Part shown: positions 1 through 64,000 of the stretch, piece after piece | Layout of the letters: the number at the start of each line of letters is the position of its first letter | How positions within the stretch are numbered: position 1 is the stretch's first letter | The notes under the pieces: model-generated | Databases searched by the model: none | What the model was told of the DNA's origin: nothing | The model's input: the letters and a program-made list of their open reading frames with translations, nothing else | DNA from: an uncultured bacterium | GTDB taxonomy: Bacteria > Patescibacteriota > Minisyncoccia > Phycocordibacterales > PALSA-1337 | Assembly (NCBI GenBank): GCA_963701025.1 | Contig: OY969557.1 | Location: 506,042-570,041, forward strand | Reading direction: 5' to 3' | Length of the DNA: 64,000 nt | Position numbers and translations under genes: made by a program

Positions 1-5
1 ACGCC

Positions 6-401
6 TTGCCGGCTGTCGGCCGGGTCGGACCGCTCACTCTGGCGGCCTTGAACGGGCTCATCGCGTCCGGACAGCAGATCGACGTGTCCTCTCCGGTCAT
101 CTCGAATGTATCCGTAAACGCGGCCCAGACGTCGGCCACATTCACCTGGACGACCGATGAGATGGCGCGAGGCAAGGTCTATTATGATCGGGCGCCTATA
201 ACTGGATCAGACGCGACACAGTCGAAAATGGAACCTACTTTGGGAGCGCTATCTGTGGCTGACCAATCATTCGGAACGGCAAAATCAATCCTGGTGACCG
301 GTCTATCGGCCAATACCACTTACTACTACATAGTGGAGTCGACTGACCAGAGCGGAAACGTGTCGGTATCGACGCAAGGAAGCTTTAGGACCGCGATCTA
401 A
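6..401 (+). CDS. C-terminal fragment of a secreted Fn3-like repeat protein (5' end lies outside the window)
   Basis: The ORF is open to the left edge. An Fn3-like segment (TFTWTTDEMARGKVYYD...TTYYYIVESTDQSGNVS) resembles the repeats of the neighbouring NHL protein. Confidence 0.5.
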   Translation: MPAVGRVGPLTLAALNGLIASGQQIDVSSPVISNVSVNAAQTSATFTWTTDEMARGKVYYDRAPITGSDATQSKMEPTLGALSVADQSFGTAKSILVTGLSANTTYYYIVESTDQSGNVSVSTQGSFRTAI

Positions 402-430
402 TGCTGATGCGATGCCGCAAGAAAAGGTGC

Positions 431-466
431 GAGACCGCCTCATTCCTGGGCGGTCTTCGTTGTATA
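431..466. terminator. Bidirectional rho-independent terminator hairpin
   Basis: The sequence GAGACCGCC-tcattcctg-GGCGGTCTT has an 8-9 bp stem. It is flanked by an A-run upstream and a T-rich tract downstream, between convergent genes. Confidence 0.4.
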
Positions 467-484
467 ATTCCTTAACAATTCACT

Positions 485-2725
485 TCACTTGGGATTGATA
501 TACCTTCTTGTAATAGGCCCGAAATATCCGGTAGCGGGAATACTATGTTCTCTCTGAAATCTCACGAGGGTTTTCTTGGTCAAAGAGCCGAAAAAAGCGG
601 TTTCTTTGCCCGGGGAGCCGGAACCTGCGGCAGACAGGACATACCCGTGGCTATTGAGGTATTGTTGCAGGCTTTTAACGTCATCTCCGATATCCCCTAT
701 TGAAAGGTTCCGAGAGAAGATAGCTGGAGTGCAAGAGAAGCCCGAAGGACAACTAAGCACTGGTTGCAGGGCGAGACCGAGAGATACCAATGTTGAGAGA
801 TTGACATGACCACCACTCGAACCAGAATATACTGCTGTTGGAGCAGGATTGGCCGTATTGGTAGAACAGGTGGAGGTATTGAATGTAAGACCCGTGCTTG
901 AAGCTGCGCCTGTGGAATTAACAGCAAATGCTCTGAAGTAATAGCTGGTGCCGCAGGTGAGACTATTTACGCCTATCGAGAACAAGCCTGTGGGATAGTT
1001 GCCGGTCGTCGAGGCAATAGTTCCATATGAACCTGTATTTCCATATTCAAAGCCCCTTATTGTGGGGTTGACACCTCCTGTGTTTTCAATGGATCCATTG
1101 AGAGTTGCGGATGTTTGAGTCGCAGAAGATACGGGAAAAGCAATGATCGTCGGCACCGTGGTACTTGAGATAAATGTTCCCTCTCCGCTATAGGCTATGC
1201 CTTCAGGGTTAATCGCATAAGCCCTAAAATAATAGGTAGTATCTGGAGTGAGGCCAGTAAGGCTGACTGTGAATGATGTACCTGAGCCAAAGTCTCCCGT
1301 CTCAGGCGTGGTGGTGGCCCCGTAGCTTGAATCGGTACCATAGACGAAGCCATGTTCCGTGCTGTCAGCGGCACCAGTATTGTCGATGGAGCCGTCAATG
1401 GTAGCGGAGGTTTGGGTTATCGAATACGCCGAAGATGCACTTAAGGTAGGAATAAGGGAAGTAAAAAAAGTCTCCTCTGGACTATAGGCTAGACCTTCCG
1501 GACCTATGGCATAAGCTCTAAAGTGATAAGTGGTATTCGCGAGGAGGCCGCTAATATCGGCGGTAAATCCACCCACACCGAATTCTCCCGTTTCCGGCGT
1601 GGTGGTGGCCCCGTAGCTTGAATCGGTACCATAGACGAAGCCACGTTCTGTGGCATTTGCCCCTCCTATGTCATCGATGGAACCATTGAGGGTGAATGTA
1701 GAATAAACATCCTGAGCGCCATCGTTTGAGACGGCGACGGGAGTTTTAGTGAACTTTATAACGACATCCGAGAATGGGTCAGTTACATACAGATTATCGT
1801 CTGAATCTCGTGCCATTGCGCCATATGCATATATGTTTGGTCCAAAATTCCGCACAAAATTCTCGCTTAGATTAAACTCGACGATCCTATTATTAACGAT
1901 ATCCGCAATGTAGATATTGTTACTGCTATCAGTCGTAATACCGAATGGCGCAGAATATAATCCGATAAATTGGCCACCACCTGTTCCATACGAACCAAAC
2001 GCGGATAAGTAGTTGCCATTTGAGTCGAATTTCAGCACTCTTGATTTCAAAGAGCCATTATATCCGTCCGTAACATAGATGTTACCGAGTGAATCGGAAA
2101 CGATGCCGTATGGATTGAGAAACTCGTCATCTCCTGTCCCATAATGTCCCCATGACAGCAAGATATTCCCATTTGAATCGTATTTTTGTATCCGATCATC
2201 AACATAATTCGCGATATATACGTTATCTGAAGGATCAATTGCGATGCCATACGGCGGAGAGAAGTGGGTATTTGATTGCGAGCTAAGATCTCCCCATGAT
2301 AAGACGAAATTTCCGGAATCATCGAATTTCTTGACTGAACGATGAGCCGTATCGATCACATATATATGATCAGTTGAATCGATGGCTATACCGTAAGGAT
2401 TACCTATGCTGGTGGGGAAATATTCGGAATCCGCGCTATTGCTTCCAAATTGAGAGTCCCCGTCGCCATATGATCCCCATTCAAGCAGAAAATTACCGTT
2501 TGAATCGAACTTTTGTATACGGCCATTCATCGAATCCGCTACAAAGATATTTTTGGAAGAATCAACAGCTATCGCTATTGGTCGATCAAATTGACCCGGA
2601 TCTGTTCCGGGTGATCCAAAGGTGCTTATAGAATATGATGCTTGGGCTCTATCGGCTAAACAAAAAGTCCCTATAAAAAATACGGCGAACAAGATGCGTG
2701 AAATCGTACAATTATTTTTGATCAT
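485..2725 (-). CDS. Secreted NHL-repeat protein with three Fn3-like repeats and a C-terminal PG_binding_1-like peptidoglycan-binding domain
   Basis: There is an N-terminal signal peptide (MIKNNCTISRILFAVFFIGTFCLA) and multiple NHL-type repeats (YGIAIDSS.NIFVAD..N.RIQKFDSNGNF). Three roughly 90-aa Fn3-like repeats follow. The C-terminus (VKSLQQYLNSHGY...TGYFGPITRRYIN) matches the PG_binding_1 pattern. The likely start is the Met at 2725; the ORF runs to 2752. Confidence 0.7.
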   Translation of the reverse strand: MIKNNCTISRILFAVFFIGTFCLADRAQASYSISTFGSPGTDPGQFDRPIAIAVDSSKNIFVADSMNGRIQKFDSNGNFLLEWGSYGDGDSQFGSNSADSEYFPTSIGNPYGIAIDSTDHIYVIDTAHRSVKKFDDSGNFVLSWGDLSSQSNTHFSPPYGIAIDPSDNVYIANYVDDRIQKYDSNGNILLSWGHYGTGDDEFLNPYGIVSDSLGNIYVTDGYNGSLKSRVLKFDSNGNYLSAFGSYGTGGGQFIGLYSAPFGITTDSSNNIYIADIVNNRIVEFNLSENFVRNFGPNIYAYGAMARDSDDNLYVTDPFSDVVIKFTKTPVAVSNDGAQDVYSTFTLNGSIDDIGGANATERGFVYGTDSSYGATTTPETGEFGVGGFTADISGLLANTTYHFRAYAIGPEGLAYSPEETFFTSLIPTLSASSAYSITQTSATIDGSIDNTGAADSTEHGFVYGTDSSYGATTTPETGDFGSGTSFTVSLTGLTPDTTYYFRAYAINPEGIAYSGEGTFISSTTVPTIIAFPVSSATQTSATLNGSIENTGGVNPTIRGFEYGNTGSYGTIASTTGNYPTGLFSIGVNSLTCGTSYYFRAFAVNSTGAASSTGLTFNTSTCSTNTANPAPTAVYSGSSGGHVNLSTLVSLGLALQPVLSCPSGFSCTPAIFSRNLSIGDIGDDVKSLQQYLNSHGYVLSAAGSGSPGKETAFFGSLTKKTLVRFQREHSIPATGYFGPITRRYINPK

Positions 2726-2772
2726 GAAGACCGCCTGACTCATTACCGGCATCTAGATTGTAACATATGCCT

Positions 2773-3177
2773 TTATTCCGGTTTTCTTTCCCTCTCTCTT
2801 CTTTCTACTTCGTCTTCATCAAGGCCGAAATGATGAGCTACCTCATGCCAGACGGTCTCCTCTATGACTTGACGCACGGAAAGGCCGTCTTCTCGGGCGG
2901 CGCGGATGATGGGCAGACGATATAAGGTTATCTTGTCGGGCAGGTTGCCGTAACCATAGCCTTCGCCGCGAGCAGAAAGCGGCAGGCCGTGATACAGACC
3001 GAGAAGAGTCTCATTGTCCGGTAATTTCATATTCTTCCGGGTCGGCTCGTCAGGCTCTTCCTCAATAGTGATAGCCACATTGGCGATCATGGATCGGAAC
3101 TTGTCAGGCACGGGCGAGAAGCCGACGGAGGAGACGAGTTCTTCAAATTCGCCGTAGGACATAGATTCGGAGACCAT
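2773..3177 (-). CDS. Zincin-like metallopeptidase family protein (DUF1025/Zincin_1-like)
   Basis: An HExxH motif (WHEVAHHFG) sits in a roughly 130-aa acidic protein. The gene is co-oriented 20 nt upstream of the NHL protein gene. Confidence 0.5.
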   Translation of the reverse strand: MVSESMSYGEFEELVSSVGFSPVPDKFRSMIANVAITIEEEPDEPTRKNMKLPDNETLLGLYHGLPLSARGEGYGYGNLPDKITLYRLPIIRAAREDGLSVRQVIEETVWHEVAHHFGLDEDEVERRERERKPE

Positions 3178-3258
3178 GCGGAAAGTATATCAGTTTGACA
3201 AAATCTTTATACGCGCTAGCTTGTAGGCAAACAACGAACCATTGACAAAGGGGTTACC

Positions 3259-3705
3259 ATGAACGGAACATATGTGACTTTCGGGGAGATGCGCGCGCGG
3301 TTGGAGATCGACCTTATCGGCGGTTGCGTCGAAGTCCCGATGGCCGGCAAAATACATCGTGGCAGGCTCGATGACATCGATTGGTGGGAGATCGGGCACC
3401 CGCGTCGGATAGAATGGACGGAGGCCTTGATCTGGAACGACAAGTGGGCGTATTGGGAAGGAGCTACCGAAGGCTACCTCGATTTTCCCAAATCCAGCTA
3501 CGACTTCTTTGACGGTCCGTATCAAGCCGACAGCGGGGAATTCTTCTTTCTTTGTTACGGATGCAAGAGGACGCCCTATGTCACCGTCTTTCCGCGCGGA
3601 CTGGAGGCACCTGAATTTCCGGCCGACATGACGGCTTACTTCAAGCTTCATCAAAAAATAATGGGTCTTGACGATGAAAGGCTCAAAGCCGTGTTACGAA
3701 GATAA
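3259..3705 (+). CDS. Hypothetical Trp-rich protein
   Basis: An SD-like AAAGGGG lies 7 nt upstream of the ATG. A strong rho-independent terminator sits immediately downstream. It is preferred over the overlapping minus-strand ORF 3190..3654. Confidence 0.45.
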   Translation: MNGTYVTFGEMRARLEIDLIGGCVEVPMAGKIHRGRLDDIDWWEIGHPRRIEWTEALIWNDKWAYWEGATEGYLDFPKSSYDFFDGPYQADSGEFFFLCYGCKRTPYVTVFPRGLEAPEFPADMTAYFKLHQKIMGLDDERLKAVLRR

Positions 3706-3707
3706 GG

Positions 3708-3741
3708 CCGCTTCAAAAGCATGAAGCGGTCTTTTTTATTT
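3708..3741 (+). terminator. Rho-independent terminator
   Basis: Hairpin CCGCTTCA-aaagca-TGAAGCGG followed by TCTTTTTTATTTT. Confidence 0.6.
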
Positions 3742-4881
3742 TCCTTGCCGGCTTCGCGCGTCATTATGGCCCGTATCGTTTGTATTGCCGTCGTTGCGTC
3801 CGTGGTCGTTGCGCGCCGAAACGTCTTCGCCGCTTGCCCGGGCGGATGCCGCCAAATTGAGGATCGGGGCCGCTTCCTGGTCGAATAATCCGCTATCATG
3901 GGAATGCGTGCTTCTATCCGTTTCGCCGGACGTGCTGGAAGCAACCGTCGTATGAGCCTCGACTATCGTATTTTCAGTGCTCGTTGAGATTGTCTCATCG
4001 GCGCTTGTCGTGCCGGCGAATAACGCCGGATGAGCGATGGTGGTAGTGGAAGCATATCTCCCTAGAGACACAGATAATGTCGTACTTCCCTCCATGGTAT
4101 CTTTTCTCCGGTTATTATTCGAAGCCATTTCAGGCCTTCTATTAGATCTATCGCCGTATGAATGCGTAGCGACAGTAGCCGTCGAGCTCGCATGCGCCAC
4201 AGTCGTGGAGGATAATTCAGCGAGAGCCTCTTCAGTCGTCGTCCCGATGAGTGCGTCCAAATGCCGCGCGCGCTCGTTCATCCGTGCTTGGAAATCGATA
4301 CTGATCTTTTGGGCTGTCTGCGGATCAGACGACGCCACGGCGGCAAGAGCGATATTCAGTACCTGCGTATGAGCTACTATCAGATCCGAGAGTTCGGTCT
4401 GTTTCGCATGGTCGAGCTTGTTTTCCGCGGCAAGCGTCTCGCCCTCCTGCACGCGTCTATCGGTGAAATCAGCGGCAAGTTGCGCCTTGGACTCGGCTGA
4501 CGGTGCAATGGCGATGCGCAACGGCTCCGTCACGTCGACTTTAACAGGGTACAGAAGGTCACCCGGCAAGCTACTCTCCGCGGCGAGGGCGACGCCGCTT
4601 CCCGCGAGACTCATGATGAGAACTGCTATGACGGCATATGACCAGCGGTTGCGATCGATCCACGCGCTGAAAGAATACATAGTCCACGGGCTTTTGACTG
4701 GGGCCGCGGGCAATGGCCTGCGAGGCGCCGATGCGGGAGAATCGGACATGATCCTCGATAGCATGGCTTTCTTTTCTTCAGCAGTCATACTAACGCTCCT
4801 GATGATCCCCAGGGCTTTATCGAAATATGTATTGAAATCTCTGTCGGATTGTGGGTGGTTGTTATTCATGGCGGTTTTCAT
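3736..4881 (-). CDS. Membrane-anchored anti-sigma factor (DUF5667-like, PGDLLYPVK motif), Ser/Thr-rich C-terminal region
   Basis: The start overlaps the sigma factor stop (ATGA). There is one TM helix (AVIAVLIMSLAGSGVALAA) followed by a PGDLLYPVKV DUF5667-type motif. Confidence 0.55.
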   Translation of the reverse strand: MKTAMNNNHPQSDRDFNTYFDKALGIIRSVSMTAEEKKAMLSRIMSDSPASAPRRPLPAAPVKSPWTMYSFSAWIDRNRWSYAVIAVLIMSLAGSGVALAAESSLPGDLLYPVKVDVTEPLRIAIAPSAESKAQLAADFTDRRVQEGETLAAENKLDHAKQTELSDLIVAHTQVLNIALAAVASSDPQTAQKISIDFQARMNERARHLDALIGTTTEEALAELSSTTVAHASSTATVATHSYGDRSNRRPEMASNNNRRKDTMEGSTTLSVSLGRYASTTTIAHPALFAGTTSADETISTSTENTIVEAHTTVASSTSGETDRSTHSHDSGLFDQEAAPILNLAASARASGEDVSARNDHGRNDGNTNDTGHNDARSRQGK

Positions 4882-5450
4882 TCGTGTCTCTCGCGTTTGT
4901 CTCTCTGATCTTTTCCGGAAGGACTGTCATACCCGGCAAGACGCCGAAGTTCCTGTAATCCCCTGTTGATTCGAACTGACGCCGCGTTGGCCGTTATCCC
5001 GAGGATCTCGCCGATATCCGGCGGTGCGAGCCCTTCGACGAAACGCAAGTAAACGGCTTGCCTGTTCCCCGGACTCATTTCCCTTAGCTTTACCAGGAGG
5101 TATCGTCCTTCGGCGTCCATTTCCAAGTCGGCATAGTCTTTGCCGTCAGCCGGCTCGAAGTTTCCGTCGTTGTCAGGATTGAGCGCGTCTTCGACGGAGC
5201 TGAACGAGACGGCTTTTTTCTTACGATACCAGTCGATGATAAGACGGTGAGCGACCGTGAAGAGAAAAGCCTTCTCATTGTCTATACGCGTGCCGCGTGA
5301 CACGGTCTGCCACATGCGGCTGAAGGTCTCTTGGACGATGTCCAATGCCTGCTCACGGTCGGAGACTCGTACCAGGCAGAATCGGAATATGGAGTCGGCT
5401 TCAGCCTCATAGCAAGCGGTGAAGCGGCGTTGTAAGGATTCTTGATTCAT
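4878..5450 (-). CDS. ECF-family RNA polymerase sigma-70 factor
   Basis: Region 2 (DIVQETFSRMWQ) and region 4 (PGNRQAVYLRFVEGLAPPDIGEILGITANAASVRINRGLQELRR) are recognisable. The probable start is the Met at 5450; the ORF extends to 5504. Confidence 0.8.
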   Translation of the reverse strand: MNQESLQRRFTACYEAEADSIFRFCLVRVSDREQALDIVQETFSRMWQTVSRGTRIDNEKAFLFTVAHRLIIDWYRKKKAVSFSSVEDALNPDNDGNFEPADGKDYADLEMDAEGRYLLVKLREMSPGNRQAVYLRFVEGLAPPDIGEILGITANAASVRINRGLQELRRLAGYDSPSGKDQRDKRERHE

Positions 5451-5502
5451 GCGTAAAGACGGACAACGAGCCTGATTCTTACGAAAAAATACGGCTCTCA
5501 CC

Positions 5503-5548
5503 ATAAAAATACAACAGATGGAACGCGCCGTCCATAGCGGTTTTTATT
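5503..5548. terminator. Terminator hairpin after rplE (end of the truncated spc operon)
   Basis: ATGGAACGCGCCGTCCAT hairpin with T-rich flanks on both strands, immediately downstream of the rplE stop. Confidence 0.4.
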
Positions 5549-5566
5549 CTCCAAATATGTCAAAAA

Positions 5567-6127
5567 TCATTTCTTCGCCTTCTCCTCTTCCCTCTTCAGC
5601 GGCAATCCCAGATATTCCAAAAACGCTAAGGTGGTCTTCTTATCATGAGAAGTAGTGACGAGGGTGATACCCATACCGAAGACATCTTTCAAGTCCTCGT
5701 CCGATGTCTCGGCGAATATGGTGTGCTCCTTGACTCCGATAGTGTAATTGCCCATGGCGTCGACGGCAGTGCGGGGCAGACCGCGGAAGTCCTTGGTGCG
5801 GGGCAGAGCGATATTGATCAGGCGATCCATGAACTCGTCCATGCGCCTGCCACGGAGCGTGACCTGATAGGCGAGCGGGTCGCCGAGTCGCGTCTTGAAA
5901 GTAGCGATGGCTTTCTTGGCCACGCGTAGGGCCGGCTTTTGGCCGGTGATGCGGGACATGCGGTCGGCGATGAGATCGATCTTCTTCTTGTCCTTGACCG
6001 AGCCGAAGCCGGTGCCGACGACGACTTTGGAGAGGCGCGGGGCCTGCATCGGATTCTCGAGATGCAACTTGTCCTTCAGGGCTTTGAAGGATTCTTTATT
6101 GAGTTCTTGGACGGTTTTATGTGCCAT
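5567..6127 (-). CDS. rplE: 50S ribosomal protein L5
   Basis: Full-length uL5 sequence at the conserved position after rplX. Confidence 0.95.
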   Translation of the reverse strand: MAHKTVQELNKESFKALKDKLHLENPMQAPRLSKVVVGTGFGSVKDKKKIDLIADRMSRITGQKPALRVAKKAIATFKTRLGDPLAYQVTLRGRRMDEFMDRLINIALPRTKDFRGLPRTAVDAMGNYTIGVKEHTIFAETSDEDLKDVFGMGITLVTTSHDKKTTLAFLEYLGLPLKREEEKAKK

Positions 6128-6169
6128 GTTTTTTCTTAAATCGTAAATCTCATTTCCTGCATCTTCGGG

Positions 6170-6385
6170 TTAAATCTTTGCGACCTTGGAAGCAAAGATC
6201 GGCATGGCGCGATTGACGATCTGGCCTTTTTGATCCTGCCTCTTCCCTCGCTCGTGGCGTTTTACCATGTTCACCCCCTCGATGAGGATCTTGCCCTCGG
6301 CGGGAAAAGACTGGACAACCTTGCCGGTCTTGCCCTTGTCGTCGCCCGAGAGGATCTTCACCATGTCGCCGGTCTTGATATGCAT
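6170..6385 (-). CDS. rplX: 50S ribosomal protein L24
   Basis: KOW-domain uL24 (GDMVKILSGDDKGKTGKV). Confidence 0.95.
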   Translation of the reverse strand: MHIKTGDMVKILSGDDKGKTGKVVQSFPAEGKILIEGVNMVKRHERGKRQDQKGQIVNRAMPIFASKVAKI

Positions 6386-6430
6386 AGGAGTGAGTATGAA
6401 AGTATAAAGTATGCGGGTATGAGTGTATGG

Positions 6431-6802
6431 CTACACGATCTCTGCGGCGCGGGAAGCGATGGTCTTGAAGCCTGCTTCCGCCACTTCTCTGGGAATAGGC
6501 CCGAATACGCGCCCGGCTATCGGCTCTTTCTTGTCTTTCTCGATGATGACGACCGCGTTCTCGTCGAAACGTATGTATGAGCCGTCCTTCCGGCGGCTGG
6601 CCTTGGTCTGGCGGACGACGACCGCGTGGAGGACGTCTTTCTTCTTGACTGTCTTTCTCGGCTCGGCCTTCTGTACCGATAGGACCACTACTTCGCCTAG
6701 TTCGGCATAGCGCTTCTTGGAAGCGCCGAGCACCTTGAAGATGCGCCCGACCTTGGCACCGGAATTGTCCGCGATCTTGACTATGGAGCGGGGTTGGATC
6801 AT
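6431..6802 (-). CDS. rplN: 50S ribosomal protein L14
   Basis: MIQPRSIVKIADNSGAK... canonical uL14. Confidence 0.95.
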   Translation of the reverse strand: MIQPRSIVKIADNSGAKVGRIFKVLGASKKRYAELGEVVVLSVQKAEPRKTVKKKDVLHAVVVRQTKASRRKDGSYIRFDENAVVIIEKDKKEPIAGRVFGPIPREVAEAGFKTIASRAAEIV

Positions 6803-6832
6803 GGAGGTTAGGGTAGAGGGTGTAGGGTATAG

Positions 6833-7090
6833 TTAGGCAATCACTTTGAAGGCTTTGTTCTTCGACATCGGCCTGCAGGACTCGATAGTCGCCGTGTCAC
6901 CGATCTTCTTGGTATTGCCGGGATCATGCGCCATGAGCTTGGTCCTCTTGGTCTGGAACTTGTGATACTTTGCATGCTTGACGTAGCGCTCGATGACTAC
7001 TACCGTCGTGTCTTTCATTTTGTCCGACGAAACGACGCCGGTGAATGTCTGGCGTATCGTCTTTTGTTCGGCTGTTTTGGCGGTTGGCAT
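6833..7090 (-). CDS. rpsQ: 30S ribosomal protein S17
   Basis: Conserved uS17 sequence and operon position. Confidence 0.95.
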   Translation of the reverse strand: MPTAKTAEQKTIRQTFTGVVSSDKMKDTTVVVIERYVKHAKYHKFQTKRTKLMAHDPGNTKKIGDTATIESCRPMSKNKAFKVIA

Positions 7091-7151
7091 GTGAGCGCTG
7101 ATACTACTTGAAGTTTGTTGAAATGTCTAGCTAAAGGGAAACGGAAAATTT

Positions 7152-7358
7152 TTATTTTTGATTTTCTATCTTTACATTCATCGCCGTCAATATCCTGGCG
7201 ATGTCTTTCCGTATGGCCCTGCCCTCTTTTACATTCTTGGTCTTGGATCCCGTGGCGCCGAAACGGAATATGCGCAAAGACTCGCGCTTGTCGGCCGCGA
7301 GCTTAGCCAGGTCGGCTGGAGTCTTGCTGGTTATGTCCTTCATCTGTATAGCTTTCGT
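7152..7358 (-). CDS. rpmC: 50S ribosomal protein L29
   Basis: uL29-like 68-aa product starting at the internal Met (MTKAIQMKDITSKTPADL...). The ORF is open to 7400. Confidence 0.85.
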   Translation of the reverse strand, partial: TKAIQMKDITSKTPADLAKLAADKRESLRIFRFGATGSKTKNVKEGRAIRKDIARILTAMNVKIENQK

Positions 7359-7451
7359 CATAGAAAAAAGCTCGGTCGAGCTGTCCCGCCATGCTAACAA
7401 AAACGCGCCGGGGAGTCAAGGCGCGCCTGTGTTACGGGATATTATGCTCTT

Positions 7452-10379
7452 TTAAGCCCGCATCCTTCTCCAGATATAGAATCCGAGGCTGGCGAGAACG
7501 ACCAGGATGACAACGTAGACGTATATAGAATAGTTGACGCCAGCCCCTCCCACGGCGGCTACTTGAGAGGCGCCTGGTGTGCCCGGATTGCCCGTGGCAT
7601 TACCGGAATTCGATCCCGCGGAACCGGTGGAGTTGTTAGATAGCGCCGGGATAAGAGGTGCCCCAACTGGCGGTTGGGTACCTCCCGGAGTCAGGACAAG
7701 GCCGTTCGCGCCATTTCCGGCGGCGGAAATGAAGTTCTGACCGGAGCCAGCAGCAGCCGCGGCCGCATTACCCGCCGCGGCGAGAGCGACGGCAAACGGA
7801 ACGGCAGAAAAACCGCCGAATGACGATCCGCTACTGCCTCCGCCCCCGCTCAATTGCGGAGCGGGCGGATTATTGACAACTACGGTTCTTGTCACCTCCA
7901 CGGCGGGATTGCCGGCGGTATCAGTCGCGTTGTAGGCGACCGCGTATGTGCCGGCAACCGATGTGTTCACTATGTCGCCGCCGACTACAGCCGTAGTAGT
8001 TCCGTCGACGGCGTCGAACGCTGTGGCGCCTTGTTCAGTGTATTTATCGCCGACGGTCAGGCCAATTGACGCATCGCCGTTCAGGGTGATGACGGGAGGA
8101 ATTGTATCGACTACGGTCACGGAGAATGTAGAAGAAGAAATATTATTGCTCGAATCGGTAGCCGTGCATTTCACCGTGGTCGCACCAATGGTAAAGGTCG
8201 AGCCGGAAATCGGCGAACAGGCGGCTGTGGAATCTCCGCTATATGCATCATGTGCGGCCGGCGAATCATATGCTACTACAGCTCCAGAGGACGAAGCTGC
8301 TTCGGCAGTCACATCTTTGTGTGCGTCGATGGCCGGAGGTATGGTATCGACCGCATGAACGACCCTCACTACGGGAATAGCCACGTTCCCATGGCTATCT
8401 GTCACATTATAGATAACCGAATAATCGCCTATGACATTGCCGTCAACGGTGCTGGTCGTGGCAATCTGGCTCGTGAGATCCCCGTCTACACTGTCCGAGG
8501 CCGTGGCACCGGCGTCTACATATGTGGAAGGCGCTTGGATAGTCACGTCTGGGCTGCCGATGAGCGTTATTACCGGGGCTGTCGTGTCTTCGACAGTCAC
8601 TTTGAATGACGTAGGCGATGCATGGTTGCCGCTCGAGTCGACGGCATTGCAATCGACGGTGGTAGTGCCGAATGGAAAGGTCGAGCCGGAAGATGGGACG
8701 CAGACCACTGGTACGGGGCCGTCAACATCGTCCGTCGCCTTAGGAGGGACGTACGAAACGGCCGCTCCGGCGAGCGAGGTCGCCTCCACAGTCATGTCTC
8801 CAGGGCTCCCGCTGATGACCGGGGGAGTATTGTCGTATATGGTCATAGTCCCGGTCGCTTCGCCGGCGTAGTTGGGATCGGTCGAGCTTGCGTCTACTGC
8901 ATAACTGCCGAAAGCAGAGGGAGCAGTCGACGAGCCGTTATAGCTTATGGCCACCGACACACCGCCAGGCGTGGTGGAAGCCGTTACGATCTTCGGCGAG
9001 CCGTCATACGCTTGGCTCAAGCCATTCAAAGAGATGGCGACTGGCGCCGGGCCGATGGAAATGGAGAAGCTTTGGGTGGTGGATGATGTGCCGTTATCAG
9101 CGGTGACGGAAAAATTGGAGACACCGGCCGCGGTCGGAGTGCCGGAAATAGCCTCCGAGCGTCCGTCCGCGGCGGTCGAAAAGGAGAGACCGGCCGGCAA
9201 GGAGCCAGAAGACGTAGTGAAGGTGAATGGTCCGTCCGCCGAAGTAAACAGGTTCACAGACACCGGCCGTGGCAAATGCCCGTTCGAAAAAATCCGCTGA
9301 TACAGTGTGTTGACGGTGCCAGTCACCAAGGAAGACGGTGAGAGGCTGACCGGCATCGGGGCGACCGAGACGACCACGTTAAAGGTGCCGGTGCCCACCG
9401 CACCAAGCGTGCTCGTAGCGGTGCAGATGACTGTAGTCGTACCTGCAGGAAAGATCGAACCGGAAGCCGGATTGCACGCCACGGGGAGTGTGCCGCCGAA
9501 CACATATCCTGTAATGTAGTAGTCCGAATACGAAACACTTGTTCCATAAACCCCGCCGGCGGTAGCAGTAATATCTTGCGTAGGTATACCACCTATAGAA
9601 GGTATAGCTGGCGCGAATATCACAGATATGGTGTGATCGAAATGCTGCGGAGCGGGGAAACCGAGTCCGCTGTATCCGGCTGTACTAGTACCACCTCCAT
9701 TGAGCTGGCCATCAATGTAATCGGTATAGCTGTTGGCGATATAGCCAGGATCAGGTTCGAAGGTGATCGACTCGGAATTCCCAGAAGGAACGGTGAAGGT
9801 GCCGAGGGGCGATATCGTGCCATGTGGGCCGGCCGAGGTATTAAAGGTAACTGCGCCCGCAGAGGCGGCAGGAAAGAATAAAGCGTCGGGAGCCATGTTC
9901 GATATCGTCTTGAGGCTTGGAACAGGCGGTGTGCTCGATGGACCAACTGGGACGGCATCTGACGAACCGGAGGAAGTAGCAGAGGATGTAACACTAGTGT
10001 CGACAATAGTTGTCGTTGAAGTTGTTAATGCTGTAGTAGTCGTTGGTGCTGTAGTAGCGTCCCCGGCGTTAACGACCGCTGTCGATGTCGTTGCAACATA
10101 TCCGACAGGAGCTTGATCTGAAGATTGAACTAGGGAGCCAGCACTATCAGTAGTAACAGGGGTAGGATCAACGGGAGGCGTTGACGACACATCCGCAGGA
10201 GCGGATTGCGTGTCAGTAGAGACTGTTGGAGTGCCAGAAGAATCTGGAGCGGAGTCATCGGCATGCGTCACGAGCATCGGTATGTTGGCATACGAGCCGA
10301 CGAGAGCGATGATGACCACCGCTGAAAGCATTCTTGCGAGGGAAATATGGATATATTTCATAAAAGTCATGAAAAACAA
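7452..10379 (-). CDS. Large cell-surface protein (975 aa) with HYR/Ig-like (DUF5011-like) repeats, Thr/Ser-rich linker, Gly-rich region and C-terminal TM anchor
   Basis: There is an N-terminal signal/TM segment. Repeated PPVI(S/T)L..D.TV motifs resemble HYR/Ig-like domains. The C-terminus is YVYVVILVVLASLGFYIWRRMRA, a TM helix plus basic tail. The gene is inserted between rplP and rpmC. Confidence 0.7.
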   Translation of the reverse strand: MFFMTFMKYIHISLARMLSAVVIIALVGSYANIPMLVTHADDSAPDSSGTPTVSTDTQSAPADVSSTPPVDPTPVTTDSAGSLVQSSDQAPVGYVATTSTAVVNAGDATTAPTTTTALTTSTTTIVDTSVTSSATSSGSSDAVPVGPSSTPPVPSLKTISNMAPDALFFPAASAGAVTFNTSAGPHGTISPLGTFTVPSGNSESITFEPDPGYIANSYTDYIDGQLNGGGTSTAGYSGLGFPAPQHFDHTISVIFAPAIPSIGGIPTQDITATAGGVYGTSVSYSDYYITGYVFGGTLPVACNPASGSIFPAGTTTVICTATSTLGAVGTGTFNVVVSVAPMPVSLSPSSLVTGTVNTLYQRIFSNGHLPRPVSVNLFTSADGPFTFTTSSGSLPAGLSFSTAADGRSEAISGTPTAAGVSNFSVTADNGTSSTTQSFSISIGPAPVAISLNGLSQAYDGSPKIVTASTTPGGVSVAISYNGSSTAPSAFGSYAVDASSTDPNYAGEATGTMTIYDNTPPVISGSPGDMTVEATSLAGAAVSYVPPKATDDVDGPVPVVCVPSSGSTFPFGTTTVDCNAVDSSGNHASPTSFKVTVEDTTAPVITLIGSPDVTIQAPSTYVDAGATASDSVDGDLTSQIATTSTVDGNVIGDYSVIYNVTDSHGNVAIPVVRVVHAVDTIPPAIDAHKDVTAEAASSSGAVVAYDSPAAHDAYSGDSTAACSPISGSTFTIGATTVKCTATDSSNNISSSTFSVTVVDTIPPVITLNGDASIGLTVGDKYTEQGATAFDAVDGTTTAVVGGDIVNTSVAGTYAVAYNATDTAGNPAVEVTRTVVVNNPPAPQLSGGGGSSGSSFGGFSAVPFAVALAAAGNAAAAAAGSGQNFISAAGNGANGLVLTPGGTQPPVGAPLIPALSNNSTGSAGSNSGNATGNPGTPGASQVAAVGGAGVNYSIYVYVVILVVLASLGFYIWRRMRA

Positions 10380-10421
10380 GTCCTCGTATGACTAAAAATA
10401 TGGTTTTGCGGGGACAGGCGA

Positions 10422-10450
10422 ACCCTATCACACCTAGTAGTGCGTGTCAA
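10422..10450 (-). promoter_or_regulatory. Putative sigma70-like promoter for the 975-aa surface protein gene
   Basis: Minus-strand TTGACA, a 17-nt spacer, then TAGGGT, about 45 nt upstream of the ORF start. Confidence 0.3.
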
Positions 10451-10543
10451 GACAGCGTGTATATATATGGGGAGAAGCTGGGGACAGGACGGGGATAGCA
10501 AAAGCCTGCGGCTGGGCTATTTATCAAAAGTCACCAAAAGCGG

Positions 10544-10969
10544 CTACGCTCGGGCTACGATCTTGGTCTTCATGGGGAGCTTGGTGCCGGCCTTGCGAAG
10601 AGCTTCAGCGGCGACAACTGGTTCCACGCCATCGATCTCGAATATGATGCGACCCGGCCTGACTTCGGCGGTGAAGCCGACAGGCTCGCCTTTGCCCTTG
10701 CCCATTTTGACTTCAGCCGGCTTCTGGGTGAAGGGATGATCGGGGAAGACGCGGATCCAGACCTTGCCGGTCTTGCCGGCATTGTGCATGGCGGCTTTGC
10801 GGGCGGATTCGATCTGGTTGGAAGTGACGCGTCCATACTTCATGGCCTTAAGCCCGTACGAACCGAAAGAGACTTCAAGTCCGCGCGTCTCGGTCTTCAC
10901 GGCCTCCTTGGCCGCGTTCTTGCGCTTGGTGAACCATTTCCTATGCTTGACTTTCTTAGGATATAGCAT
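10544..10969 (-). CDS. rplP: 50S ribosomal protein L16
   Basis: Canonical uL16 ([11 protein letters not shown]...). Confidence 0.95.
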
Positions 10970-11032
10970 GTTGGTTAATTGAGGATTGGAATTGTAGATT
11001 GATAATTAATTTTCAATTTCAATTTTCAATTT

Positions 11033-11707
11033 TTAATTCGTTTTTTGATCCTTTTTAAATATCTCCCCTTTATATATCCACACCTTGATGCCTATGTCGC
11101 CATACGTCATATGGGCTTTTTCGCGAGCGAAGTCGATGTCGGCGCGCAGGGTCTGGAGCGGAACCTGGCCTTTCTTGAGCTCTTCGGTGCGAGCGATCTC
11201 GGCCCCGCCCAAGCGGCCGCCGAGACGGACGCGGATGCCCTTGACTTCCTTGTGAGCCATGACTTTCTCTATGGTCTGTTTCAGGACGCGGCGGAACGGC
11301 AGACGCTTTTCCAGAGCTTCGGCGATCATCATGCCGGTGATGGCGGCATTGGACTCCGGGCTCCGCACTTCCTCGACGTCGAGCTTGAGCTCCTTGCCGG
11401 CCAAGTCTATCTTGGCTTTGCGGATAAGAGTGATGATCTTCTCGCGAAGCTTGACGATGCCGTCGCCGGCCTTGCCGATGAGCATGCCGGGGCGCGACGT
11501 CTTGACGATAACGCGAATGCCCTTCTGGGTGCGCTCGATGTCGATGCCGCCGACGTAGAAGGAGCGGAGCTCTTTCTCCAGGAATTCGCGGATGATGATG
11601 TCGGTCTTGAGCGCAGTGCGATAGCTCTGGTCCGTAGCGAACCAGCGGCTCTTCCAGTCGCGGATGATTCCAAGCCTATGGGAATATGGATGTACGGTGT
11701 GGGACAT
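11033..11707 (-). CDS. rpsC: 30S ribosomal protein S3
   Basis: KH and S3-C domains; canonical uS3. Confidence 0.95.
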   Translation of the reverse strand: MSHTVHPYSHRLGIIRDWKSRWFATDQSYRTALKTDIIIREFLEKELRSFYVGGIDIERTQKGIRVIVKTSRPGMLIGKAGDGIVKLREKIITLIRKAKIDLAGKELKLDVEEVRSPESNAAITGMMIAEALEKRLPFRRVLKQTIEKVMAHKEVKGIRVRLGGRLGGAEIARTEELKKGQVPLQTLRADIDFAREKAHMTYGDIGIKVWIYKGEIFKKDQKTN

Positions 11708-11716
11708 GTTAGTAAA

Positions 11717-11745
11717 TGGAAAGTGGAAAGTGGAAAGTGGAAAGT
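11717..11745. repeat. Tandem heptad repeat (GGAAAGT)x4 on the plus strand, (ACTTTCC)x4 on the coding strand, filling the rplV-rpsC spacer
   Basis: Four perfect tandem copies, read directly in the sequence. The spacer is G-free on the mRNA strand. Confidence 0.9.
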
Positions 11746-11751
11746 TTCATA

Positions 11752-12132
11752 TTATTTTCTTGCGGGTTTATTACTATTCGCCACACTCAACTTTCCACCC
11801 TCGACTTTCGTAGCAAGCGTGATTGACACATGGCTGGTGCGTTTCTTGATGGGATGGGCGGAACCGCGGGAAACCGGCATATGGCGCTTGAGGACATAAC
11901 CCTGATCGACGCGGATCTCTTTTATGAAAAGGCTGGCTTTGTCGAGCTTGTGATTGTGGGAAGCGTTGGCCACGGCCGAGTCGATGAGATCGGAGAGCGG
12001 GTGCCGGGCTTTCTTCAACCCTTGAGCCAGGATGTTCTTGGCGTCACTAATGCTCTTGCCGCGGATCATGTTGGCCACGACACGGACTTTGCGGGGGGAG
12101 ATGCGATAATTCTTGAGGGATGCGGTGACCAT
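11752..12132 (-). CDS. rplV: 50S ribosomal protein L22
   Basis: Canonical uL22. Confidence 0.95.
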   Translation of the reverse strand: MVTASLKNYRISPRKVRVVANMIRGKSISDAKNILAQGLKKARHPLSDLIDSAVANASHNHKLDKASLFIKEIRVDQGYVLKRHMPVSRGSAHPIKKRTSHVSITLATKVEGGKLSVANSNKPARK

Positions 12133-12168
12133 GTTAGTGATTGAAAATTGGAATTGAAGATTGAAAGA

Positions 12169-12519
12169 TTATTTCTTGGCGCCGGCGTCGGTGGCGGCGG
12201 CTTTGGCGGCGGACGCGGCGGCGATCTCGGCCTCCTTGGCTTTCATCTCGATCTCCTTCTGCATCTTGCCGCCGTGGCGGACGAACTTCTTTGTGGGCGA
12301 AAATTCACCGAGGCGGTGTCCAACCATGTCCTCGGTGACCAGAACGTCGTTATGGATGCGCCCATTGTGGACGCCGAAGGTGAAGCCCACCATCTCCGGG
12401 GAGATCTGCGAGCGGCGCGCCCAGGTCTTTATGATACCGGCGGATGCCGGCTTTTTTCCCGCGATCTTCTTGAGGAGCCTCTCTTCGACGAAAGGCCCTT
12501 TTTTGAGCGAACGTGCCAT
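12169..12519 (-). CDS. rpsS: 30S ribosomal protein S19 with Ala/Lys-rich C-terminal tail
   Basis: uS19 core ([19 protein letters not shown]...) plus a roughly 25-aa AK-rich extension. Confidence 0.95.
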
Positions 12520-12669
12520 GTTCAATGAAAAATGCTCGAAGCGAGCGTGGAAGCCATAGTATCAGAGCCGGATTGGAGAGTCAAGAGAATGGCTAAGATA
12601 AAGGATGGGTAATAAAAAGCCGGGCCCATTTCTGAACCCAGCAACTGTGCTAAACCTGATTTTCAGCGA

Positions 12670-13122
12670 TTACGGCATGCCACCAAACATGTGTTCGCTC
12701 ACCAGATGAACGCCGCGGCCAACTGCGGCTCCGCGCTCATAATGCTTGGCAATGACGGCCATAAGCCCATAAAAGTAAGCCTTCCTGCCGTCAGTATCGA
12801 GTTGGAATTTGAATGTGGAACCGCACGCCTTGATGACACCACCAATCCGGGCAAAACCGCGAAGATGCTCAATGGGAACATCCAGAAAGACCTCTGCCAA
12901 TGGGTCGCTACGACCAGAACCGACTTTTTCCTTCGGGACGCCGAACATTTCAGCGAGATCATGAGCCGTGGCTGAACCAGGGGGCTTGTCCGACTGATGG
13001 AATTCGGCAAAGATAGACTTCGCGCCAAGAGATGTGACAGAGAAACTCAATTTCCGGAACGCGTCCATCACCGCGACCGTGAGCAGACCAAGGTTAGGGC
13101 CACTGTATACGACAGTCTTCAC
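12670..13122 (-). CDS. Hypothetical protein (150 aa), no confident family assignment
   Basis: Clean ORF co-oriented with the ribosomal protein operon, lying between rplB and rpsS. Its GC is similar to the host. Confidence 0.4.
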   Translation of the reverse strand: MKTVVYSGPNLGLLTVAVMDAFRKLSFSVTSLGAKSIFAEFHQSDKPPGSATAHDLAEMFGVPKEKVGSGRSDPLAEVFLDVPIEHLRGFARIGGVIKACGSTFKFQLDTDGRKAYFYGLMAVIAKHYERGAAVGRGVHLVSEHMFGGMP

Positions 13123-13181
13123 ATCCGATGGCCGCGTGGGATGTTATCCGAACGGATTTAAGCCGTTATTATAACTAATCC

Positions 13182-13736
13182 TTATTTAGCTACTGACCAT
13201 TTTTTTACCGTATTACCAAGCCATTTGAGTTGGCTGATGCGAAGTCGATTCAGTATTGGTAATAGATAAGATATCAAACCAGAGAAATCTTCAGACGGAC
13301 CACAAACCTCTTGTTCAATAATAAATGCAACATCTGCATCGAGCGGATCTATTTTTATACCGTAAAGTTTTTCCATTGATGAGTGCTGGTTGTCAATTTC
13401 TTGCGTCTTTTTTTCATGAAATGCGAACGCTAGTACAAAAAACTTCTTGGCTTCATCTGGCAAAGAATGCATAAGCTTTTCCTGAATTTTTTCTCCAAAA
13501 ATAGATAAATAACCGCCTTCAGGAGCGAGACACAAATAGAAAAGGTGCGCTCCAATTAGGCAGTTTATAAACTTCGATTTTATCTCATCATTACTCAAAA
13601 TACCGGTCCAGTCTGGTAAATCTTCCTTTTTCAATTCGGCCACCAATTTCGTAGAATTAATAGCCGACCACGACGGAAATTCGTTAAGAATAATTTCGGA
13701 GTCCTTATCTGTTTTTGATTTGGAAAACCATCCCAT
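13182..13736 (-). CDS. Hypothetical protein (184 aa), low-GC ORFan
   Basis: AT-rich compared with its surroundings. No recognisable motifs. Confidence 0.4.
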   Translation of the reverse strand: MGWFSKSKTDKDSEIILNEFPSWSAINSTKLVAELKKEDLPDWTGILSNDEIKSKFINCLIGAHLFYLCLAPEGGYLSIFGEKIQEKLMHSLPDEAKKFFVLAFAFHEKKTQEIDNQHSSMEKLYGIKIDPLDADVAFIIEQEVCGPSEDFSGLISYLLPILNRLRISQLKWLGNTVKKWSVAK

Positions 13737-13753
13737 AATGAATAGATTCTAGC

Positions 13754-13996
13754 TCATAATTGGCTGTATTCGCCGACCGCGCCTACAGCTCTTTCGGAAA
13801 GTGATGCGCAAGCCGCTTGGTAGATAATAGACAGTATATCAGAACAGATCATCTCCAGATAATCCTTATTGAAAGTCGAGGGTGTGATCGAGCTTCCAAT
13901 ATTCTTGCCTTGGTCCCACAACTCAAATCGTGACTGGCCGTCTTGTACTGGTTCCTCGTACATTCTCAACATTTCTTTTATCTCTGAAGACTTCAT
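13754..13996 (-). CDS. Hypothetical small protein (80 aa), low-GC ORFan
   Basis: AT-rich and tightly spaced upstream of the 184-aa gene. Confidence 0.3.
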   Translation of the reverse strand: MKSSEIKEMLRMYEEPVQDGQSRFELWDQGKNIGSSITPSTFNKDYLEMICSDILSIIYQAACASLSERAVGAVGEYSQL

Positions 13997-14058
13997 CAGA
14001 AAAATCTATCATACTGATATAAAAAAGTCACCAGCTCCTTTAAGCTCAATATCCCCCA

Positions 14059-14067
14059 TGCTATAAT
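14059..14067 (+). promoter_or_regulatory. Extended -10 element (TGCTATAAT) upstream of the histidine kinase gene
   Basis: TGnTATAAT lies about 25 nt upstream of the ATG at 14090. Confidence 0.4.
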
Positions 14068-14089
14068 TCCCCCACCAGTCTCTTTCTCC

Positions 14090-14908
14090 ATGACATCAGC
14101 ATATCTCATCAGCGTCTTTAGTCTCATGCAAAACAGCCCATATTCGATAGTGGCTACAGCCCTCGTCACAGCTCTCATCGCCGCCCTCATCATCCACATC
14201 CTCTGGCGGAAGCTCCGGGAGGACGAGAGATCGAAATACGAATTCATCACCATCATGGCCCACAAGTTCCGCACGCCGCTCACCCATATCAAATGGGTCT
14301 CCGAGGAGTTATCCGGCAACACCCAGGAAACGTCGACGCGCGAAGGCCTGAAAGAGATCCAGAAAGCCGACAAGAACCTGGTCGGCCTCACAACGACATT
14401 GATCGAGCTAACGGATTCTGATACGGACCACGCCTTGTATTCATTCGAAGCCACCGATCTGTGCGATTTCGTCAAGACGATCGGCGAGACGGCGAGGCGG
14501 ACCTTCCAGGAGAAGAACATCTTCTTCTCGGTCGCCTGCGACAGCGGCCCGGTATTCGCCAAGATAGACAGACCGCGCATGGAATTCGCCGTTCAAGTGC
14601 TCATGGACAATGCCTTCGCCTACACGCCGACGGGCAAGAAGGTGGAGATTTCGGTCGGCGGCTCCGGACACAATGCAGTCATATCGGTCAAGGACGGGGG
14701 CATCGGCATTCGGGAATCTGACGTGAAAAAGATATTCGGCAAATTCTTCCGGGCGGACAATGCCAGAGCCGCGGATACCGAGGGATTCGGCATCGGGCTC
14801 TATCTCGCCCGGTCAGTGGTCAAAAAACACAAAGGAAAGATCACGGCCTTCTCGGAGGGAGAAGGCCGCGGTTCGGTATTCAATATAATACTGCCCCGGT
14901 CGCGATAG
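14090..14908 (+). CDS. Orphan mini sensor histidine kinase (single TM, HisKA + HATPase_c, no sensor domain)
   Basis: H-box MAHKFRTPL. N, G1 and G2 boxes are present (DGGIGI, GFGIGLYL). One N-terminal TM helix. No response regulator lies nearby. Confidence 0.85.
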   Translation: MTSAYLISVFSLMQNSPYSIVATALVTALIAALIIHILWRKLREDERSKYEFITIMAHKFRTPLTHIKWVSEELSGNTQETSTREGLKEIQKADKNLVGLTTTLIELTDSDTDHALYSFEATDLCDFVKTIGETARRTFQEKNIFFSVACDSGPVFAKIDRPRMEFAVQVLMDNAFAYTPTGKKVEISVGGSGHNAVISVKDGGIGIRESDVKKIFGKFFRADNARAADTEGFGIGLYLARSVVKKHKGKITAFSEGEGRGSVFNIILPRSR

Positions 14909-14934
14909 ACGATAGGCGTGAGGTGCGCCGACAA

Positions 14935-15786
14935 CTAGAGCTTGGTCTTCTTCTTGCCGACTTGACGTCTGGAAACAATGAAGACGTTGGAATACTTCTT
15001 GGGCGTGCGGGTCTTCTGGCCCTTGCCGGCGGGCTTGCCCCAGCGGGTCTTGAGGCGGCGCAGACCGCGGCCGGTCCTCTGCTCGCCGCCGCCGTACGGG
15101 TGGTCGACGGGGTTCTGGGCCGAGCCGCGGACAGTCGGGCGTATGCCCATCCAACGGGTGCGTCCCGCTTTGCCGATATTGACCAGGCGATTCTCTTCGT
15201 TGGAGACGGCGCCTATGGTGGCCCAAGCGTCTTCATGGACCTTGCGGACTTCTGAAGACGGCATCTTGATGTGGGTGTAGCTCGCGTCATTGGCGACCAC
15301 CTGGCCGAACGATCCGGCCGAGCGGACAAGCTTGGCTCCGGAACCAGGTTTGATCTCGATGTTGAAGACGAAGGTGCCTACCGGGATCTTTTTGAGCGGC
15401 AAACGGTTGCCGGTCTCGATGGGAGCTGATTCGGACACCATGAATGAATTGCCTACTTTCATCGTTTTTGGCAGGAGGACATAGCGCTTTTCGCCGTCTT
15501 TGTAAGCGACGAGGCCGATATAGCCGGTGCGGAAAGGATCGTACTCGACGGTCTTGACCGTGGCGCGTATGCCTTTCTTGTCATAATTGAAATCGATCTT
15601 GCGATAAAGCTTGGCATGACCTCCGCCCTTGTGGCGGACGGTGATGCGGCCGAAGGAATTGCGTCCCATGTCGCGCTTCCAGCCATGGGTCAGAGGCTTG
15701 TACGGTTCCGACGCGGTCAAGTACTGCTTGAACGGCAGTACCGTCATATGGCGGCGAGATTTAGTTGTGGGGCGGAAGCTTTTCAT
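14935..15786 (-). CDS. rplB: 50S ribosomal protein L2
   Basis: Canonical uL2. Confidence 0.95.
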   Translation of the reverse strand: MKSFRPTTKSRRHMTVLPFKQYLTASEPYKPLTHGWKRDMGRNSFGRITVRHKGGGHAKLYRKIDFNYDKKGIRATVKTVEYDPFRTGYIGLVAYKDGEKRYVLLPKTMKVGNSFMVSESAPIETGNRLPLKKIPVGTFVFNIEIKPGSGAKLVRSAGSFGQVVANDASYTHIKMPSSEVRKVHEDAWATIGAVSNEENRLVNIGKAGRTRWMGIRPTVRGSAQNPVDHPYGGGEQRTGRGLRRLKTRWGKPAGKGQKTRTPKKYSNVFIVSRRQVGKKKTKL

Positions 15787-15834
15787 GTGATTATTGCTCT
15801 ATTTGTAGCATTAGGATAAATTCGTTGATTCGGA

Positions 15835-16344
15835 TTATACAAAATCGATCTTCTCGCCTTTCTTGACGGTCACGACCGCCTTGCGGAAACCGGCCACCCG
15901 GCCTTTCCGTCCGCGGAGGAAGACCATCTTGGCAGGAGCGTTCAGAACCGCGATCTTGACCGGAGTAACCTTGTACAAGGCTTTCACCGCCTTGCCTATA
16001 GACTGTTTGTTAGCTTCTCTCGTCACCTCGAAGGTATAGACCCCGCTCTGGCTTAAAAGGCCGGACTTTTCGGTGATGCGTGGACGGATGATAGCATCAG
16101 TCGCGCTCGAGAAAGAACCCGATGGCATAGCCATTGAAGCCTTGGCCGCGGCGGCGTCTTTGGTCACGACCGCGCGGGAGATCTTTTCCGGCTTTTCAGA
16201 TCCGAACTTCCTCGTATTCCTTGTGCCGGCGGCATTCGCCGAGGAGCGCGCCCGATCGGGAGCGGCGTTCTTGGCCAGCTCCGCGGTAGCTTGGATGTGG
16301 CTCTGCTCGTGCTTCTTGTCTTTTCTGAATCCGAAGAGTGGCAT
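15835..16344 (-). CDS. rplW: 50S ribosomal protein L23 with a roughly 75-aa Lys/Ala-rich N-terminal extension
   Basis: The uL23 core sits in the C-terminal ~95 aa. The extended start leaves only 47 nt to rplD, whereas the internal Met would leave 258 nt. Confidence 0.8.
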   Translation of the reverse strand: MPLFGFRKDKKHEQSHIQATAELAKNAAPDRARSSANAAGTRNTRKFGSEKPEKISRAVVTKDAAAAKASMAMPSGSFSSATDAIIRPRITEKSGLLSQSGVYTFEVTREANKQSIGKAVKALYKVTPVKIAVLNAPAKMVFLRGRKGRVAGFRKAVVTVKKGEKIDFV

Positions 16345-16391
16345 GGTAGTGAATGAAAATTTCTAATTGACCTAATTATCTAATTTCTAAA

Positions 16392-17063
16392 TTATGCTTC
16401 TTTGGCCATCTTGACGGTAAGGGCTTTCAACGACTCTTCCGGATTGGCCACGATGAGATACGTATGGTTCAGAACCGAAACGGGATTGATGTTGCGGAAT
16501 TCCTCCACCGAGACGTTGCCGAAATTGCGGAAGCTCTTCTCGACGGCGGATGACTTGGCGTCCATGGCTATGATGGCGGCATTGGTCGTCTTTGTGGCGA
16601 GCCTCTCATAGCCTTTTATCTTGGAAAGAGACGAGAGCATGGCCTTGGCGTCTTTGGCCTTGGGCGCGGACATATTGACCGCGTCGAGGAAAAGGATCTC
16701 GCCATCCTTCCATTTGCGGGAGAGGATGGTATAGAAAGCCTTGGTCTTGGCCTTCTTGTTGATCTTGCGCGAATAATTCTGGTCATTGCGCGGACCGTGA
16801 GCGACGCCGCCGCCGACCCAGAGTGGCGAACGGGTCGAACCGTGGCGGGCGCGGCCAGTGCCTTTTTGTTTCCACGGCTTCTTGCCGCCGCCGCGGACTT
16901 CGCCGCGGGTCTTGGTATGGGCGATGTTCATGCGCGAATTGGAATTCATCAGACGGACCACCTCGTGGACCAGGTCGGCGTTCCAGGGCAGGCCGAAGAC
17001 GCCTTCCGGGAGCTTGATTTTACCCGTCGATTTCCCTGTCTGATTATAGACTGTTGCTTCCAT
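16392..17063 (-). CDS. rplD: 50S ribosomal protein L4
   Basis: Canonical uL4. Confidence 0.95.
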   Translation of the reverse strand: MEATVYNQTGKSTGKIKLPEGVFGLPWNADLVHEVVRLMNSNSRMNIAHTKTRGEVRGGGKKPWKQKGTGRARHGSTRSPLWVGGGVAHGPRNDQNYSRKINKKAKTKAFYTILSRKWKDGEILFLDAVNMSAPKAKDAKAMLSSLSKIKGYERLATKTTNAAIIAMDAKSSAVEKSFRNFGNVSVEEFRNINPVSVLNHTYLIVANPEESLKALTVKMAKEA

Positions 17064-17153
17064 GAAAGAAAAAAGCTCTTGCGAGTCGTGCCGAGCATAG
17101 TAGCAGAGCCGTGAAGGAGAGTCAACAGCTAGGTGAAAGGCGCTGGCAGAAAT

Positions 17154-17215
17154 CTTGAGCGTTTCTTTATCAAATCTTAGGCGTTTTTTGATTACTTTTT
17201 GAGCGTTTCTTTATC
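17154..17215 (+). promoter_or_regulatory. Two direct repeats TTGAGCGTTTCTTTATC (17154-17171 and 17198-17215) upstream of the toxin gene; putative promoter/operator
   Basis: Direct repeats 44 nt apart. The second repeat lies 22 nt before the ATG. The same 17-mer recurs upstream of both comEC halves. Confidence 0.5.
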
Positions 17216-17236
17216 TCGATTTGATATGGTTAGAGG

Positions 17237-17545
17237 ATGAAAGTCATGCCGACAGAAGAAGTAGATGCCTTCATAGAGACCTGTGAGAAAAGGGTCCGTG
17301 CCAAAATCAGCAGACGTTTTCTAATGCTTGAAAAGTTTGGTCCTATGATCCGTATGCCTTATAGCAGATATATTCTCCCTGGAGTTTTTGAGCTTCGTAC
17401 AACAGGAAAAGACAACGTGCGGCTAGTTTATGCATTTATAAACGATAAGGCGGTCGTGTTCTATGCGTTTATAAAAAAGACCGAGGAGATAAGCGCCCAC
17501 GAGATAGGCTTAATAAAACAAAAGCTTAAGAACTTGCATTTATGA
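17237..17545 (+). CDS. Type II toxin, Gp49/RelE-like (HigB-like, DUF891 family)
   Basis: About 100 aa, toxin-first order, overlapping an XRE-HTH partner by ATGA. Confidence 0.6.
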   Translation: MKVMPTEEVDAFIETCEKRVRAKISRRFLMLEKFGPMIRMPYSRYILPGVFELRTTGKDNVRLVYAFINDKAVVFYAFIKKTEEISAHEIGLIKQKLKNLHL

Positions 17546-17847
17546 CTTATACGGCATATACTACCTTTATGAAAACAGTAAATTGGAGAGAGAGGCATGA
17601 GAAAGACATGGAAGACCCTGAATACAGAAGGGAGTGGGATGCTCTTGGGCTCGAATTCGATATTATCCACGCCATCATCCGCAAACGCATCAAGGACGAC
17701 ATGACCCAAGCCCAGTTGGCCAAAAAGATGCGCACCGGCCAGGCGACTATTTCGCGTTTGGAGTCTGGAACCTACAATCCTTCAGTGAAATTCCTTCGCA
17801 GACTGGCCAAGGCGTTAGACGCGGAGCTCACGATCAGGTTGGTGTGA
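17542..17847 (+). CDS. XRE-family HTH antitoxin (HigA-like)
   Basis: HTH motif (MTQAQLAKKMRTGQATISRLESG) and a 4-nt overlap with the upstream toxin. Confidence 0.7.
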   Translation: MTYTAYTTFMKTVNWRERHEKDMEDPEYRREWDALGLEFDIIHAIIRKRIKDDMTQAQLAKKMRTGQATISRLESGTYNPSVKFLRRLAKALDAELTIRLV

Positions 17848-17858
17848 TCTAAAATTAT

Positions 17859-18482
17859 TTAACCTACAATCTCCACCAGCGTTCCTCTCCTTCCCGGTAT
17901 CGCTCCGGCAACATACAGGATGTTCTCTTCCGGGTCAACGTGAGCGACCTTCAAGTTCTTGACGGTTATGCGATCAGAGCCCATGCGTCCGGCCATGCGC
18001 ATACCAGTCGGCACGCGGTTGCGCAGGCCGCCGCCGATCGAGCCCGGTTCGCGCTCGCTGTGCTTTTGGCCGTGGGAGCGCGGGCCTCCGTGGAAGCCGT
18101 GACGCTTGACCACGCCTTGGAAGCCCTTGCCTTTGGACACTGCTGAAACGACGACCACATCGCCTGCTTTGAACTGTGAAAGCTCTATCTTGTCGCCGAC
18201 CTTAAAAGAAGGAGTTGGGAGTAAGGAGGAAGGAGAAAGACGGAATTCCGACAGGGCGGCAAAGCTTCCAAGGTCTTTCCATTGGCCCTTTTGCGCCTTG
18301 TTGACGCGAACAGGATTGCGCGAACCTTCACCCACCTGGACAGCTTCATAGCCGTCGGCTTCCTTGGTCCTGACTTGGGTGACGATATTCCCGCGGGCGG
18401 CAACGAGCGTAACCGGAATAGCCGCTCCGGAGGCGTCGTAGATCTGGGTCATGTTCAATTTTCTTCCGAGGATGAATTTCAT
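17859..18482 (-). CDS. rplC: 50S ribosomal protein L3
   Basis: Canonical uL3. Confidence 0.95.
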   Translation of the reverse strand: MKFILGRKLNMTQIYDASGAAIPVTLVAARGNIVTQVRTKEADGYEAVQVGEGSRNPVRVNKAQKGQWKDLGSFAALSEFRLSPSSLLPTPSFKVGDKIELSQFKAGDVVVVSAVSKGKGFQGVVKRHGFHGGPRSHGQKHSEREPGSIGGGLRNRVPTGMRMAGRMGSDRITVKNLKVAHVDPEENILYVAGAIPGRRGTLVEIVG

Positions 18483-18494
18483 TGGAATATGTAA

Positions 18495-18529
18495 TGCGAA
18501 TCTACAAATAGTATCCGAATGCCACGAAT
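18495..18529 (-). promoter_or_regulatory. 35-nt promoter-like element upstream of rplC; near-identical copy upstream of rpsL
   Basis: 33 of 35 positions are identical to 30832-30866. On the coding strand it reads cATTCGGAtactatttgtagattcgCATTAC, i.e. a -35-like box, a 17-nt spacer, a -10-like box, then about 11 nt to the ATG. Confidence 0.5.
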
Positions 18530-18568
18530 TCGTAGCATTAGTGCGTATTCGCAGATTCGGATTATGCT

Positions 18569-18988
18569 CTACATCATCTTGACGTCGATGTTCACTCCCG
18601 ATGGCAAGCTCAAGTTCGTGAGAGCTTCGATGACTTTCGGGTTCGGGTTGATGATATCGATGAGCCGCTTGTGTACTCGCATCTCGAACTGCTCGCGGGC
18701 GTTCTTGTCGATGAAAGACGAACGGTTGACGGTGTATTTCTTGATCTCCGTTGGCAATGGCACCGGACCGAGGATTTCGACGTCATAACGCGACGCGGTA
18801 TCCATGATCTGGCGCAGGCTGGCATCCAGGATCTTGTGCTCGTAGGCACGAACGCGGATGCGCAAGTGAGGCAGGGCGCCTTCAGGCTTGGCCTTCTTGG
18901 CCCGGGGTGCTTTCAGCGCCGAAGCCTTCGAGGCGACTGCCGGCTTTGAATGGACCTCCTTCTTGGTTGTGGTCTTGGCTGTAGGCAT
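18569..18988 (-). CDS. rpsJ: 30S ribosomal protein S10 with a roughly 40-aa Lys/Ala-rich N-terminal extension
   Basis: The uS10 core begins at LRIRVRAYEHK. It is preceded by an AK-rich tail. Confidence 0.9.
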   Translation of the reverse strand: MPTAKTTTKKEVHSKPAVASKASALKAPRAKKAKPEGALPHLRIRVRAYEHKILDASLRQIMDTASRYDVEILGPVPLPTEIKKYTVNRSSFIDKNAREQFEMRVHKRLIDIINPNPKVIEALTNLSLPSGVNIDVKMM

Positions 18989-19068
18989 GATATGTAATCC
19001 TAATCTACGAATCTCATCCGAATGCCGCGAATATTCGTTGTATTCGTGCGATTATTCGTAGATTCGCA

Positions 19069-20256
19069 TTAAGCAATGATCTTGGTGACCACTCCGGCAC
19101 CGACGGTCTTGCCTCCTTCACGGACGGCGAAACGCATCTTTTCCTCGAGGGCGACGGGCGCGACGAGCTTGACCTTGAAAGTGACGGTGTCGCCCGGCAT
19201 GACCATCTCGACCTTCTCGGCGAGGGTCACTTCTCCGGTGACGTCGGTGGTGCGGATATAGAACTGGGGCTTGTAGCCGGTGAAGAACGGGGTGTGGCGG
19301 CCTCCCTCTTCCTTCTTCAAGACGTAGACTTCAGACTCAAATTCGGTGTGAGGCTTGACGGAACCGGGCTTGGCCAATACCTGGCCGCGGGATACATCGT
19401 CCTTGGCGGTGCCGCGCAGAAGCACGCCGGCGTTGTCGCCCGCCATGCCTTCCTTCAGGGACTTGTTGAACATCTCGATGCCGGTCATGACGGTCTTGGT
19501 GGTGTCGCGGAAGCCGACGATCTCGACTTCCTCGCCGACCTTGACCTTTCCGCGCTCGATGCGGCCGGTCACGACCGTGCCGCGGCCTTCGATGGAGAAG
19601 ATGTCCTCGATCGGCATGAGGAACGGCTTGTCAGTCTCGCGAACGGGCTCGGGGATATAAGTGTCGAGGGCGGCCATGAGCTCGTCGATCTTGGCTGTCC
19701 ATTCGGCCTTGCCTTCGAGGGCGCCGGTGGCCGAACCGCGGATGACCGGGACATTCTTGCCGTCGAACTGGTTCTTGGTCAGGAGCTCGCGCACTTCCTC
19801 TTCGACCAGGTCGATGAGGTCTTTTTCCGGTACGATGTCGCACTTGTTGAGGAATACCACGATCTTCGGCACGCCAACCTGGCGGGCCAGAAGGACGTGC
19901 TCGCGGGTCTGCGGCATGACGCCGTCAGTGGCGGAAACGACCAAGATGGCCCCGTCCATCTGGGCGGCGCCGGTGATCATGTTCTTGATGAAGTCGGCGT
20001 GTCCCGGACAGTCGATGTGGGCGTAGTGGCGGGTCGGAGTCTCGTACTCGACGTGCGAGAGCGATATGGTAACGGTCTTGGTGGCATCGCGGACGGTGCC
20101 TCCTTTGGTGATGTCCGCGTAGGCCTTGACGTTGGCCAGGCCTTTCTTGGCCTGGACGGCCAAGATAGCGGCGGTCAAAGTCGACTTGCCGTGGTCGATG
20201 TGACCGATGGTGCCGACGTTGACGTGCGGCTTGGTGCGATTGAATTCTGCTGCCAT
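19069..20256 (-). CDS. tuf: Elongation factor Tu
   Basis: [16 protein letters not shown] and NKCD motifs. Full length, 395 aa. Confidence 0.98.
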
Positions 20257-20447
20257 AGTATTTGCTTAGTGCTTTGGCTTGTGGCGCGTGGTCCGCAGGT
20301 AAGCGGGCGAAGCGTCAAGAGCCAAAGATAATGTTGTTAATAGTTAATAAAGCGCCGGGTAGGCGTATGGGGAAGAGCATAGCATATGCCCCAAAAACGC
20401 GCAAATCTTCTGAGTACACCCGCTTTAGTTGACTAAAGCGCCTTATA

Positions 20448-21902
20448 TTATTGGACGATATTGAACACTCCATCGCTCGAATCGCAATTACTTGTGCCTG
20501 ATTGACAGATCTGGACGCTATATTGGCCGTCGGGAACGGTACCGACGTCACCGGTTCCACCATTACCATTTATATTACTGTATTGGCCCACATCCCAACT
20601 ATATGAATCCTGGTTGATTGCTATGCCTGTAGCTATCGTATATGGCGCGAGCATATACATCGGACACATCGAACCGGCCGGGCACGGTGCTTGATACGGC
20701 ACGAGCTTCAAGTCAGCCGTCGTTGCGGCGAAATAATACGGCGATGTCCAGACGATATTCTGCGTCGTTCCACGCGCCCACGCTTCTCCGCCGTTGGGAG
20801 AGATTATTCTCAAAGGACTAACCGCCGTTGAACCGGTGACATTGACCGTCGAGGTCGTTTGAGCTTGCAGACCCGCATTATCCCTGACAGTGAAAGTGAT
20901 CATGTATGTGCCTGGGTTCGAATAGACGTGAGTGAAGGAAGTACTCTGGATGAAAGCCATCGCCATAGCAGGAGTGGCGCAGGTCGCCGGATAGTTGCAA
21001 TTCGGCGAATCTCCCCAATTCACGGAATAACTCAATACCCCATTGGCCGGATCGCTGGCGTGAATAGTCCATGTGCCCGTCTGATTGACAGAGAGCGACG
21101 TCGGCGCATCTATGCCGCTAATGACCGGCGTTTGACCATTCGTTACCCCATTCGTAGTGATCGTGAAATAATTATCGCTGTCATCGCACTGCGAACCATT
21201 CGTGAGACAAATCTGGATCTTGTATTGGCCAGAGGCTATTGGCGTCATTTGATCAGGACAAGATGTCGCGAACGCATCACATGGTATTGCCAAAGGTACT
21301 GAATTTCCAACATTCCAGGCATACGAATCAGAACCAAGGTTGACCCCGCTCGCAATAGTCAGAGGCGCACGCACCGCGATCATGCATCTGATCGGCTGAC
21401 CGGGCTCCGCACAGGCCGGCACAGGAAATTCAAGTCTGATGTCTCCCGTCTGATTGAGCGCGCCCGGCGTGCCGGTCCACGTGATGTACTGCGTCGTTCC
21501 GGTTTGCCACGTCTCGCCGCCATTTGGCGAAATGACTCGGAGAAAATCGGTCGGATTGTTATCGTTGTTACCGCCGCCGTTCAATATCTGGCGGGTCAAG
21601 GGCCCAAAGAAGCCGAAGGCCGGAAGACTGACGGATGTCTGATATCTGATGAGAGCGGCTTTGGTCTGCGAGCCGAAGTAGCCTTTTGCGGCACTGCCGG
21701 AACTGATGGCCGGTATGTCATAGCCGTTCGAGATGAGCCACGTCTGGAGATTGACCACATCCTGCCCGGAACTGCCGACGGTTAAGTTGTTCGAGAATGT
21801 GTAGTCTTGGGCATAGACGCTCGATTTGGCGCCGGCGACAAGGGCGATAGCGATAATGGCAATGGCAACGGCAATGGCGGTAAAAATGAGATATTTTTTC
21901 AT
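20448..21902 (-). CDS. Secreted surface protein with N-terminal PG_binding_1-like domain, repeated beta-sandwich modules (ISPNGGE.W..GTTQ.I.W) and a PKD-like domain
   Basis: Probable start MKKYLIFTAIAVAIAIIAIALVAG (signal/TM); the ORF is open to 22007. PG-binding pattern LTVGSSGQDVVNLQTWLISNGY...FGPLTRQIL. PKD-like segment YSVNWGDSP. Confidence 0.7.
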   Translation of the reverse strand: MKKYLIFTAIAVAIAIIAIALVAGAKSSVYAQDYTFSNNLTVGSSGQDVVNLQTWLISNGYDIPAISSGSAAKGYFGSQTKAALIRYQTSVSLPAFGFFGPLTRQILNGGGNNDNNPTDFLRVISPNGGETWQTGTTQYITWTGTPGALNQTGDIRLEFPVPACAEPGQPIRCMIAVRAPLTIASGVNLGSDSYAWNVGNSVPLAIPCDAFATSCPDQMTPIASGQYKIQICLTNGSQCDDSDNYFTITTNGVTNGQTPVISGIDAPTSLSVNQTGTWTIHASDPANGVLSYSVNWGDSPNCNYPATCATPAMAMAFIQSTSFTHVYSNPGTYMITFTVRDNAGLQAQTTSTVNVTGSTAVSPLRIISPNGGEAWARGTTQNIVWTSPYYFAATTADLKLVPYQAPCPAGSMCPMYMLAPYTIATGIAINQDSYSWDVGQYSNINGNGGTGDVGTVPDGQYSVQICQSGTSNCDSSDGVFNIVQ

Positions 21903-22023
21903 GCTGATGATGACGGATGAAATGGATAATTGTTTCAGACCAATGATAGCTCCTAATCGCCAAAATAGGAAGAGAAAACCGCCCCGAGGAGGGCGGCTTT
22001 CTGACACAAGAGCTTATTCGCTA

Positions 22024-25000
22024 TTAATGAGTCGCGTACCACTGATTGACCGCCGCATTGACGGCGTCCCAGATGGAGGCGGTGTAGTTTGTTTGCGGCA
22101 ACAAGGCCGTCGCGCTCACTCGAAGTCCGCTAAGCCCTTGGGTAATGGAACTCGCTTGAAGGCTGCTCGGGCTCGTTCCGTAATTTATCTGGTTGACCTG
22201 GAAAGAGGAGAAGCCTGCAGTGCCCGAAGACATGATCGTGCCATTGTAGGTGAACTGACGAGATGAACCGGCGGGGATGACGTAAGAACCATTGCTAGCT
22301 GTCGGATTGGTATCACCGGACAGGTTACCCGGGTTCGTTATAACGCCGGCAATAGGTAGATTCAGTGTGGCAGGTCCTGTGTTCGTGATACCGAGGGATG
22401 TGGACGGATTTGAACTGATATATATGGTGCTGTTAGCGGCAGTAAGCGTGAAGGAGTAGCTGACGTTATAACCAGTGGTGATAGCGACGCCACCGACATT
22501 GCTCGTGATCGGCGAACCGAGGACGGCTGATGTATTGCTGACTTGGACCACACTAGAGACGAATGTGATGGGGCTCCCGCTAAGATTTGCATTTGTCACT
22601 TGGACGGTATTGTACGACTGATCCACGATCACAACATTCGAGTTATTAGCCGCAAGGCTTACCGTAGCGCTGGAACCGTTTAGGGCACCACTTGAATCAG
22701 CGGCAACTGTACCAGAGATGGTGACCGGAATATTGCTACTAGCCGGCAACGGGATACTGATATTGGTGAACGAAACAGACGAACCATTGATAGAGCTTGC
22801 CGAGTAAGTGAGGCCGCCAGCCTTGACCTGGATATCGGAGAATAGGCTAGAAACGGAAGCGCCAGTCGTGTTTATGTTCACATTGAGAGAGTTGAGGGTA
22901 GCGGGTGCGTTCTGGACATTGATGTCGAAGACAGCGAGAGGAACATTATTAGTCTGGGCCGTGGTCGATATTTGTACCATGCCCGCAAGCGGCGAGGAGG
23001 CGTCAAGCGAGAGGGTGGCCGTTGCGGGATTGTTGGTATTTCCAGAAGTTACAGTGAAGGAATTAGACATGGCTTGAGCGCAGGAATAATTCGTACATGG
23101 GGCACCTTGATTGGTACGCTGAACAACCTGTACAAAATAAGATCCTGCTGGAACACTAGAAGGGATAATGAATGATACCGTCTGTTGATTTCCACTTATG
23201 CCAGTTACATTACCGAGTGCATAGATTGGTGATCCCTCTCCTCCAGCATAATCCAGGTTAATCAGATATTGATCTCCCTGTGATGGATTAGAGAACGTGA
23301 CACTCAACTGACTGCCAACTTGAAAAGTTTGTCCTCCTGTTGGAGACACGATACCTACACTTGGTGCATTACCAGTTATAGTCACGTTAAATTCTCCACA
23401 GCTTGTTGTGCTTATGTATGCGCCCGCAGGACAAACAGCTATAGTATATGTACCGTTTGGAATGTTAGAGATCCCTTTCCAATTACCTGATGCTGAGCCG
23501 ACATTCCACTGGAACCAACCACTATTCGGGTACGATGAGGCGAATGGATAATAAGTACTTCCAATCTCAAGATAAATATCGACGGTGGATACATTTCCAG
23601 AAGATGTCCATGTCCATGATCCAAGAGTGGATTGTTGCCAAGTGACACTACTTGAAGGAGAGGTGATTTTGATAGATGACTGGGTGGTCGTCACGGTCAC
23701 CGGCGCGGGAGTGATCGATGAAGCCGGAATCTGCGCCGTCAGAGACGTTCCATCGGTGAATTGGACATAGAGAGTACCACCGGGGAATTGCGAGCGTTCC
23801 GGCTGGCCGTACATGGACAATGTGTGCGTTCCGGCCGTGAAGGATAGCGGTACGTCATAGCTGTGGTTAAGCTGGACGCCATTCTCGTATATCACCAACG
23901 GATAGAGTCCGAAGGCCGATCCGGTGAACCAGCGTTCCCAATTATTACCGTCAGACAGATATATCCATTGAGCGGTCTTCGCCGTCGGCAGAGTCATGAC
24001 GGCGGTCCAATCCCAATCGTTCGAGGTGAAGCCTGTGCCGTTCGACGTGCCCGGTCCGAGAATGCCATATGTGCCGGCCATGTCGCTCGAAGCGCTGGCT
24101 ACGTAAGCATATAGGGATCCCTGCGACTGCGTGGTAGACGGAGCCGGGGCCGGAAAACCGGTTTGATAGGAGCAGGTATAGCCAGCGGGACATGATGGGG
24201 TCGTATTCGTGCTTCCAACCTGTACCGAAGCGCTCGTATGCGCGGTCAGGCCGGCGGCATTTTGAACAGTAAAGACGACATTGTAAGTTCCGGCCATTTT
24301 GTAGACATGACTGAAAGTCGATGTCTGGACGGATGAGCTCTTCATCGCGGAAGGTGTTAGCGCTTCGACGATGGTATCGCCCCAATTGACCGAGTAGGTC
24401 AATGAGCCATTCTGCGGATCGGACGCATTGACCGTCCACGTGCCCATCTGGCCGACATTGAGAGATGTCGGGAATGTGCCGCCGGAGATGACGGGGGGTT
24501 GAGGAGCAGTAGTCTGCGCCAGCGTGATCGTGAAATAATTGTCGCTCGAGTCATGGATCCCTATGACTGCAGGATTGCCATAATCGGAAGCCAACAGGAC
24601 TTTATATTGCCCGGCAATGATGGTTCTCGGAATATTGGTACATTGATAATTCTTACCGAGAGTAGCCGTGAAATAACCTTGGCTGACCGGAGCGCTTCCT
24701 AACAAGCATGTTCCACCATCAGCAAAATTAAGGTAGACATACACATTCCCTGTGAGACCTGATGATATCCATGTCGTCCTAAAATCTACATTTTTCACAC
24801 CGAGACTTATTTGTTCCCCTCCATTGGGATAGGTAACGGTGATGGAAGGCTGGGTGGTGCCTAATGGATTAACAACAAGACTACCGGTCGTTAACTTATT
24901 ATTGTTCGAGTCATACACATAAACCGTGTATTGACCGATAGCAAGCGCCGGCGATACAGTCACTGACCAATTACCGTTTATGACTGAAATCAAACCGCTA

Positions 25001-26340
25001 CCATATATCTTGTCACCGCCATTGCTCCCACTTAAAACAATTCCGACTTGAGTCGTACCATTAGCTGTACCCGATATAGTGGGTGTCAAAGAAGTGGTCT
25101 GCACGCTACTGGTGATAGTGGCAGATGATTGAGTTTGCACGCCACCGAATGTCACCGTGACTTGGAGACTTTGCAGGCCGGAGGTGATAGAGTACCCATT
25201 AACATTGTTTGGATTTGTACTGTAATTGATATCTGCAACCTGAACAATATTGGCTCCGCCAACCGTAGCGGAAGCACTACTCACCGTACCGTTAAATGTA
25301 AACTGGCGTGAAGCGCCCGGAGGAATCATCCAGTAGCTCGATGTGTCGCCAGCCAAAGAGGCTGGGTTCGCCATTATAGCACCTTTATCTGGGCTTGCAT
25401 TCCCATTCTTACTGGCAAAGTCAAGCATTATCGCGCTGGTGAGATATATCGGACTATTCCCTGCCGTCAGGGTGAAGGCAAAAGTAACTGGATAACTTGA
25501 GATGATTCCATTGGTTCCAACAGTAGGTGATCCAAGTGAAGCAGATGTATTGCTGACTTGAACACCGTTGTTGCTGACGGTAGAAGACGCTAGAGTGAAG
25601 TTATTACTTAAACCTTTTATAACAATAAATCCTTTCTCGTTATTAGTATTTACAGGCACGATTACGTGTGCCTCGATGTCTACTTCATATTGGCCTGGAG
25701 AAATTGGATATCCTTGCACGATCTCCGGCAGAGTAGTGTTCCAAGAAAATTGTCCGCTGCTTGCATTCAGACCGCTTGCAATCTCATCCACAATGACACC
25801 ATTAGCACTATTAACAAGATATATATACGTCTCAGAGTTAGAGGGAATATTTTGTGTCGACCATTGAATTGTAAAATTCTGACCTTGTGTAATAGTCTCT
25901 CCTCCTTTTGGATTCACAACCGTTACCGACGATTGTGTCGGATTCGTCGTTGTGCACGATCCATTGAGCGCGGCGCGAGTCAGGGCTCCGAAATATCCGG
26001 TAGCCGGGATGCCAACGCTGGCCTGATATTTGGCCACAGCGCCGGCGGTCTGGTAGCTGTAGACGCCTCTCTGCTGGCGGCCGGAAGACAAAGCCGGGAT
26101 ATCGAAACCGTTGCCCAAAAGCCACGTCTGCAAAGCGACGACGTCAGGACCCCTGCTGCCTATGGTCAGGTTAGTCGACCAGACATAGCAGGAAGAAGCT
26201 CCTCCGCCCCCACCGCCTACCGACACGGGAGTCGATATCGGCGCAATGACTTGGGCTTGTACCGAGACATACGAAAAAGCAACGATCGCGAGAGAGAATG
26301 CCGCGACCGGAACGACGAGCGAGAACAAGGCTCTTTTCAT
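22024..26340 (-). CDS. Giant secreted surface protein (1438 aa) with N-terminal PG_binding_1-like domain, long Ser/Thr/Asn-rich beta-repeat region and a PKD-like domain
   Basis: Signal peptide. PG-binding pattern (GSRGPDVVALQTWLLGNGF...GYFGALTRAAL). YSVNWGDT PKD-like motif. Paralogous architecture to the 20448-21902 gene. Confidence 0.75.
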   Translation of the reverse strand: MKRALFSLVVPVAAFSLAIVAFSYVSVQAQVIAPISTPVSVGGGGGGASSCYVWSTNLTIGSRGPDVVALQTWLLGNGFDIPALSSGRQQRGVYSYQTAGAVAKYQASVGIPATGYFGALTRAALNGSCTTTNPTQSSVTVVNPKGGETITQGQNFTIQWSTQNIPSNSETYIYLVNSANGVIVDEIASGLNASSGQFSWNTTLPEIVQGYPISPGQYEVDIEAHVIVPVNTNNEKGFIVIKGLSNNFTLASSTVSNNGVQVSNTSASLGSPTVGTNGIISSYPVTFAFTLTAGNSPIYLTSAIMLDFASKNGNASPDKGAIMANPASLAGDTSSYWMIPPGASRQFTFNGTVSSASATVGGANIVQVADINYSTNPNNVNGYSITSGLQSLQVTVTFGGVQTQSSATITSSVQTTSLTPTISGTANGTTQVGIVLSGSNGGDKIYGSGLISVINGNWSVTVSPALAIGQYTVYVYDSNNNKLTTGSLVVNPLGTTQPSITVTYPNGGEQISLGVKNVDFRTTWISSGLTGNVYVYLNFADGGTCLLGSAPVSQGYFTATLGKNYQCTNIPRTIIAGQYKVLLASDYGNPAVIGIHDSSDNYFTITLAQTTAPQPPVISGGTFPTSLNVGQMGTWTVNASDPQNGSLTYSVNWGDTIVEALTPSAMKSSSVQTSTFSHVYKMAGTYNVVFTVQNAAGLTAHTSASVQVGSTNTTPSCPAGYTCSYQTGFPAPAPSTTQSQGSLYAYVASASSDMAGTYGILGPGTSNGTGFTSNDWDWTAVMTLPTAKTAQWIYLSDGNNWERWFTGSAFGLYPLVIYENGVQLNHSYDVPLSFTAGTHTLSMYGQPERSQFPGGTLYVQFTDGTSLTAQIPASSITPAPVTVTTTQSSIKITSPSSSVTWQQSTLGSWTWTSSGNVSTVDIYLEIGSTYYPFASSYPNSGWFQWNVGSASGNWKGISNIPNGTYTIAVCPAGAYISTTSCGEFNVTITGNAPSVGIVSPTGGQTFQVGSQLSVTFSNPSQGDQYLINLDYAGGEGSPIYALGNVTGISGNQQTVSFIIPSSVPAGSYFVQVVQRTNQGAPCTNYSCAQAMSNSFTVTSGNTNNPATATLSLDASSPLAGMVQISTTAQTNNVPLAVFDINVQNAPATLNSLNVNINTTGASVSSLFSDIQVKAGGLTYSASSINGSSVSFTNISIPLPASSNIPVTISGTVAADSSGALNGSSATVSLAANNSNVVIVDQSYNTVQVTNANLSGSPITFVSSVVQVSNTSAVLGSPITSNVGGVAITTGYNVSYSFTLTAANSTIYISSNPSTSLGITNTGPATLNLPIAGVITNPGNLSGDTNPTASNGSYVIPAGSSRQFTYNGTIMSSGTAGFSSFQVNQINYGTSPSSLQASSITQGLSGLRVSATALLPQTNYTASIWDAVNAAVNQWYATH

Positions 26341-26563
26341 GGTTTTGTGTGATTACTAGGCTGATTAATAGATAATGGACGATATCCAAATACTCATTCG
26401 AGTATACTCCTGCCCCCTGTTTTCACAATAGACGTTGTTAACACCGATGATACAAGGAGAAAGCGACGCTCGCCGTCAGGCAAACATCGCTTGGGTAGTG
26501 GAAACATTATAGCACCACAGCACCATTTGGGAAGGGTGGTTATCCACATGCAAAATTCTGTCT

Positions 26564-28732
26564 TTATTTCCTCTTCTCCACGATCTCCAGAGCAACGTTA
26601 GCCGGAACGACCTCGTAGTGATCGAATTCCATCTGGGCAGATCCTTGGCCGGACGTCATGGAACGCAATTGGGTGGTATAGCCGAACATCTCCGACAACG
26701 GGACTTTGGCGATGATGGAGATGACTTGGCCCTTTGGATTACTGCCCTCGATAAGGCCTCGCTTGGAGGCGATGGAGCCGTTGACGTCGCCCATGTACTT
26801 CTCGGGACAGACGACTTCGAGCTTCATGATGGGTTCGAGGATGACGGGTTTGGCGCGCTTGGCGGCGTCCTGGAAGGCCTGGCTGGCGGCGATCTTGTAG
26901 GCGATCTCGGACGAGTCGACGTCATGGTACGAGCCGAAAGTCAGCTCGCAGGAGATGTTGACCATCTTGAAACCGGCGACGATGCCGCGATCCATGAGCT
27001 TCGCGCACGCCTTTCTCCACGGCCGGGATGAATTCGTTGGGGATGACGCCGCCTTTGATGGAGTTGATGAATTCGAAATCGTCATAGCGGTGAATATTCT
27101 TGGGTATCTTCTCACCTTCCGGCCATGGCTCCATGGGCTTGAGAGTGAGTCTGACGTGACCATACTGGCCTTTGCCACCGGTCTGCTTGATGTATTTATG
27201 CTCGGCCTCGGCGGTGCCGAGTATGGTCTCGCGATACGCCACTTGCGGTTCGCCGACGTTGGCTTCGACGCCGAATTCGCGCTTCATGCGGTCGACCATG
27301 ATTTCGAGGTGGAGCTCGCCCATGCCGGAGATGATGGTCTCGCCCGTTTCCTGGTTGGATGAGATGCGGAATGTCGGGTCTTCATTGCCAAGCTTGCGCA
27401 GAGCCATGCCCATCTTCTCCTGGTCGGCCTTGGTCTTTGGCTCGATGCGAAGAGAGACGACCGGCTCCATGAATTTGATGACTTCGAGAATGATCGGATT
27501 GTTTTCGTCGCAGAATGTATTTGAAGTGAGGGCATCCTTTAGTCCGACGGCCGCGGCGATCTCGCCGGCGAAGACCTTCTTGACCTCTTCGCGCTTGTCG
27601 GCTTGGAGGCGGACGATGCGGCCGAGGCGCTCTTTCTTGCCGGTGGTGGAGTTGTATATATAGGTGCCGGCTTCGATGGTGCCGGAATAGACGCGGAAGA
27701 AGGTCAGTTGGCCGACGAAGGGGTCGTTCTGAAGCTTGAAGGCCAGGGCGCAGAAAGGTTCGCTGTCGCTGGCATGGCGGACGACTTCTTCGCCTGTGTC
27801 CGGATTGATGCCGTGAACAGGCGGCATGTCGAGTGGGCGACGGCAGATAATCGACGACGGCGTCGAGAACGAGCTGCACGCCGATATTCTTCAGAGCCGA
27901 ACCGGTGAAGACCGGGAAGATCTTGTTGGCGATGAACCGCGGCGCGGGCTACGCGCTTGAATTCGTCTATCGAAATCTCCTTGCCGTCGAGATAATTCTG
28001 CATGGCGACATCATCGTGTTCGACGACTTTCTCGATCATCTCGGCGCGGTATTTCTTCGCATCCGCCATAAGCTCCTCCGGAATCTCTTTCTCCACTATC
28101 TTATTTCCCATCTCGCCCTCGAAATAGTAGGCTTTCATGTTCAAAAGATCGACGACGCCCTTATGCTCGCCTTCGAGGCCGATCGGTATCTGGAATCTGA
28201 CGGCGTTCTTGTTCAGGCGCTCGAGTATGGACTTGTATGATTTCTCAAAAGAGGCGCCTGTGCGGTCGAGCTTGTTGATGAAGCAGAGGCGCGGCACCTT
28301 GCCCTCGTCGGCATAGCGCCAGTTGGTCTCCGACTGCGGCTCGACGCCGGCCACGCCGTCGAATACCACGACCGCGCCGTCAAGGACGCGCAGTGAGCGC
28401 TTCACTTCCACAGTAAAGTCGATGTGTCCCGGAGTGTCGATGATGTTGAACCGGACTTTCTTGGAGACATCGGGCTTGCCGTCGGCGCCTTTGACGCCGT
28501 TCATGTATGTCGGGTTCCAGAAGCAGGTGATGGCGGCGGCCGTGATGGTGATGCCGCGCTCGCGCTCCTGTTCCATCCAGTCCGTGACCGTGTCGCCTTC
28601 GTGCACCTCGCCGATCTTGTGCGTCATGCCCGTATAGAAGAGGATGCGCTCCGAAGTCGTGGTCTTGCCCGCGTCGATGTGGGCGATGATGCCAAAGTTA
28701 CGGACTGATTCGAGCGGATAGTCGCGGTTCAT
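26564..28732 (-). pseudogene. fusA: Elongation factor G (fusA) interrupted by three +1 frameshifts, near 27934, 27835 and 26995
   Basis: The G domain through domain V are recovered only by switching frames three times. RAAV|[11 protein letters not shown] needs an extra base removed at about 27934. LPSP|LDMPPVHG needs one C removed from a CCC run at about 27835. VREA|MDRGIVAGF needs an extra base removed at about 26995. Confidence 0.85.
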
Positions 28733-28834
28733 TGAGGTTTGGGCTTATAAATTGTCTGGGCTAAATAAAAAAGCAGTGGCTGCTTAGTGGATGGTACTAT
28801 ACGTGAAAAGGCGGGAATAATCAAATAATTATCT

Positions 28835-28866
28835 TTGCGGCTCATTTCCACCATTTGAGCCGCGAG
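28835..28866 (+). repeat. 32-nt hairpin repeat TTGCGGCTCATTTCCACCATTTGAGCCGCGAG, copy 1 (downstream flank of the toxin-antitoxin cassette and upstream of fusA)
   Basis: Inverted repeat GCGGCTCA...TGAGCCGC around a TTTCCACCATTT loop. Confidence 0.8.
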
Positions 28867-28879
28867 CAACTGATGATAC

Positions 28880-29161
28880 TCAATTATTCCCCAACCAGAC
28901 TCTGTAGATCCAATCATGCGTACCGCAAGTCATGAATGCCACGGTATCTTTGTCCACGAATTTGAAGGCGATACGATAAGTGGAATCTATCCGGATGGTC
29001 CAAATCTGCTTGCCTTTTGGTTCCAGTTTCTCGGTGTGCAAAGAAGGATAGAACGGGTTGTACCGGAACAGGCGCTCCTGTTTCTCTGCTTTCTTCTGGA
29101 CTTCAACGGGCAGGAGCTTATAGCGCCTTTTGAATTCATCGGTTACAACGACCTTCCACAT
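28880..29161 (-). CDS. Type II toxin, RelE/YafQ-like mRNA interferase
   Basis: 93 aa with a C-terminal TCGTHDWIY segment like the YafQ/RelE GTH motif. It is preceded by a small antitoxin-like gene. Confidence 0.55.
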   Translation of the reverse strand: MWKVVVTDEFKRRYKLLPVEVQKKAEKQERLFRYNPFYPSLHTEKLEPKGKQIWTIRIDSTYRIAFKFVDKDTVAFMTCGTHDWIYRVWLGNN

Positions 29162-29166
29162 GGAAT

Positions 29167-29373
29167 TTAGGCGCGAAGTTCCCTAAGGCTGTTGATGCGC
29201 GTCGCTCGGCCGGTGCGTATGTCTCGTTCGGCTCTATCTATGCTCTGAAGAAAAGACTTGTTGAACATGCCGAATTCGGCCGCCATCCGCTCGAAGCGAT
29301 TAGCATCGAAACTGACGGAGACTGTCCGTGCTTTCTTGCCTTTGGCTACTTTCATGCGCATATTCATGCGCAT
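29167..29373 (-). CDS. Putative antitoxin partner (small, basic; family unclear)
   Basis: 62-68 aa ORF whose stop is 6 nt before the toxin start. The alternative start is the Met at 29355. Confidence 0.4.
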   Translation of the reverse strand: MRMNMRMKVAKGKKARTVSVSFDANRFERMAAEFGMFNKSFLQSIDRAERDIRTGRATRINSLRELRA

Positions 29374-29404
29374 ATTGTATCAAGACGCGTGAAATACGCA
29401 ATCC

Positions 29405-29436
29405 TTGCGGTTCATTTCCACCATGTGAGCCACAAG
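29405..29436 (+). repeat. 32-nt hairpin repeat, copy 2 (upstream flank of the toxin-antitoxin cassette)
   Basis: TTGCGGTTCATTTCCACCATGTGAGCCACAAG matches copy 1 at 27 of 32 positions (31 of 36 with 4 extra flanking nt), about 570 bp away in direct orientation. Confidence 0.8.
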
Positions 29437-29866
29437 AAAAGAAAACTTGCACCAGAACATGCCTAAAAACATTTTCAATATTGACCTTCAAAAATTTTCC
29501 GTTAAACTTATAGGGTATGCTCTATAAATATTATCGTATTACATATCATCAGACTGACAGGATCGCCCAGATTTTCGGGGATTTAGGGGTCGTATGCCTA
29601 GCATCTGTAGCAATCCCCTCGCTTTTCAATGATTTTAATATTTTCGCCATATCGTTCGGAATCATACTTTCTTTATTCTTCTTATGCCTGACATAATCAT
29701 CGTCTATCTATTCTTCGCAGTTATAGGACTGGGCTTCATACTATTGACTCTGCCTACTATGATCGCCCGCCGTATCGTTGAGCAGCAAAAGAGAGAGGGT
29801 CTATACAAAACAAAAAAGTAAGCCTACGCCTGCTTTTTTGATGTTCCAAATTGGAATTTCAAACGA

Positions 29867-30337
29867 CTACCACGCGAAGTGGGCGAAGGCCTTGTTGGCC
29901 TCGGCCATCTTGTGGACGTTCTCGCGCTTCTTGACGGCTTCGCCTTCGTTCTTGGAGGCGGCGATGATCTCGTCGGCGAGCTTCAAGTGCATGGGCTTGC
30001 CTTTCTTGCCGCGGGCGGCTTCGACGATCCATTTCATGGACAGCGCGTTCTTGCGCTCGGGACGGACTTCGCGAGGAACCTGGTAGTTGGCTCCGCCGAC
30101 GCGGCGAGAACGAACCTCCATGGCCGGGGTGGTGTTCTTGAGGGCGAGCTCGAAGACTTCAATCGGATTCTCGACTTTGGCCTGCTCCTTTATAGCGTTC
30201 ATACAGCCATAGACGATGGTGCGGGCGGTCGACTTCTTGCCCTCCTGCATGACATAGTTGATGAGCTTGGCGACCTTGAGCGAATCGAAAGTCGAATCGG
30301 GCTTGAGATCTCTCTTTATGTTTGTTTTTCTGCGCAT
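29867..30337 (-). CDS. rpsG: 30S ribosomal protein S7
   Basis: Canonical uS7. Confidence 0.95.
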
Positions 30338-30404
30338 GTTATTGGAAAGTCGAGAGTGGAAGGTGGAAAGTAGTGATTTCTACTCTCTACCTTCTACTGT
30401 CTAA

Positions 30405-30824
30405 TTACGCTTTTACTGCTTTCGGCTTCTTGTTTCCATACTGGCTGCGGCCTTTACGGCGCTTCTCCACTCCGGCGCAGTCGAGGACGCCGCGGACGAT
30501 GGAATAGCGCAGACCAACGTCTTTGACGCGGCCACCGCGCAGGAGGACCACGGCGTGCTCCTGCAGGTTGTGGCCCTCGCCCGGTACATAAGCCGTCACT
30601 TCGACGCCGTTGGAAAGGCGCACGCGGGCGATCTTGCGGATGGCGGAGTTAGGCTTTTTCGGTGTCTTGGTCGTCACTTTGACGCAAACGCCGCGCTTGA
30701 AAGGCGCGGGAATATAGCTCGGCCGATTCTCGATCGAGTTAAACGTGCGGGTGAGAGCGATCGACTTCGACTTCCTCTGGAAGCGTACGCGATTTCTTTT
30801 TGTAAGCTGATTGATTGTGGGCAT
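30405..30824 (-). CDS. rpsL: 30S ribosomal protein S12
   Basis: Canonical uS12 (PTINQL...). Confidence 0.97.
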
Positions 30825-30831
30825 AATATAA

Positions 30832-30866
30832 TACGAATCTACAAATAGTATCCGAATGCTACGAAT
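30832..30866 (-). promoter_or_regulatory. 35-nt promoter-like element immediately upstream of rpsL (near-leaderless)
   Basis: Coding strand reads cATTCGGAtactatttgtagattcgTATTATattATG. A TTCGGA box, a 17-nt spacer and a TATTAT box end 3 nt before the ATG. Confidence 0.5.
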
Positions 30867-31039
30867 AATTGTGTGTCCGTGTGAACTTCTTCACCATTTT
30901 CGGCTCGAGCGAGCCTGAATGATTACTCATACGGAACTGGTAATTGGTTTTTGAGCCCCCTTGGGCAGTGGGGAGACTTTAGCATACAAAGAATTGTGAG
31001 GCAAGGATACTTTATATTTTAAGATGAGAATGTTATTGT

Positions 31040-31225
31040 ATGGACATGTGGCCTTATAACAAAAAATGCCCGAAATGTGGAGGTAGGCTACGGACAGAAT
31101 CAGCCGTTCTTGCTATTTATAATCACGTCTTCAAGATCACGGCCAAGAGCTATTATTCCTGCGTAGAGCCTGAATGTGAAATCAAGCACATACCGTTTTT
31201 TCCCTCTGAATTAGAAGACTTATAA
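31040..31225 (+). CDS. Small CxxC...CxxC zinc-ribbon-like protein (hypothetical)
   Basis: 61-aa ORF with CPKCGG and CVEPEC pairs, in an AT-rich region. Confidence 0.3.
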   Translation: MDMWPYNKKCPKCGGRLRTESAVLAIYNHVFKITAKSYYSCVEPECEIKHIPFFPSELEDL

Positions 31226-31256
31226 TAAAATGTGCCATCTCTTAAAAATTAAGTAT

Positions 31257-32012
31257 ATGAAAAAATATTTCCTTGTCTGTTTACTAATAGGTCTCATAAC
31301 TTTTGGCATATCTACTATTAGGACTGTCATAGCAGATGCTTTTGTTTACTCAAGTCCAACAGGACATTATTCATTGACTTTACCTAGTGGATGGATACGG
31401 ACTTCACAATATACACTTGCACAAAAGATCAGTAATGCTGTGCAACAAGGTGGAGTACAAGCGCCAGAAAACTATATCGGATTTCAAGCTTCGAGTAGCA
31501 CTTTTCCTTCTATGACAATTTATGAATTTCCCACAGACAACGCTTCTTATTCTCAAATCAAACAAGAGCTTAGCAGTGGCGTGAACCAAAGAATACCTCC
31601 AGTCAATGAAAAATATCCAGGACTAAATGCCGCCTTTGGCGAGCCGTTTATAGACAAAAACCGTAACATGGTCTTTATCAACTTAACGGCTAATGTACCT
31701 GGTGTTGGTGCCGCGCATGCGCTAGAGGTATATGTTTTGGGTAAGAATATAGATCTAAGTCTAGATTTTTATTCATTAGAAAGTGATTACCCGAACGAAC
31801 TTCCTGTCTTTGATTCAATCATAAATTCTTTTCAATTTGAAAATGGATACGAATACGACCCATCTGCTGTACAGAATGTGGACACCAAAAAATACTCTAT
31901 CTGGATAGGCACAGGCACGATAATTCTTTTTGGTGTATGGCAAGCATTTAGGAAAAAGAAGTCACCAGGCTCTAAGAAAAACGGAGAAGTTAAACCATCC
32001 TCACACCAGTAA
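31257..32012 (+). CDS. Hypothetical exported protein with N-terminal signal and C-terminal TM anchor, in an AT-rich island
   Basis: MKKYFLVCLLIGLITFGIS signal peptide. C-terminal IWIGTGTIILFGVWQAF TM helix plus a KK-rich tail. Low GC. Confidence 0.5.
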   Translation: MKKYFLVCLLIGLITFGISTIRTVIADAFVYSSPTGHYSLTLPSGWIRTSQYTLAQKISNAVQQGGVQAPENYIGFQASSSTFPSMTIYEFPTDNASYSQIKQELSSGVNQRIPPVNEKYPGLNAAFGEPFIDKNRNMVFINLTANVPGVGAAHALEVYVLGKNIDLSLDFYSLESDYPNELPVFDSIINSFQFENGYEYDPSAVQNVDTKKYSIWIGTGTIILFGVWQAFRKKKSPGSKKNGEVKPSSHQ

Positions 32013-32027
32013 ATAATAGGCCTAGAT

Positions 32028-32267
32028 TCACCCCTCCCTATTCCATTCTCTCTTTGAAATCCCCGCCTGCCGTAAGATTTCGGCCAGTAGATACTTTGAG
32101 ATATCGCCAGTATGAGGATTTGGTATCCGGACTTTGAGCGGTCCTTTTGACATGAACAAGTGACGTCCACCGGAATATGGGCCATCGAAACCGAAAACGC
32201 GGAACCTGCGGATAAGCTCACGCGGAGAAACGCTCCTAAGCATGTCGGAATTGTTTCCGCTTATCAA
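32028..32267 (-). CDS. hicA: HicA-family mRNA interferase toxin
   Basis: 79 aa, LIRRFRVFGFDGPYSGGRHLFMSKG...HTGDISKYLLAEILRQAGI is a HicA/YcfA pattern. Confidence 0.7.
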   Translation of the reverse strand: MISGNNSDMLRSVSPRELIRRFRVFGFDGPYSGGRHLFMSKGPLKVRIPNPHTGDISKYLLAEILRQAGISKREWNREG

Positions 32268-32481
32268 AAGAGAATGACAAACCGGTCACGCGTTCGCCGG
32301 AACGGACTTTGACCATGAGCCAATCCTCCAAAACTTCTTGCAATTCGCGACGGCATGCTTCGAGGCTTCGGGCGCTAGCCCAGACGCCGCGTAAGGCTTT
32401 GATCTCGCCAAAATAGCTCCTGTTAGGAAGGATCTTATATGAAGCCGTATCGAGTTTTGAGCTTATAAATGAAGAAAGCAT
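32236..32481 (-). CDS. hicB: HicB-family antitoxin (UPF0150-like)
   Basis: YFGEIKALRGVWASARSLEACRRELQEVLEDWL matches the HicB core. It overlaps hicA by 32 nt. Confidence 0.6.
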   Translation of the reverse strand: MLSSFISSKLDTASYKILPNRSYFGEIKALRGVWASARSLEACRRELQEVLEDWLMVKVRSGERVTGLSFSFDKRKQFRHA

Positions 32482-32526
32482 GATATCGATATTATATACT
32501 GACGGACAGTGAAAGTAAATCTTTTC

Positions 32527-33153
32527 CTACATCCCCATCCCGGTAAACAGCTGGAACACCCACGGTATGACGGGCGCCACGACTTGCCAGAGAAAGAAGA
32601 CGACGATGAGGATAAAGATCGGCGCGTATCGCTCCATGATCATTCTCGCTCGGCCGTATTGGTCCGGCATGACGGCGAATAACAGCTTCGATCCATCGAG
32701 CGGCGGCAGAGGGATGAGATTGAAGACGGCCAATATTATATTGATGATGACGATATACGAGATGATGGTGACGAATGGAGCCATGGCCGCGGCGGAAGCG
32801 GCATCGACGATGCTGCCGGCGGTGAAGCGGAGGATAGTGCCGAAGACGAAAGCGATGAGAAGATTCGAAGCCGGGCCGGCGGCGGCGATGAGGAATTCGC
32901 CTTGGCGCTTGTTCTTGAGATTGTAGGGATTATACGGCACCGGCTTGGCCCAGCCGAAGGTGAAACCGAAGAGCGAGGTGATGAGCGGCACGATGACGGA
33001 GCCGATTGGGTCGATATGCTTCAGCGGATTGAGGGTAAGCCGCCCGGCCAGGCGCGCTGTGGGATCGCCTAGGCGGTCGGCCATAAGGCCATGAGAGAGC
33101 TCATGGAAGATGACGGAGATTATGAGTATAGCTATGGATAGAATGACAAGCAT
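32527..33153 (-). CDS. Site-2 protease family (peptidase M50) membrane metalloprotease
   Basis: HELSH motif in TM1, multiple TM helices, and an LDGSKLL motif. Confidence 0.8.
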   Translation of the reverse strand: MLVILSIAILIISVIFHELSHGLMADRLGDPTARLAGRLTLNPLKHIDPIGSVIVPLITSLFGFTFGWAKPVPYNPYNLKNKRQGEFLIAAAGPASNLLIAFVFGTILRFTAGSIVDAASAAAMAPFVTIISYIVIINIILAVFNLIPLPPLDGSKLLFAVMPDQYGRARMIMERYAPIFILIVVFFLWQVVAPVIPWVFQLFTGMGM

Positions 33154-33222
33154 GAAAAAATTGACCTGATTTCTAATTACCTAATTGACCTGAACATCAA
33201 TCAATGATAGCATGCCTCCACT

Positions 33223-33468
33223 ATGGCAAAAGTATGCGACATCACCAAGGTAGGATCGGTCGTCGGTGGCCGCTATTCCAACCGCACCCGTGCCACGCAG
33301 TTCAACCCCTGCGGCAATGTCCGTCGCTACCCCAATCTCCAGAAGAAGAAAGTCTACGTGCCCGAACTGAAGAAGTCTTTCTCTCTCACCGTCTCCGCCC
33401 GCGGCCTCCGCACCATCCAGAAGAAAGGCCCGTTCCGCGCCTTGAAGGACGCCGGCATCATCAAATAG
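33223..33468 (+). CDS. rpmB: 50S ribosomal protein L28
   Basis: MAKVCDITKVGSVVGGRYSNRTRATQ... bL28 pattern. Confidence 0.9.
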   Translation: MAKVCDITKVGSVVGGRYSNRTRATQFNPCGNVRRYPNLQKKKVYVPELKKSFSLTVSARGLRTIQKKGPFRALKDAGIIK

Positions 33469-33637
33469 GTCCGAGCCTGACCTGTTATATCGTTTTGATA
33501 AACTAGCAGTGGTTGAGGATTTCTGAGCAGTGGAAATACGGATTCCACGGATGAAATATTCTATGGAGGGACGTCCGGCCTCCCGGAAATATCCTTTAGT
33601 TTCCTGTAGGTCTTCCGATCTATAGGGAACGCGGAAA

Positions 33638-33666
33638 CGACCCGATTTTGATCGGGCGTTTTTGTT
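33638..33666 (+). terminator. Rho-independent terminator downstream of rpmB
   Basis: CGACCCGAT-tttg-ATCGGGCG hairpin followed by TTTTTGTT. Confidence 0.5.
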
Positions 33667-33780
33667 ATCTCGACCACGGCTTCCTTCGCCTTTCCGTTCA
33701 TTTTCGCGATGATGAAGCTATTCTTTCTCTTGGAAGAGTTATCCGCGATCTTGGAAGGGCTGCGTATGATATCGGGAATT

Positions 33781-34743
33781 TCAAATACGATGGGGGATAC
33801 GGATATCTACCCCATCCGAAACTATCTTGACTGTTCCCTTCTCCTTTATATTGAATCTCTTGTCGTCAAGGATGGAGTAGAGCGGATCCACTTTTTTATT
33901 CTTTGATGAAGAATCTTTTGAAGTTGCGGATTTTTTCGGCGAAGCGTTCATAGTCTGCGAATAGAGGAGATACTCCGGCTTCATCTTATTTATAAGCTCG
34001 GCCGACAATGATCCGGCCAAAGCGCTGTGCGTCACGACCAGAACATTCGCACCCAGCGTATTATCAGAAATCGAATCAGACGAAGATGCGGCTGAAGATA
34101 CTAAAAATTTCTGCACTTTCGTCGTGGCATTGCCGAGCAACATGACCGAGGTCCCGCCATACGATATTTTCATGATGATCTCCGGCGCGCTGGCTTTCGA
34201 ATAGGCGAAAGCGTTGATGGCTGGAAAAAGTATATCCGCTTTCACTCTCTGCCCGCCTATTTTTTGGCCGAAATCGAGCGTGCCTCCGGCCGAAACTTCT
34301 TCCAAAGGGATTTTGAGGCGTTTGGCCGTATCGAGAAATACTCCATATATCTGGTCCGTCGAGCTTGCCAAACCCAATGATTGTAATGAAACCGCTGGCA
34401 CAACGACTCTATCGACGGAATATCGTTCAAGGATATCGATGAGCCCGGAGACGTCTTTACCATTTGCATCAGTAGCTATGACAGTGTCGATCCGACGCGA
34501 ATAAAATGGCAAGATGCCGGTCAATTCACGGATGACTTCGGCATTCCCTCCTCCATTTATCAAGATCCTCGCGTCATCGGGCGTGCGGATGAAGACCGAT
34601 GAACCGCTTTTCAAATCGAAAACGTATATTTCGAGCAGGGGTTGCCGGTGCTTTTCGTTCCAGACATAACCAGCCATGCCGCAGGCTAGGGCCGTGGCGG
34701 CGGCGCCGATGAGGAAAGGCTTCGAGGCGATCTTAACTGTCAT
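33781..34743 (-). CDS. ComEC C-terminal metallo-beta-lactamase domain protein, encoded separately with its own N-terminal TM helix
   Basis: LEIYVFDLKSGSSVFIRTPDDARILINGGG matches the Lactamase_B region of ComEC/Rec2. The N-terminal TM is FLIGAAATALACGMAGYVW. Confidence 0.7.
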   Translation of the reverse strand: MTVKIASKPFLIGAAATALACGMAGYVWNEKHRQPLLEIYVFDLKSGSSVFIRTPDDARILINGGGNAEVIRELTGILPFYSRRIDTVIATDANGKDVSGLIDILERYSVDRVVVPAVSLQSLGLASSTDQIYGVFLDTAKRLKIPLEEVSAGGTLDFGQKIGGQRVKADILFPAINAFAYSKASAPEIIMKISYGGTSVMLLGNATTKVQKFLVSSAASSSDSISDNTLGANVLVVTHSALAGSLSAELINKMKPEYLLYSQTMNASPKKSATSKDSSSKNKKVDPLYSILDDKRFNIKEKGTVKIVSDGVDIRIPHRI

Positions 34744-34765
34744 GCCTCAAGCTTACCGGCCGGCG

Positions 34766-34810
34766 ATAAAGAAACGCTCAAAAAAGGCTCAAGAAACGAT
34801 GAAGATCTGA
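34766..34810. promoter_or_regulatory. 45-nt element upstream of the comEC-MBL gene (contains the TTGAGCGTTTCTTTATC motif on the coding strand); near-identical copy at 36946-36990
   Basis: 40 of 45 positions are identical between the two copies. Both sit 20-25 nt upstream of a comEC-half start codon. Confidence 0.5.
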
Positions 34811-34908
34811 TAAAGAAATGCCTAAGAAAAGTGCTATAATAGCCGCGCATCAATGGGTTTATTTATTAAAATATGTTTTATAACAGATATAACTAACAAA
34901 AATAATCT

Positions 34909-35505
34909 ATGAAAACATTCGCCCCAAAAAATTTCAATATCCCGGCCCTCAAGGGCATCTCAGCCAAGACTATCGAGGAGCACTTGAAGCTCTATCAAGG
35001 CTACGTCAAGAACGCCAACGGAGTCCACGACATGCTCGTCAAATTCATGGCCGATCCTGCTGGTAACGCCTATGTCATAGGCGAGCTTCATCGGCGCTTC
35101 AGCTTTGAATACAACGGCATGAGGAATCACGAGGTCTACTTCGCCGCGCTCGAAGGCGGAGCCAAACCGTTGGCATCCGGAAGCGCGCTTAAAAAAGCCA
35201 TCGAGGCCGAAGCAGGCTCTTTCGACGGCTTCCTGGGAGCTTTCAAGGATCTGGCCCTTACTCGCGGCATCGGTTGGGCCGTACTCTGGTGGGACCGCAA
35301 AGACGAGCGTCTGCTCGCTTCATGGATAGACGAACAACATCTGGGCGAGCTCAATGATTGCGCCATGATCCTCGCCATCGACATGTGGGAGCATTCTTAT
35401 GTCGCCGACTACCAGCCGTCGGGCAAGAAGCAGTATGTCGAAGATTTTCTGGCGAACGTAAACTGGGAAGTGGTGGAGGGGAATTTTAGGGAGACGCAGG
35501 CGTAG
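34909..35505 (+). CDS. Fe/Mn-type superoxide dismutase family protein
   Basis: DMWEHSYVADY and NVNWEVV C-terminal signature plus the NH..F motif. The N-terminal His cluster is partly substituted (EEHLKLY). A TGcTATAAT extended -10 lies at about 34832. Confidence 0.75.
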   Translation: MKTFAPKNFNIPALKGISAKTIEEHLKLYQGYVKNANGVHDMLVKFMADPAGNAYVIGELHRRFSFEYNGMRNHEVYFAALEGGAKPLASGSALKKAIEAEAGSFDGFLGAFKDLALTRGIGWAVLWWDRKDERLLASWIDEQHLGELNDCAMILAIDMWEHSYVADYQPSGKKQYVEDFLANVNWEVVEGNFRETQA

Positions 35506-35506
35506 T

Positions 35507-36922
35507 TTAAATCTTGTTAGGCACCCACGTTTTTTCAACAGCTGTTCGTCTTCCCCTCCTCTTCACCAGCACAAACCCGATCAAAAACACCGCGTAAAAA
35601 CCCGCCACCCACCATCCGGAGAAAGCCGGCAGATATACCGCAGCGAACGGCAATCTGGCAAAATGTTCGACTATGAAAAGCTCGTAGGATAGAAGCAGAT
35701 GCGCGCCCCAACCCATGACTTGCGAGGCGAGCGCGGATACAAATCCCGCGGCGCCGGTCAGAAAGACGGCGAGCATCGTTATGGGGACTAGGGGCAATAC
35801 GAGCATATTTGCCGCTACTCCGATGATGGAGAGCTGACCCATAATGTAGAGAATGAAAGGCGAGACGAATATCTGGGTGGAGACCGTGGCGGCGATGATG
35901 CCGCGGACGCCGAATGCGTCAGGGATGAAAGCCAGTCGCTCTTCTATGGGTTTCGCCAATATGATGAGCCCGAAGGTGGCAAGGAACGACAATTGGAATG
36001 AGGCGTCATATAGCAATATCATCGGATTCTGGATGAGCATGACCAGTCCGGCGAAAGACAGCGACCTTATGATGCTGTAGTCTCGGCGCATGAGATCGGC
36101 AGAAAGCGCTATGCCTGACATAAAACAGGAACGCACGACCGTGGCTCCGCCGCCGACCAGGATACCGAAAAGGACTATGCCCAAAGCGCCTATGGCGATA
36201 CCCCAAACCCGTGGCAGGAATGAGAGCAGACGGCGCATAGCCACCGCCACGATGGTTATGTTAAAACCGGACAAGACGACGATGTGGATCAAGCCGACTG
36301 TGCGGAAATCATTGAGCAGGTCCGTGCCCAGAGCGGCCTTTTCGCCCACGACCAGTCCCGCCGCCAAGGCCGAGTGCGGTTCGCCGAGAGCGCCGTTCAG
36401 ATTGTCCACAAAAGCGCGCTTGATCTTGAGCAGGAAGGACGTGATAGATTGGCCCTTATCGGCTTCGGCCAAAGATACCGTTGAGCTCTTCATCTCATAG
36501 AAGATGTCGTCCTTGGCCAGATAATTCCGGTAATCGAACGGCCTGCCACTGCCGCTGGCGAAATTGACCGGCGCAAGCAATTTCCCCGAAAATGATACGG
36601 TCTCCCCGTAATGGAACCTCGGATAGAGCTTGGTCTTCATGCGTACGAGCATGCCGCTGGGACATTCAGTGGCGCTTGCCGGAGAAGTCCCTGGAGAAGT
36701 GCCGCTAGTCGAAATATTCTGCGGCGACAATTTTTCAGCCTCTACGATCAAGATCTGGCCTGTGTCGGTGAATGACGGATCTTGAGTGATCGTGCCGGTG
36801 CCGCGTATCTGTTGTTTCAGGCATGAGCCCATATCTGGCGGATGTATGCCAAACGAAAAAATCAGACGGATGAGAGCCGCTCCGCCGAAAATCGTCCAGA
36901 AGATAAAGACTCTCCGGTTCAT
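35507..36922 (-). CDS. comEC: ComEC/Rec2 DNA-uptake channel (DUF4131 + Competence domains), lacking the MBL domain
   Basis: Polytopic membrane protein with a ComEC competence-domain pattern. Its stop lies 2 nt from the sodA-like stop on the opposite strand. Confidence 0.8.
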   Translation of the reverse strand: MNRRVFIFWTIFGGAALIRLIFSFGIHPPDMGSCLKQQIRGTGTITQDPSFTDTGQILIVEAEKLSPQNISTSGTSPGTSPASATECPSGMLVRMKTKLYPRFHYGETVSFSGKLLAPVNFASGSGRPFDYRNYLAKDDIFYEMKSSTVSLAEADKGQSITSFLLKIKRAFVDNLNGALGEPHSALAAGLVVGEKAALGTDLLNDFRTVGLIHIVVLSGFNITIVAVAMRRLLSFLPRVWGIAIGALGIVLFGILVGGGATVVRSCFMSGIALSADLMRRDYSIIRSLSFAGLVMLIQNPMILLYDASFQLSFLATFGLIILAKPIEERLAFIPDAFGVRGIIAATVSTQIFVSPFILYIMGQLSIIGVAANMLVLPLVPITMLAVFLTGAAGFVSALASQVMGWGAHLLLSYELFIVEHFARLPFAAVYLPAFSGWWVAGFYAVFLIGFVLVKRRGRRTAVEKTWVPNKI

Positions 36923-36945
36923 GGAGGGCCATTGTACTCGTCCAA

Positions 36946-36990
36946 GATAAAGGAACGCTCAAGAAAGCCTCAAGAAACGATGAAGATCCG
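36946..36990. promoter_or_regulatory. Second copy of the 45-nt element, upstream of the comEC channel gene
   Basis: GATAAAGGAACGCTCAAGAAAGCCTCAAGAAACGATGAAGATCCG aligns with 34766-34810. Confidence 0.5.
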
Positions 36991-37031
36991 CTCAAATTTC
37001 ACTGAAGATCTGCTTGCTTGCCTATAATCGG

Positions 37032-37864
37032 CTAGAATGCGCCGAATTCATCGATTATTCTCTGCTCGTCTTCGAGATCGACCGACTTTTTATGCTTGGC
37101 GCCTTTAATTCCCTTGACCCGTTTCTCGCATTCCGGCCATGAATGATGGACTTCGATGACGCCACCGACCATGCTCACGTATGAATACGCTTTGGTCCGC
37201 CGGCTGGCTGACGAGCGAGAGGAAGCCGACTTCTTTTTCTCCAAGTCGGCCTCGTTGTGCGAGATGTCCAATATATCCGGCAAGTCATAGCCGCCGATAG
37301 CGTACCTTTATACAAGGCAATCTTCCTTCCGTCGGCAAAAGCCGTGGCGATGTGATCGCACCTCTCATTGCCTAGAATCCCGATGTGACCGCCGACATAT
37401 TTCCACTCGATGTTTCCGCCGGATGATTTGACGGCGCCGGCGACATCATCCAGTTTTTTCCAAAGGTCTGCGTTCAATACGCTTTTCCTCGCCTTGGTCT
37501 TCCAGCCATTCTTCTTCCAAGAGTGAATCCACCTCGTTATTCCGTTGATGACGTAAGAGGAGTCTATGTAGAGGATGATTCGTACGCCCTTTGATTCTTT
37601 GCCTTGTAACTCGCATAGCGCGTGTGTCGCCGCCATGAGCTCCATCCTATTATTCGTCGTGTCTTTTTCGCCACCGCCAAACTCTGTAACCTTCGCGGCC
37701 TTATTTGCGGCCTTGTTTTTATTTTTTCCGACGACCATTCTTCCGCTGGCTGGCGGATTTCCATTTTCAATGACGATCGCTCCCCAGCCGCCTGGACCCG
37801 GGTTTCCGCGAGATGAGCCGTCAGTGAAGATGGTGACGGGATTTTTATTATTCATAGATGTCAT
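37032..37864 (-). CDS. rnhA: RNase HI with C-terminal Cauli_VI-like hybrid-binding domain; reading frame broken by one frameshift near 37300
   Basis: RNase H fold motifs (TDGSS..., MELMAA, DSSYV, NERCDHIATAFA). After ...ALYKG the frame shifts to ...YAIGGYDLPDILDISH...YSYVSMVGGVIEVHHSWPECEKRVKGIKGAKHKK, a Cauli_VI/HBD pattern. Consistent with a 1-nt deletion in a TT run. Confidence 0.7.
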
Positions 37865-38105
37865 GGTCTCTTATTTGGTAAAATCTCGCCATGCCTTTGC
37901 CTTCAAACTTGAATATGATGCGAAACTTGAAATTAACAGAGAAAGCATACCGTCCCGCAAGCCTGCCCGACAGTTTATGAGTCTTCAATTCGACATCAAA
38001 AGGGTCCTTTTTGAAAATCGATTCCTTCTCCCCTGTCAAAATCTTTACTGCGCTCGGCAATCTCCTGAATTGCTTGACGAATTTGGAATGAAAAAAGATG
38101 TGCAC
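37848..38105 (-). CDS. RelE/ParE-family toxin
   Basis: 85 aa with KLSGRLAGRYAFSVNFKFRIIFKFE...RFYQIRDHDIY. Confidence 0.65.
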   Translation of the reverse strand: MHIFFHSKFVKQFRRLPSAVKILTGEKESIFKKDPFDVELKTHKLSGRLAGRYAFSVNFKFRIIFKFEGKGMARFYQIRDHDIYE

Positions 38106-38115
38106 GCGTGCAATT

Positions 38116-38334
38116 CTATCTTATATCGCGCACTGAATCAAAATGCTTCCAATTCTTTCCTTGCTTGAAATCTTTGTCCGCCCTATCTAACTCCATCGCC
38201 AACCTCTCGGTATTCCACATCCTCAAAATATGCCGGAAGAACTCGCTCGTTGAAGCGAAGCGGCCGGCCTTGACCTCCTTTTTGACTTCAGCGGCCAGAG
38301 AAGCGGGTAACGATATGTTGATGACGGAGCGCAT
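38116..38334 (-). CDS. ParD/RHH-type antitoxin
   Basis: 72 aa with ISLPASLAAEVKKEVKAGRFASTSEFFRHILRMW, a ribbon-helix-helix pattern. It lies 10 nt upstream of the toxin. Confidence 0.6.
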   Translation of the reverse strand: MRSVINISLPASLAAEVKKEVKAGRFASTSEFFRHILRMWNTERLAMELDRADKDFKQGKNWKHFDSVRDIR

Positions 38335-38394
38335 AATGGTGTGTATTATTTGTAATATATTGTATTACAAGCATAGCAAAAGGGTTTTTTATTG

Positions 38395-40212
38395 TCAATC
38401 AATTACGTCTACGACTCGAAGACGCAATTCCGTCCTCCCCCGGAACATGGACTTCTCGACGGACGCGATCAGATCGACAGGCTTATTCACCTCGACTTTT
38501 TTGGCCCATTTATTCTCCACGCCGAAGAACGAGATGGCGGGGATCTTAACGCCGTTAGATTTCTTGAACATAAGCTCGATATGCTCGCTCCCCTTGCCAA
38601 ACCGACGTACAGCTATGGGCGCAACCCCTTTAAAAAGAAAGACCGGCTTGGCATTACCGAAGCCGAACGGCGCAAGCTGATTGATGTCTTTTTGGAGGTT
38701 CCAATCAACGTCATTTATCGAAAGTTCCAAATCTATCATGTCGTCATCCGTCTGACCATTCGAATCTTTGATTTCGGATTTCGTGCCTAGGATCTCGTGC
38801 TCCAGATTTCGGATCTTCTCCTGCGCCTCATTCATATGCTTCTCCAGGAAATGGACCGAATCGTTGGCCACGGCGAACCCTCCGGAATATCGGTGACCGC
38901 CGAATTGGGTGAGCACCCCCGCGGGCACGGCGCGCATGATCTCGACGACATTGGACCGGCCTTCGGAACGGCATGAACCCTTGATGGCATTGTCGCCGTC
39001 GCGGCCCCAGAGGAAGACCGGCCGGCTGAACTCTCCGGCGCAGGCATTGGCCACCAAGCCCAAGAGCGACGGACGCCAGTCCGGGTTGCCCAAGACGATA
39101 ACCGATGGAAATGAAGCGGCGTCGTGTCCGTGCCGGCCGTGCAGTGTCTTCTTCACTTCCTTGACCAGCGACGCGACCATGCCCTTGCGTTCATCGTTGA
39201 CGGCGTCGAGGCGGTCGGCGAATATCCGCGCGTCGGCGTCGTTGTCAGCCGTAAGCAGACTGAAGGCGTCCATGGGCGCGCCCATGCGCGAGGCGGCATT
39301 GATGCGCGGCGTCACCATGAATGCGACATCGTCTTCGGTCAGGTGCCGCTGGGCTATCTTCAATTTTTCAAGCAGACGGACCAATCCTTTGCGCGGGCTT
39401 TTACGCAGGACTTCGAGGCCGTAATAGGCGAAAACGCGATTCTCGCCGACGAGAGGCACCATGTCGGACAAGGTGGCCAGCCCTACCATGTCCAGAAGCC
39501 ATTTTTCATGACCATCCTTGAGGCCGAGATCTATACCGAGTATTTTTGCTTTTTTCAGGACGGCCTGGATGAGCTTGAAAGCCACGCCGGCGCCGCAGAT
39601 ATCCTTGTCCGTATAGGCGCAATCGGTTTGCTTGTGATCCACGATGGCGAAAGCCGGAGGCAGTCCTCCGCCAGTCGCTCCGCCAGCTGGCGGATGATGG
39701 AGCAGAGGCGGCTCGTGATGGTCGGTGATGATGACGTCCATTTTCAATGCATTGGCGCGCTCTACCGGCGTCACATCGGATATGCCGCAGTCAACGGTTA
39801 TGATCAGATTTACCTTTTCACCGGCCAATTGCTCGATGGCCTCGACATTCAGGCCGAAACCTTCGTCGTGGCGGTGCGGGATGTATATGGAAAAGTCCTT
39901 GAAGCCGATCCGAGTGAAAAAGTCATGCCAGATGACCGCCCCCGGTATGCCGTCGGCGTCATAGTCCGCGTAAATGGCTATGCGTTCGTCGTCGCGGATA
40001 GCTTTTATGACGCGACTGGCGCTCTTTTCCGCGTCTTTCAACAAAAACGGGTCATGAGTGTCGCGAATATAGTCCGGCGCGAGGAACTTCTTGGCCGTCT
40101 CCGCGTCTTTTAGCCCTCTATGATGCATGAGATGCGCCAGCAGAGGCGAGAAGCCGGCCAGTCTGGCTTGCTCGTCGTTGGAAAGAGGCCGGCGGATGGA
40201 ATATGCGGACAT
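38395..40212 (-). CDS. recJ: Single-stranded-DNA-specific exonuclease RecJ (DHH/DHHA1)
   Basis: DHH motif (ITDHHEP) and a DHHA1 C-terminal region. Start at the Met at 40212; the ORF is open to 40374. Confidence 0.85.
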   Translation of the reverse strand: MSAYSIRRPLSNDEQARLAGFSPLLAHLMHHRGLKDAETAKKFLAPDYIRDTHDPFLLKDAEKSASRVIKAIRDDERIAIYADYDADGIPGAVIWHDFFTRIGFKDFSIYIPHRHDEGFGLNVEAIEQLAGEKVNLIITVDCGISDVTPVERANALKMDVIITDHHEPPLLHHPPAGGATGGGLPPAFAIVDHKQTDCAYTDKDICGAGVAFKLIQAVLKKAKILGIDLGLKDGHEKWLLDMVGLATLSDMVPLVGENRVFAYYGLEVLRKSPRKGLVRLLEKLKIAQRHLTEDDVAFMVTPRINAASRMGAPMDAFSLLTADNDADARIFADRLDAVNDERKGMVASLVKEVKKTLHGRHGHDAASFPSVIVLGNPDWRPSLLGLVANACAGEFSRPVFLWGRDGDNAIKGSCRSEGRSNVVEIMRAVPAGVLTQFGGHRYSGGFAVANDSVHFLEKHMNEAQEKIRNLEHEILGTKSEIKDSNGQTDDDMIDLELSINDVDWNLQKDINQLAPFGFGNAKPVFLFKGVAPIAVRRFGKGSEHIELMFKKSNGVKIPAISFFGVENKWAKKVEVNKPVDLIASVEKSMFRGRTELRLRVVDVID

Positions 40213-40235
40213 GGACAAAGTATAGCAGGAGATTC

Positions 40236-40265
40236 GGGTCAAATGGTGGAAATGAGCCGATTGGG
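40236..40265 (-). repeat. Third copy of the TTTCCACCATTT hairpin motif (inverse orientation), between recJ and the HIT gene
   Basis: The minus strand reads CCCAATCGGCTCATTTCCACCATTTGACCC. The 20-nt core is identical to copy 1. Confidence 0.7.
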
Positions 40266-40278
40266 TTAAAATATTTCC

Positions 40279-40689
40279 ATGAAAGACTGTATCTTCTGCA
40301 AGATAGTCAAAAAGGAGATACCGGCGAATATAGTCTATGAGGATAGCACCGCTTTGGCTGTGTTGGATATACATCCGTCAGCGCCGGGCCATACCATGGT
40401 CATACCGAAGAAACACGGTTTTTCGATATTGGATTATTCCAGCAAAGAGCTAGGCGCGCTCATGGACACGGTCAAGAAAATGGCGGAGGCATTGGAAGAG
40501 ACCTTGCAATGCGATGCCATAACCATTGGCATCAATCACAAGGAGAAAAAAGGCGTTCCGCACCTGCACATACACTTGATCCCGCGCCGTGACGATGACG
40601 GTGGCCAACCTATCCAAGGAGTAGTCGATAAAGACGGTGAGAAAAGTATCGGCGAAATGGCCGACAAGATCATCTCGATCTTGCGTTGA
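40279..40689 (+). CDS. HIT-family (histidine triad) hydrolase
   Basis: HLHIHLIPR histidine triad and an N-terminal CIFCKI motif. Confidence 0.85.
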   Translation: MKDCIFCKIVKKEIPANIVYEDSTALAVLDIHPSAPGHTMVIPKKHGFSILDYSSKELGALMDTVKKMAEALEETLQCDAITIGINHKEKKGVPHLHIHLIPRRDDDGGQPIQGVVDKDGEKSIGEMADKIISILR

Positions 40690-41845
40690 GCGCCTCGATC
40701 CCAGGCAAGGTGCCCTGGGCCAGGAAATCCAACATCGCTCCGCCGCCGGTTGAAACGAAGGTGAACCGGTCTTCGATGCCGAGCCGCGATATGGCCGATA
40801 ATGTGTCTCCGCCGCCGACTATCGAGCGCACATTTTTATCTGAAACAGTCCTATCAGCAATATTTTTCGCCAATGCCTCTGTTCCTTCAATAAATCCTCT
40901 CTCGAACAAACCAAGTGGACCGTTCCAGAGAATGAACCGCGCCGCGTCTATCTTTTCCTTGAGCGCCGAAAGCGTCTTCGGGCCGGAGTCGAGGATAGTA
41001 TCGCTCGTGCCCATGGCATCTACGCTCTTTTCCGAATGATCCTGGATGATGGCGTCGACCGGGATCATGATGTTCGGCTGGCCGATCGCATCGGAAATAT
41101 CGTCGGTGCCGTCGGAGATCTTGGACATGCCGATCTCATGGCCTTGAGCTTTCAAAGCGTCATTGGCCAAAGCACCGCCGATGAAGACCGTGTCGGCGGT
41201 CTTGGTGAATTTCTTGATGAGAGGCAATTTCGTGTCGAACTTCGCCCCGCCTAGCACGAAGACGAACGGATGAGACGGGTTGAAGGCGGCGCTCAATTGC
41301 TTGACCTCTTCTTCGAACTGAAGGCCGGCATAACTGGGAAGAAATCGCGTGATAGCACAGACGGAAGCGTGCTCGCGATGCGAAACAGAGAAGGCGTCAT
41401 TGACGTATATATCCCCGAGCGAGGCTAGCTGTTCCGCGAATTTCGCGTCATTCTCCTTTTCGCCGGGATTTTCCCGGATATTTTCCAGAAGGATCATCTC
41501 ACCGTCTTTCAAAGACTCGGCCGCTCCAAAAGCGGAGGAAAGATTCTTGATGAATGTCACCGGCAGGCCTTTTTTCTTCAAGTAATCGGCGACCTGAGTC
41601 AGAGTCGGCTTTTTAGCCAAAGGATTTTTCGTTTCCACCAAACCTTCGGCGACTTCGATGTGACTGATGAGGATCAGCCGCGCGCCCTTCTTGCGCAGAA
41701 AATCGATAGTCGGCAGAGCTTTGCGGATGCGAAAGTCATCTTTGATAGCGCCATTTTCCATCGGCACATTGAAATCAACGCGCACTAGAGTCTTGACGCC
41801 TGAAAGATGCTGTATGTCGGCGAGCGTCTTCATGATTTGTGGCAT
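40670..41845 (-). CDS. pgk: Phosphoglycerate kinase
   Basis: Full-length PGK pattern (RVDFNVP...). Confidence 0.95.
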   Translation of the reverse strand: MPQIMKTLADIQHLSGVKTLVRVDFNVPMENGAIKDDFRIRKALPTIDFLRKKGARLILISHIEVAEGLVETKNPLAKKPTLTQVADYLKKKGLPVTFIKNLSSAFGAAESLKDGEMILLENIRENPGEKENDAKFAEQLASLGDIYVNDAFSVSHREHASVCAITRFLPSYAGLQFEEEVKQLSAAFNPSHPFVFVLGGAKFDTKLPLIKKFTKTADTVFIGGALANDALKAQGHEIGMSKISDGTDDISDAIGQPNIMIPVDAIIQDHSEKSVDAMGTSDTILDSGPKTLSALKEKIDAARFILWNGPLGLFERGFIEGTEALAKNIADRTVSDKNVRSIVGGGDTLSAISRLGIEDRFTFVSTGGGAMLDFLAQGTLPGIEALNARSR

Positions 41846-41869
41846 TCGGGTAACATTCGTATATTCGTA

Positions 41870-42634
41870 TTACGCCTTATCCACCGCTTTCAGCAATTCG
41901 ACGAAGCCGGGCGTATTGACGCTCTCGCGGCCGACGAGCAGGCCGTCGACTCCTCCGACGGTCATTATGTCCGGAGCGTTCCGATGCGTGACCGAACCGC
42001 CATAGAGGACTTTGGCCTTGAGGCCGGCGTCCGAGCCGAAAATATCGGCGAATATCTTTTTCACGAAAATGGACATCTCGCGTACATCTTGCGGCCGCAT
42101 GGCCTCTTTGGCTCCGATAGCCCAGACCGGCTCGTATGCCAAGACGATGCGGCCGGCTGATTTCGCCGGTACATTCGCGAAGGTATTCTTGATCTGGCTT
42201 CTCAACGCATCGAGATACGAGCCGTTCTCATCGCGAACGGTTTCGCCGACGCAGACGATAGGAATCAACCGAGCATCGAGGACCGCTTTCAGCCTTCGCG
42301 AGACCGTCTCGTCGCTGTCGCCCGCCTTCCGTTCCTCGGAATGGCCGACGATGACGTATTCGACGCCGGCATCACGGAGCATGACGGCGCTCACTTCTCC
42401 GGTATGGGCTCCGCTTTCTTCATATGAGACCGATTGCGCTGCCATATGGAAATTCTTGGCCGGCTTTCGCGGCGAACAAGGGACGATGAAGGGAAACGGC
42501 GGAGCGATGACGACCTCGGTGCCCCTCAAATCCGACGCCGCGCGCCTGACCTTGCGGGCGATCTTCCTGGCCTCGTCCAGAGTGCCGGGATTCATCTTCC
42601 AATTGCCGACGACGAGTTTTTTAGACATGGACAT
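41870..42634 (-). CDS. tpiA: Triosephosphate isomerase
   Basis: VIVGHSERR-like and AYEPVWAIG motifs. Confidence 0.95.
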   Translation of the reverse strand: MSMSKKLVVGNWKMNPGTLDEARKIARKVRRAASDLRGTEVVIAPPFPFIVPCSPRKPAKNFHMAAQSVSYEESGAHTGEVSAVMLRDAGVEYVIVGHSEERKAGDSDETVSRRLKAVLDARLIPIVCVGETVRDENGSYLDALRSQIKNTFANVPAKSAGRIVLAYEPVWAIGAKEAMRPQDVREMSIFVKKIFADIFGSDAGLKAKVLYGGSVTHRNAPDIMTVGGVDGLLVGRESVNTPGFVELLKAVDKA

Positions 42635-42692
42635 AGTATAACAGGAGCTTTAATACCGCGACATGGTGCTCTACGCGAAGATCAAGCGGAAA

Positions 42693-44264
42693 TCACTGTA
42701 GCTGTTGCCAAGAAATGACTTGATATTGAGTTGTCGCTTGGGGGAATGAGGGCGGCGGGCCGTAAAGAAGATTCCCATCATAATTGATAGTGCGTGTTTG
42801 GTAACCACTCACAAGAGTCCCATTTGAATCTTCCCAAGCAAAGCCATATCTAACGGCAGTAGCAATCATCCCATAAAGGGTGAGTGAGGTGCGTTTGTAT
42901 AAGGATGAGCCGCAACTTTGGGCGTAATAAAATCTCCCCACGCGGCCATTCTCCGCCACCAACGCGCCGTCAATTTCATAATTATCGTCACTTACCAGTC
43001 CGGAATTAACATTGCCTTGTGATATCAAGCCTATGACATCAGTGCCATCGGCATGCGTGTATTTCAGATTCGTATTTATAGTGACGTTCGTATAATTATT
43101 TCCGCTTGTTGCGCCGATATTGGCGGATACGACTGTCACGCGAGCATTGCTGACAATGCCGTCAACCCAAACATTATCGTTAACAAAAAGAACGTCCTTG
43201 GCCGGAATCGACCATGAACCATCGGTATTTGGGCCGACGATCTTGGTTTCCGAGGCGCCAGTTTGATTAGAACCGACAAGATTATTGATGCTCCATGTTC
43301 CCCAATTGGTTCCTGTGTTCCACAACGTCTGACTCTGCGCCGTGCTATCGCTCCCACAGTTGCCCGGCGCAGATTGGAGCGCTGTGACCTTATACATGTT
43401 ATACGTCGTTATGCTATTCAAGACTTCAAAGACGATATGGTATCCGTAAGCACCCGACGCTGCCCAGCACGGTGAGGACCCGGAGGTTGAACATGGGCTA
43501 CCACCATTATTTGTGGCGATGTTTTGTAGGCTGGTTAAGCTCGCCGTCAAACTACTAAAATCAAAAGCGGGCACGGAAACCTGTCTCCCTGACGCAAAAA
43601 TGTCTAACCTTGTCGGGAGCGTCGTCGGTGAGGCAGGATCACCGTTGGGATAGGTAGTAGTGGCAACACATGTATGCACAGCCCATGAATTCGCAGTCGT
43701 ACATGATGAAGAATCTGGATCTGTATATGTCGTCAATGCGCTAGAAACGAGATTATGGGCGACTCCGTCAAAATGGATGCCTTTATTGGATTGAACGGGC
43801 CCATTGACAGTGGTACCGGAACCAAAATTCATATTATCATCCGCAATGACAGCGAATTTTGCCAATGACGGTATGGCGAGAGATTCCTGAACTTTACGAG
43901 TAATCGTGGACGAGGCGAGCGTGCCGACAGAAAGTATCTTGACAACAGTCGACCCCGTGAGCGGCGGGGTAATGGTCAAAGAATAGGTACCTAGCAAATC
44001 TCCGTCGCGATTATAGAAATAATGAACGTAGGGTCCGGAAGTTGTCGTCCCGTCTTTGTAGTCGTTTGGTGATTGTGCCAGATGCCACTGGTAATAATCC
44101 ACGCCGACTTCGGCTATCTGGAGGGCCTGTTCTCTGGCCGCCACGGTACGAATGCCGGTGAGCATGGCCGCACCCCAGTTGGTGAGACCGGTGATGATGG
44201 TGACCGCTATTGCGGCAAAAACGATGACACTCAATAATATATCTCCTCTATTTTTATTAGTCAT
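42693..44264 (-). CDS. PilX-N-like pilus assembly/minor pilin protein (523 aa)
   Basis: N-terminal NRGDILLSVIVFAAIAVTIITGL...ALQIAEVG resembles the PilX N-terminal domain. It overlaps the upstream pilin gene. Confidence 0.5.
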   Translation of the reverse strand: MTNKNRGDILLSVIVFAAIAVTIITGLTNWGAAMLTGIRTVAAREQALQIAEVGVDYYQWHLAQSPNDYKDGTTTSGPYVHYFYNRDGDLLGTYSLTITPPLTGSTVVKILSVGTLASSTITRKVQESLAIPSLAKFAVIADDNMNFGSGTTVNGPVQSNKGIHFDGVAHNLVSSALTTYTDPDSSSCTTANSWAVHTCVATTTYPNGDPASPTTLPTRLDIFASGRQVSVPAFDFSSLTASLTSLQNIATNNGGSPCSTSGSSPCWAASGAYGYHIVFEVLNSITTYNMYKVTALQSAPGNCGSDSTAQSQTLWNTGTNWGTWSINNLVGSNQTGASETKIVGPNTDGSWSIPAKDVLFVNDNVWVDGIVSNARVTVVSANIGATSGNNYTNVTINTNLKYTHADGTDVIGLISQGNVNSGLVSDDNYEIDGALVAENGRVGRFYYAQSCGSSLYKRTSLTLYGMIATAVRYGFAWEDSNGTLVSGYQTRTINYDGNLLYGPPPSFPQATTQYQVISWQQLQ

Positions 44265-44881
44265 AGGTTGTTTTTGAGGTTGCGCAGATTGGTCTGAACC
44301 GTATAGGTAATCGGTGCCGGCGATCGGTTCGGGTCAAGATCAATGATGATATTTATCTTGACCAGACGGACTGCCGCCGTCGATATCGGTTGGGCTAGAG
44401 GCGAGCTCGTACCATTATAATTAGTATCGAAGTATTGGAAAACAGGCGTCGTGTTCCCATTGCGAACATTTGTGATCAGCGTCGTAGTTATCGGACTGCC
44501 CGCATAACCAAGAGGCGCGCCGGACGGCTGAATGACCGATCTTGTCAGAGTCGTACCATTGAGTGAATAGGTGATTTGTTCCGTCTGTCCGTCATTATCA
44601 GGGTCAGAGAAGAAAGAGATACTGGTACTACCGGTACTAACCAACGCATATGCTCCGTTCACGCCCGGAGCCGTCTCGCGCAATTCCGTGAGCATGGTTT
44701 TCAGGATGACTTGAGCGTTCTGCGCTGTGGCAAAAGAGTTGGAGATCTCGCCTTGATATATGAAGGTGTTCGCCTCGAATGTTCCGACGGCGGCGATGAC
44801 CGTCACGAATATGGCGAGAGTGATAAGCACTTCGACGAGAGTCATGCCTCGTCCGACCCTCTGAATTTCATTCTCCATTAT
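44261..44881 (-). CDS. Type IV pilin-like protein (class III prepilin signal)
   Basis: RGMTLVEVLITLAIFVTVIAA has the G/MTLVE prepilin peptidase site. Start assumed at MENEIQ...; the ORF extends to 44911. Confidence 0.65.
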   Translation of the reverse strand: MMENEIQRVGRGMTLVEVLITLAIFVTVIAAVGTFEANTFIYQGEISNSFATAQNAQVILKTMLTELRETAPGVNGAYALVSTGSTSISFFSDPDNDGQTEQITYSLNGTTLTRSVIQPSGAPLGYAGSPITTTLITNVRNGNTTPVFQYFDTNYNGTSSPLAQPISTAAVRLVKINIIIDLDPNRSPAPITYTVQTNLRNLKNNL

Positions 44882-44911
44882 TCTGTGCATGATCGTGTGT
44901 GATTTTATCAT

Positions 44912-46820
44912 TTATGGCCCGATCGACACCGGTTGCTGTTGCCAACCGCTACTGATGCCCACCGAAGAGATCGTAGTCGTGGCATACCCAGGCTTTCCGA
45001 CCGATATAGTGTAGCCGTTTGCGCTCGTGAATAGTCCCTGAAAGAGGACTTGTCCCGGCGGTATGCAACCGGATGTATAAGAAAACGTCACATCAGAGAC
45101 GCTTGGCGTGACCGTGGCGGTATTAGTCGTGAGATACGCCATGTAGCGCGAAAATTCATTGTTATTGCTTACACCGTTGATCGCTCCGCCAGGAACAGTG
45201 AAGTAGGTATTGTGCGTTCCATCTGGGCCGAGATAATCCGACCACGAGAACGTAGAAGTCGAGGTCGGTTTTGTTGCAAACTGGAATTTGACCGGCATCG
45301 GACCTGTGAGGAGCGCTTGGCTGGCCGGCTTCCAAGACAGTGTGTAAAAATTGCTGGTTGTACCGGTGTCAAAAACCGATGATTCAAGGGTGCCGGTCGC
45401 CGTAGTGTTATATGGATCGCCGATCGCATTCCAATGCAACTGTATGTTCCCTGAAGATGACGCCGTAGCCGTGTCTACGCCACCACTATTAGTACTGGAA
45501 TATGCGCTTTGGTCAATATAGAGGCCATTTTGAATAGGACCATGTGACCAATCCGTCTGCGAAAGATACCCCACTCCTGTTGTCTGAAACTGGTCATACG
45601 CGCCGTTCGAGAGCTCGACTGTCGCTCCAGAAACCGGCAATTTGCTTACCTTGTCAGCAACGGACACCATGAGGCTGTTACCGCTCTTCGGCACGACAAC
45701 CAATTGTATATTTTGGGAATTATTCGGATTGAGCGCGAACGGACTTGGAGGATTGATCCCTTCGACATCATATGTGGTATCAGTCGGCGTGATTGTATAC
45801 GTATCCCATTCCATAGAATTCATGTCGAGAGCGCCACCAGCTCCAGTTGATAGATTCGTTGAGGGATATTTGAGGATGAGTGACGGAGTAGTTGCTATGG
45901 TCTTTGATCCCGCCAGAGAAAAGTGATAGTTGGATATGGCTACGCATGTAGGATTGACGCTTGTGAAATGCAATGAACTTAATCGATCTATGGCAAAGCT
46001 GATACTGGTCACTTGCTGATTGATAACATTCGCATCAGGCTTGGAAGGAGTAGGACCGGCCAATCCACCTGCGGCATATGTCCGGTCTGTCGAATAGCCC
46101 GGTTTAGCTACCGTGATCCGGTACATATTCGCGCCCGGCGCCACACCGATGATGTTCAGCGTGCCGTTATTGTCCGTAAAATCATGGTCCTGGACAGTCG
46201 AGGTGGCCAGGCTCTGCAGCGTCGTCGAAGCGTCTTCCACCGGATTGCCGTTGGCATCTATAACATTGATGACGACTGCTCCCCCATTCGATGCCGACTG
46301 CAGATTGGCCGGAGAGACTTGTCCCGTCAGGATAACCGGCTGGAAATCCTTGCAGGTCGGGCATTCGACGTCTACTTCGACCAGCTTGTCGCTGGCCTGG
46401 AGCTGGATACTCGTCGCCAAATTGATATTGCGGACGGTCAGAGGTGACCGTGAACGTATATCCGCCGCGCGTGAGCGTCTGCGTCTGCGGCAGGATGCCG
46501 AGAGGAATGCCGTTCGTCAGACCGACGGACACATAGGGCATGTTCCTGACGATCTCGAATTGCTCGTCGGCCAATTCGACTGCCAGCGTTCTCGCCTGAC
46601 TTCCGCTCGCCAACTGTATCAGGCTCGTAAAAGCGCCGTATGAGGCGATCCCCACTACCAAGAATAGCGCCGTGCCTACGAGGACCTCAACGAGGCTGAA
46701 GCCCTCGTGGAAAACAACGGGTTGAGGGGACCCTGCGAGCGCGTCGGCGCGAGCACGAGGAATTTTCCAGCAGGAAAATATCCGTGTCCCTGAAGCCTGT
46801 TGTTTTCCACGAGGATTCAT
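44912..46820 (-). CDS. Large pilin-like protein (prepilin signal GFSLVEVLV) with a single +1 frameshift near 46435
   Basis: The N-terminal ORF (46182..46820) and the 502-aa ORF (44912..46420) join if one nucleotide is removed after ...TVTSDRP. Confidence 0.6.
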
Positions 46821-46823
46821 GAA

Positions 46824-48044
46824 CTAATTGATAGCATTCACCAGCGAATACATCGGACTGATCATGGAGACCGCGAAGAAACCGACGGCCGCGCCGATGA
46901 CGAGCATCAGGAACGGCTCGATCACCGTGGACATGTCCTTCGTCTTCTGGTCTACGTCTTCTTCGTAATAACGGGCGACGCCCTGGAGCATCTCTCCCGT
47001 CTTGCCAGTCTCTTCGCCGACCGAGAGCATTTCGACGAAGAAGGCCGGAAAGAGCTTTTCGTGCTCGCTGAAGACCTTGGACATGAGATCGCCCTTCTTG
47101 ATGGCTTCGCCCGCCTGGACCAGGACCGCCCGGAAATGGACGTTCTGGACCACCGCCGCGGTGATCGACATGGACTCGACTATATCGACCCCGGATCCGA
47201 TGAGCGATGACAGGGTACGGGCCGTCCGGGCGGTATTGACTTCTTGGACCAAGCTACCGATGATCGGTATCTTCAGCATGACGGCGTGTATGACATTCTT
47301 GCCGGAGGGCTTGCGCGACCACCAGACATAAGCCCCGATAACGATGACTAGCGCGAGGAAAACGAACAGGCCCTGGTGCTGGACCGTATCGCTTATATCC
47401 AATATTACCTGCGTGGTGAAAGGCAGTTGGACGTGAAGGCTGGTGAAAGTGCTCAAAAGAGTCGGTATGACGAAGATGAACATCAGTATGGCTATGATGA
47501 TCATGGCGCAAAGGATGATCGCCGGATACATCATGGCGCCACGGATGCGCCGCTCAAGGGCGAATGTGCTCTCCATCTGGGTAGCCACAGCTTTGAGTGA
47601 ATCGGCTAGCGTGCCCGACTGCTCGCCGGCATGGACCATGGATATGAGTAGAGCGGAAAAGACTTTCGGATGGTGCGACAATGCCTCGGCGAACGTCGTG
47701 CCGCGGTTCACGTCGGATATGACGGCGGTGATGACTTCGGTCAAGGCTTTGTTATGCGACTGTTTCTGCAGGACGGCGAGGGCTCGCGAGAGAGCCAAGC
47801 CCGCTTCGAGCATCGAACCAAGGTTGCGGGCGAAGTTGATCTTGTCTATTGCTTTCACATGCTTCAAAAAGCCGATATTGAGGTTCATTTTCAGGCCTTT
47901 GCGGGCAGTCTTTTCTTCCACGGAGACCAGCTCGTCTCCGCTTTCTCGGATGATGCGGTAGAGCTCGTAGCGGTCGGCGGCGTCCCGTTCGCTCGAGTAG
48001 ACTTCCCCGCCGGGCTTTTTCGCTTTGAAGGTGAAATGAGACAT
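46824..48044 (-). CDS. pilC: Type IV pilus assembly platform protein PilC (GspF family)
   Basis: Two GspF repeats and three TM segments, 406 aa, intact. Confidence 0.9.
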   Translation of the reverse strand: MSHFTFKAKKPGGEVYSSERDAADRYELYRIIRESGDELVSVEEKTARKGLKMNLNIGFLKHVKAIDKINFARNLGSMLEAGLALSRALAVLQKQSHNKALTEVITAVISDVNRGTTFAEALSHHPKVFSALLISMVHAGEQSGTLADSLKAVATQMESTFALERRIRGAMMYPAIILCAMIIIAILMFIFVIPTLLSTFTSLHVQLPFTTQVILDISDTVQHQGLFVFLALVIVIGAYVWWSRKPSGKNVIHAVMLKIPIIGSLVQEVNTARTARTLSSLIGSGVDIVESMSITAAVVQNVHFRAVLVQAGEAIKKGDLMSKVFSEHEKLFPAFFVEMLSVGEETGKTGEMLQGVARYYEEDVDQKTKDMSTVIEPFLMLVIGAAVGFFAVSMISPMYSLVNAIN

Positions 48045-48215
48045 TATCGCTCTTGATTTTAGCTCGGAATGAGGTTGTGGACAACCGCTTGACTTTTAGC
48101 GAGCGTTCGCATAGGATTTAGCCATGAAAGGCTGGGGAGAGAGCGTGATGCCGCGAGCCGGCCTTTCTCCCCAAAAGAGCGTGTCCTAGGTCTAGGGCCC
48201 GCTCTTTTGGGTTTT

Positions 48216-48896
48216 CTACCATATTTTCCGGAGATACTTCTTATCGATGACTTTGCGTAAATCCTTGTTCTTGCCGGTAAAATGGTCTTTGAGCGCGCCG
48301 CTTATTAGGTCTGACATCTGCATGGCATTCACGTATTCGGAGTTCACGTGAGTGATATGTCTTATCCGTCGAATAGTCTTGGTGTTCACTCTGTCTAAAA
48401 GATACTTGTTGAAATTATCGAATTTACCTTTGAACATGCGCCTGTCCGCTCGATCGATGACGACTTCAGCTTCAATTAAATTCTGGATTTTCGCCGTGAA
48501 TAGAACAAGCTTTGACAGATTGTAGTCGTCAAAAATATTGTGGAGCTTGGCGTCATCTTTCACGGCAAACTTGCCTTTATATTTAGCCTTGTCGATCAAG
48601 CGATAATATACGGTAATGCCTAGCTGATTGATGATATCCAGCAATTCTTCGTACATATCCAAAGGGATGATAGTCGATTTTATCTCGCTCTTGAAGCCGA
48701 ACTTATTCCTTATCTCCATGATCTTGTTTTCCAAGGCAAAAAGCTTCGCGGAATCCAGATAAACGGCGGAGAGTATGTAGAAAAGACTGGATCCTGTAGG
48801 AATTTTGTTGCCGGCGGCATCAATATCAAAAGGCTTGCCGGGATCTCCGGATTCGTCGACGAAGATGTAATGTTGCGCGTTTGCCATGCGCGACAT
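48216..48896 (-). CDS. DUF3800 domain protein (AT-rich island)
   Basis: N-terminal YIFVDESGDPG is a DUF3800 hallmark. Low GC. Confidence 0.6.
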   Translation of the reverse strand: MSRMANAQHYIFVDESGDPGKPFDIDAAGNKIPTGSSLFYILSAVYLDSAKLFALENKIMEIRNKFGFKSEIKSTIIPLDMYEELLDIINQLGITVYYRLIDKAKYKGKFAVKDDAKLHNIFDDYNLSKLVLFTAKIQNLIEAEVVIDRADRRMFKGKFDNFNKYLLDRVNTKTIRRIRHITHVNSEYVNAMQMSDLISGALKDHFTGKNKDLRKVIDKKYLRKIW

Positions 48897-48912
48897 TGTA
48901 GCATTTATCTAT

Positions 48913-49197
48913 TTACCTTTGTCGATATTCCGTCAATATCTCCTGCGGCGACTTTCCTTTGAGCGCTTTGTGCGGAAAATAATTCCAAGCGTCGGTAACT
49001 GTTTCCAATACATTGCTCAAGTTTTCTATGTCGCCATCGTCGAACATAGCGATGATGTGCTGAAAATCGTCATTGTCTTCTTCTAGGTATATTGAAACAA
49101 TCACGTCGTCCACGCTAAAATCGCTGTTCGTCTCTTTCAACAATTCTGCAAGCTCCATTTTGAGCTCGGTGCGGCGAGCAAGGATGGGTTGGGACAT
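48913..49197 (-). CDS. Hypothetical acidic protein (94 aa), AT-rich island
   Basis: Clean ORF between the DUF3800 gene and the R-M gene. No recognisable motif. Confidence 0.35.
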   Translation of the reverse strand: MSQPILARRTELKMELAELLKETNSDFSVDDVIVSIYLEEDNDDFQHIIAMFDDGDIENLSNVLETVTDAWNYFPHKALKGKSPQEILTEYRQR

Positions 49198-49209
49198 ACG
49201 AGCCGTGTT

Positions 49210-52048
49210 TCATGATTCGACGATCTTTATCTCCTCATCATTAAGCCCGTAAATCCTGTAAACTTCCTCGTCGACCTTCTTTTCGGTCTTGGATATTTCT
49301 TCCCTCATCGCCAGCCAATCATCAGAATTTTCAGCCAGCTTGCTAAGTTCTTTATGCAGAAGAAGTGTCTTATCGACTAAGGAGACGACGGCTTTTTGTT
49401 GTTCTTTGTTTCCCACGCATATCGGTATATCTAGAAGCGGACCTTTGTCGACTTGGAGTAGGTCACCCAGTTGTTTGCCTTTATTTTTCAGCCAAAAGTA
49501 TGAGAGTCTAGAATTTAGTATTCCCGTAAGATATTTCAGATCAACCCTGTCGGTCTTTATGAAATTCAAAGCACGCGAGCCGTAATACGGGTCGTTGGTG
49601 TAATAGAAACTTGGGAATTTGACTCTAACTCCACAAACAATTTTGGGACCTTTCTCAAAAAACTTCTCGTCACGTTCTCTATGAAGATAAAAGAATGGTT
49701 TATCCGGAGTACCATACTTTATCTTGGCCTCCTTCAGTACCTCTTCATATGGCTCAAAGTGTTTAAAAATGTTCGGATATTTACTTAGTTTTTTATCTTT
49801 GAAATTCTTGTCACAAATATAGAAAATGTAATAGGTTGATTCACCGCCTTCATATTTCCCTGATGCAGTATAAAATTGCTTGAGAAATTTTTGTTCATCG
49901 TCGTTATACCTACTGATGTCTTTCTCGAGAAAATATTTATCGGGCGCAGCCACTATACCTTGTCCGACCTCCTTTTCCGTAAGCTCAAAATTCTTCTTGT
50001 TCTTTATCTTATCGAAAATCGAGTTGGATTCAGTCTTGGCAAAAGTTATATTGCCTCCTATAAGTTTTTTGGGTTCAATCTCGATCTTCGTCTTTCCTTC
50101 GATCATATCGGCTACCAATTTGTCTTCCGCGACATTCTTGTCGGTAACCTTCAAATAATTCACTTCGTATTTTTCGCCCGGTTTCTTCTTTTCAAAGACA
50201 AATATCATAGTCTGTATACCGGCTTCCTGAAAAATCTTGTAATCGCAAAAATCAATAAATGTCTTCAACTCCCCATCTTTTAATGTCTTGTCCCTAAAGA
50301 TGCTGGCTCCAGCGTTTGTGACCCAGTTATTCGGCGCGATAAAGCCCAATCTACCACCTCCTTCTTTTAGAAGATCAATCGCGACACAAGCGAACATGGT
50401 CCAAATGTCCATTTTTCCTTGGTAATACGGACTTTCATGCAAACCGTCAAATGCCGCTTTATTGACGAATTCCTTGATATACGGTGGATTTCCAATGATC
50501 ACGTCGAATCCTCCCTGCTTGAATACCACTGGGAACTCTTCCCGCCAATTGAACGCCTTCTTGTCGCGCCAATTCGCTCCGAATCTGTCTTTCAATTCAG
50601 AGTCCGTGCCCGAGACTAGGGAATTGCCATTCTTTATGTTACCTCCAAGGTTAGGTAGCTTTATCTTTGCGTCAAAAGTATTCAAAAGAAGATTGAGGCG
50701 GGCGATTTCAACCGCCTGTTGATCGAGATCGACGCCGTAAATATTCTGCTCCAGCACTCGTGACCGCAGGAGCGGATCTTTGGGATCGCTTCCGAATCCT
50801 TCGTATTTCTTCAAGACCAAATCAAAAGCAGAGACTAGAAAGGAGCCAGACCCGCAGGCCGGATCAAGTATTTTCACTTCTTGCAGATCGGCAATAGTCC
50901 GACATGAATCCAGCACTGGGCCCAAGGTGTTTTTCACGATGTACTCGACGACAAATTTGGGGGTATAATAGATGCCCTGTTCTTTTCGCTTGCGCAGATT
51001 CTGGCTTCCTTCCGCGCTTGTGCCGTCTTTTTTCTTTTCCTTGGATTTTTGTAGCCTGTAACCAAGATAATTTTCATAAACACTGCCAAGTACGTCCGCT
51101 GGTATGATCGAAAAATCATATTCAAAATAGGTGTCGCGGCCGTATAAAATCTCTATAACTTCCTTTGTGGCGTCGTTGTATTCTTCCCATTTCTCGAATG
51201 GATGTTCGGAAAATAGATTCGAGTTATATATCTTGTCCAACTCACGGAACTTACCGATCATGGCTTGATACAAGCTTCCTTCATTTTTACCGGCCGTCCT
51301 GTCCGCTAGCCACTGGTGCAACATCGGTCTTAATGTCGGCGGTTCGATCTTCCTGTCCTCCGCCACCCGTATAAAAACCATCCTGTCGATTAAGCTTCTG
51401 AACCTCCTCGTCGATCAGATGAGAATCGACTCCGGTATTCCATATTTCAAAGGCCTTAGTCAGTAGACCTCGGCATTCATTCATGTCCTTGGACAGGCTC
51501 TCGGTCACTGAAACCTTTTGCGCTTTTTTGCCGTGTTGCTCGGCTTCTTTATCAATGAGAGACTGCCCGAAAGATTCTTTGGATAAAAGCCAGAGTTGAT
51601 CGAATCTGCTCTCGTACTCCGAGCTTGAGATCTCAAAATATTTTTTGCTGAACAGACTCTTGTCCGGACTTAAAGCATTGAATACGATCGTCGTCTCGAA
51701 GTTCGAAAGAATTGCCCATGTAACGCCCTTATTCCACGAATAACGAATGGCTTGTTGGGCATACTCGTCATCATGCATCTTGTCCGTTTTGAGCGGCTTT
51801 GCTTCAAGATAGAATTTTATAAAGCCGTTAAGGTAGAAACCATAGTCGACTCGCTTACCAGATATCTGCTCTTCCGCCGTGACTTCGGCCCGGTTAGACA
51901 CGTCCCAACCGAGTGCCTCAAAAAGCGGTAAAATAAAGTCTTTCTTAGTGTCTTCTTCGCTGAAGTCTCTAATTTTATTAGCGGCTTTGATGTCGTCATA
52001 TTTTTCCACGAGATCCTGAACTGCCAGTCTTGCTTCATCTTTGGTCAT
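49210..52048 (-). CDS. Type IIG restriction-modification enzyme (N-terminal PD-(D/E)xK nuclease + N6-adenine methyltransferase + target-recognition region), one frameshift near 51380
   Basis: N-terminal part: SEEDTKKDFILPLFEALGWD...VDYGF...LEAK (nuclease). C-terminal part: DPACGSGSFL (motif I) and IIGNPPY (motif IV). The two ORFs overlap by about 95 nt in different frames. Confidence 0.7.
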
Positions 52049-52087
52049 ATGTATTCAGAATCTTAACATGTAAAACCTCCCCAATAA

Positions 52088-53837
52088 CTATTCGCTCACC
52101 ACCCTCAACACCTCCTCTATCGTCGTCAGCCCTTCCGCGCATTTATATATGCCATCCTCCAGCATGGTCAGCATGCCCTCTTTCTTGGCCTGAACCTCTA
52201 TCTCGCGTCGAAGTGGCGCTCTTTCATGATGAGGTCTTTGATGCTCTGGCTCATCTTCAAGACCTCATGGATGCCGACGCGGCCCTTGAAGCCGTCGTCA
52301 TCGCGCCCCGGCCGACCGGCTTTGTAGAACTATATGTCTTTCCAAGTCATCGCTCTGCTTGACGATCTTTTCCGTCTTGAGGGCGTCCAGGACGCGGTTC
52401 AGGTCCACGAGCTTCTCCAACTGGGCGAACTCGGCCTTGGACAAGGCATATGCTGCCTTGGTGTCGGTCAGACGGCGGACCAGGCGCTGGCCGATGACGA
52501 TATCCAGAGTCGAGACCAGCAGGAACGGCTCGACTTTCATGTCGAGGAGGCGCGGGATGGCGCCGGCGGCGCTATTGGTGTGCAAGAGTCGAGAGCACCA
52601 AGTGGCCGGTCAGGGAAGCATTGACGGCCAAGAGCGGCCGTCTCGTTGTCGCGGATCTCTCCGACCATGATGATGTCCGGATCCTGGCGGACCAGAGTGC
52701 GTATGCCCTGGGCGAAGGAGAAGCCGATCTCCGGCCTGACCTGGGTCTGGTTGATGCGGGCCATCTGGTATTCGATCGGGTCCTCGATGGTGGAGATGTT
52801 CACGTCAGGCGTGTTCAGGATATCGAGCATGGTATAGAGCGTCGTCGTTTTGCCGGAGCCGGTCGGGCCGGTGGTCAGTATCATGCCCGTCGTCTGGTTC
52901 AGGGCTTTGTGGATGCGCTCCAAGGCTCTCGCCGTGGAAGTGCAGGATACTCCAGAGTGAAGCCGGATATGCTCTCGCGCAGGAGGCGCATGACGATCTT
53001 TTCGCCATAGTATGTCGGCAGTATGGACACGCGGAAGGAGACTTTCTCGTTGGTCAGGTCGACTTTGAAACGGCCGTCCTGCGGCAGGCGCTTCTCGTCG
53101 AGCTTCAGATTCGAGAGCACCTTGATGCGCGCGGACACGGACGGCCCGGCGGCTTTCGCGGCAGGACCATGGCGTCATGCAAGAGGCCGTCGATGCGGTA
53201 GCGCACGAGCACCTGTTCTTCCATCGGCTCGATATGGATGTCAGATGCGTTCTGCAATATGGCGTGCTTGACCAGCGTGTCCACGATGCGCACCACCGGC
53301 AGATCGTCGGCCAGCTTCTTCAGGTCTTCTTCCGATGCCGCTTCCCCCTTTTCCTCCGAGATCATCTTCAGGGTCTCCGTTTCCTTCTGGATGATATCGC
53401 CGAACTCCGCTTTGAGCGACTTCTGGTATTGGACCAGCGCGTCCTTGACCGAATCGCTGTCGGTCAGGCGCGGCAATATCTTCAGGTTCACCTTCTTCTT
53501 GATGAAGTCGATGGCCGACAGGTCGTTCACGTCCAGCATGGCCACTTCCAGCGAGACGTCGTTCTTCTTGAAAGCGACGATGTTGTGACCGCGGGCGATC
53601 GGCTCGGGTATGAGCGAGAGCACCTCGAACGGCAGTTTTCTTGCCTTTAAGATCCACGAACGGGATGCCCAGCACGTACGCCTGCATGCGCCGCAGATTG
53701 TCCGCGGTTATCTTGCCTTGGCGTGACGAGCGTATCGCCCAGGCGCTTATTCTTTTTATCCGCCTCTGTTCTTGGCATTCTCCAGGTCGTCCTTGGTTAC
53801 GAGACCGGAGTCGAGGATGAATTTATAGAGCTGGGTG
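52088..53837 (-). pseudogene. pilB: Type IV pilus assembly ATPase PilB/GspE, heavily degraded (at least 8 frameshifts)
   Basis: The T2SSE N-terminal domain, Walker A ([12 protein letters not shown]), Asp box, Walker B ([10 protein letters not shown]), His box ([11 protein letters not shown]) and the C-terminus are each recovered in a different frame. Two sites resolved at nucleotide level are +1 insertions (CTT[g]GCC and CTT[g]CAC on the coding strand). Confidence 0.8.
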
Positions 53838-53894
53838 TCTTCGATGAGCATTATGCCCTATATTCTATCAGATAATTGGTTTGGTGTTATAATG

Positions 53895-54431
53895 AAGCCA
53901 ATGACACGTTTGCAACAATTATTACTCTTTATTCTGGATAGGGCCCAAAAAGAAGGTAAGTCTGAATTGTCCCAGTTTCAACTCTTCAAAATACCCTATC
54001 TTTTGCAAGTATATTCCTTGAAATACGCGGGAACCCCTTTTATCGCGGACGCATATTTCGTCAGGGAAAAGAACGGACCAATCTCCATAGAGATATATAC
54101 GGCGCTGAAGAATCTGGAATCAGACGGTTATGTTAAAAAAGAGATTAGGGAAAACAAAGAATACGGTTTCCCCAAACATGCATTCAGCCTTAGTAAAGAT
54201 ATACCAAAACTTGATTTTGACGCGGGTGAAATCATCTTTTTGGATAATTTCCTTTCAGAATTACTCCCGTTGACTCAGGCAAAGCTGAAAGAGAAAGCTT
54301 ACGCAACCGAGCCGATGCAGGAGATCCAAGGAAGAGAAAAGAAGGGGCGTGTACTAAAGGGCGCTCCGTTAAATTTTGCCAGCATTTCAGTCGATCCTGA
54401 CGTGGTGGACTCGTATTCAGATGAATTTTAA
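53895..54431 (+). CDS. Panacea-domain (DUF4065/SocA-like) putative antitoxin
   Basis: MTRLQQLLLFILDRA...FQLFKIPYLLQVYSL...YFVREKNGPISIEIY matches the Panacea pattern (KLQKLLYFA...GPV). The ORF is open from 53835. Confidence 0.6.
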   Translation, partial: KPMTRLQQLLLFILDRAQKEGKSELSQFQLFKIPYLLQVYSLKYAGTPFIADAYFVREKNGPISIEIYTALKNLESDGYVKKEIRENKEYGFPKHAFSLSKDIPKLDFDAGEIIFLDNFLSELLPLTQAKLKEKAYATEPMQEIQGREKKGRVLKGAPLNFASISVDPDVVDSYSDEF

Positions 54432-54852
54432 TGTCGGGGATATATTATATTTTGATCAGTACCAATTCACGGATACTGGAGAACTAAAGCCTCATTTCGG
54501 ACTTGTCTTACTGCCTGAACGAGCCACCGAATACCAGAACAGCGTCTTGTGCTCCGTGATCACATCAAAGGAACCTCGAGTATGGGGTCTCTTACTCTTA
54601 CAAGCGTCTTATCCGTGTTTCAGATGCGATTCGTATGCGTGTTTCGACAGAAAAGATCTCGTATCAAAAAGTGGCCTTAGCAACAAGAGCCAACCTGTCG
54701 GCTCATTAACTAAAGGAGATTTAGTAAAAGCCTTTAAGATACTCCGGAAATCTCTTTTCGTGATCAGCGATCTGGGAAAAAGTCCATACTTCAGAGCAGC
54801 TATCATATATCAATGGAAGGTCGCGTTAGGTATGACTTCTAGTTTATATTGA
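54424..54852 (+). CDS. Putative toxin partner of the Panacea-domain protein (family unknown; weak MazF/PemK-like N-terminus)
   Basis: Its ATG overlaps the upstream stop (ATGAATTTTAATG). N-terminal VGDILYFDQYQF...HFGLVLLP is reminiscent of the MazF GDI...RP.LV segment. Confidence 0.4.
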   Translation, partial: NFNVGDILYFDQYQFTDTGELKPHFGLVLLPERATEYQNSVLCSVITSKEPRVWGLLLLQASYPCFRCDSYACFDRKDLVSKSGLSNKSQPVGSLTKGDLVKAFKILRKSLFVISDLGKSPYFRAAIIYQWKVALGMTSSLY

Positions 54853-54996
54853 TTAGGTCATACCTGAACCATTACGGTCAATTTACCAAAATGGTTTCAC
54901 TATGTTCTAATTTTCCGGCGGTTTTTTGTAAGAAAAAACCACGCAAGCTGTTAAGCGAGCGTGGTGAAGGTTCTTGAACTCCCTCAAACGTAAGGA

Positions 54997-56253
54997 CTAT
55001 TTGACCGTCAATCTGCTCTCAACCCTTTCGAGCACTTCGATGTAAAAACGGAATGGCAATGAGATGCCATCCTTCACACACCGATTGTTGAACAGGTTGA
55101 TGCGGTAATTGACGCTATTCATCCAAATGTTGAGAAGTTGCTCGTCCCGAACATTCGGGTGAACGACGAAGTTCGGAGTATCGTTGCCAGGACATCTCCA
55201 AACGGCGCCGTCATAGTGGATATATAAGCCATGAGTCAACTGATTGCATGGAGCTAGCCCGATGTATGGATGGGCTCCTTCGTGTTTCAATTGCTCTAGA
55301 CTCATAACACCGCGCTCGATCGTCCAAGCATAGACATCGACTGCCATATCAATGTAATCCTGTTCGAATTTGGCGTCGTGCGCAGACTTGACCAACTTGT
55401 GCCCTTTGCCGCTAACCATGGTCGGCGGGATATACACCGGGATGTTTCTTTCCACTCCCCAACGATATATCTCGAATGCGCCGTCGATGTTCTGTGCCGT
55501 AACAGGCGCACAAGCAATGACGATCCTCTGCTTCATCAGATCAGCATTCATTCCGGCCTCGCACAAACGTTCGACAGCTATATTGCGGGCCAGATGGTAA
55601 TCGAACTCCTGACCGAATTCCCTTTTGTTCTGGGGAATGAATACGCCATTCTCGAAGGCGGGGTCAAATGAACGGCCGCCGACTAAGAACGTAGTGTTTG
55701 GATATGACACCAGACGCCGAACCAATTCCTCCGAACCGATACCGAGGTAATGCTGGGACAAAGCGTCATTGCCCATGATCGCACCCTTAGTGAATATTCC
55801 AACCACGATATCCCGTTCAGCGAACCCATCGAGGATTTGGAACAACTCCGGGTTCGCCAGTAGCTCTCCCGGACCGAGGAATTTCACCGATTCAAGGCCA
55901 AGCTCCTTTGCCTGGTCTATGACATTCATGACCTCGGCTAGGCTCATTATCGGATTGTGCAGTTCGGCATTGTTGAAACAGCCGGGGCACTGATGTGGAC
56001 AGGGATAATTCTGGCTGAATAACCCCTTGGCCTCCTCGGGCGTGGCTGCGCCATTTATCATGGCGGCAAAGTCCGCACGAGGGATATTTATGTCCAAGGT
56101 AAGCATCTTTTTGACCAGCTTATCTCTGATATTGACCGTTTCACCGATCCGGTCTTCTGGATAGCTCCACTTGTGGACCATCAATCGGAATCCTTCCGGA
56201 ATCTTGCCTTTCGGCGGCAAAACCGGAGGGACATTTGGAAACTGATTTTTCAT
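54997..56253 (-). CDS. Radical SAM domain protein of unknown substrate
   Basis: CPHQCPGC (Cx3Cx2C) cluster. SD AAGGA before the ATG at 56253; the ORF track extends to a TTG at 56277. Confidence 0.7.
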   Translation of the reverse strand: MKNQFPNVPPVLPPKGKIPEGFRLMVHKWSYPEDRIGETVNIRDKLVKKMLTLDINIPRADFAAMINGAATPEEAKGLFSQNYPCPHQCPGCFNNAELHNPIMSLAEVMNVIDQAKELGLESVKFLGPGELLANPELFQILDGFAERDIVVGIFTKGAIMGNDALSQHYLGIGSEELVRRLVSYPNTTFLVGGRSFDPAFENGVFIPQNKREFGQEFDYHLARNIAVERLCEAGMNADLMKQRIVIACAPVTAQNIDGAFEIYRWGVERNIPVYIPPTMVSGKGHKLVKSAHDAKFEQDYIDMAVDVYAWTIERGVMSLEQLKHEGAHPYIGLAPCNQLTHGLYIHYDGAVWRCPGNDTPNFVVHPNVRDEQLLNIWMNSVNYRINLFNNRCVKDGISLPFRFYIEVLERVESRLTVK

Positions 56254-56433
56254 ATTATCCTTTCTTGTTGATTTCAAAGATCAACACGTTGTTTTTGTTT
56301 TCTGACTTGACTACCTGAACATAGTATAGCATTATAATACATTCCTGTCAACGGAAATCGTCAATAAAATCATCATATTTCCTTTATTAATCAATATATT
56401 TACCAATATCAACATATTTTTGTGGAATGTTAT

Positions 56434-56461
56434 TGACACAAACAATTATTTTGATAGAATT
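56434..56461 (+). promoter_or_regulatory. Sigma70-like promoter (TTGACA-N17-TAGAAT) giving a near-leaderless trmB-like transcript
   Basis: TTGACAcaaacaattattttgaTAGAAT ends 8 nt before the ATG at 56470. Confidence 0.5.
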
Positions 56462-56469
56462 GATACACA

Positions 56470-57246
56470 ATGCAAAATAAAAACGCACAATTAAAATTCA
56501 CTCTTCAGTCATTCGGATTCGGAGACAAAGAGTGCAGCGTATATTTCGCTTTATTGGAATTGGGCAGAGGTACAGTCACTGAGATATCAAGGAAGGCTGG
56601 CATAAACAGGACGACCGGCTATGATATCCTCGCTTCCCTCGGAACCAAGGGTCTAGTTAATATTTCGGGTAAGGAACCAAAACAAGAATATATAGTCGAG
56701 TCCCCGGACGCACTGATGAAGTATCTTGAAGATCAATCAGCTCAATTGGCCGAGAATATCAAGAAGGCAAAGGAAACCGTGGCCGAGCTCAAGTCTATGC
56801 AGGCCTTGGAAAATCGTCCGAAGATAAAATTTTACGAAGGCACGGAAGGATTGCGCAATGTCTACGAGGACACACTCACTTCTTCCGAGAAAATACTGGC
56901 TTATGCTTGCATCGATGACATGCACAAGGCTTTGCCTGATTATTTTCCTGAATATTACAAAAGACGCGCAAAAAACGGCATCTCTATCCGTGGCATCGTA
57001 CCCAAAACCAAGGCTGGTATCGAGCGAGCCAGTCACAACGAGGAGGAAAAACGCGAGATCGCTTTCGTCCCTGCCGATAAATATTACTTCTCGCCGGAAA
57101 TAAACATCTACGACAACAAGATTATGATTGCCTCATGGAGAGAAAAGCTCGGCATTATCATCGAAAGCGCAGAGATAGCCGACGCCATGAAGAAGATCTA
57201 TAGCCTTGCTTGGGCAGAGGCTAAACGATTAAGCAATAACGCCTAA
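56470..57246 (+). CDS. TrmB-family transcriptional regulator
   Basis: N-terminal wHTH (ECSVYFALLELGRGTVTEISRKAGINRTTGYDILASLGTKGLV) plus a TrmB C-terminal domain. Confidence 0.8.
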   Translation: MQNKNAQLKFTLQSFGFGDKECSVYFALLELGRGTVTEISRKAGINRTTGYDILASLGTKGLVNISGKEPKQEYIVESPDALMKYLEDQSAQLAENIKKAKETVAELKSMQALENRPKIKFYEGTEGLRNVYEDTLTSSEKILAYACIDDMHKALPDYFPEYYKRRAKNGISIRGIVPKTKAGIERASHNEEEKREIAFVPADKYYFSPEINIYDNKIMIASWREKLGIIIESAEIADAMKKIYSLAWAEAKRLSNNA

Positions 57247-57391
57247 AAACACCATTCATGCGAAAAAGCTCATTCTGTAAACTAAGCTTGCGCTCTTTTG
57301 TATATATGATAGATTACTCCCATCAGCTCTGTTCGCCAGACCGGCGGACATTTTAGTTAGAGGCCCGAAAACTTAATAACAATTAAATAAC

Positions 57392-58540
57392 ATGTTCGAC
57401 CTCAAAGTCATAAATAGCGTCGTCCAACAGCTCGAGGAAGAGCGCGGCATCCCGCGCGAAAAGACCCTTGAGGCCATTGCCATGGCCTTGGCCACCGCTT
57501 ACAAGAAAGAATACGGCAAGAAAGGCCAGATCGTCCGCGCCTCATTCGACGCGAATACCGGCACGGTCGAATTTTGGCAGGTCAAGGTGGTCGTAGACCG
57601 CAACCAGGTCATCATGGAAGGCGATCCGGAGCCGGAGGAGGACCTGAAGGACGCCAACGTGGACGACATCAAGATCCGCTTCAACCCGGAACAGCACATG
57701 CTGCCGGAAGATGCCAAGAAGATCAAGCGCGACGCCGTCGTCGGCGACGAGCTGGTCTTCCCTCTGGAAACCAAGGCCGATTTCGGCCGCATCGCCGCCC
57801 AGACGGCCAAGCAGATCATCATCCAGAAGATCCGCGAAGCCGAGAAAGTCTCGGTCATGGGCGAATACGGCGAGAAAGAAGGCGAGATCGTGGCCGGCAC
57901 GGTCGAGCGCGTCGAACGCGGCACCGTATTCATCAATATGGGCCGCGCTCTCGGCGTCATCCCCTACGAGGAGCAGATCCCGAGCGAGCGCTGGAAGACC
58001 GGCGACCGCATCCGCGCCTATCTCTACGCCGTGGAGGAGACGCCAAAAGGCATAGTACTAAAGCTCTCTCGCGCCCATCCGCGATTCCTGGCCAAGCTCT
58101 TCGAGACCGAAGCGCCGGAGATCGCCGCCGGCACCGTCGAGATCAAGGCCATCGCCCGCGAAGCCGGCTCTCGCTCAAAGGTCGCCGTCGTCTCGCATGA
58201 TCCGCACATAGACCCCATCGGCTCCATGGTCGGCCAGCGCGGCGTCCGCGTCTCGACCGTGACTAGCGAGCTTTCCGGCGAGAAGATAGACATCGTCGAA
58301 TGGAACGAGGATCCAGCCCTTTTCATCGAAGAGGCTCTATCCCCCGCCGAAGTCGTATCCCTCGAGCTCGATGAACGAGAGCATCGCGCCATCGTCACCG
58401 TCACCGAAGACGAGCAATCATTGGCCATCGGCAAAGGCGGCCAGAACGTCCGCCTGGCGGCCAAATTGACGGGCTGGAAGATAGACATAAGGTCCGATAG
58501 CAGCGAAGAGGCCGTGGAATCAGAAGCCGTGGAGGCGTAA
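57392..58540 (+). CDS. nusA: Transcription termination/antitermination factor NusA
   Basis: N-terminal, S1 and KH1/KH2 domain patterns; 382 aa. Confidence 0.95.
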   Translation: MFDLKVINSVVQQLEEERGIPREKTLEAIAMALATAYKKEYGKKGQIVRASFDANTGTVEFWQVKVVVDRNQVIMEGDPEPEEDLKDANVDDIKIRFNPEQHMLPEDAKKIKRDAVVGDELVFPLETKADFGRIAAQTAKQIIIQKIREAEKVSVMGEYGEKEGEIVAGTVERVERGTVFINMGRALGVIPYEEQIPSERWKTGDRIRAYLYAVEETPKGIVLKLSRAHPRFLAKLFETEAPEIAAGTVEIKAIAREAGSRSKVAVVSHDPHIDPIGSMVGQRGVRVSTVTSELSGEKIDIVEWNEDPALFIEEALSPAEVVSLELDEREHRAIVTVTEDEQSLAIGKGGQNVRLAAKLTGWKIDIRSDSSEEAVESEAVEA

Positions 58541-58553
58541 GATACCATTATCC

Positions 58554-58958
58554 ATGATTCCTTTCTTCAATATCCCCGACATATTCAATTTCCCCCAGCA
58601 TGTCCGGAACAGCTATGAGATACGGCGCGAGCACGCTACCGACAACGGCAATTACCGCAATTCTCTTTTCGTCGTTCCGCTCGAACAATCATTGGCAAAT
58701 CTGAACAAGATCGAGACGCTCATAGAGTCGCGCATGGACAAAGACGCCGCTTCAGGCACGGACATGACCGATGCCGGCCTTTTGCTCGTTATCGCCCAGC
58801 AGAGTCTGGCAAACGCCGTGAATGCCGTAGGCGAAGCCACTTCCACCGGGAGCGGGGGCCTACACCCCGCGTTCGTGAATGCGCATTTTGCACTAAATGA
58901 CGCCAAAGACGCTCTCAATACGGTTGTCGACGCCATAGCAACGGCCGAGAACGAATAA
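58554..58958 (+). CDS. Hypothetical protein (134 aa)
   Basis: ORF immediately downstream of nusA. No recognisable motif. Confidence 0.4.
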   Translation: MIPFFNIPDIFNFPQHVRNSYEIRREHATDNGNYRNSLFVVPLEQSLANLNKIETLIESRMDKDAASGTDMTDAGLLLVIAQQSLANAVNAVGEATSTGSGGLHPAFVNAHFALNDAKDALNTVVDAIATAENE

Positions 58959-58960
58959 AA

Positions 58961-59185
58961 ATGGAACCGACGCAAGACAAAGGCATAGGACCGATCATAG
59001 GGACGCTCGTCATCGTCATCGTCCTTTTTATCGCCGCCATATACGTCTTTGCCTCACATATAAACCGCCAATCTGCCATCGACGCTTCCCTCTACGCCAC
59101 ATCGACGCCCCAATTCCAGACCATCACCAATAACGCCGACGACGTGCGGTCATTGAAGAACGACCTTAATAATTCCGTTAAGTAA
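58961..59185 (+). CDS. Small membrane protein (74 aa, one TM)
   Basis: IIGTLVIVIVLFIAAIYVFA TM helix. Tightly spaced between neighbouring genes. Confidence 0.35.
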   Translation: MEPTQDKGIGPIIGTLVIVIVLFIAAIYVFASHINRQSAIDASLYATSTPQFQTITNNADDVRSLKNDLNNSVK

Positions 59186-59190
59186 CCAAC

Positions 59191-60291
59191 ATGAGCGAGC
59201 AGAACAAGCCGGCACAGCCCGATGTCCCGACATCGTATGTTTCAGCGGCCGTTAAGCCCATCGAGAAGTCGCGCGTGGAGATTCAGGGCTCTATTGCGCC
59301 GGAAGTCTGGGAAAAATACCGCCCGCAGGCACTCAAACATATCAACGAGCACGTCACCGTGGACGGTTTCCGCAAGGGCATGATCCCGGATAATATCCTC
59401 GTCGCCAAAGTCGGCGATATGGCCGTCTTGGAAGAGATGGCCGAACTCGCCCTTTCCAGAGCGTATGTGGATATCATCATAGGTAACAGGATAGACGCCA
59501 TCGGCAAGCCGGAGATACAAGTAACGAAGCTGGCCATAGATAATCCTCTGGAATTCAAGATAATCACCGCCGTAGTGCCTGAAGTAAAATTGCCGGATTA
59601 TAGGAAGCTCGCCCAAAAAGAAGTTGCGAAACAAAATCAGGAAGATGTGAAGGTGACAGATAAAGATGTAGAGGATACAATTCTCCGTATAAGAAAATCG
59701 CGCGCGTCCCACGAAGGCCACGATCACGCTACGATGACGCCCGAAGAACACGAGAAGGCAGTGGAGGCCAGCCTGCCGGACTTGACCGACGACTTTGTGA
59801 AAACGTTAGGCGATTTTGCTGATGTCCCGGATTTCAAAAACAAGCTCTCGGCTATGGTGGCCGAGGAAAAACGCCAAACTGCCATAGAGAAGATGCGTAT
59901 CCGTATCGCCGACGCTATCACAGACGCTTCAAAAGCCGACTTGCCTGACATCATGACCGAGAGCGAGCTTCATCGTACCGAGGACCAATTCAAGGCCGAC
60001 ATGGAGCGGATGGGCGTCAAATTGGAGGATTATCTAAAGCACGCAAAGAAAACTATCGAGGAGATCCGGGCCGAATGGAGGCCTCATGCCGAAAAGAAGG
60101 CCAAACTGCAATTGGTTCTGAACTTGATAGCGAAAAAAGAGAACATCAAGCCTGATGTCGCCGAAGTCGAGGCTGAAGTGAGCCATATCATAGAGCACTA
60201 CAAAGAAGCCGACCGGGAGCATGCCAAGGCGTATGCCGAGACGATTATCACGAATGAAAAAATATTTCAGTTTCTGGAGAGTCAAAAATAA
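59191..60291 (+). CDS. tig: Trigger factor (short form, reduced or absent PPIase domain)
   Basis: Ribosome-binding signature VDGFRKGMIP. Only 366 aa. Confidence 0.85.
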   Translation: MSEQNKPAQPDVPTSYVSAAVKPIEKSRVEIQGSIAPEVWEKYRPQALKHINEHVTVDGFRKGMIPDNILVAKVGDMAVLEEMAELALSRAYVDIIIGNRIDAIGKPEIQVTKLAIDNPLEFKIITAVVPEVKLPDYRKLAQKEVAKQNQEDVKVTDKDVEDTILRIRKSRASHEGHDHATMTPEEHEKAVEASLPDLTDDFVKTLGDFADVPDFKNKLSAMVAEEKRQTAIEKMRIRIADAITDASKADLPDIMTESELHRTEDQFKADMERMGVKLEDYLKHAKKTIEEIRAEWRPHAEKKAKLQLVLNLIAKKENIKPDVAEVEAEVSHIIEHYKEADREHAKAYAETIITNEKIFQFLESQK

Positions 60292-60326
60292 GAGAACACA
60301 TGAAACAAAATAGCAAGTGAAATCGC

Positions 60327-61106
60327 TTATCGGGCGAAGATCACCTCCGACAGGGCGGCAATGACGGCAGTTTCAGCCCTTAATATCTGTGGCCCGAGAC
60401 AGACAGTCTCAATTCCATTCTTGTGAAACAGATCTATCTCATCCATAGACCAACCGCCTTCAGGGCCAATGAATACGGCAATGGGGATATCTCGGGGGAC
60501 ATCCTGTGGATTGAAGGCTTTGGCGTCGGTATGGAAGGCAATTTTTGCCCACTTTAGTTGACTAAAGTGCTTTGAATCAGACATGCCTTCTCCCCCCATT
60601 AGTGATTCAACTGTCTCTTTTAGATCCATTATCTGATGAATGGCCGGAACATTTCCCCTTCCAGACTGTTCACTCGCCTCAACCGCTATTTTGATCAATC
60701 GCTTTTCACTCAAAGATTTCTTCTCGCTCCTTTCGGCCATTATCGGGATTATATGCGTCACCCCCAATTCAGCGGCTTTTTCTACTATCCATTCAAAGGT
60801 GTCTTTCTTGACCACTGCCGCGCACAAGTAAATATCGCGCGCCGGCATGTAACGGCTCCTCGTCGAAGTTACCACGTCAAAAGCGACAAGATTCTTGTCA
60901 TCTTTCGCCTTGCCGGCGGATGACCCGGCAGATGACTCGCCTATCCGGCACTCATAATCAAAGCCCGAGCCGTCAAAGACGACCACCGAATCTCCCGCCT
61001 TCAGACGAAAAACCCGCCGCACCTGATTGGCCAGCTCGGCGGAATGAACAGAGAACTTGGTTTTATCGCCGACCTGCTCGTCAATGAAGAAACGATGCAA
61101 TCTCAT
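60327..61106 (-). CDS. rsmE: 16S rRNA methyltransferase RsmE-like
   Basis: N-terminal MRLHRFFIDE PUA-like region and a C-terminal SPOUT-type region. Confidence 0.7.
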   Translation of the reverse strand: MRLHRFFIDEQVGDKTKFSVHSAELANQVRRVFRLKAGDSVVVFDGSGFDYECRIGESSAGSSAGKAKDDKNLVAFDVVTSTRSRYMPARDIYLCAAVVKKDTFEWIVEKAAELGVTHIIPIMAERSEKKSLSEKRLIKIAVEASEQSGRGNVPAIHQIMDLKETVESLMGGEGMSDSKHFSQLKWAKIAFHTDAKAFNPQDVPRDIPIAVFIGPEGGWSMDEIDLFHKNGIETVCLGPQILRAETAVIAALSEVIFAR

Positions 61107-61141
61107 ATTCGTAGCATTCGAATGCTATTTGTGGATTCGGA

Positions 61142-61738
61142 TTACTTCTTCGTATCCGTGACCTGGTCTATTATGCCGTATTTCTTGGCCTCTTCGGCGT
61201 CCATGAAGAAATCGCGGTCGACGTCTTTCTCGATCTTATTCAAAGTCTGCCCGGTGTTCTTGGCCAGTATCTTATTGGTCAATGCCCGTGTCTTGATGAT
61301 ATGTTTGGCGGTAATCTCGATATCCGAAGCTTGACCTTCGACACCGCCAAGGGGCTGGTGGATCATTATCTCTGAATTCGGCAGAGCCAAGCGCTTCCCT
61401 TTTGTACCGGAAGAAAGGATTACCGCAGCCATGGAGGCAGCTATACCGACGCATACCGTGGAAACGTCATTTTTGATGTGATTAATCGTATCAACAACAG
61501 CAAGACCAGCCGTAACCGACCCGCCTGGAGAATTAATATATAGCGAAATCTCCTTCTTCGGATCTTCCGACTGCAAAAAGAGCAGCTGGGCGATGACGAT
61601 ATTGGCCACCGTGTCGTCGATGGGACCGCCGAGGAAGACTATATTATCCTTGAGCAGGCGCGAGTATATGTCATAGGCGCGCTCGCCGAAGGTCGATTTT
61701 TCTATGACGGTCGGGATAAGTATGGACATGGCAGGCAT
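61142..61738 (-). CDS. clpP: ATP-dependent Clp protease proteolytic subunit
   Basis: Catalytic Ser (GIAASMAA) and His (IMIHQPLGG) motifs. Confidence 0.95.
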
Positions 61739-61887
61739 TGTAGCATATAATACCCTCGTTATTCAATTTAATTTCGATACCGCCGTACGGACTGCCGTGA
61801 TCCCCCAACTTATGACACTCAATCTTAACAAGCCACAGATTCATACGTTACTTTCACCATAGTTCGTAGTGGCGGATCGCATCCGCA

Positions 61888-63421
61888 ATGTATTCATTAA
61901 AACTGATCGCCGTATTCCTGGCCATCGCCGGAATAGCAGGCATCGCCATAGGATATTACCTCCGGCTGATCATCTCTCTCGGCAAGAAAGGCTCGATGGA
62001 GCTCGAGATCAAGGAGATGCTCCTTGCCGCCAAGGAAGAAGCCAAGAAGATCACCATCGACGCCGAAGCCAAGGCCTCCCAGAGCGCGGAGGAGATGAAA
62101 AAAGAGATAAAAGAGAAAGAGGAGAAGAACAAGCACGCGGAAGAGCGTCTGATCAAGAAGGAGGACCTTTTGGATAAGCGCCAGAGCGATCTAGACAAGG
62201 AAGTCGAGTTGGTCAAAACCCGCGTGGCGGAGATAAAAGCCATACGAGATCAGGCCGACAAGCTTGAAGGACGATCGCAAACAGGCCTTGGAAAAGGTAG
62301 CCAAGCTCACGGCCGATGAAGCAAAACAGGAGATCATCAAGTTGGTCGAGAAGCAGTCAGAGGAAGACATCCTCGTTCGCATGAATAAGCTGGACACGCA
62401 GGGCGAAGAGATGCTCGACCGGAAGGCCCGCGACATTCTGGCCATATCCATACAACGCCTTGCTTCTTCCGTCGCCTCCGACGTCATGTCCACCGTCGTG
62501 CCCATACCGAGCGACGACGTCAAAGGCAAGATCATCGGCAAGGAAGGCCGCAATATCAAGGCCTTCGAGCGCGCCACCGGCGTGGAAGTCATGGTGGACG
62601 ACACCCCAGGCGCCATCACCATATCCTCATTCGATCCTGTGCGTCGCCATACCGCCCGCATCGCCCTCTTGGAGCTCATCAAAGACGGCCGCATTCAGCC
62701 GGCCAAGATAGAGCAGATCGTGGAAAAGGCCAAGCAGGAGATCAATAAGACCATAAAGGAAAAAGGCGAACAGGCCGCCTACGAATGCGGAGTGCTCGGC
62801 CTTGATCCCCGCATACTGCTTATCCTGGGCAGGCTTCATTTCCGCACAAGCTACGGCCAGAACGTCCTCATGCACTCCGTCGAGATGGCCCATATCGCCG
62901 GCATGATAGCCGAGGAGCTCGGCGCCAACGTCCAGGTGGCCAAAGCCGGCGCTCTCCTCCATGATATCGGCAAAGCCCTCGACCACGAAGTCTCCGGCAC
63001 TCATGTCGAGATCGGCCGCCGCATCCTCCAGAAGTTCGGCGCTTCCGAGGACATCGTCAAGGCCATGCAGGCCCACCATGAAGAATATCCATACGAGACC
63101 ATCGAATCCCGCATCGTCCAGACGGCTGACGCCATATCCGGCGCCCGCCCCGGCGCCCGCCGCGACAACATAGAGAATTACCTCAAGCGCCTCGGCGACC
63201 TCGAAGCCACCGCCAACTCATTCCCCGGCATAGAAAAGTCCTACGCTCTCCAAGCCGGCCGCGAAATCCGCGTCTTCGTCAAACCAGAGGCCATCGGCGA
63301 CGTCGAAGCCAAGGAATTGGCCCGCAATATCGCCTTGAAGATAGAAAAGGATCTGAAATATCCTGGTGAAATAAAAGTTACGGTTATAAGGGAGACGAGG
63401 ACGATAGAGTTTGCTAGGTAA
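61888..63421 (+). CDS. rny: Ribonuclease Y (TM + coiled coil + KH + HD) with one frameshift near 62265
   Basis: ORF 61888..62319 (TM plus coiled coil) and ORF 62264..63421 (KH plus HD: GKEGRNIK, LLHDIGK) join as ...QADKLE|KDDRKQALEKV if about 1 nt is restored. Confidence 0.85.
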
Positions 63422-63603
63422 AAATGTTATAATATGGCCATGAATAAGCATTGGTCAGTCAATGAAACGGAACTTATTAAGAATCCGGAGGCACACGCCA
63501 TCTGGAAGCGGATGTAATCAGGTGTAATTCGTGGCCTATTGCTTAAAATAGCCCTTAAAGTACAATTAGAGCCATATTACTAATATAAATAACAATAAAA
63601 CAC

Positions 63604-63855
63604 ATGGCAACTAAGAACTCCGCATTCATGAAGCCTATGACAGTCAGCGCCGATTTGGCCGCAGTAGTAGGCAACGGTCCTATGCCTCGTTCAGAAGTCG
63701 TGAGTAAGCTTTGGGTCTACATAAAGGCCAACAACCTCCAGGACGCCAAGGACAAGCGCGTTATCAATCCTGACGAGAAGCTTGGGAAGGTTCTGGGCAA
63801 TGCGCCTATAAATATGATGAAAATGGGTGGAGCAGTGTCAAAACACCTCTCCTAA
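63604..63855 (+). CDS. SWIB/MDM2-domain protein
   Basis: RSEVVSKLWVYIKANNLQDAKDKRVINPDEKLGKVLG matches the SWIB core. Confidence 0.65.
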   Translation: MATKNSAFMKPMTVSADLAAVVGNGPMPRSEVVSKLWVYIKANNLQDAKDKRVINPDEKLGKVLGNAPINMMKMGGAVSKHLS

Positions 63856-63924
63856 CACCCCTATTGCCTAAAAAACGGCTTAACGTATAATGTAAGCCAC
63901 ATTACCAGCATTAACTAAATAATC

Positions 63925-64000
63925 ATGAATAAAGCTAGCATTGTAGAGGCAGTCCACGGCGTTCTCGGCGGTACCAAGGTCCAAGCCGAGCAAGCGGTTG
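63925..64000 (+). CDS. hup: DNA-binding protein HU (N-terminal fragment; continues beyond the window)
   Basis: MNKASIVEAVHGVLGGTKVQAEQAV matches the HU N-terminus. Confidence 0.8.
   Translation, partial: MNKASIVEAVHGVLGGTKVQAEQAV

Follow-up and report, generated by a model that had tools for sequence, protein, structure and literature searches.

The pho box of PhoB and the boxes of PhoP and PmrA consist of direct-repeat half-sites placed one helical turn (11 bp) or 22 bp apart, and in the corresponding promoters the proximal pair replaces a poor -35 sequence and ends 8–10 bp from the -10 element. [quoted passage not shown] In a 64-kb stretch of Patescibacterial DNA, hereafter the window, a repeated 17-mer had been reported upstream of a toxin-antitoxin pair and of two comEC genes. 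Our analysis identified this 17-mer as the promoter-proximal part of an array of approximately 66 bp, made of six direct half-sites in 11-bp phasing. The complete module, of about 80 bp, looks like the first on-switch for DNA uptake to become readable in this little-understood phylum and not like a toxin-antitoxin operator, and we consider it likely that it marks a two-component-controlled regulon of competence and toxin genes under phased-array promoters.

The genes downstream of the module in the window are the following:

17237-17545, plus strand: Gp49/HigB-like toxin gene, 102 aa (PF05973, 1.8e-14, 54 bits against a cutoff of 23.9)
17542-17847, plus strand: XRE-family HTH antitoxin gene, 101 aa (HTH_3, 1.2e-13)
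33781-34743, minus strand: gene for a separate ComEC C-terminal beta-lactamase-like domain
35507-36922, minus strand: ComEC channel gene, with DUF4131 and Competence domains

The profile matches confirmed the presence of a toxin-first Gp49/XRE pair between rplC and rplD, the flanking genes being those of L4 and L3, with that of S10 further on; the start of the antitoxin gene overlaps the toxin stop by 4 nt. Domain and model matches also bore out the earlier observation that comEC is encoded as two separate genes. The ORF at 33781-34743, previously described as the MBL-domain gene, has no Pfam match and aligns with the beta-lactamase-like domain of solved ComEC (30bt_A, E = 6.7e-5), reading DANGKD where the latter has HPDADH. 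Within the ComEC_Rec2 model this ORF corresponds to positions 437-633 and the channel ORF to positions 82-411. Since the two ORFs cover separate parts of ComEC, comEC is genuinely split.

Upstream of the toxin gene, the 17-mer TTGAGCGTTTCTTTATC is present on the plus strand at 17155-17171 and 17199-17215, each copy starting one position after the start given in the earlier note (17154 and 17198). The same 17-mer was found on the minus strand upstream of the MBL-like gene (34765-34781, exact) and of the channel gene (36946-36962, one mismatch), and weaker copies are located at 34809-34825 and 36979-36995. The similar distance to the start codon that had been noted holds for the three genes, with 21, 21 and 23 nt, respectively, between the end of the motif and the ATG. 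At up to three mismatches the 64-kb window contains 6 matches against 0.20 expected, a number that none of 100 shuffles reached. The arrays to which these copies belong are:

17150-17215, plus strand: array upstream of the Gp49-XRE operon, with 17-mers at 17155 and 17199 and a weaker middle unit, TTAGGCGTTTTTTGATT
34765-34830, minus strand: array upstream of the gene for the ComEC C-terminal (MBL-like) domain
36946-37011, minus strand: array upstream of the ComEC channel gene, its proximal unit with one mismatch

The half-site consensus is TT[G/T/C]A[G/T]C, and the six half-sites pair into 22-bp units, three in all, that share one helical face; they are direct repeats and not palindromes. Among the window units, TT occupies positions 1-2 in 18 of 18, A position 4 in 16 of 18, and C position 6 in 15 of 18. 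The 11-nt register was observed in every copy, both in the window and in relatives, and the proximal 17–22 nt are the best-conserved part and the only part kept exactly in more distant Patescibacteria. Every copy is oriented toward the downstream gene at a fixed distance, with unrelated upstream flanks. An RNA element was also considered and rejected, as searches of the window and of five related loci gave no Rfam family above threshold and the block lies 5' of the predicted transcription start.

Each array is followed by a -10-like hexamer, listed here together with a housekeeping promoter for comparison:

17222-17230, plus strand: TG-extended -10-like element TGATATGGT, 9 nt past the array; the ATG at 17237 follows after 6 nt
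34750-34755, minus strand: -10-like TAAGCT, 9 nt past the array; the ATG at 34743 follows after 6 nt
36931-36936, minus strand: -10-like TACAAT, 9 nt past the array; the ATG at 36922 follows after 8 nt
17097-17125, minus strand: canonical sigma-70-like rplD promoter, TTGACT-17-TACTAT, with TG

The hexamers of the two comEC genes lack the TG extension, TAAGCT being preceded by CGG and TACAAT by GAG. In most cases only 6–8 nt separate the hexamer from the ATG, so that these mRNAs would probably be leaderless, an assignment that, like that of the -10 elements, was made from consensus and spacing. Relative to the predicted start, the array spans roughly -88 to -22. A -35 hexamer at the normal 17-bp spacing is absent from the array sequences, which read AGCGTT or GCGTTT at that place; TTGAGC is found instead at 20–21 bp from the -10 element. 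Consistently, a promoter scan of the plus strand upstream of the toxin-antitoxin operon revealed no sigma-70 pair. The rplD promoter and the toxin-antitoxin array stand back to back, about 25 bp apart.

An HMM search of the 64 kb recovered three copies of the whole 66-nt block (E = 2e-17 to 4e-15) and no fourth, the next match having E > 2. A weaker fourth copy was sought in the window at the pilus genes, RecJ and the ECF sigma gene, and none was found; the PilC, pilin-like and RecJ genes of the window carry no array. The top additional 22-mer of the window, at the rplP/rpsC junction (11029-11050), scored 17 and belongs to no array. The earlier note had reasoned that a motif widespread upstream of unrelated genes would be a generic promoter; the block is not one, as it is present at just 3 of about 70 window genes and the rplD promoter is canonical.

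A syntenic relative and metagenome contigs yielded about 40 unique copies of the module, a census biased toward near-identical proximal units because copies in public collections were retrieved only through exact 19/20-mer matches. About 23 of 42 metagenome matches and most of 93 genome matches were isolated 19/20-mers in unrelated sequence and were dropped after scoring with the block model. The sequence [T/C]AnnnT follows exactly 9–10 nt past the array in 39 of the 40 unique copies (9 nt in 13 copies, 10 nt in 26), with a TG extension in 31 of these 39 and an ATG 6–9 nt past the hexamer in 23. In relatives, the module precedes comEC, its MBL-like half, comM, dprA, rpsF-ssb (a membership read from ORF translations alone), type IV pilin genes, and the gene for a secreted LCAT-like protein about 1000 aa long. 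It also precedes several small, mutually unrelated toxin-like genes, most of them without an XRE partner, and further module-bearing genes are PemK-like, LPD3-like and IS200-like. Only the Gp49 genes among them have an XRE partner, the PemK-like, LPD3-like and other genes being solitary. Family searches supported the assignments of ComM (Mg_chelatase, 5.8e-83) and DprA (1.2e-56), as well as those of ComEC, the N_methyl pilins, PemK_toxin and Gp49; in a PADLOC search, the PemK-like, LPD3-like, MuF_C-like and coiled-coil members matched no known defence system.

Metagenome contigs provided independent further cases of the comM, pilin and LCAT-like members. The syntenic relative, MFD01223.bin.2.47, with approximately 70-80% nucleotide identity, keeps the array at comEC and at the MBL-like gene, and in a Taylorbacteria MAG the proximal unit is retained at comEC, the adjoining spacer having diverged. 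At the core single-copy genes comEC, comM, dprA and pilin and at the ssb operon, the array occupies orthologous positions across genomes, and the arrays at comEC, comM and the pilin genes persist in genomes with different toxin cassettes. In the source genome, the array carriers seen are comEC, its MBL-like half and the toxin-antitoxin pair, dprA, comM and ssb lying outside the window. In two genomes, array-bearing cassettes occupy an insertion spot adjoining rplC. Thus, as in a competence regulon, a single cis-element is common to DNA-uptake and DNA-processing genes in the window and its relatives. These copies also bear on the earlier interpretation. Its proposal of a shared, unusual promoter class stands, with the same array, -10 hexamer and ATG at all three loci and a recurrence in relatives. 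The two kinds of control proposed along with it, by an ECF sigma factor or by the antitoxin, do not, and since many unrelated genes carry the module, most of them without XRE, the block is neither an antitoxin operator nor an ECF-type promoter.

Direct half-sites at about 11 bp, a proximal site 9–10 nt from the -10 element and no canonical -35 sequence are the features of an activator-dependent promoter. We therefore propose, on the strength of this geometry, that a dedicated winged-helix activator would bind the array head to tail, and that its proximal dimer, in the manner of PhoB, PhoP and SARP activators, would recruit RNA polymerase and make up for the absent -35 contact. In this Paceibacteria-type Patescibacteria lineage, the regulon would comprise DNA-uptake and DNA-processing genes. 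The gene of the secreted LCAT-like hydrolase and small toxin-like genes, the set of which is variable, would also belong to it.

We infer that the most likely activator is a conserved response regulator of the OmpR/PhoB family, encoded outside the window. It is the sole OmpR/PhoB-type protein in 278 kb of related DNA, and its gene ends directly at an array. The layout regulator, array, -10 element and conserved palindrome is maintained in five genomes with different flanking genes; the five regulators are 63-100% identical and their recognition-helix region is invariant. In two of the five genomes, the predicted array-driven transcript runs into a histidine kinase gene. The link between regulator and array is drawn from this adjacency and from the family-typical site geometry; the promoter of the regulator gene itself carries no array, and the adjacency could also reflect conserved synteny with a single local target. 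A rough screen of the 278 kb with approximate query sequences revealed no homologue of LytTR (AgrA-like) or ComK-like regulators. The histidine kinase encoded at 14090-14908 in the window was considered as the partner of the regulator and rejected: it is not an orthologue of the regulator-linked kinases, because it shares only 23-26% identity with them in the catalytic domain.

The same elements could be read in the opposite sense, with a protein, possibly the same response regulator, coating the half-sites until a signal arrives, in the manner of SOS-like derepression. The TG extension, found in 31 of 39 copies, can stand in for a -35 sequence, so that the promoters could be active without an activator and the array could be a repressor site. 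Furthermore, dprA, comM, ssb and toxins resemble SOS and stress regulons elsewhere, and OmpR-family proteins are able to repress as well. However, the array never covers the -10 element or the start and reaches upstream to about -88, as is typical of activators, in a geometry equal to that of the activator-type pho and afs boxes. Moreover, copies with weak hexamers and no TG, such as those of the two comEC genes in the window, would be very weak promoters if unaided, and recA, located beside the ssb locus in a relative, carries no array. We regard repression as unlikely on these grounds.

The downstream hexamer and TTGAGCGTTTCTTTATC might alternatively be read by an alternative sigma factor, either a competence sigma or the ECF sigma encoded at 4878-5504 in the window, which also encodes a putative anti-sigma, as the earlier note had suggested for the ECF sigma. 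Firmicutes competence regulons do use alternative sigmas, and the proximal 17–22 nt, the only part kept exactly in distant relatives, would be the upstream promoter element of such a sigma. This reading seems quite improbable, however. The -10 element (TGnTAnnnT) is of the housekeeping type and not of the ECF type, and TTGAGC stands 20–21 bp away from it, a spacing that is not normal for a sigma factor. Upstream of the proximal unit come five further half-sites in exact 11-bp register, none of which a sigma factor would need. The ECF sigma gene, moreover, has no block upstream, although ECF sigmas are usually autoregulated.

The block might also be a promoter-bearing repeat of generic or mobile nature (MITE-like, or a constitutive cassette promoter) that has no dedicated regulator, but this is very improbable. 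Copies within a genome are very similar, many precede accessory, mobile-looking genes (toxins, IS200-like), and cassettes recur at the spot adjoining rplC in two genomes; nevertheless, all copies face their gene and keep a constant distance to it, the window and related copies show neither terminal inverted repeats nor conserved flanks, the array stands at orthologous places before core single-copy genes of different genomes, and the housekeeping genes of the window lack it. Finally, the proposal that the XRE antitoxin or the Gp49-XRE complex uses the block as its operator and thereby also represses the comEC genes is barely credible and, by the criterion of the earlier note itself, effectively refuted: XRE is a DNA-binding protein whose own operon carries the block, and type II antitoxins normally autoregulate, but the approximately 40 unique copies precede at least 10 unrelated gene families, mostly with no XRE gene nearby, they are direct repeats at helical phase and not the palindromes used by XRE dimers, no palindrome covers the -10 element or start region of the pair, and the comEC, comM and pilin arrays are conserved where the toxin cassettes differ.

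Under the preferred reading of an activator-dependent competence-plus-toxin regulon, and as part of that explanation as a whole, the Gp49-XRE pair is likely to be one regulon member inserted between rplC and rplD and not the regulator. It shares with HigB/HigA type II operons the toxin-first order, a toxin of the Gp49/RelE superfamily, an XRE HTH antitoxin and overlapping genes, and differs from them in having a shared regulon module as its promoter and no private palindromic operator. A sequence test of 17130-17290 identified a single inverted repeat, ATCAAA/TTTGAT, located inside the array, and no palindrome over the -10 element or start region. Since the shared module stands in place of a private palindromic operator, the pair appears to be controlled from outside. 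It may consequently have to be reread, with several toxin families wired into an external regulon that replaces self-regulation or is added to it; such wiring would link toxin induction with DNA uptake. More tentatively, and in our estimate possible rather than probable, the OmpR-family regulator and its kinase may use the phased-repeat promoters to switch on, in Paceibacteria-type Patescibacteria, a 'take-up-DNA' programme that co-induces the secreted LCAT-like lipase and the intracellular toxins. If true, this would describe a combined state of attack, growth arrest and DNA uptake in obligate epibionts, and would give the candidate phyla radiation its first regulon and its first assignment of a regulator to a site.

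Patescibacteria represent a large share of bacterial diversity and, to our knowledge, their gene regulation is almost entirely unexplored. The literature searched describes no competence regulator or regulon for them, and a literature search on the 17-mer gave no match; the motif and the regulon appear to be undescribed so far. Natural transformation within the phylum has been shown for Saccharibacteria only, and natural competence is the sole current route to Patescibacteria genetics (PMC10633639). A sequence-defined module with a named candidate regulator makes it testable when cells become competent and what the inducer is, and the module could be put to use both as an inducible promoter and to raise transformability in uncultured lineages.

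Killing functions are co-regulated with competence in other bacteria, as in the case of pneumococcal fratricins and the Vibrio T6SS. Unlike in fratricin-type co-regulation, the toxins of the proposed regulon are intracellular and type II-like and not secreted bacteriocins, with the exception of the secreted LCAT-like protein. The use of one cis-element at comEC, dprA, ssb, comM and pilin genes is shared with the cin-box (sigma X), ComK boxes, CRP-S/Sxy and CtrA control, and by inspection the array consensus bears no resemblance to the cin-box, the ComK box or CRP-S. CtrA, which controls comEC, comM and dprA in Rhodobacterales, belongs like the candidate activator to the OmpR family and has 11-bp phased half-sites. 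Like the pho, PhoP/PmrA and afs boxes, the array has direct half-sites, a proximal pair over a poor -35 sequence, and additional upstream units; it differs from them in its new half-site, TT[G/T/C]A[G/T]C, in having six phased half-sites instead of two to four, in its mostly leaderless predicted transcripts, and in serving, in a Patescibacterium host, a putative regulon of DNA-uptake and toxin genes.

The 17-mer TTGAGCGTTTCTTTATC occurs in two copies 5' of the Gp49-XRE toxin-antitoxin pair (17155-17171 and 17199-17215, + strand), in one exact copy 5' of the MBL-like gene (34765-34781, - strand) and in one copy with one mismatch 5' of the comEC channel gene (36946-36962, - strand), and each comEC locus carries an additional weaker copy. 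The element is therefore present at all three places where the earlier note had put it, with the note's coordinates for the toxin-antitoxin copies (17154 and 17198) shifted by one. At up to three mismatches, the window contains six matches against 0.20 expected, and 0 of 100 shuffles reached six. The genes concerned are as follows.

17237-17545, + strand: Gp49/HigB-like toxin (family match)
17542-17847, + strand: XRE HTH protein, its start overlapping the toxin stop by 4 nt
Flanks of the pair: L4 and L3, with S10 and EF-Tu beyond (EF-Tu from translation only)
33781-34743, - strand: ComEC C-terminal beta-lactamase-like domain (alignment to solved ComEC and ComEC_Rec2 model)
35507-36922, - strand: ComEC channel, DUF4131 and Competence (domain matches)

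Read in one orientation, the sequence common to the three loci is far longer than 17 nt and consists of six consecutive direct repeats per locus in an 11-nt register. The 18 repeat units carry TT at positions 1-2 without exception, A at position 4 in 16 and C at position 6 in 15, followed by a T-rich tail. With an HMM of the 66-nt block, the window yielded three copies and no more (E = 2e-17 to 4e-15; nothing else scored below E = 2), and neither a refined model nor a position-weight scan located a fourth array there. The middle units of the toxin-antitoxin array (TTAGGCGTTTTTTGATT) belong to the type that prevails in the relative MFD01223, and those of the two comEC arrays (ATCTTCATCGTTTCTTGAG) to the type seen in the Ga0182011/Ga0182027 contigs; the toxin-antitoxin cassette and its promoter may have arrived together from a related lineage.

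All three window arrays are followed, 9 nt after their end, by a TAnnnT hexamer (TATGGT, TAAGCT and TACAAT), whose end lies 6, 6 and 8 nt from the ATG. Among 40 unique array copies from the window, the related MAG and metagenome contigs, 39 carry [T/C]AnnnT at a distance of exactly 9 or 10 nt from the array end; of these 39, 31 also show a TG extension and 23 an ATG 6-9 nt after the hexamer. Because the start codon stands at a fixed distance from the predicted -10 element, array-driven mRNAs appear from their sequence to be mostly leaderless, and this fixed distance would independently support the -10 assignment. The array promoters lack a -35 element, since AGCGTT or GCGTTT occupies the canonical 17-bp spacing from the -10; the hexamer TTGAGC lies at 20-21 bp. 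Given that the neighbouring rplD promoter is a textbook TTGACT-17-TACTAT with a TG extension (17125-17097), the housekeeping promoters of the host appear canonical and the array promoters a distinct class. The non-leaderless array-driven genes (pilins, LCAT-like and small coiled-coil proteins) have predicted leaders of about 45-57 nt, and those in L078, L108, L109, L119, L124, L133 and L135 have in common, by eye, a motif resembling ATTATCA close to the predicted 5' end.

This anatomy bears on how the arrays might act. Binding of a repressor to the repeats is unlikely, as the array never covers the -10 or the start site, and some members have weak hexamers without TG. Recognition by an alternative sigma factor, for which the earlier note had proposed the ECF sigma factor of the window, is decidedly improbable: the -10 is of housekeeping type, the phased element is repeated six times, and no copy lies 5' of the ECF sigma gene.

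Species-representative genomes scanned with a 19-mer yielded 93 loci, in which the block model separated real arrays from chance matches. A single MAG, MFD01223.bin.2.47, which is syntenic with the window at about 70-80% nucleotide identity in conserved genes (its loci L086 and L025 correspond to window 27-43 kb), holds at least 14 full-length arrays. They lie 5' of the comEC and MBL-like orthologues, of the genes for ComM (Mg_chelatase, 5.8e-83) and DprA (1.2e-56), of an rpsF-ssb operon (leader of about 115 nt, from ORF translations only), of the gene for a secreted protein of 1012 aa with an LCAT-like homologue in L135, of a Gp49-XRE pair and three PemK/MazF-like genes, and of several small genes weakly similar to LPD3 or MuF_C. 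More distant Patescibacteria retain the exact proximal unit and a degenerate phased array at three genes; the unit precedes comEC in a Taylorbacteria MAG, where the upstream RNase H synteny is retained, and also a prepilin gene and a conserved small coiled-coil protein gene. A 20-mer scan of metagenomes returned 42 contigs with about 19 true arrays, located 5' of comM, two type IV pilins, two LCAT-like proteins (~1000 aa) and PemK-like, LPD3-like and small coiled-coil genes, with one 5' of an IS200/RAYT-like gene and one 5' of an ORF-less stretch. By a rough estimate in which a genome is taken to hold about 950 genes, about 15 of them related to competence, the chance of finding at least 5 of 16 arrays at competence genes is of the order of 1e-5 to 1e-6.

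An array-driven secreted protein of about 1000 aa recurs in three organisms (L078, downstream of 4745; L108; L135, 311-3232) and combines an LCAT-like alpha/beta-hydrolase with a NosD-like beta-helix, which points to an effector of lipase type under common regulation with DNA uptake. The second array of L101 drives a 193-aa IS200/RAYT-like Y1 transposase homologue (YCLMPNHFH motif; weak PF01797 match).

The proposal of an unusual shared promoter class is thus borne out, the block marking 3 of about 70 window genes and a coherent gene set elsewhere, a distribution that also speaks against a generic promoter. That the block is a mobile or generic promoter has very little probability, being contradicted by its fixed orientation and its conservation at orthologous core genes. 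An operator for the XRE protein, the toxin-antitoxin regulon of the earlier note, is hardly tenable, since the block is widespread 5' of unrelated genes, the XRE gene follows Gp49 genes only (PemK-like, LPD3-like and other members are solitary), the half-sites are direct repeats rather than the palindromes used by XRE dimers, and the toxin-antitoxin promoter has no inverted repeat over its -10/start region, the sole one lying within the array.

The description of comEC as split is correct, because the ORF at 33781-34743, which has no Pfam match, aligns to the beta-lactamase-like domain of solved ComEC (30bt_A residues 530-714, E = 6.7e-5) and covers positions 437-633 of the ComEC_Rec2 model, the channel ORF covering 82-411. 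In the alignment, the metal-binding stretch HPDADH of solved ComEC reads DANGKD in this ORF and DADDKD in its L086 relative. Nuclease activity needs the ComEC motif II aspartates (PMC8579336), and with motif II equated by inspection with the HPDADH stretch, the domain may be catalytically impaired, its nuclease function lost or altered. Between the two comEC halves lies a superoxide dismutase gene (34909-35505, + strand). An 83-aa ORF (37032-37283) partly coincides, in a different reading frame, with the RNase H ORF (37175-37864), and in two relatives the 83-aa sequence is retained in the 3' part of the gene that precedes comEC; a fused-domain gene, a frameshift or an error in sequencing could account for this.

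The toxin-antitoxin pair does lie on the opposite strand within the S10 cluster, with L4 and L3 as neighbours and S10 beyond. It is one of at least four interruptions of the S10/spc ribosomal-protein cluster (3736-18988): between rplC and rplD, the pair itself; after rplB, a histidine kinase (14090-14908) and three ORFs without Pfam match (12670-13996); after rplP, a surface protein of 975 aa that carries Ig-like, HYR and MBG domains (7452-10379); and after rplE, an ECF sigma factor with a DUF5667 putative anti-sigma (3736-5504). The junction 3' of rplC looks like a recurrent insertion spot in the lineage, because a second array-driven cassette, made up of an LPD3-like gene (61-450) and the gene for a membrane protein of 524 aa, also adjoins rplC-rpsJ on the related metagenome contig L112 (1-3651), where rplC-rpsJ is 76-79% identical to window 17853-18992. 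The rplD promoter (within 17097-17150) stands back to back with the toxin-antitoxin array, about 25 bp apart. If a protein occupies the array, transcription of rplD and of the ribosomal genes that follow it could be affected as well, and transcripts reading through from rplC would be antisense to the pair. The ranges 28880-29373, 32028-32481, 37848-38334, 48216-51381 and 53835-54431 hold several further small gene pairs, TA-like by look and none of them with an array, as well as genes for a DUF3800 protein, an Eco57I/MmeI-type methylase-restriction protein and a SocA/Panacea-domain protein.

A rough screen of 278 kb of related DNA with approximate PhoB, OmpR, AgrA, CheY and ComK queries identified one OmpR/PhoB-family response regulator, whose stop codon abuts an array (L110). 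Homology searches showed its clade to be conserved in Taylorbacteria, Paceibacterota and Parcubacteria MAGs. In all five members with genomic context (100, 79, 74, 69 and 63% identity), the regulator gene directly precedes an array whose phased half-sites read TT[T/G/C]A[T/G]C; a TAnnnT hexamer comes 9-10 nt after the array, and the predicted 5' end carries the conserved palindrome GTTATG(T/G)GTCGACATAAC. The flanking genes differ among the five genomes. The recognition-helix region MEHVWTADS(D/N)PFSNTVEAHxRNLRKK is likewise invariant in 5/5, a circumstantial match to the invariant TTTATC-type half-site. On such circumstantial grounds this protein is a candidate regulator of the arrays. Its own promoter carries no array, and no member of its clade is encoded in the 64-kb window; the window histidine kinase is small and not an orthologue of the regulator-linked kinases.

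In two of the five genomes, the predicted transcript from the regulator-linked array enters a histidine kinase gene, which is how two-component systems are usually laid out for feedback. Two others retain about 180 nt of conserved and seemingly structured sequence after the array. The conserved ORF-less stretch driven by the regulator-linked array (L139, 10752-10930; L136, 842-1015; also L140, L141 and L142) opens with the palindrome GTTATGTGTCGACATAAC, shows several compensated pairs between two genomes and has no Rfam match; it is a candidate small RNA or kinase-gene leader. Elsewhere (L119, 3931-4761; L133, 2-379), a gene just 5' of the array that drives a small coiled-coil protein encodes a 276-aa protein with one Pfam receiver domain (residues 159-269), in our own reading a second, N-terminal one, and no DNA-binding domain; this protein may also take part in signalling within the same circuit.

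The array geometry is that of OmpR/PhoB/SARP-type promoters, and we therefore infer that a winged-helix activator would bind the repeats head to tail and replace the -35 contact. As in OmpR/PhoB-type promoters, successive hexamer half-sites are separated by one helical turn, the proximal two overlap the -35 region and stop 9-10 bp short of the -10, and a usable -35 is lacking. The PhoB, PhoP and PmrA boxes have a similar hexamer-N5-hexamer form. In our numbering, TTGAGC occupies -38 to -33, and TTTATC occupies -27 to -22. SARP repeats are 11 or 22 bp apart with the 3' repeat 8 bp from the -10, as in the afs box at -40 to -19, which has a poor -35 at -38 to -33 and an extended spacer (PMC10936776). 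Natural transformation dependent on comEC is established in Saccharibacteria, and the consulted portion of that paper does not address regulation of competence (PMC10633639). In the literature searched, the 17-mer does not occur, and no regulon, box or regulator of competence is described for Patescibacteria. Phased-repeat promoters that depend on a response regulator are a well-known kind of system, as are competence regulons; what appears new here is the motif, the make-up of the regulon (DNA-uptake genes together with several toxin families, mostly leaderless) and the host phylum.

Follow-up and report, generated by a model that had tools for sequence, protein, structure and literature searches.

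The gene for EF-G (fusA) does not form a single open reading frame in the Patescibacteria genome sequence considered here. Within the stretch of 64,000 nucleotides that we analyzed (hereafter, the window), its reading frame shifts three times, and other genes in the window are also frameshifted. The locus therefore raises the question of whether fusA is decaying, whether it is expressed through an unusual decoding mechanism, or whether its extra bases belong only to the deposited sequence. To address this question, we repaired the affected reading frames, compared them with homologues, and analyzed the distribution and sequence context of the extra bases. Coordinates of the relevant features are listed in Table 1.

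The fusA reading frame

On the minus strand, fusA spans 2169 nt, from an ATG at 28732 to a TAA at 26566-26564. Along this span, the reading frame passes from 0 to 1 to 2 and back to 0, with shifts at about 27934 (gcggttCatcgcc), 27834 (tcgcccActcgac) and 26996 (gaagctCatggat). Because the three +1 shifts total +3, the start and stop codons lie in one frame. Deleting one base at each of these positions yields an uninterrupted EF-G of 721 amino acids. When the repaired protein was compared with the window by using tblastn, fusA was covered by four HSPs (frames -1, -2, -3 and -1) that meet at residues 266/267, 299/300 and 578/579. A DNA alignment with six intact relatives, which exhibit 67-83% nucleotide identity, contains three bases present only in the window and no gaps present only in the window. 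Thus, frame tracing, tblastn and the alignment with relatives all confirm the three +1 insertions, and their coordinates, that were proposed in a preliminary description of this DNA.

Over 100% of its length, the repaired protein shares 95% identity with its closest homologue (P0001), which also has 721 amino acids. Its best homologues are full-length proteins of 713-723 amino acids from Patescibacteria (Paceibacteria, Taylorbacteria relatives), and the Pfam domains GTP_EFTU, D2, EFG_III, EFG_IV and EFG_C are found in all of the best 120 matches. Both full-length similarity and this set of domains identify the repaired protein as EF-G, and the gene follows rpsL and rpsG, as expected for fusA in the str operon. 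The neighbors of fusA had been described as intact, and we find likewise that rpsL, rpsG, the genes coding for S10 and L3, and tuf, which shows 98% identity to a relative, are unbroken.

At most frameshift sites, which base is the "extra" one is ambiguous. A first alignment placed an inserted A within leucine codons at the fusA sites. Residue frequencies in homologues make this parse less favored, with both readings possible. The residue that follows extra base 1 is Ile in 117 of 120 homologues and Leu in three, and the residue at extra base 3 is Met in 109 of 120 and Leu in 11. Because Ile and Met are favored, we assigned the extra base to the third position of the preceding codon. At extra base 2, the Pro and Leu residues are both conserved among homologues. 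Relatives carry both of the alternatives at fusA sites (GTT CTC and GTT ATA; GCT ATG and GCC ATG).

The frameshifted rnhA ORF and the middle fragment of fusA, each with its out-of-frame tail, as well as rpsL and tuf, have exact matches on only one NCBI/ENA contig, of 876,331 bp. The frameshifts therefore belong to the deposited record of a single-contig genome. An exact look-up of the repaired EF-G sequence in the protein collection found no match. One protein (P0362) that falls into a common 90% cluster with the fusA fragment was considered as a representative of the same species, but was rejected because it is only an 89% relative. Several matches to fusA that extend over roughly 2.6-3.2 kb (L012, L023, L010, L033 and others) were considered as possible inteins. 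In these relatives, the search tool had merged fusA with the GTPase domain encoded by the neighboring tuf gene.

Table 1. Positions of the frameshifted genes and associated features. Numbering starts at the first base of the window. A slash precedes the extra base or bases.
Feature	Position	Strand	Remarks
fusA (EF-G)	26564-28732	minus	four frame segments, three extra bases; repaired product 721 aa
fusA extra base 1	27933-27935	minus	GTT/C then ATC (Val-Ile); alternative reading C/A/TC, with the A extra
fusA extra base 2	27834-27837	minus	CCC/A then CTC (Pro-Leu)
fusA extra base 3	26995-26996	minus	GCT/C then ATG (Ala-Met)
rpsG	30337-29867	minus	followed by a small toxin-antitoxin pair, then fusA
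rpsL	30824-30405	minus	upstream of fusA
rnhA (RNase H and C-terminal viroplasmin-type domain)	37032-37864	minus	two extra bases, 37291-37290 (GCG/GC TAT)
Pilin-like gene (602-606 aa in relatives)	44912-46820	minus	one extra base, about 46439 (TCT/G or ACC/T)
Type IIG R-M gene (HSDR_N, Eco57I/N6_Mtase and TaqI_C)	49210-52048	minus	one extra base, 51391 (CTT/A)
pilB (type IV pilus ATPase)	52088-53851	minus	15 extra bases at 12 places; repaired product 582 aa
In-frame TAG in pilB	52330-52332	minus	residue 504; variable column (P/S/T/K/Q/N in homologues)
rny (RNase Y)	61888-63421	plus	one extra base, 62266 (CTT/G)

Extra bases in six genes

Six genes in the window together contain 23 extra bases and no missing ones: three in fusA, 15 in pilB, two in rnhA, and one each in rny, the R-M gene and the pilin-like gene. 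No deletion was found at any frameshift in the window, and no event exceeds 2 nt. The mixture of insertions and deletions reported in the preliminary description is incorrect, as all 23 events are insertions; the sites in rny, rnhA and the remainder of pilB that were taken for deletions are in fact single or double insertions (+1 in rny and +2 in rnhA). Crude scoring of frames by codon usage is too weak by itself to detect frameshifts.

The pilB gene is far more heavily affected than the two sites and an unspecified remainder reported earlier, and it also carries an in-frame TAG. Its extra bases are at positions 53767, 53721, 53639, 53152, 53151, 52946, 52921, 52629, 52583, 52345, 52317, 52313, 52309, 52221 and 52205. 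An independent DNA alignment with two relatives (L082 and L083) agrees with frame tracing, and contains 15 window-only bases and no gaps. The repaired PilB is 93% identical to a homologue (P0121), and its length is the modal length of 120 homologues. A deletion of one base at about 53152 was considered, but the lengths of homologues show that this site is a +2 insertion. The in-frame TAG adjoins three consecutive codons that each have an extra G (52317, 52313 and 52309). It may reflect a pair of +1 and -1 events or a substitution error.

A one-base deletion in rnhA was similarly ruled out by the lengths of homologues, since exactly four residues separate LYKG from YDLP in all 74 parsable homologues, whereas the deletion model needs five. 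This site is therefore a +2 insertion. The rnhA linker (about 37200-37215) also has four more residues (SRRT) than do the homologues with which it was aligned. These residues could be a true in-frame insertion or could result from further consensus errors totaling 12 nt. In the repaired RNase Y, the RNase_Y_N domain is uninterrupted (positions 2-199 of 201), and KH and HD domains are also present. For the pilin-like gene, tblastn gave two HSPs, in frame -3 and then frame -1, with the junction at 46446/46441. A frameshift in the R-M gene had been noted previously with its site left open; the frameshift is indeed present, and the site can be assigned to a single extra base.

This R-M gene belongs to a 3.8-kb island of low GC content (0.43-0.44) that is located between pilB and pilC, at 48216-52048. 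The island contains genes for the 945-amino-acid type IIG R-M enzyme and a DUF3800 protein, and a 94-amino-acid ORF. In the syntenic relatives L082 and L083, the island is absent and pilC directly follows pilB.

The extra bases are strongly clustered. In pilB, 15 events are observed and 0.63 are expected (P = 4.5e-16), and 17 of the 23 events are inside 7.5 kb around the strain-variable R-M island (P = 7e-12). Conversely, 39.8 kb of other ORFs contain no events, compared with an expected 14 (P = 6e-7). With 97-98% identity to relatives, NusA, TrmB and tuf match or exceed fusA and pilB in conservation. They are nevertheless intact, which indicates that the cause of the errors is local. The same observation led us to reject the possibility that clustering results from reads of other species that cross-map onto conserved genes, because these three genes are more conserved than pilB and are nonetheless clean.

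Possible origins of the extra bases

Although the fusA frameshifts do exist in the deposited sequence, their most likely origin is single-base error in the assembly consensus rather than biology. When all technical causes are taken together, a technical origin of the frameshifts, as was also suggested in the preliminary description, appears highly probable, and the cell almost certainly has an intact EF-G of 721 amino acids. As to the specific cause, we think it reasonably probable that the 23 extra bases are consensus errors that arose because the consensus combined templates that differed slightly, for instance strains of a single Patescibacteria population assembled together. We infer both this mixed-template origin and the use of long reads for the assembly. 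Under this model, both alleles would be written in succession (N1 N2 X Y) at some single-nucleotide differences, instead of one being chosen. Doubling would be easiest where X or Y equals the neighboring base, because an aligner could then treat the SNP as an insertion. Every doubling would add one base and so shift the frame by +1. Such doubling would be most natural for polishers that penalize indels less than mismatches.

Only insertions occur, and the repaired EF-G and PilB appear fully functional, both of which suit this model. Several properties of the sites are also consistent with it. All 18 events in fusA and pilB are compatible with a codon in which two different bases occupy a doubled third position (for example, GTT/C, CCC/A, GCT/C, CTT/G, ACG/C and TAT/C). 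As a null model, the same homologue-likelihood classifier was applied to simulated random or base-duplicating insertions, of which a fraction of 0.61-0.65 was compatible with such a reading. Relative to this null, the lenient form of the test (18/18) gives P = 1e-4 to 5e-4, and the strict form, in which only the best parse is accepted (15/18), gives P = 0.02-0.04, which is moderate to marginal. The event sites in these two genes are also at or beside columns that vary among homologues, with a mean entropy of 0.9-1.0 versus gene means of 0.34 and 0.46. Permutation with 120 homologues gives P = 1e-4 to 8e-4 for this enrichment, or 0.003-0.02 after clustered sites are merged. Tests of third positions and of column variability serve as proxies for natural variation in the population. 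Taken together, doubling at third positions, the variability of the columns and the presence of both alternatives in relatives suggest that the extra bases stem from natural variation.

In contexts read by eye, 19 of 22 events duplicate an adjacent base (binomial P = 4e-4), as would result from aligning a SNP as an insertion where the adjacent base is the same. Among X/Y base pairs that were also listed by eye, approximately 11 of 16 are transversions, an excess over transitions that natural SNPs do not usually show. To account for the two +2 events and for the TAG in pilB, the mixed-template model would have to be made more complicated. The errors are clustered and the rest of the consensus is accurate, as a mixture of templates would produce. 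If the population is polymorphic for the R-M island, read support on the flanks of the island would be mixed.

Related errors are known from other assemblies. The collapsing of alleles in a PacBio assembly leads to INDEL errors, and to apparent frameshifts where nearby allelic variants cause reads to be misaligned (PMC8445201). The window resembles this case, in Trypanosoma brucei Lister 427, where the collapsed consensus contained truncated ORFs; in both, the errors are local rather than uniform, and the genes affected show perfect conservation otherwise. However, T. brucei Lister 427 is a diploid eukaryote in which the errors were verified by reads and phasing, whereas the "alleles" in our model would be those of putative co-assembled strains of an uncultured bacterium. 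Moreover, the pure bias toward insertions and the third-position pattern observed in the window are not reported for T. brucei Lister 427 (PMC8445201).

Other technical errors could, in principle, produce extra bases with no mixture of strains. These include random or base-duplicating long-read insertions at low coverage or with poor polishing, and modification-dependent basecalling. Long-read MAGs pass quality standards despite many frameshift errors, which are a well-known property of such genomes (PMC9262707). Errors of this kind fit with the exclusive occurrence of insertions and with the duplication of neighboring bases, and local drops in coverage would give clustering. As in the homopolymer errors of Nanopore and PacBio MAGs (PMC9262707 and works cited there), single-base indels split genes in a contiguous, single-contig genome. 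However, classical long-read homopolymer errors occur in runs of at least 5 nt and are spread along the contig. The extra bases in the window are instead found in runs of one to three bases (one to three at each of the fusA sites, with a single A4 elsewhere), and are clustered rather than even, with no deletions. All 115 homopolymers of at least 5 nt in intact ORFs are in frame. Random errors would also show no preference for synonymous codon positions or for columns that vary among homologues, and both preferences are observed. A modification- or motif-dependent basecalling error, which was the example of a technical cause given in the preliminary description, gains some plausibility from the type IIG methyltransferase gene in the window, but the 21 site contexts share no 4-mer or 5-mer beyond chance (best uncorrected P values 0.0045 and 0.0011, respectively). 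On balance, we regard a technical cause other than mixed templates as rather unlikely.

If the insertions were instead real and recent mutations, fusA, pilB and the other affected genes would be young pseudogenes, and a functional second fusA would be expected elsewhere in the genome. The frameshifted ORFs are present in the deposited record, pilB has an in-frame TAG in addition to its frameshifts, and the pil operon is interrupted by the R-M island, all of which would suit gene decay. However, neutral decay would yield many more substitutions than indels, and the repaired proteins show hardly any unusual substitutions. The 15 indels in pilB are accompanied by one private amino acid change (that is, a residue absent from all 120 homologues) and the three in fusA by none, whereas the homologue medians are 2 for EF-G and 3 for PilB. 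At columns that are otherwise invariant, both repaired proteins lack private residues. The earlier observation that conservation is perfect on both sides of each fusA shift is thus borne out, but not the accompanying suggestion that this fusA might be a decaying copy, as it exhibits no excess of substitutions, no deletions and no multi-base indels. Bacterial pseudogenes are deletion-biased, whereas the window contains no deletions and no indels longer than 2 nt. Thus, neither the excess of unusual substitutions nor the mixed indel spectrum of a decaying pseudogene is found. In addition, mutation in a dead gene does not produce a bias toward synonymous or variable positions, and decay would have to affect essential and unrelated genes (fusA, rny and rnhA) together. 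No second fusA was found in the 64-kb window by using tblastn with the repaired EF-G, for which the sole match other than fusA is the GTPase domain of tuf, and two copies of fusA would be unlikely in an 876-kb Patescibacteria genome. We therefore consider true pseudogenes improbable.

The least plausible explanation is that the insertions are real and that the genes are expressed through recoding, by programmed +1 frameshifting, quadruplet decoding or transcript editing. All events can be counted as +1, the total for fusA is +3, and one fusA site is CCC A, a kind of site that is prone to +1 slippage. As in the +1 frameshifting of prfB (RF2), one extra base would have to be skipped to make the full-length protein. 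Unlike prfB, the sites have no slippery and stop context of the CUU-UGA type and no upstream Shine-Dalgarno stimulator in common, and they occur in more than 10 different sequence contexts with no common signal. The 0-frame sequences at the fusA sites are GTT CAT CGC, CCC ACT CGA and GCT CAT GGA, which contain no stop codon and no shared slippery codon, and only CCC-A could re-pair. Conservation also argues against recoding: all three extra bases in fusA are absent from each of the six relatives, those in pilB are absent from both of its two relatives, and the best 120 EF-G homologues are full-length. In reduced endosymbiont genomes, slippage of transcription at poly(A) tracts can rescue frameshifted genes. 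The present case is similar in that the genome is small and essential genes appear frameshifted, but such rescue needs long A/T homopolymers, and no homopolymer at the shift sites is long enough for transcriptional slippage. Scans of the window for tRNAs and Rfam families found no tRNA gene and no known recoding RNA element or other Rfam element, and pilB would require 15 recoding events in 1.76 kb. Recoding is consequently very improbable. The same extremely low probability applies to the full scenario in which a clonal Patescibacteria population truly carries the extra bases in its DNA, has no second fusA, and yet makes full-length EF-G, PilB, RNase Y and RNase H. If true, this scenario would need efficient +1 recoding, through quadruplet decoding or context-independent shifting, at many nonslippery sites.

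Consequences for annotation and layout of the window

The biologic importance of these frameshifts is low, and nothing new about translation follows from them. Their significance concerns data quality, in that a public, single-contig "complete" Patescibacteria genome probably has at least 23 spurious insertions in 64 kb that split six genes. Relying on its annotation would lead to fusA, pilB, rny and rnhA being mistaken for pseudogenes or counted as absent. The signature described here, which consists of insertions only, in clusters, at synonymous or variable positions and with long homopolymers unaffected, may make it possible to flag mixed-template errors without reads.

Four stretches of 490-560 nt each (3178-3735, 29374-29866, 32013-32526 and 37865-38394) have no convincing ORF, tRNA or Rfam match. 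More damaged genes could be hidden in these regions.

The ribosomal protein operons in the window are interrupted at several points. Between rplC and rplD, a Gp49/HigB-like gene and an HTH gene (17237-17847) resemble a toxin-antitoxin pair within a ribosomal protein operon, and a gene for a HigB/ParE-like toxin together with a small ORF is located between rpsG and fusA (28880-29373). The S10/spc cluster is broken after rplB by a histidine-kinase-like gene on the opposite strand (14090-14908), and before the rpsQ-rplN-rplX-rplE block by a gene for a 975-amino-acid surface protein (7452-10379); both genes were identified by eye. Approximately 6.3 kb separate fusA and tuf, and this interval includes genes for two large secreted or surface proteins of 1438 and 519 amino acids (20448-26340) that have PG-binding-like and PKD-like repeats. 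The closest relative (L001, 5368-10163) has genes for PKD proteins and PemK toxins at the fusA-tuf position, and in more distant relatives tuf starts approximately 150-650 nt after fusA.

Follow-up and report, generated by a model that had tools for sequence, protein, structure and literature searches.

The 64-kb window (the whole stretch of DNA analysed here) carries a RelE-type toxin–antitoxin (TA) cassette between rpsG and fusA, and the 538 bp of the cassette are enclosed by two direct copies of a hairpin-forming element, GGCTCA-AATGGTGGAAA-TGAGCC (Table 1). A third copy, inverted relative to the first two, occupies the 66-bp spacer between the divergent genes recJ (start 40212, minus strand) and HIT (start 40279, plus strand), a location that a sequence-only reading of the window had reported. 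The chance expectation for such copies in the window is none. The same reading had described the cassette as wedged between rpsG and fusA; the location is correct, but the cassette does not touch rpsG, since an AT-rich segment of ~430 bp intervenes before the upstream repeat.

Table 1 Features of the rpsG–fusA locus and the three hairpin copies in the window
Feature	Position	Strand	Remarks
fusA (EF-G)	26603–28732	−	Hotspot flank; four frame segments in reading, with three putative 1-nt insertions
Promoter-like TTGATT-17-TATAGT (28824–28796), then terminator-like stem and T-run (28785–28771 plus tail)	28765–28824	−	Between hairpin 1 and fusA
Hairpin copy 1	28832–28868	−	Core GGCTCAAATGGTGGAAATGAGCC, perfect; covariance model 53.5 bits, E 5e-13; fold −18.1 kcal/mol, z −4.3
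Toxin, RelE/HigB/ParE superfamily, 93 aa	28880–29161	−	Pfam HigB-like 25.8 bits and ParE_like 21.2 bits, both just under cut-off
Antitoxin ORF	29167–29373	−	68 aa as listed; homologues 66 aa, start at ATG 29367
Tandem 12-nt repeat, TTCATGCGCATA twice	29351–29374		Palindrome ATGCGCAT in each unit; overlaps antitoxin start; conserved in L131 and L133
TA promoter TTGCGT-16-TACAAT	29374–29401	−	Read from sequence; conserved with the hairpin-less cassette of L131
Hairpin copy 2	29402–29438	−	Variant with two core changes (GGCTCAcATGGTGGAAATGAaCC); covariance model 44.2 bits; fold −13.8 kcal/mol, z −3.8
AT-rich segment (module A)	29439–29866	+	GC about 0.38–0.41; between rpsG and hairpin 2
rpsG (ribosomal protein S7)	29867–30337	−	Hotspot flank; 70–95% identical to 80 metagenomic relatives
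Hairpin copy 3	40229–40265	+	GGgTCAAATGGTGGAAATGAGCC; covariance model 45.9 bits

The cassette has the organization of a type II TA system, with a small antitoxin gene preceding a small toxin of the RelE/HigB/ParE fold in one operon, and this two-gene layout is kept in the related loci L131 and L133. The toxin has 79 homologues, several of which were named RelE or HigB by their sources; homologues score above the Pfam threshold. No Pfam family matches the antitoxin ORF, whose true length is probably 66 aa, judging from the start shared by its homologues. With its −10 hexamer ending 7 nt ahead of the ATG at 29367, the TA promoter is likely to give a leaderless mRNA. The tandem 12-nt repeat may be an operator through which the TA pair regulates itself. 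Module A is a second inserted module carrying two small hydrophobic ORFs on the plus strand (29517–29696 and 29684–29821), and neither a homologue in any fetched locus nor a Pfam match was found for it. Exact-protein look-ups of the S7 protein and the toxin of the window returned no record.

The two 32-mers first recognized as flanking repeats were recovered letter for letter at the coordinates given for them; they agree at 28 of the 32 positions, one more than the 27 that had been counted, and their likeness as direct repeats reaches 39 nt at 85% identity (28831–28869 and 29401–29439). A search tolerating up to 3 mismatches located the 20-nt core GGCTCATTTCCACCATTTGA at 28839–28858 (plus strand), 29409–29428 (plus strand, 2 mismatches) and 40239–40258 (minus strand), and found none in 100 shuffles used as a control. 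Neither a 17-mer scan with up to 4 mismatches nor an unfiltered covariance-model search across the entire window detected further copies. All three copies fold into hairpins, as the sequence-only reading had claimed for the two flanking repeats, with copy 3 forming the weaker structure (−8.9/−6.3 kcal/mol). Hairpin 1 begins 14 nt beyond the stop codon of the toxin gene and lies ~100 nt ahead of the start of fusA, and hairpin 2 adjoins the −35 hexamer of the TA promoter. A second sample with the same organism (L134) has an identical copy 3, and the orthologous recJ–HIT spacer of relatives lacks it. Sample ERR11718638 carries the same organism.

A hairpin family across Patescibacteria

The same core is present in ~35 loci of ~23 metagenome-assembled genomes (MAGs) of Patescibacteria (CPR), in which the 23-nt core is invariant. 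These loci were found by scanning one genome per species for the exact pattern, which returned 40 loci (~35 of them in CPR MAGs) compared with ~4 expected; exact matching skews this set towards identical cores. The left arm, which the search pattern did not demand, is perfect in all of the ~35 CPR loci. Copy number is 1–6 per MAG in 8-kb samples and three per 64 kb in the window.

The secondary structure is maintained across the family. Over 40 copies, 92.5% of the cells are paired, and each of the three outer stem pairs covaries with 16–17 double-sided changes; none of 500 shuffles reached the observed score. Variants such as GGCTCAATTGGTGGAATTGAGCC restore pairing at the two A.A mismatches. 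The core is bordered on each side by 3–6 bases that are variable but complementary, while its central 11 nt (5 nt if AAT/AAA is counted as stem) are strictly conserved and lack symmetry. Orthologous copies from two pairs of Saccharibacteria are 96–100% identical in the core and 42–70% identical in the flanks, with different outer stems. The covariation of the outer stem suggests that a hairpin is formed, and a hairpin also accommodates the 2–15 nt range of arm-to-arm spacing in related palindromes better than a dimer site on double-stranded DNA would.

The element is apparently an undescribed, lineage-wide, hairpin-forming DNA repeat. Rfam gave no match at the gathering threshold anywhere in the window, nor any at E ≤ 5 in 28700–29900. 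The core is absent from IMG/VR, a phage collection gave no match and a plasmid collection gave only chance-level matches (E about 0.7); these searches ruled out a viral, phage or plasmid origin. A full-text literature search for the sequence yielded an unrelated 1991 cDNA paper as the sole match, and keyword searches found no description.

A typical copy lies 6–130 nt past a stop codon on either strand. The orientations show no bias (11 same/same, 9 opposite/opposite and 6 same/opposite) and are divided about half and half relative both to the flanking genes and to the partner gene described below, ruling out a strand-specific RNA element. Some copies lie in frame within genes, namely tsaD, which has a 15-aa insertion at the hairpin, valS, the tail of a methyltransferase gene and the tail of dnaK. 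TsaD alone supports in-frame insertion, because the copy in ValRS does not correspond to a clear insertion. In Saccharibacteria (relatives of L027 and L032), a copy lies between grpE and dnaK.

Stable stems that closely follow stop codons, in many cases where two genes converge, and that occur in either orientation might be terminators or mRNA-stabilizing 3′ hairpins that insulate modules from the highly expressed str operon, their likeness then reflecting the common descent of a convenient hairpin. The A-tract/T-tract contexts of a few copies (L009, L031 and L034) are indeed typical of bidirectional terminators. However, an intrinsic terminator combines a GC-rich stem with an immediate U-tract, and only 7 of the 40 copies have five or more T within 9 nt after the stem. 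Copy 3 stands between two gene starts, other copies are inside ORFs, and termination would require neither the invariant 11-nt loop, nor the arm sequence, nor a dedicated partner gene. Hairpin 1 is also unlikely to be the terminator of the cassette because a separate canonical stem with a T-run stands 50 nt downstream of it. We therefore regard a terminator role as highly improbable.

Cassette mobility and module seams

In relatives, the same TA cassette (toxin identity 86–88%) is located before ndk (L131) and before tuf (L133), in both cases without the hairpin. Alignment with L131, L132 and L133 places the limits of cassette homology at 3 nt after hairpin 2 and ~10 nt past the toxin stop codon, which rules out the hairpins as part of the cassette. 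The TA cassette is thus mobile independently of the hairpin element. The insertion hotspots are operons of translation genes (rpsG–fusA, fusA–tuf, rplC–rplD and map–ndk), and one RelE-type cassette has moved among them.

We compared the rpsG–fusA junction among relatives, as the sequence-only reading had proposed. The junction proved variable, ranging from 6 to 4,443 nt in 80 relatives, and many junctions hold inserted TA genes; none of the 80 contains the hairpin, so that the element does not bound other cassettes there. No seam repeats were found in 36 occupied junctions, ruling out bracketing repeats as a general trait of this hotspot, and 13 empty junctions lack the palindrome. The rpsG–fusA junction of L023 has a single hairpin copy after a Panacea TA pair. 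That reading had also considered the case of just three copies and a universal TA pair, whereas we found ~35 loci elsewhere and variable junctions.

In other genomes, the check for further cassettes bounded by the repeat, which that reading had also proposed, was positive at two loci: direct copies bracket a RhuM/Fic gene in L017 and an NYN gene in L041. In the latter, the NYN gene is followed by a McrBC module that includes the partner gene, and three co-oriented copies part the two consecutive modules, with the NYN-flanking pair identical over ~40 nt. Together with the window, three unrelated genomes therefore have direct, same-orientation copies around a single module. This arrangement recalls lox/dif/attC-type recombination sites, at which a host-encoded or unlinked recombinase would insert and excise cassettes and from which the TA pair would be excisable, the closest analogies being integron cassettes and the pdif modules on Acinetobacter plasmids. 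The invariant asymmetric centre could provide polarity to such a site. TA, restriction-modification, McrBC and Fic genes are enriched near the element, and in L001 a perfect GGCTCA palindrome, with 6 nt at its centre, comes after a gene for a Xer-like integrase.

On the other hand, homology of the TA cassette stops inside the hairpins and the cassette occurs elsewhere without them; the 80 junctions described above hold many TA genes with neither hairpin nor bracketing repeats. The proposal that the repeat is the recombination site of this cassette is thus not supported. Many copies stand alone, in ORFs or where an ordinary gene ends, and the two copies in L008 are inverted. The outer arms differ among copies of one genome, whereas a recombinase-binding arm should not, and the attC core sites (RYYYAAC/GTTRRRY) are absent. 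No recombinase was found in the window or L041, and tblastn searches of the window with the Xer-like integrase and a serine recombinase from related loci returned nothing. The direct copies around single accessory modules in L017 and L041 lend the recombination-site idea some support, but we consider it unlikely.

The winged-helix partner gene

The only gene consistently linked to the element encodes a winged-helix (wHTH) protein. The GGCTCA...TGAGCC palindrome lies inside or just after the wHTH gene in 30 of 30 tblastn hits. The coupling is seen from both directions: in 13 loci selected by the motif, the wHTH gene ends 10–50 nt from the hairpin, and the loci picked by the wHTH protein alone all have the palindrome in or after the gene. 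The arms are encoded in frame in 41 of 184 family proteins: 32 carry them as AQxxxxNEP and 9 have GSNGGN as their last residues, compared with about 0.01 expected. Upstream neighbours of the gene are variable. The family comprises at least 1,690 clusters at E ≤ 1e-10; the wHTH gene is not encoded in the 64-kb window, and the domain is absent from IMG/VR.

The protein begins with an N-terminus that is either disordered and Pro-rich or anchored in the membrane, continues with a long helix and ends in the wHTH domain. Its fold is a MarR/ArsR-like winged helix, for which Pfam and fold searches yield only the generic winged helix. A subgroup of the family has an N-terminal transmembrane anchor, and the way in which charges are distributed about this helix predicts a cytoplasmic DNA-binding domain. 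Neither the recognition helix (SDATATRY) nor the GGCTCA arm varies, while the loops of distant members differ. In L029, the word TGAGCC is repeated six times in an array with a 12-nt period. This co-invariance and the linkage of gene and palindrome suggest that the GGCTCA/TGAGCC arms are probably the recognition site of the wHTH protein. Simple binding of a dimer to the two arms leaves the asymmetric, conserved 11-nt centre unexplained, as do all of the roles considered here.

The fold of the partner would also suit a regulator, and the sequence-only reading had raised the option that the element is an operator for a global factor. The wHTH protein would then act on fusA, the TA operon, HIT and/or recJ. 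Each copy in the window, read as GGCTCAAATGG..., either overlaps a promoter-like −35 element in the same reading direction or precedes it by 3–14 nt; the elements concerned are the promoter-like sequences of fusA and the antitoxin gene (Table 1) and that of HIT, with a −10 of TAAAAT. The hairpin–promoter arrangement is similar in L031 and L034. However, the site is missing upstream of fusA in the 80 relatives, in the recJ–HIT spacer of relatives and in the TA promoter of L131. Promoter-like scores downstream of the 40 copies are not enriched (mean 4.85, background 5.1). Most copies lie past stop codons or in ORFs in random orientation, and the regulator's own gene has the site after or inside it, not in its promoter. 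Because relatives lack the site, most copies are after stops or in ORFs and promoters are not enriched, the element is not a conserved operator. The suggestion survives in a weak sense, as coupling to a wHTH protein, and fails as a conserved operator of fusA, recJ/HIT and the TA pair; we give an operator role very little credence.

Comparison with known systems and reading of the element

REP/BIME sequences and REPINs with their RAYT transposases in Proteobacteria resemble the element in several respects. Both are short (about 35–40 nt), imperfect, extragenic palindromes located mainly after genes, in both orientations and sometimes clustered with related hairpins; in both, one gene is always physically flanked by the element, which is maintained vertically yet patchy among relatives. 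In contrast to RAYT, an IS200/IS605-like Y1 HUH transposase, the partner here is a ~75-aa wHTH-domain protein without an HUH/Y1 catalytic domain, and no transposase or recombinase was found in the window. The conserved 5′ GTAG is also lacking, far fewer copies were counted in the 64-kb window and in 8-kb samples of MAGs, some copies are in frame inside genes, and the core does not differ from species to species but is the same across class-level lineages. Occurrence both between genes and in frame in conserved genes, as in the 15-aa insertion of TsaD, is shared with Rickettsia palindromic elements (RPEs) and MITE-like palindromes. RPEs are 100–150 bp long, whereas the element is about 30–40 nt long, and neither terminal inverted repeats nor target-site duplications were seen.

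Like integron attC sites and the XerC/D sites (pdif) of Acinetobacter, the element is a structured site found around small accessory modules, often TA pairs, and in a co-oriented mini-array (L041). Unlike attC, it lacks R''/R' core sites and IntI, and its inner stem and loop are conserved while its outer ends vary, which is the opposite of attC. No integrase gene accompanies the array of L041 or is found in the window. Xer/dif sites have two constant arms of ~11 bp around a 6–8-bp centre (11-6-11 architecture); here, GGCTCA and variable outer bases surround an 11-nt centre, and the same TA cassette moves without the site. Integron attC sites, dif sites and classical terminators are therefore excluded, as each fails a defining feature. 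A classical operator, a promoter site conserved at orthologues, does not describe the element either.

ParB–parS, Noc–NBS and MatP–matS also consist of a short palindrome that is kept over a wide phylogenetic distance in few copies per chromosome, is independent of orientation and often lies in or after the gene of its binder and in other ORFs. The position of the element in or beside the gene of its own protein follows this parS-like logic. Noc binds the membrane, which parallels the transmembrane-anchored subgroup of the wHTH family. By contrast, the wHTH protein does not belong to the ParB/Noc family and has no linked ParA-like gene, the element has an asymmetric centre and a covarying outer stem, and its exact core is patchy among CPR genomes. 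The Neisseria DUS and Haemophilus USS uptake sequences are short conserved words common to related lineages; many form inverted pairs downstream of genes, and within genes they favour particular reading frames. Their density is ~1 per kb, compared with ~1 per 20 kb or less for the element, whose partner, moreover, has a DNA-binding domain predicted to be cytoplasmic. The element corresponds to no Rfam family and, with its solitary copies, to no CRISPR array. TIGR arrays are regular tandem units that are processed to 36-nt RNAs and lie beside genes for Nop-domain proteins (PMC12045711); the solitary copies rule out TIGR-Tas arrays.

Of the options raised by the sequence-only reading, a REP-like structured repeat is the best supported: the hairpin palindrome is dispersed over many genomes, its outer stem pairs covary, and its copies, of either orientation, lie mostly at gene ends. 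We favour, by a modest measure, the reading that the repeats are a REP-like dispersed palindrome of many CPR genomes, probably the cognate site of the wHTH protein. In our reading, the hairpin does not serve the TA cassette as a recombination site of its own, and it is no conserved operator for fusA, recJ or HIT. The element can form a hairpin or cruciform and sits mainly at gene ends and module seams in either orientation, and occasionally in frame inside genes, with relatives differing in its presence or absence. In the window, two direct copies stand exactly at the seams on both sides of a RelE-type TA cassette, which is mobile independently of them and landed in the rpsG–fusA hotspot. Bound or extruded copies may act as boundaries or anchoring sites, or may provide short stretches of portable homology where modules come and go, and would act neither as operators of promoters nor as classical terminators. 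Two observations stand against the favoured reading of a REP-like palindrome: the copy number counted in the 64-kb window and in 8-kb samples is low compared with that of classical REPs, and no transposase of any kind is linked. Furthermore, under a pure seam-repeat view, the position of all three window copies upstream of or over promoter-like sequence would be a coincidence.

A bolder possibility, which we hold with little confidence, is that the hairpin and the wHTH protein constitute a previously undescribed, Patescibacteria-wide, site-specific DNA system, either for cassette exchange, with co-oriented hairpins that would mark TA and defence modules and aid their mobilization in the absence of a linked integrase, or for parS/NBS-like chromosome anchoring in these minimal cells, of which the copies in the window would be working sites.

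Patescibacteria account for a large share of bacterial diversity, and their cis-acting DNA signals and the movement of their many TA and defence modules are almost unexplored. A 23-nt palindrome identical over class-level lineages and its large wHTH family provide a concrete candidate pair of protein and site. If the element proves to be merely a REP-like repeat, it would still be a useful marker for CPR comparative genomics. If it marks or drives module exchange, it would reveal a new way in which genes move into and out of streamlined genomes.

Hairpin copies in the window and in other genomes

The two 32-nt repeats that the sequence-only reading described on either side of the RelE-type toxin-antitoxin (TA) cassette between rpsG and fusA lie exactly where it placed them. 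They match at 28 rather than the claimed 27 of 32 positions, and their similarity reaches 39 nt. The third copy it reported in the recJ/HIT region is also present, inverted, in a 66-bp spacer. All three copies fold as hairpins as proposed, copy 3 weakly. Shuffled window sequences gave no match to the repeat, and no fourth copy was found in the window by a relaxed scan or by a covariance-model scan with filters off. The recJ-HIT copy recurs unchanged in another sample of this organism; in relatives (HIT 73% identical) this spacer lacks the hairpin and contains a different gene of 90 aa.

Features of the window and of related loci
Feature	Location	Strand	Remarks
TA pair, type II	17237-17847	+	between rplC and rplD; RelE/HigB-like toxin and HTH partner, named by eye from translations, no database match
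fusA	26603-28732	-	after the insert, start at 28732; four frame segments when read
Hairpin copy 1	28832-28868	-	between TA cassette and fusA
Toxin gene, 93 aa	28880-29161	-	in TA cassette
Antitoxin gene	29167-29373	-	in TA cassette, which has its own promoter TTGCGT-16-TACAAT
Tandem 12-nt repeat TTCATGCGCATA x2	29351-29374		perfect; over antitoxin start; palindrome ATGCGCAT in each unit
Hairpin copy 2	29402-29438	-	between AT-rich segment and TA cassette
AT-rich 430-bp segment	29439-29866		GC 0.38-0.41; two small plus-strand ORFs
rpsG	29867-30337	-	between rpsL and the insert
rpsL	30405-30824	-	first in minus-strand order rpsL, rpsG, insert, fusA
TA pair, type II	32028-32481	-	HicA/HicB-like, named by eye
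TA pair, type II	37848-38334	-	RelE-like and RHH; between RNase H and recJ
Hairpin copy 3	40229-40265	+	recJ/HIT region
Perfect 30-nt palindrome TTCAATGGCTCAACCGGTTGAGCCATTGAA	L001 4910-4941		element's arms, 6-nt centre; directly 3' of Xer-like tyrosine recombinase gene
Six TGAGCC words	L029 238-330		strict 12-nt period; between winged-helix stop codon and hairpin
Transmembrane winged-helix subgroup	P0029-P0037, e.g. L142 5934-6332		single N-terminal transmembrane helix and basic stretch instead of Pro-rich N-terminus

A pattern scan for GGYTCATTTCCACCATKTGA in one genome per prokaryotic species returned 40 loci vs approximately 4 expected by chance. Five or six of these fall within coding sequence of Bacteroidota or Clostridia and have no left arm, as expected of chance matches. 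About 35 come from metagenome-assembled genomes (MAGs) of the candidate phyla radiation (CPR), labelled Komeilibacteria (five contigs of a single MAG), Saccharibacteria, Portnoy-, Nomura-, Staskawicz- and Pacebacteria, and Parcubacteria; a few bins with the element are labelled, by record label only, as Gammaproteobacteria or Pacearchaeota, for example. All of the approximately 35 CPR loci have a perfect left arm GGCTCA, although it was absent from the search pattern.

In the 40-copy alignment, the 23-nt core is invariant or nearly so, and the three base pairs outside it covary (tgt/aca, tgc/gca, aac/gtt, atc/gat, act/agt, and att/aat), with 92.5% of cells paired and 16-17 double-sided changes per outer pair. 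None of 500 shuffles reached this covariation, and slid controls collapsed. Variants such as GGCTCAATTGGTGGAATTGAGCC turn two A.A mismatches into pairs, giving a GGTGG pentaloop. Together with the covariation, these repairs show that the hairpin or cruciform form is selected for. Orthologous copies occur in two pairs of Saccharibacteria, in a methyltransferase gene tail and in the grpE-dnaK spacer. Purifying selection acts in place on these copies, because their cores are 96-100% identical while the flanks are only 42-70% identical; their outer stems differ. An 85-nt composite unit is present at least three times in Komeilibacteria, and hairpins with other loops (2-15 nt) and the same GGCTCA/TGAGCC arms adjoin some copies.

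The winged-helix gene beside the element

By far the commonest neighbour of the element is a gene for a 110-230-aa protein with a Pro-rich disordered N-terminus (transmembrane in a subgroup), a long helix, and a C-terminal winged helix, which is HTH_24/MarR/DeoR-like in Pfam. In its AlphaFold model, pLDDT exceeds 90 across the domain, whose closest folds are of MarR/ArsR type. The family comprises 1,690 representatives at E<=1e-10. In 13 loci selected by motif, the hairpin lies 10-50 nt past the stop codon of this gene. Loci selected by protein likewise carry a palindrome with the same arms: over the stop codon in L041, 4-26 nt 3' of it in L045 and L142 (in the latter, a GGCTCA...TGAGCC hairpin that lies 26 nt past the stop codon of a transmembrane-type gene), and within the N-terminal coding part in L048 and L140. 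Across all fetched DNA, 30 of 30 domain matches were accompanied by a GGCTCA/TGAGCC palindrome, and the 80 rpsG loci of relatives contained neither gene nor palindrome. Among 184 family sequences, 32 contain AQxxxxNEP (both arms in frame) and nine end in GSNGGN* (hairpin over the stop codon); approximately 0.01 such in-frame arm motifs are expected by chance. Neither the recognition helix SDATATRY nor the arm GGCTCA varies, while the loops drift in distant members. We infer that the protein recognizes the arms. The iteron-like array in L029 suggests putative cooperative head-to-tail binding, and the transmembrane subgroup is predicted to present a membrane-tethered cytoplasmic DNA-binding domain. 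The winged-helix gene is absent from the 64-kb window.

The TA cassette and the rpsG-fusA junction

The insert separating rpsG from fusA is 1,134 bp long and has four parts. We compared this junction, as the sequence-only reading had proposed, in 80 metagenomic relatives (L051-L130; S7 70-95% identical; approximately 600 kb). The cassette site proved variable: spacers range from 6 to 4,443 nt and often hold TA-like genes, RelE-like in several, and in at least 13 nothing is inserted (spacer 6-85 nt, AT-rich, without a palindrome). No GGCTCA...TGAGCC hairpin occurs in this DNA, and occupied junctions have no seam repeats. The junction is thus an insertion hotspot, one that operates without the hairpin.

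The cassette itself recurs, with toxins 88% and 86% identical and the same antitoxin and ATGCGCAT repeat, in the map-ndk interval of L131 and immediately ahead of tuf in L133, which is syntenic with the window; neither locus has the hairpin. Homology to the window starts 3 nt past hairpin 2, includes the promoter, and stops approximately 10 nt past the toxin stop, just short of hairpin 1. The cassette is mobile, and the hairpins sit at its seams, outside the cassette, since homology ends inside them and the L131 and L133 cassettes lack them. The proposal that they are the cassette's own recombination site is contradicted by these loci and by the hotspot. The TTCATGCGCATA tandem repeat is kept in both cassette copies and probably serves the TA pair as its own operator; judging by the promoter geometry, the mRNA may be leaderless.

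None of the three further TA pairs in the window is flanked by the hairpin, and relatives L135-L139 lack the one situated between RNase H and recJ. These comparisons show that translation-gene operons are insertion hotspots in this clade (rpsG-fusA, fusA-tuf, rplC-rplD, and map-ndk).

Two very large ORFs (519 and 1,438 aa) occupy the fusA-tuf interval (20448-26340, minus strand), another non-ribosomal insertion within the str/S10 gene cluster; their L133 counterparts bear PG_binding_1/PKD domains. Compared with two relatives, fusA has three single-base insertions (~27936, ~27837, and ~26997), and the adjoining rpsL, rpsG, tuf, rpsC, rplV, and rpsS are all intact. Either fusA is a pseudogene here or the assembly is locally wrong.

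Positions of the copies and possible roles

The majority of copies lie 6-130 nt beyond a stop codon on either strand, often between convergent genes, with no orientation preference. A plain terminator is very unlikely: a T-tract follows only 7 of 40 copies, the loop is invariant, and a separate terminator lies beyond copy 1, where a promoter-like site and then a canonical stem and T-run precede fusA. We give similarly little credence to the operator suggested earlier. It is attractive within the window, where each of the three copies stands ahead of a promoter-like sequence read in the same sense, but the arrangement is not conserved, copies elsewhere are mostly past stop codons, and promoter-like sequences are not enriched beside copies.

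Several copies lie in frame within conserved genes, encoding C-G-S-N-G-G-N-E-P. One MAG has a TsaD that carries 15 inserted residues, compared with solved TsaD structures, where the hairpin lies; the ValRS copy falls in a variable loop and adds no net length. Other copies border accessory genes. In L017 a RhuM/Fic gene immediately after fusA lies between direct copies, as does an NYN gene in L041, where the two copies are identical; an HTH-McrBC-wHTH module comes next there, with a third copy in the same orientation at its end. In L023 the rpsG-fusA junction holds a Panacea-type TA pair followed by one copy, and HEPN/MNT, restriction-modification, and DUF6429 genes adjoin others. A recombination site of cassettes would account for the co-oriented bracketing and polarity; we consider it improbable, however, because the same cassette and the hotspot occur without the hairpin and because solitary and intragenic copies exist. 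No linked recombinase was found in the window or L041.

The nearest known kinds are REP/REPIN-RAYT, which likewise tie a repeat to one gene but with a different protein class, RPE-like in-frame palindromes, attC/pdif module borders, and parS-like protein-site pairs; each mismatches the element on at least one defining feature. Rfam, the phage, plasmid and IMG/VR collections, and the searchable literature yielded no description, and we file the element as a protein-linked dispersed palindrome. It seems unlikely that a genuinely new system, for cassette exchange or chromosome anchoring, uses the element as its working site. Among the roles first suggested, the REP-like repeat fits best, as a dispersed, hairpin-selected palindrome in many CPR genomes. 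Its weakest points are the putative binding, the conserved asymmetric centre, and the low copy number. Because selection keeps both the hairpin and an exact core, and the element is patchy between relatives and concentrated at accessory-module borders, we lean, somewhat beyond even chances, towards a REP-like dispersed palindrome that is likely the cognate site of a CPR-specific winged-helix protein.

Follow-up and report, generated by a model that had tools for sequence, protein, structure and literature searches.

ComEC serves universally as the channel for DNA import; what its MBL domain does besides catalysis is an open question. Cis elements known from competence genes include the streptococcal cin-box (sigma-X), the K-boxes of B. 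subtilis ComK, and CRP-S sites, and operators of the Pho-box type (PhoB/OmpR) are built from two to four helically phased 11-bp direct repeats that replace the -35 element. Where the protein is a single chain, a flexible linker and a small interface with the OB fold keep the MBL domain in place (PMC13539106). Residues H598, D602, H603, and D700 of this domain (M. glycerini numbering) are needed for nuclease activity and for transformation, and single alanine substitutions abolish activity (PMC12455585). Departures from this arrangement have been described: the MBL domain of S. pneumoniae ComEC lacks some metal ligands and is predicted to be inactive yet is retained, with EndA supplying the nuclease (PMC12455585), and ComEC variants without an MBL domain are known as the "DC" profile (Pimentel & Zhang 2018) and from H. 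pylori. High expression of ComEC and pilus genes has been reported from a metatranscriptome of Paceibacterales (PMC10936435), and the literature that we searched held no promoter or regulon information for Patescibacteria. The DNA analyzed here, a stretch of 64,000 nt from an uncultured, ultra-small bacterium of the Paceibacteria type (hereafter, the window), encodes ComEC as two proteins.

Two genes in place of one comEC

Three verified open reading frames make up the locus. On the reverse strand, positions 35507..36922 encode the channel half of ComEC, a protein of 471 aa with a probable OB fold (DUF4131) and the Competence transmembrane domain, and positions 33781..34743 encode a stand-alone ComEC-derived MBL-fold protein of 320 aa, in which an N-terminal anchor is joined to a degenerate nuclease domain. 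Between the two, on the forward strand at 34909..35505, lies a gene for an Fe/Mn superoxide dismutase (SOD) of 198 aa with a match to Sod_Fe_C. Reading frames and domain matches therefore bear out the initial annotation of this DNA, which had described ComEC as split into a channel gene and a separate MBL-fold gene with an opposite-strand SOD gene in between. The SOD gene, called convergent in the same annotation, converges with the channel gene (the stop codons of the two are 1 nt apart) and diverges from the MBL gene. The neighboring rnhA gene is frameshifted in the present assembly.

The channel protein matches Pfam Competence (PF03772) at 1.4e-48 (166 bits; cut-off 23) and DUF4131 (PF13567) at 2e-7, with 31.1 bits, just short of the cut-off of 31.6; PF13567 is listed in the precomputed annotation of an identical protein (P0121) and of every close homolog. 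It aligns to residues 143-488 of the solved ComEC 30bt_A and covers positions 82-411 of TIGR00361 (ComEC/Rec2, 663 positions), the MBL-like protein covering positions 437-633, with scores of 88.4 bits for the channel and 27.5 bits for the MBL-like protein, below the equivalog cut-off of 190 that applies to the full-length model. The C-terminus of the channel protein is basic (KRRGRR) and probably cytoplasmic. Among the 120 channel homologs listed, mostly 440-490 aa long, none has an MBL domain.

The protein encoded between the halves aligns over its full length to solved SODs. Its best PDB match is 1coj (2.5e-23, residues 6-195), and Sod_Fe_C scores 75 bits (5e-21; cut-off 20.9), Sod_Fe_N reaching 23.7 bits, under its cut-off of 27. 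All four metal ligands (His, His, Asp, His) are kept in alignment with 1coj and 1p7g, as the H of EEHLKL, the H of RNHEVYF, and the D and H of DMWEHSY. The SOD gene is equally placed between the comEC halves in relatives, and its presence, earlier thought notable, is not so, because such genes are present in 65-83% of Patescibacteria MAGs from groundwater (PMC8672522).

An MBL fold without the canonical metal ligands

A Pfam search of the 320-aa protein returns no family at E<=0.1, and hence no MBL model (PF00753 and its relatives). Despite this silence, the protein is a ComEC-type alpha-beta/beta-alpha MBL fold: a profile of its family matches the MBL domain of 30bt_A at E=1e-14, and its AF2 model (pLDDT 83, pTM 0.81) is closest in Foldseek to 9ic4, a crystal structure of the MBL domain of ComEC (E=2.7e-18, TM 0.76). 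The non-catalytic motifs typical of ComEC, RTP and LPFY..RRID, are kept, and residues 7-31 form an N-terminal membrane helix of the protein's own, as had been noted before.

Whether the metal-binding His and Asp residues survive had been left to be checked, and they do not: all five ligand positions are replaced, H598/D600/D602/H603/D700 corresponding to D92/N94/K96/D97/N205 in the window protein. Across 243 stand-alone sequences of the family, ligand retention separates 14 catalytic, 34 intermediate, and 195 degenerate members; Lys takes the D602 position, that of the general base/bridging Asp, in 148 members, a His equivalent to H725 is retained in 127, and the former ligand positions are variable (N/D/S/K/H). 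Pfam Lactamase_B (PF00753) does match the catalytic stand-alone relatives, unlike the window protein. Judged by its residues, the MBL half almost certainly does not act as a canonical nuclease. Absence of the catalytic residues together with lack of expression had been named beforehand as a finding that would speak against a functional split; the first half of this holds, yet selection has clearly kept the gene (see below).

In L. pneumophila, the aromatics of the "pin loop" proved essential; by alignment, the MBL-like family does not conserve them, and thus the canonical strand-separation role may be gone too. In the window's clade, a basic "KKK..DPL" loop of the MBL-like half occupies the usual pin-loop site. 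Asp, Asn, and His residues at some of the former ligand positions (D92, N94, D97, N205, and H239) could in principle hold metal.

Conservation and order of events

The gene order recJ - rnhA - channel - SOD (opposite strand) - MBL - rpmB - M50 recurs in relatives at 75%, 53%, 49%, and ~25-29% identity (loci L001, the P0018 locus, L002/L003, L122, and L124), so that the comparison of comEC architecture proposed in the initial annotation finds both split and gene order conserved. Stand-alone MBL-like homologs number >240, and ~178 clusters (50% identity) have E<=1e-30; among the best 150, none is fused to a channel, and all align from the N-terminus. On each long contig examined, the MBL-like gene is accompanied by the channel protein. 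With dN/dS of 0.07/0.15 for the MBL half versus 0.08/0.16 for the channel, and pN far under pS, purifying selection on the MBL half is equal in strength to that on the channel, and the earlier view that this is not a decayed pseudogene is upheld by strong purifying selection on both halves. However, synteny spans the whole recJ...fusA block in these small genomes, and gene order alone is therefore no proof of a functional link.

At one distant locus (L120), the channel gene and a catalytic MBL gene are neighbors and overlap, and at another (P0382), an MBL protein with intact catalytic motifs sits in the recJ...SOD...rpmB order. Because distant stand-alone relatives with equal gene order are still catalytic by motif, fission preceded inactivation, and the comparative series runs from adjacent catalytic genes through SOD-separated catalytic and intermediate forms to degenerate ones. 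On this comparative evidence, the fission is old and is a true, conserved gene split, and the break in the ancestral three-domain ComEC lies in a cytoplasmic stretch, directly ahead of the transmembrane segment that enters the MBL domain.

A repeat-built element ahead of both halves

Near-identical sequences upstream of the two halves had been reported as a 45-nt element, and the resemblance is confirmed (41/45 and 44/50 positions matching, with a common exact 20-mer for which the chance expectation is 0.01). The actual extent is ~66 nt, made of six phased 11-nt units with the consensus GTTTCTTGAGC. Copy 1 lies 5' of the channel gene (36946..37011, reverse strand; nhmmer E=9e-18), copy 2 lies 5' of the MBL-like gene (34765..34830, reverse strand; E=4e-16), and copy 3 lies on the forward strand at 17150..17215 (E=1e-15; TRF period 22 x 3), 5' of a toxin-antitoxin pair (17237..17847, forward strand) that is inserted between rplD and rplC. 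By their Pfam matches (Gp49, 1.8e-14; HTH_3, 1.2e-13), the members of this pair are a Gp49/HigB-like toxin (17237-17545) and an XRE-HTH antitoxin (17542-17847), the two genes overlapping by 4 nt (17542-17545). There are exactly three copies in the 64 kb: the next-best nhmmer match has E>2, and the element is absent from ~45 further upstream regions within the window.

At all three copies, a TAnnnT hexamer stands 6-8 nt ahead of the ATG, without Shine-Dalgarno spacing. For the channel gene (core promoter and start 36920..36945, reverse strand), a 9-nt spacer is followed by TACAAT at 36931-36936, 8 nt, and the ATG at 36920-36922; for the MBL-like gene (34741..34764, reverse strand), by TAAGCT at 34750-34755, 6 nt, and the ATG at 34741-34743; and at copy 3 (forward strand), the 9 nt lead to TGATATGGT, an extended -10 with the hexamer TATGGT at 17225-17230, and, after 6 nt, the ATG at 17237. 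The TG of the extended -10 is found in the toxin-antitoxin copy and in most of the relatives' copies, and is missing from both comEC copies. At the level of sequence, the repeat array thus lies at about -87 to -22, downstream of which come a -10 hexamer and, 6-8 nt further on, the ATG, a geometry that suggests a leaderless promoter with a putative transcription start. No canonical -35/-10 pair overlaps the element, no canonical -35 occurs at 16-18 nt, and no RNA structure was found within it; its T-rich tracts recur with an 11-bp phase.

In the relative L001, the element precedes both comEC halves, with 64/66 positions identical between the two copies, and it is recognizable in L002; the -10/ATG geometry at the MBL-like gene is conserved in both, and the spacing from element to hexamer to ATG is fixed, relatives included. 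Comparison between copies and between genomes shows the promoter-proximal 22-33 nt to be almost invariant, even at G/C positions that curvature does not need; conserved positions of the 11-bp units include GAGCG/TTATC, and evolution of the copies is concerted inside each genome. The shared element was not seen at the more distant L122, L125, and L120 or at the L124 channel gene. Downstream genes in relatives encode ComM (ChlI + Mg_chelatase + Mg_chelatase_C), N_methyl pilins, PemK, Gp49, and others, and the pairing of toxin-antitoxin genes with the element is repeated in a relative MAG (L009). The toxin-antitoxin cassette occupies different genomic sites in the window and in the relative. The element is also found 5' of a mixed set of genes, such as those for toxins, for an IS200-like transposase, and for a large secreted protein, so that it may act as a general-purpose or mobile promoter cassette instead of a signal specific to competence. 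Of the earlier proposal of a duplicated element with co-regulation, the sharing stands, extends to relatives, and is compatible with co-regulation, but a duplication private to comEC and tied to its fission is ruled out by the toxin-antitoxin copy and by the comM, pilin, and other genes of relatives.

A proposed two-chain ComEC and its alternatives

We favor, with a probability of roughly 0.6, the reading that ComEC is here a two-chain system, in which a docked, non-catalytic MBL-like protein partners the channel and both are expressed from a shared leaderless repeat promoter that serves a wider regulon. Fission left an OB-fold and channel protein and an MBL-fold protein with its own N-in/C-out anchor, so preserving the original topology. 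The MBL-like protein would still be docked on the outer face of the channel and OB fold, where it might handle or guide DNA without cutting it at the channel entrance. It would then be similar to the MBL domain that S. pneumoniae ComEC keeps despite missing ligands, in a system where a different nuclease degrades the second strand. Transcripts would be leaderless, and either a candidate DNA-binding factor or intrinsic DNA curvature would act on the phased repeats and thereby co-ordinate expression of both comEC halves. The module's position ahead of comM, type IV pilin, and small toxin genes in relatives would make the DNA-uptake machinery part of a wider regulon. A more sweeping version is tentative and less probable. 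In it, a two-subunit ComEC would be typical of a major class of the candidate phyla radiation, with a membrane-anchored pseudo-nuclease as outer subunit, which has a lysine in the former metal site and a basic loop for the pin loop and binds or guides DNA; the genes of both subunits would join comM, type IV pilins, and a set of toxin genes in a new uptake regulon marked by the 66-bp array and its leaderless promoter.

It is unlikely, in our judgment, that the MBL-like protein no longer partners ComEC and was recruited to an unrelated envelope function, its proximity being inherited gene order. Catalytic ligands and pin-loop aromatics are both gone, Pfam does not recognize the domain, and linkage within the wholly syntenic recJ...fusA block may be inertia; against this, the RTP and LPFY..RRID motifs, the membrane anchor, and its topology are kept, the two halves evolve at the same rate and have the promoter module in common (near-identical copies in L001), and the channel co-occurs on all long contigs examined. 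A split ComEC whose MBL-like half still acts as a nuclease or hydrolase through a non-canonical site (e.g., Asp/Asn/His with Mg2+ or Mn2+) could draw on the potential ligands named above and on the H725-equivalent His in 127/243, but these positions vary family-wide, Lys replaces the general base/bridging Asp in 148/243, Ala at any of H598, D602, H603, or D700 kills the activity of the characterized enzyme, and no Pfam MBL model matches, whereas catalytic stand-alone relatives do match; we consider it improbable. The frameshift in the adjacent rnhA indicates that indel errors or real decay occur here, yet an assembly or sequencing artefact or a recent pseudogene is already refuted by the comparative data, given an intact, complete SOD gene on the other strand between the halves, an own start and promoter for each half, recurrence of the arrangement in many independent assemblies, and pN far smaller than pS.

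The two-chain reading also has to be weighed against another view of the repeat array, as a curved T-tract UP-like enhancer or as the remnant of a captured mobile promoter cassette, neither of which implies specific co-regulation. The 11-bp phasing of T-rich tracts, the company of toxin-antitoxin, MuF/LPD3/PBECR-type, and IS200-like genes, and the shifting location of the toxin-antitoxin cassette fit this view, but the near-invariant promoter-proximal 22-33 nt, with G/C positions not required for curvature, the concerted evolution of copies inside a genome, and the four DNA-uptake functions downstream (comEC twice, comM, and pilins) do not, which leaves it a real but minor possibility.

A conserved MBL domain that is detached and catalytically dead would be selected for something besides cutting DNA, and a natural two-chain ComEC is a ready-made system for studying that domain, with the comparative series as a dated path from fission to inactivation. 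The shared promoter module offers a testable handle on gene regulation in Patescibacteria and on a possible competence regulon; if the more sweeping version is true, uncultivated members of the group would gain their first candidate "competence box" with it. Experiments are feasible because a cultured relative from the class (Minisyncoccus) and transformable Saccharibacteria now exist.

Comparison with known systems

Like canonical ComEC/Rec2 (Moorella/Neomoorella, B. subtilis, and L. pneumophila; 30bt, 9ic4), the window encodes a probable OB fold, a Competence channel, and an MBL fold, with the same domain order and predicted topology and with conserved MBL-domain motifs (RTP, PF..RR.D); unlike it, the window spreads them over two chains, the genes for which have separate promoters and flank a SOD gene, and its MBL part is without equivalents of H598/D600/D602/H603/D700 and without pin-loop aromatics. 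A predicted catalytically dead MBL domain is likewise kept in S. pneumoniae ComEC, where it is fused to the channel, whereas in the window it is a separate anchored protein. The channel gene taken alone resembles the "DC" profile and would score for DUF4131 and Competence with Lactamase_B seemingly "lost," but the window's MBL domain is encoded nearby as a gene of its own and is invisible to Pfam, so that domain-profile surveys would wrongly record a loss of the nuclease domain for the entire clade. An N-terminal anchor joined to an MBL domain is found as well in stand-alone catalytic MBL proteins of other Patescibacteria (P0366, P0376, P0382, and others); these carry DVGQGD, H.(H/D).DH, GD, and HHGS motifs and match Lactamase_B, and the window protein keeps none of the motifs. 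As for the element, it is like those of competence regulons in being an upstream motif common to comEC and other DNA-uptake genes (comM and pilins), and like PhoB/OmpR-type promoters in having ~11-bp direct repeats in the place of the -35, which end 9 nt before the -10. It differs from cin-box, K-box, CRP-S, and Pho-box alike, bearing no sequence resemblance to them, in its six units, its apparently leaderless geometry, and its presence also ahead of toxin and mobile-element genes.

A ComEC encoded by two separate genes

The three open reading frames of the initial annotation were recovered in full: an MBL-like gene (33781-34743, minus strand, 320 aa), an Fe/Mn superoxide dismutase (SOD) gene on the plus strand (34909-35505, 198 aa; Sod_Fe_C, 5e-21) and a ComEC channel gene (35507-36922, minus strand, 471 aa; Pfam Competence, 1.4e-48). 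DUF4131 in the 471-aa protein scores slightly below the Pfam cut-off. Because the 320-aa protein has no match in Pfam, its identity as an MBL protein required testing. It matches positions 437-633 of the NCBIfam ComEC/Rec2 model, and the channel protein matches positions 82-411; given this non-overlapping coverage, the two proteins are complementary halves. Further, the profile of the 320-aa family matches the MBL domain of a solved ComEC (E=1e-14), and ComEC-typical non-catalytic motifs, RTP and LPFY..RRID, are kept in the profile alignment. An AF2 model of the protein (pLDDT 83, pTM 0.81) has the N-terminal helix that had been proposed for it (residues 7-31) in front of an alpha-beta/beta-alpha sandwich; the closest PDB structure, 9ic4 (E=3e-18), is a ComEC beta-lactamase-like domain. 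The MBL domain assigned to this gene is thus upheld at the level of the fold, although not by Pfam. Against a solved 801-residue ComEC, the channel half covers residues 143-488 and the alignment of the MBL half starts at residue 530; the cut therefore sits directly before the TM segment through which the chain exits towards the MBL domain. At its C-terminus the channel has a basic tail (KRRGRR), and the predicted topology of ComEC is unchanged by the cut.

A divided gene could be an assembly artefact or a pseudogene, and the assembly does contain a frameshifted gene nearby. In rnhA (37032-37864, minus strand) the RNase_H domain (ORF 37175-37864) and a C-terminal Cauli_VI-type hybrid-binding domain (ORF 37032-37283) do not share a reading frame, and alignments of single 239-251-aa proteins from relatives pass from frame 1 to frame 3; the cause may be an indel introduced in sequencing, true decay of the gene or a programmed frameshift. 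An error of that type cannot explain the ComEC split because a complete, intact gene separates the halves. Artefact and decay are both ruled out by gene-order conservation, family size and dN/dS. The two-gene arrangement recurs in relatives: the order recJ - rnhA - channel - SOD (opposite strand) - MBL-like - rpmB - M50 peptidase - rpsL - rpsG - fusA is kept where MBL-like identity is 75%, 53% and 49%, and again at 25-29%. In all, 22 pairs of a channel and an MBL-like protein encoded on one contig were identified. Homologs of the 320-aa protein number in the hundreds, come from Paceibacteria/Minisyncoccia-type Patescibacteria and are without exception stand-alone proteins of about 280-360 aa. 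An exhaustive profile search gave 178 MBL-like clusters (50% identity) at E<=1e-30; among the best 150 of these there was no fused form, and in all 150 the alignment begins at the N-terminus. Near homologs of the channel (440-490 aa) likewise carry DUF4131 and Competence without an MBL domain. Nei-Gojobori dN/dS values are 0.07 and 0.15 for the MBL half and 0.08 and 0.16 for the channel, and are only rough for both because dS is saturated. The split is ancient and conserved, and the initial reading of a fission into a channel gene and an MBL gene, as opposed to decay, is borne out by these three lines of evidence.

Some variation exists among relatives. Some channel-half homologs (P0176, P0179, P0193, P0196, P0220 and P0236) reach 600-640 aa and have an extension unrecognised by Pfam, which is probably not the MBL domain because at least one of them (P0193) comes from a contig of the same length as that of a stand-alone MBL-like protein (P0024). 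The annotation of another channel homolog (P0227, 633 aa) describes a fusion of PBECR3 with ComEC, and in the 75% relative (L001) PBECR2-like (weak) and PBECR3 nuclease-toxin genes lie directly behind each ComEC half, overlapping it (4648-5091 and 6890-7357).

The intervening SOD gene

The 198-aa SOD can be aligned from end to end with SODs of known structure, and none of its four metal ligands is missing. Its occurrence had been considered worthy of note in such an organism, a view that does not hold for this phylum: the gene is ordinary, because SOD genes occur in 65-83% of groundwater Patescibacteria MAGs (PMC8672522). Its position between the ComEC halves is conserved. The SOD and channel genes are convergent, with stop codons 1 nt apart (35503-35509) and no terminator-like site found between them; in another relative (L124, 3202-3254) they overlap by 53 nt. 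Convergent transcription or antisense interference at this junction is possible.

Loss of the catalytic residues

In characterised ComEC (M. glycerini numbering), nuclease activity and transformation each need H598, D602, H603 and D700, with a contribution from D600; the residues in contact with DNA are H725 and S728 (PMC12455585). Whether the detached protein keeps the metal-binding His/Asp residues, a question left by the initial annotation, can be answered in the negative: by profile alignment, H598, D600, D602, H603 and D700 correspond to D92, N94, K96, D97 and N205, and of the DNA contacts H725 corresponds to H239 and S728 to L242. The aromatic pin loop of ComEC (N-K/R-Y/F-G-H/F-P; PMC12455585) is replaced in the alignment of MBL-like proteins by a Lys-rich, low-confidence loop with a conserved DPL at its end. 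Judged by its sequence, the window MBL half is a pseudo-enzyme that has lost its catalytic machinery.

Such loss is widespread in the family. When seven canonical residues were scored in 243 stand-alone sequences, 195 kept two or fewer, 34 were intermediate and 14 kept all; Lys occupies the general-base position in 148 of the 243. Canonical members have DVGQGD, H.(H/D).DH, GD and HHGS motifs and Pfam Lactamase_B matches. For one of these catalytic stand-alone proteins (P0382), gene order is exactly as in the window, with the SOD gene separating the halves, and for another (P0366) the gene directly follows the channel gene with an 11-nt overlap. From these arrangements, the order of events was fission, then separation, then ligand loss in a sub-clade.

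A repeat-array module upstream of both halves

The 45-nt repeat reported before both halves is real, with 41/45 (and 44/50) positions identical and an exact shared 20-mer (chance expectation 0.01), but its true extent is 66 nt. Each copy consists of six 11-nt units (consensus GTTTCTTGAGC), at 36946-37011 before the channel gene and 34765-34830 before the MBL-like gene. A third copy (17150-17215) precedes a Gp49/HigB-like toxin and XRE antitoxin pair. Profile searching found exactly these three in the 64 kb (E=1e-15 to 1e-17; next match E>2), and the element is absent from about 45 further upstream regions of the window. In all three cases a 9-nt spacer leads to a -10-like hexamer: TACAAT, 8 nt from the ATG, for the channel gene; TAAGCT, 6 nt away, for the MBL-like gene; and TATGGT, also 6 nt away, for the Gp49/XRE pair.

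In the 75% relative the element stands before both halves, and its two copies are identical to each other at 64/66 positions but to the window copies at only 46-47/66. A diverged form is still recognisable upstream of both halves in the 49% relative, and none is evident in more distant genomes. The module of relatives (TGnTAnnnT, spacing as in the window) also precedes a Gp49 and XRE pair, PemK/MazF-type toxins, MuF_C-like and LPD3-like small proteins, an IS200-like transposase, a large secreted protein, small coiled-coil proteins, type IV pilin-like genes (N_methyl motif) and a ComM/YifB-family gene (ChlI + Mg_chelatase + Mg_chelatase_C). Chance matches, about half of the metagenome 20-mer matches and most genome 17-mer matches, were removed.

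Several readings of the element can be set aside. A duplication private to the ComEC halves, as initially supposed, is contradicted by the third window copy and the many copies in relatives, and a comEC-specific variant (GATCTTCATCGTTTCTTGAG) was dropped since it also lies upstream of unrelated genes in peat metagenome contigs. It is not a canonical sigma-70 -35/-10 pair, for the scan gave none there and a gap of 20 nt separates TTGAGC from the -10 hexamer; nor is it a structured RNA, riboswitch or terminator, as folding resembles that of shuffled sequence (z = +0.5 to +1.0) and no Rfam family, tRNA included, reaches gathering score across the 64-kb window. A role of the XRE antitoxin of the Gp49 pair as common regulator would be no more than a speculative idea: the repeats are direct rather than palindromic, and by eye the antitoxins of the two genomes show only moderate similarity.

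The three window copies and those of relatives are a shared putative promoter architecture. The genes behind it may be a true competence regulon or else may share a generic or mobile promoter cassette. For the claim of a co-regulated, fissioned gene, this leaves the fission real and conserved and co-regulation plausible, but the element is a multi-gene promoter module.

Other features of the window were observed alongside. The Gp49/XRE cassette (17237-17847, plus strand), which has a promoter module of its own, interrupts a ribosomal-protein gene cluster of the other strand, between rplD (16392-17063, minus) and rplC (17859-18482, minus), and an equivalent cassette occupies another place in a relative MAG (L009). 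Between rnhA and recJ there is a second small TA-like pair (37848-38334, minus): 38116-38334 encodes a ribbon-helix-helix protein (RHH_1, 7e-6), and the product of 37848-38105 weakly resembles a HigB/RelE toxin (1e-3, under cut-off). Two small overlapping ORFs at 32028-32481 (minus) resemble, by eye only, a HicB-type antitoxin (32236-32481, whose ATG has TATAAT 9 nt upstream) and a toxin of HicA type (32028-32267). Another upstream motif, about GCATTCGGATACTATTTGTAGATTCG.ATTA.AT, ends a few nt before the ATG and is common to ribosomal-protein-type genes; it precedes 17859-18482 (rplC), 18569-18988 (rpsJ-like) and 30405-30824, all minus, and a TRF row (19027-19066) also relates to it. This points to a further family of promoters or leaders in the genome. 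AATTTTC/TTGAAAA heptamer repeats fill the divergent intergenic region 10970-11044 (TRF rows 11008-11060), between 10544-10969 (minus) and 11045-11899 (plus).

Proposed working and comparison with known systems

The detached MBL-like protein would still be positioned where DNA enters the channel, as a subunit that handles DNA without catalysis. Transcripts from the element promoters are probably leaderless, and expression of both halves could be co-ordinated, either by curvature of the DNA or by a factor that binds the phased repeats, within a wider gene set that would include other DNA-uptake functions. The full proposal, in which ComEC works as two subunits, one of them a pseudo-nuclease, and belongs to a newly defined DNA-uptake regulon, is tentative, and we give it a probability of roughly 0.3.

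The COG system has long held the two ComEC parts as separate entries, and automated annotation already names some MBL-like homologs "competence protein ComEC" or "beta-lactamase superfamily II hydrolase". Searches of the open-access literature turned up nothing on a split ComEC, on a stand-alone ComEC-derived MBL gene or the loss of its activity, or, for Patescibacteria, on promoter motifs or leaderless promoters. Reports of ComEC and competence genes in this phylum are common, and in Saccharibacteria transformation proceeds through ComEC (PMC10633639); a Paceibacterales metatranscriptome showed high expression of ComEC and pilus genes (PMC10936435). Domain surveys know ComEC variants without OB or MBL domains (PMC6299819). 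In fused ComEC a flexible linker carries the MBL domain, and a small contact surface on the OB fold sets its position (PMC13539106). S. pneumoniae ComEC keeps a ligand-deficient MBL domain, with cutting done by EndA (PMC12455585); a dead MBL domain was therefore already known, but one retained in cis.
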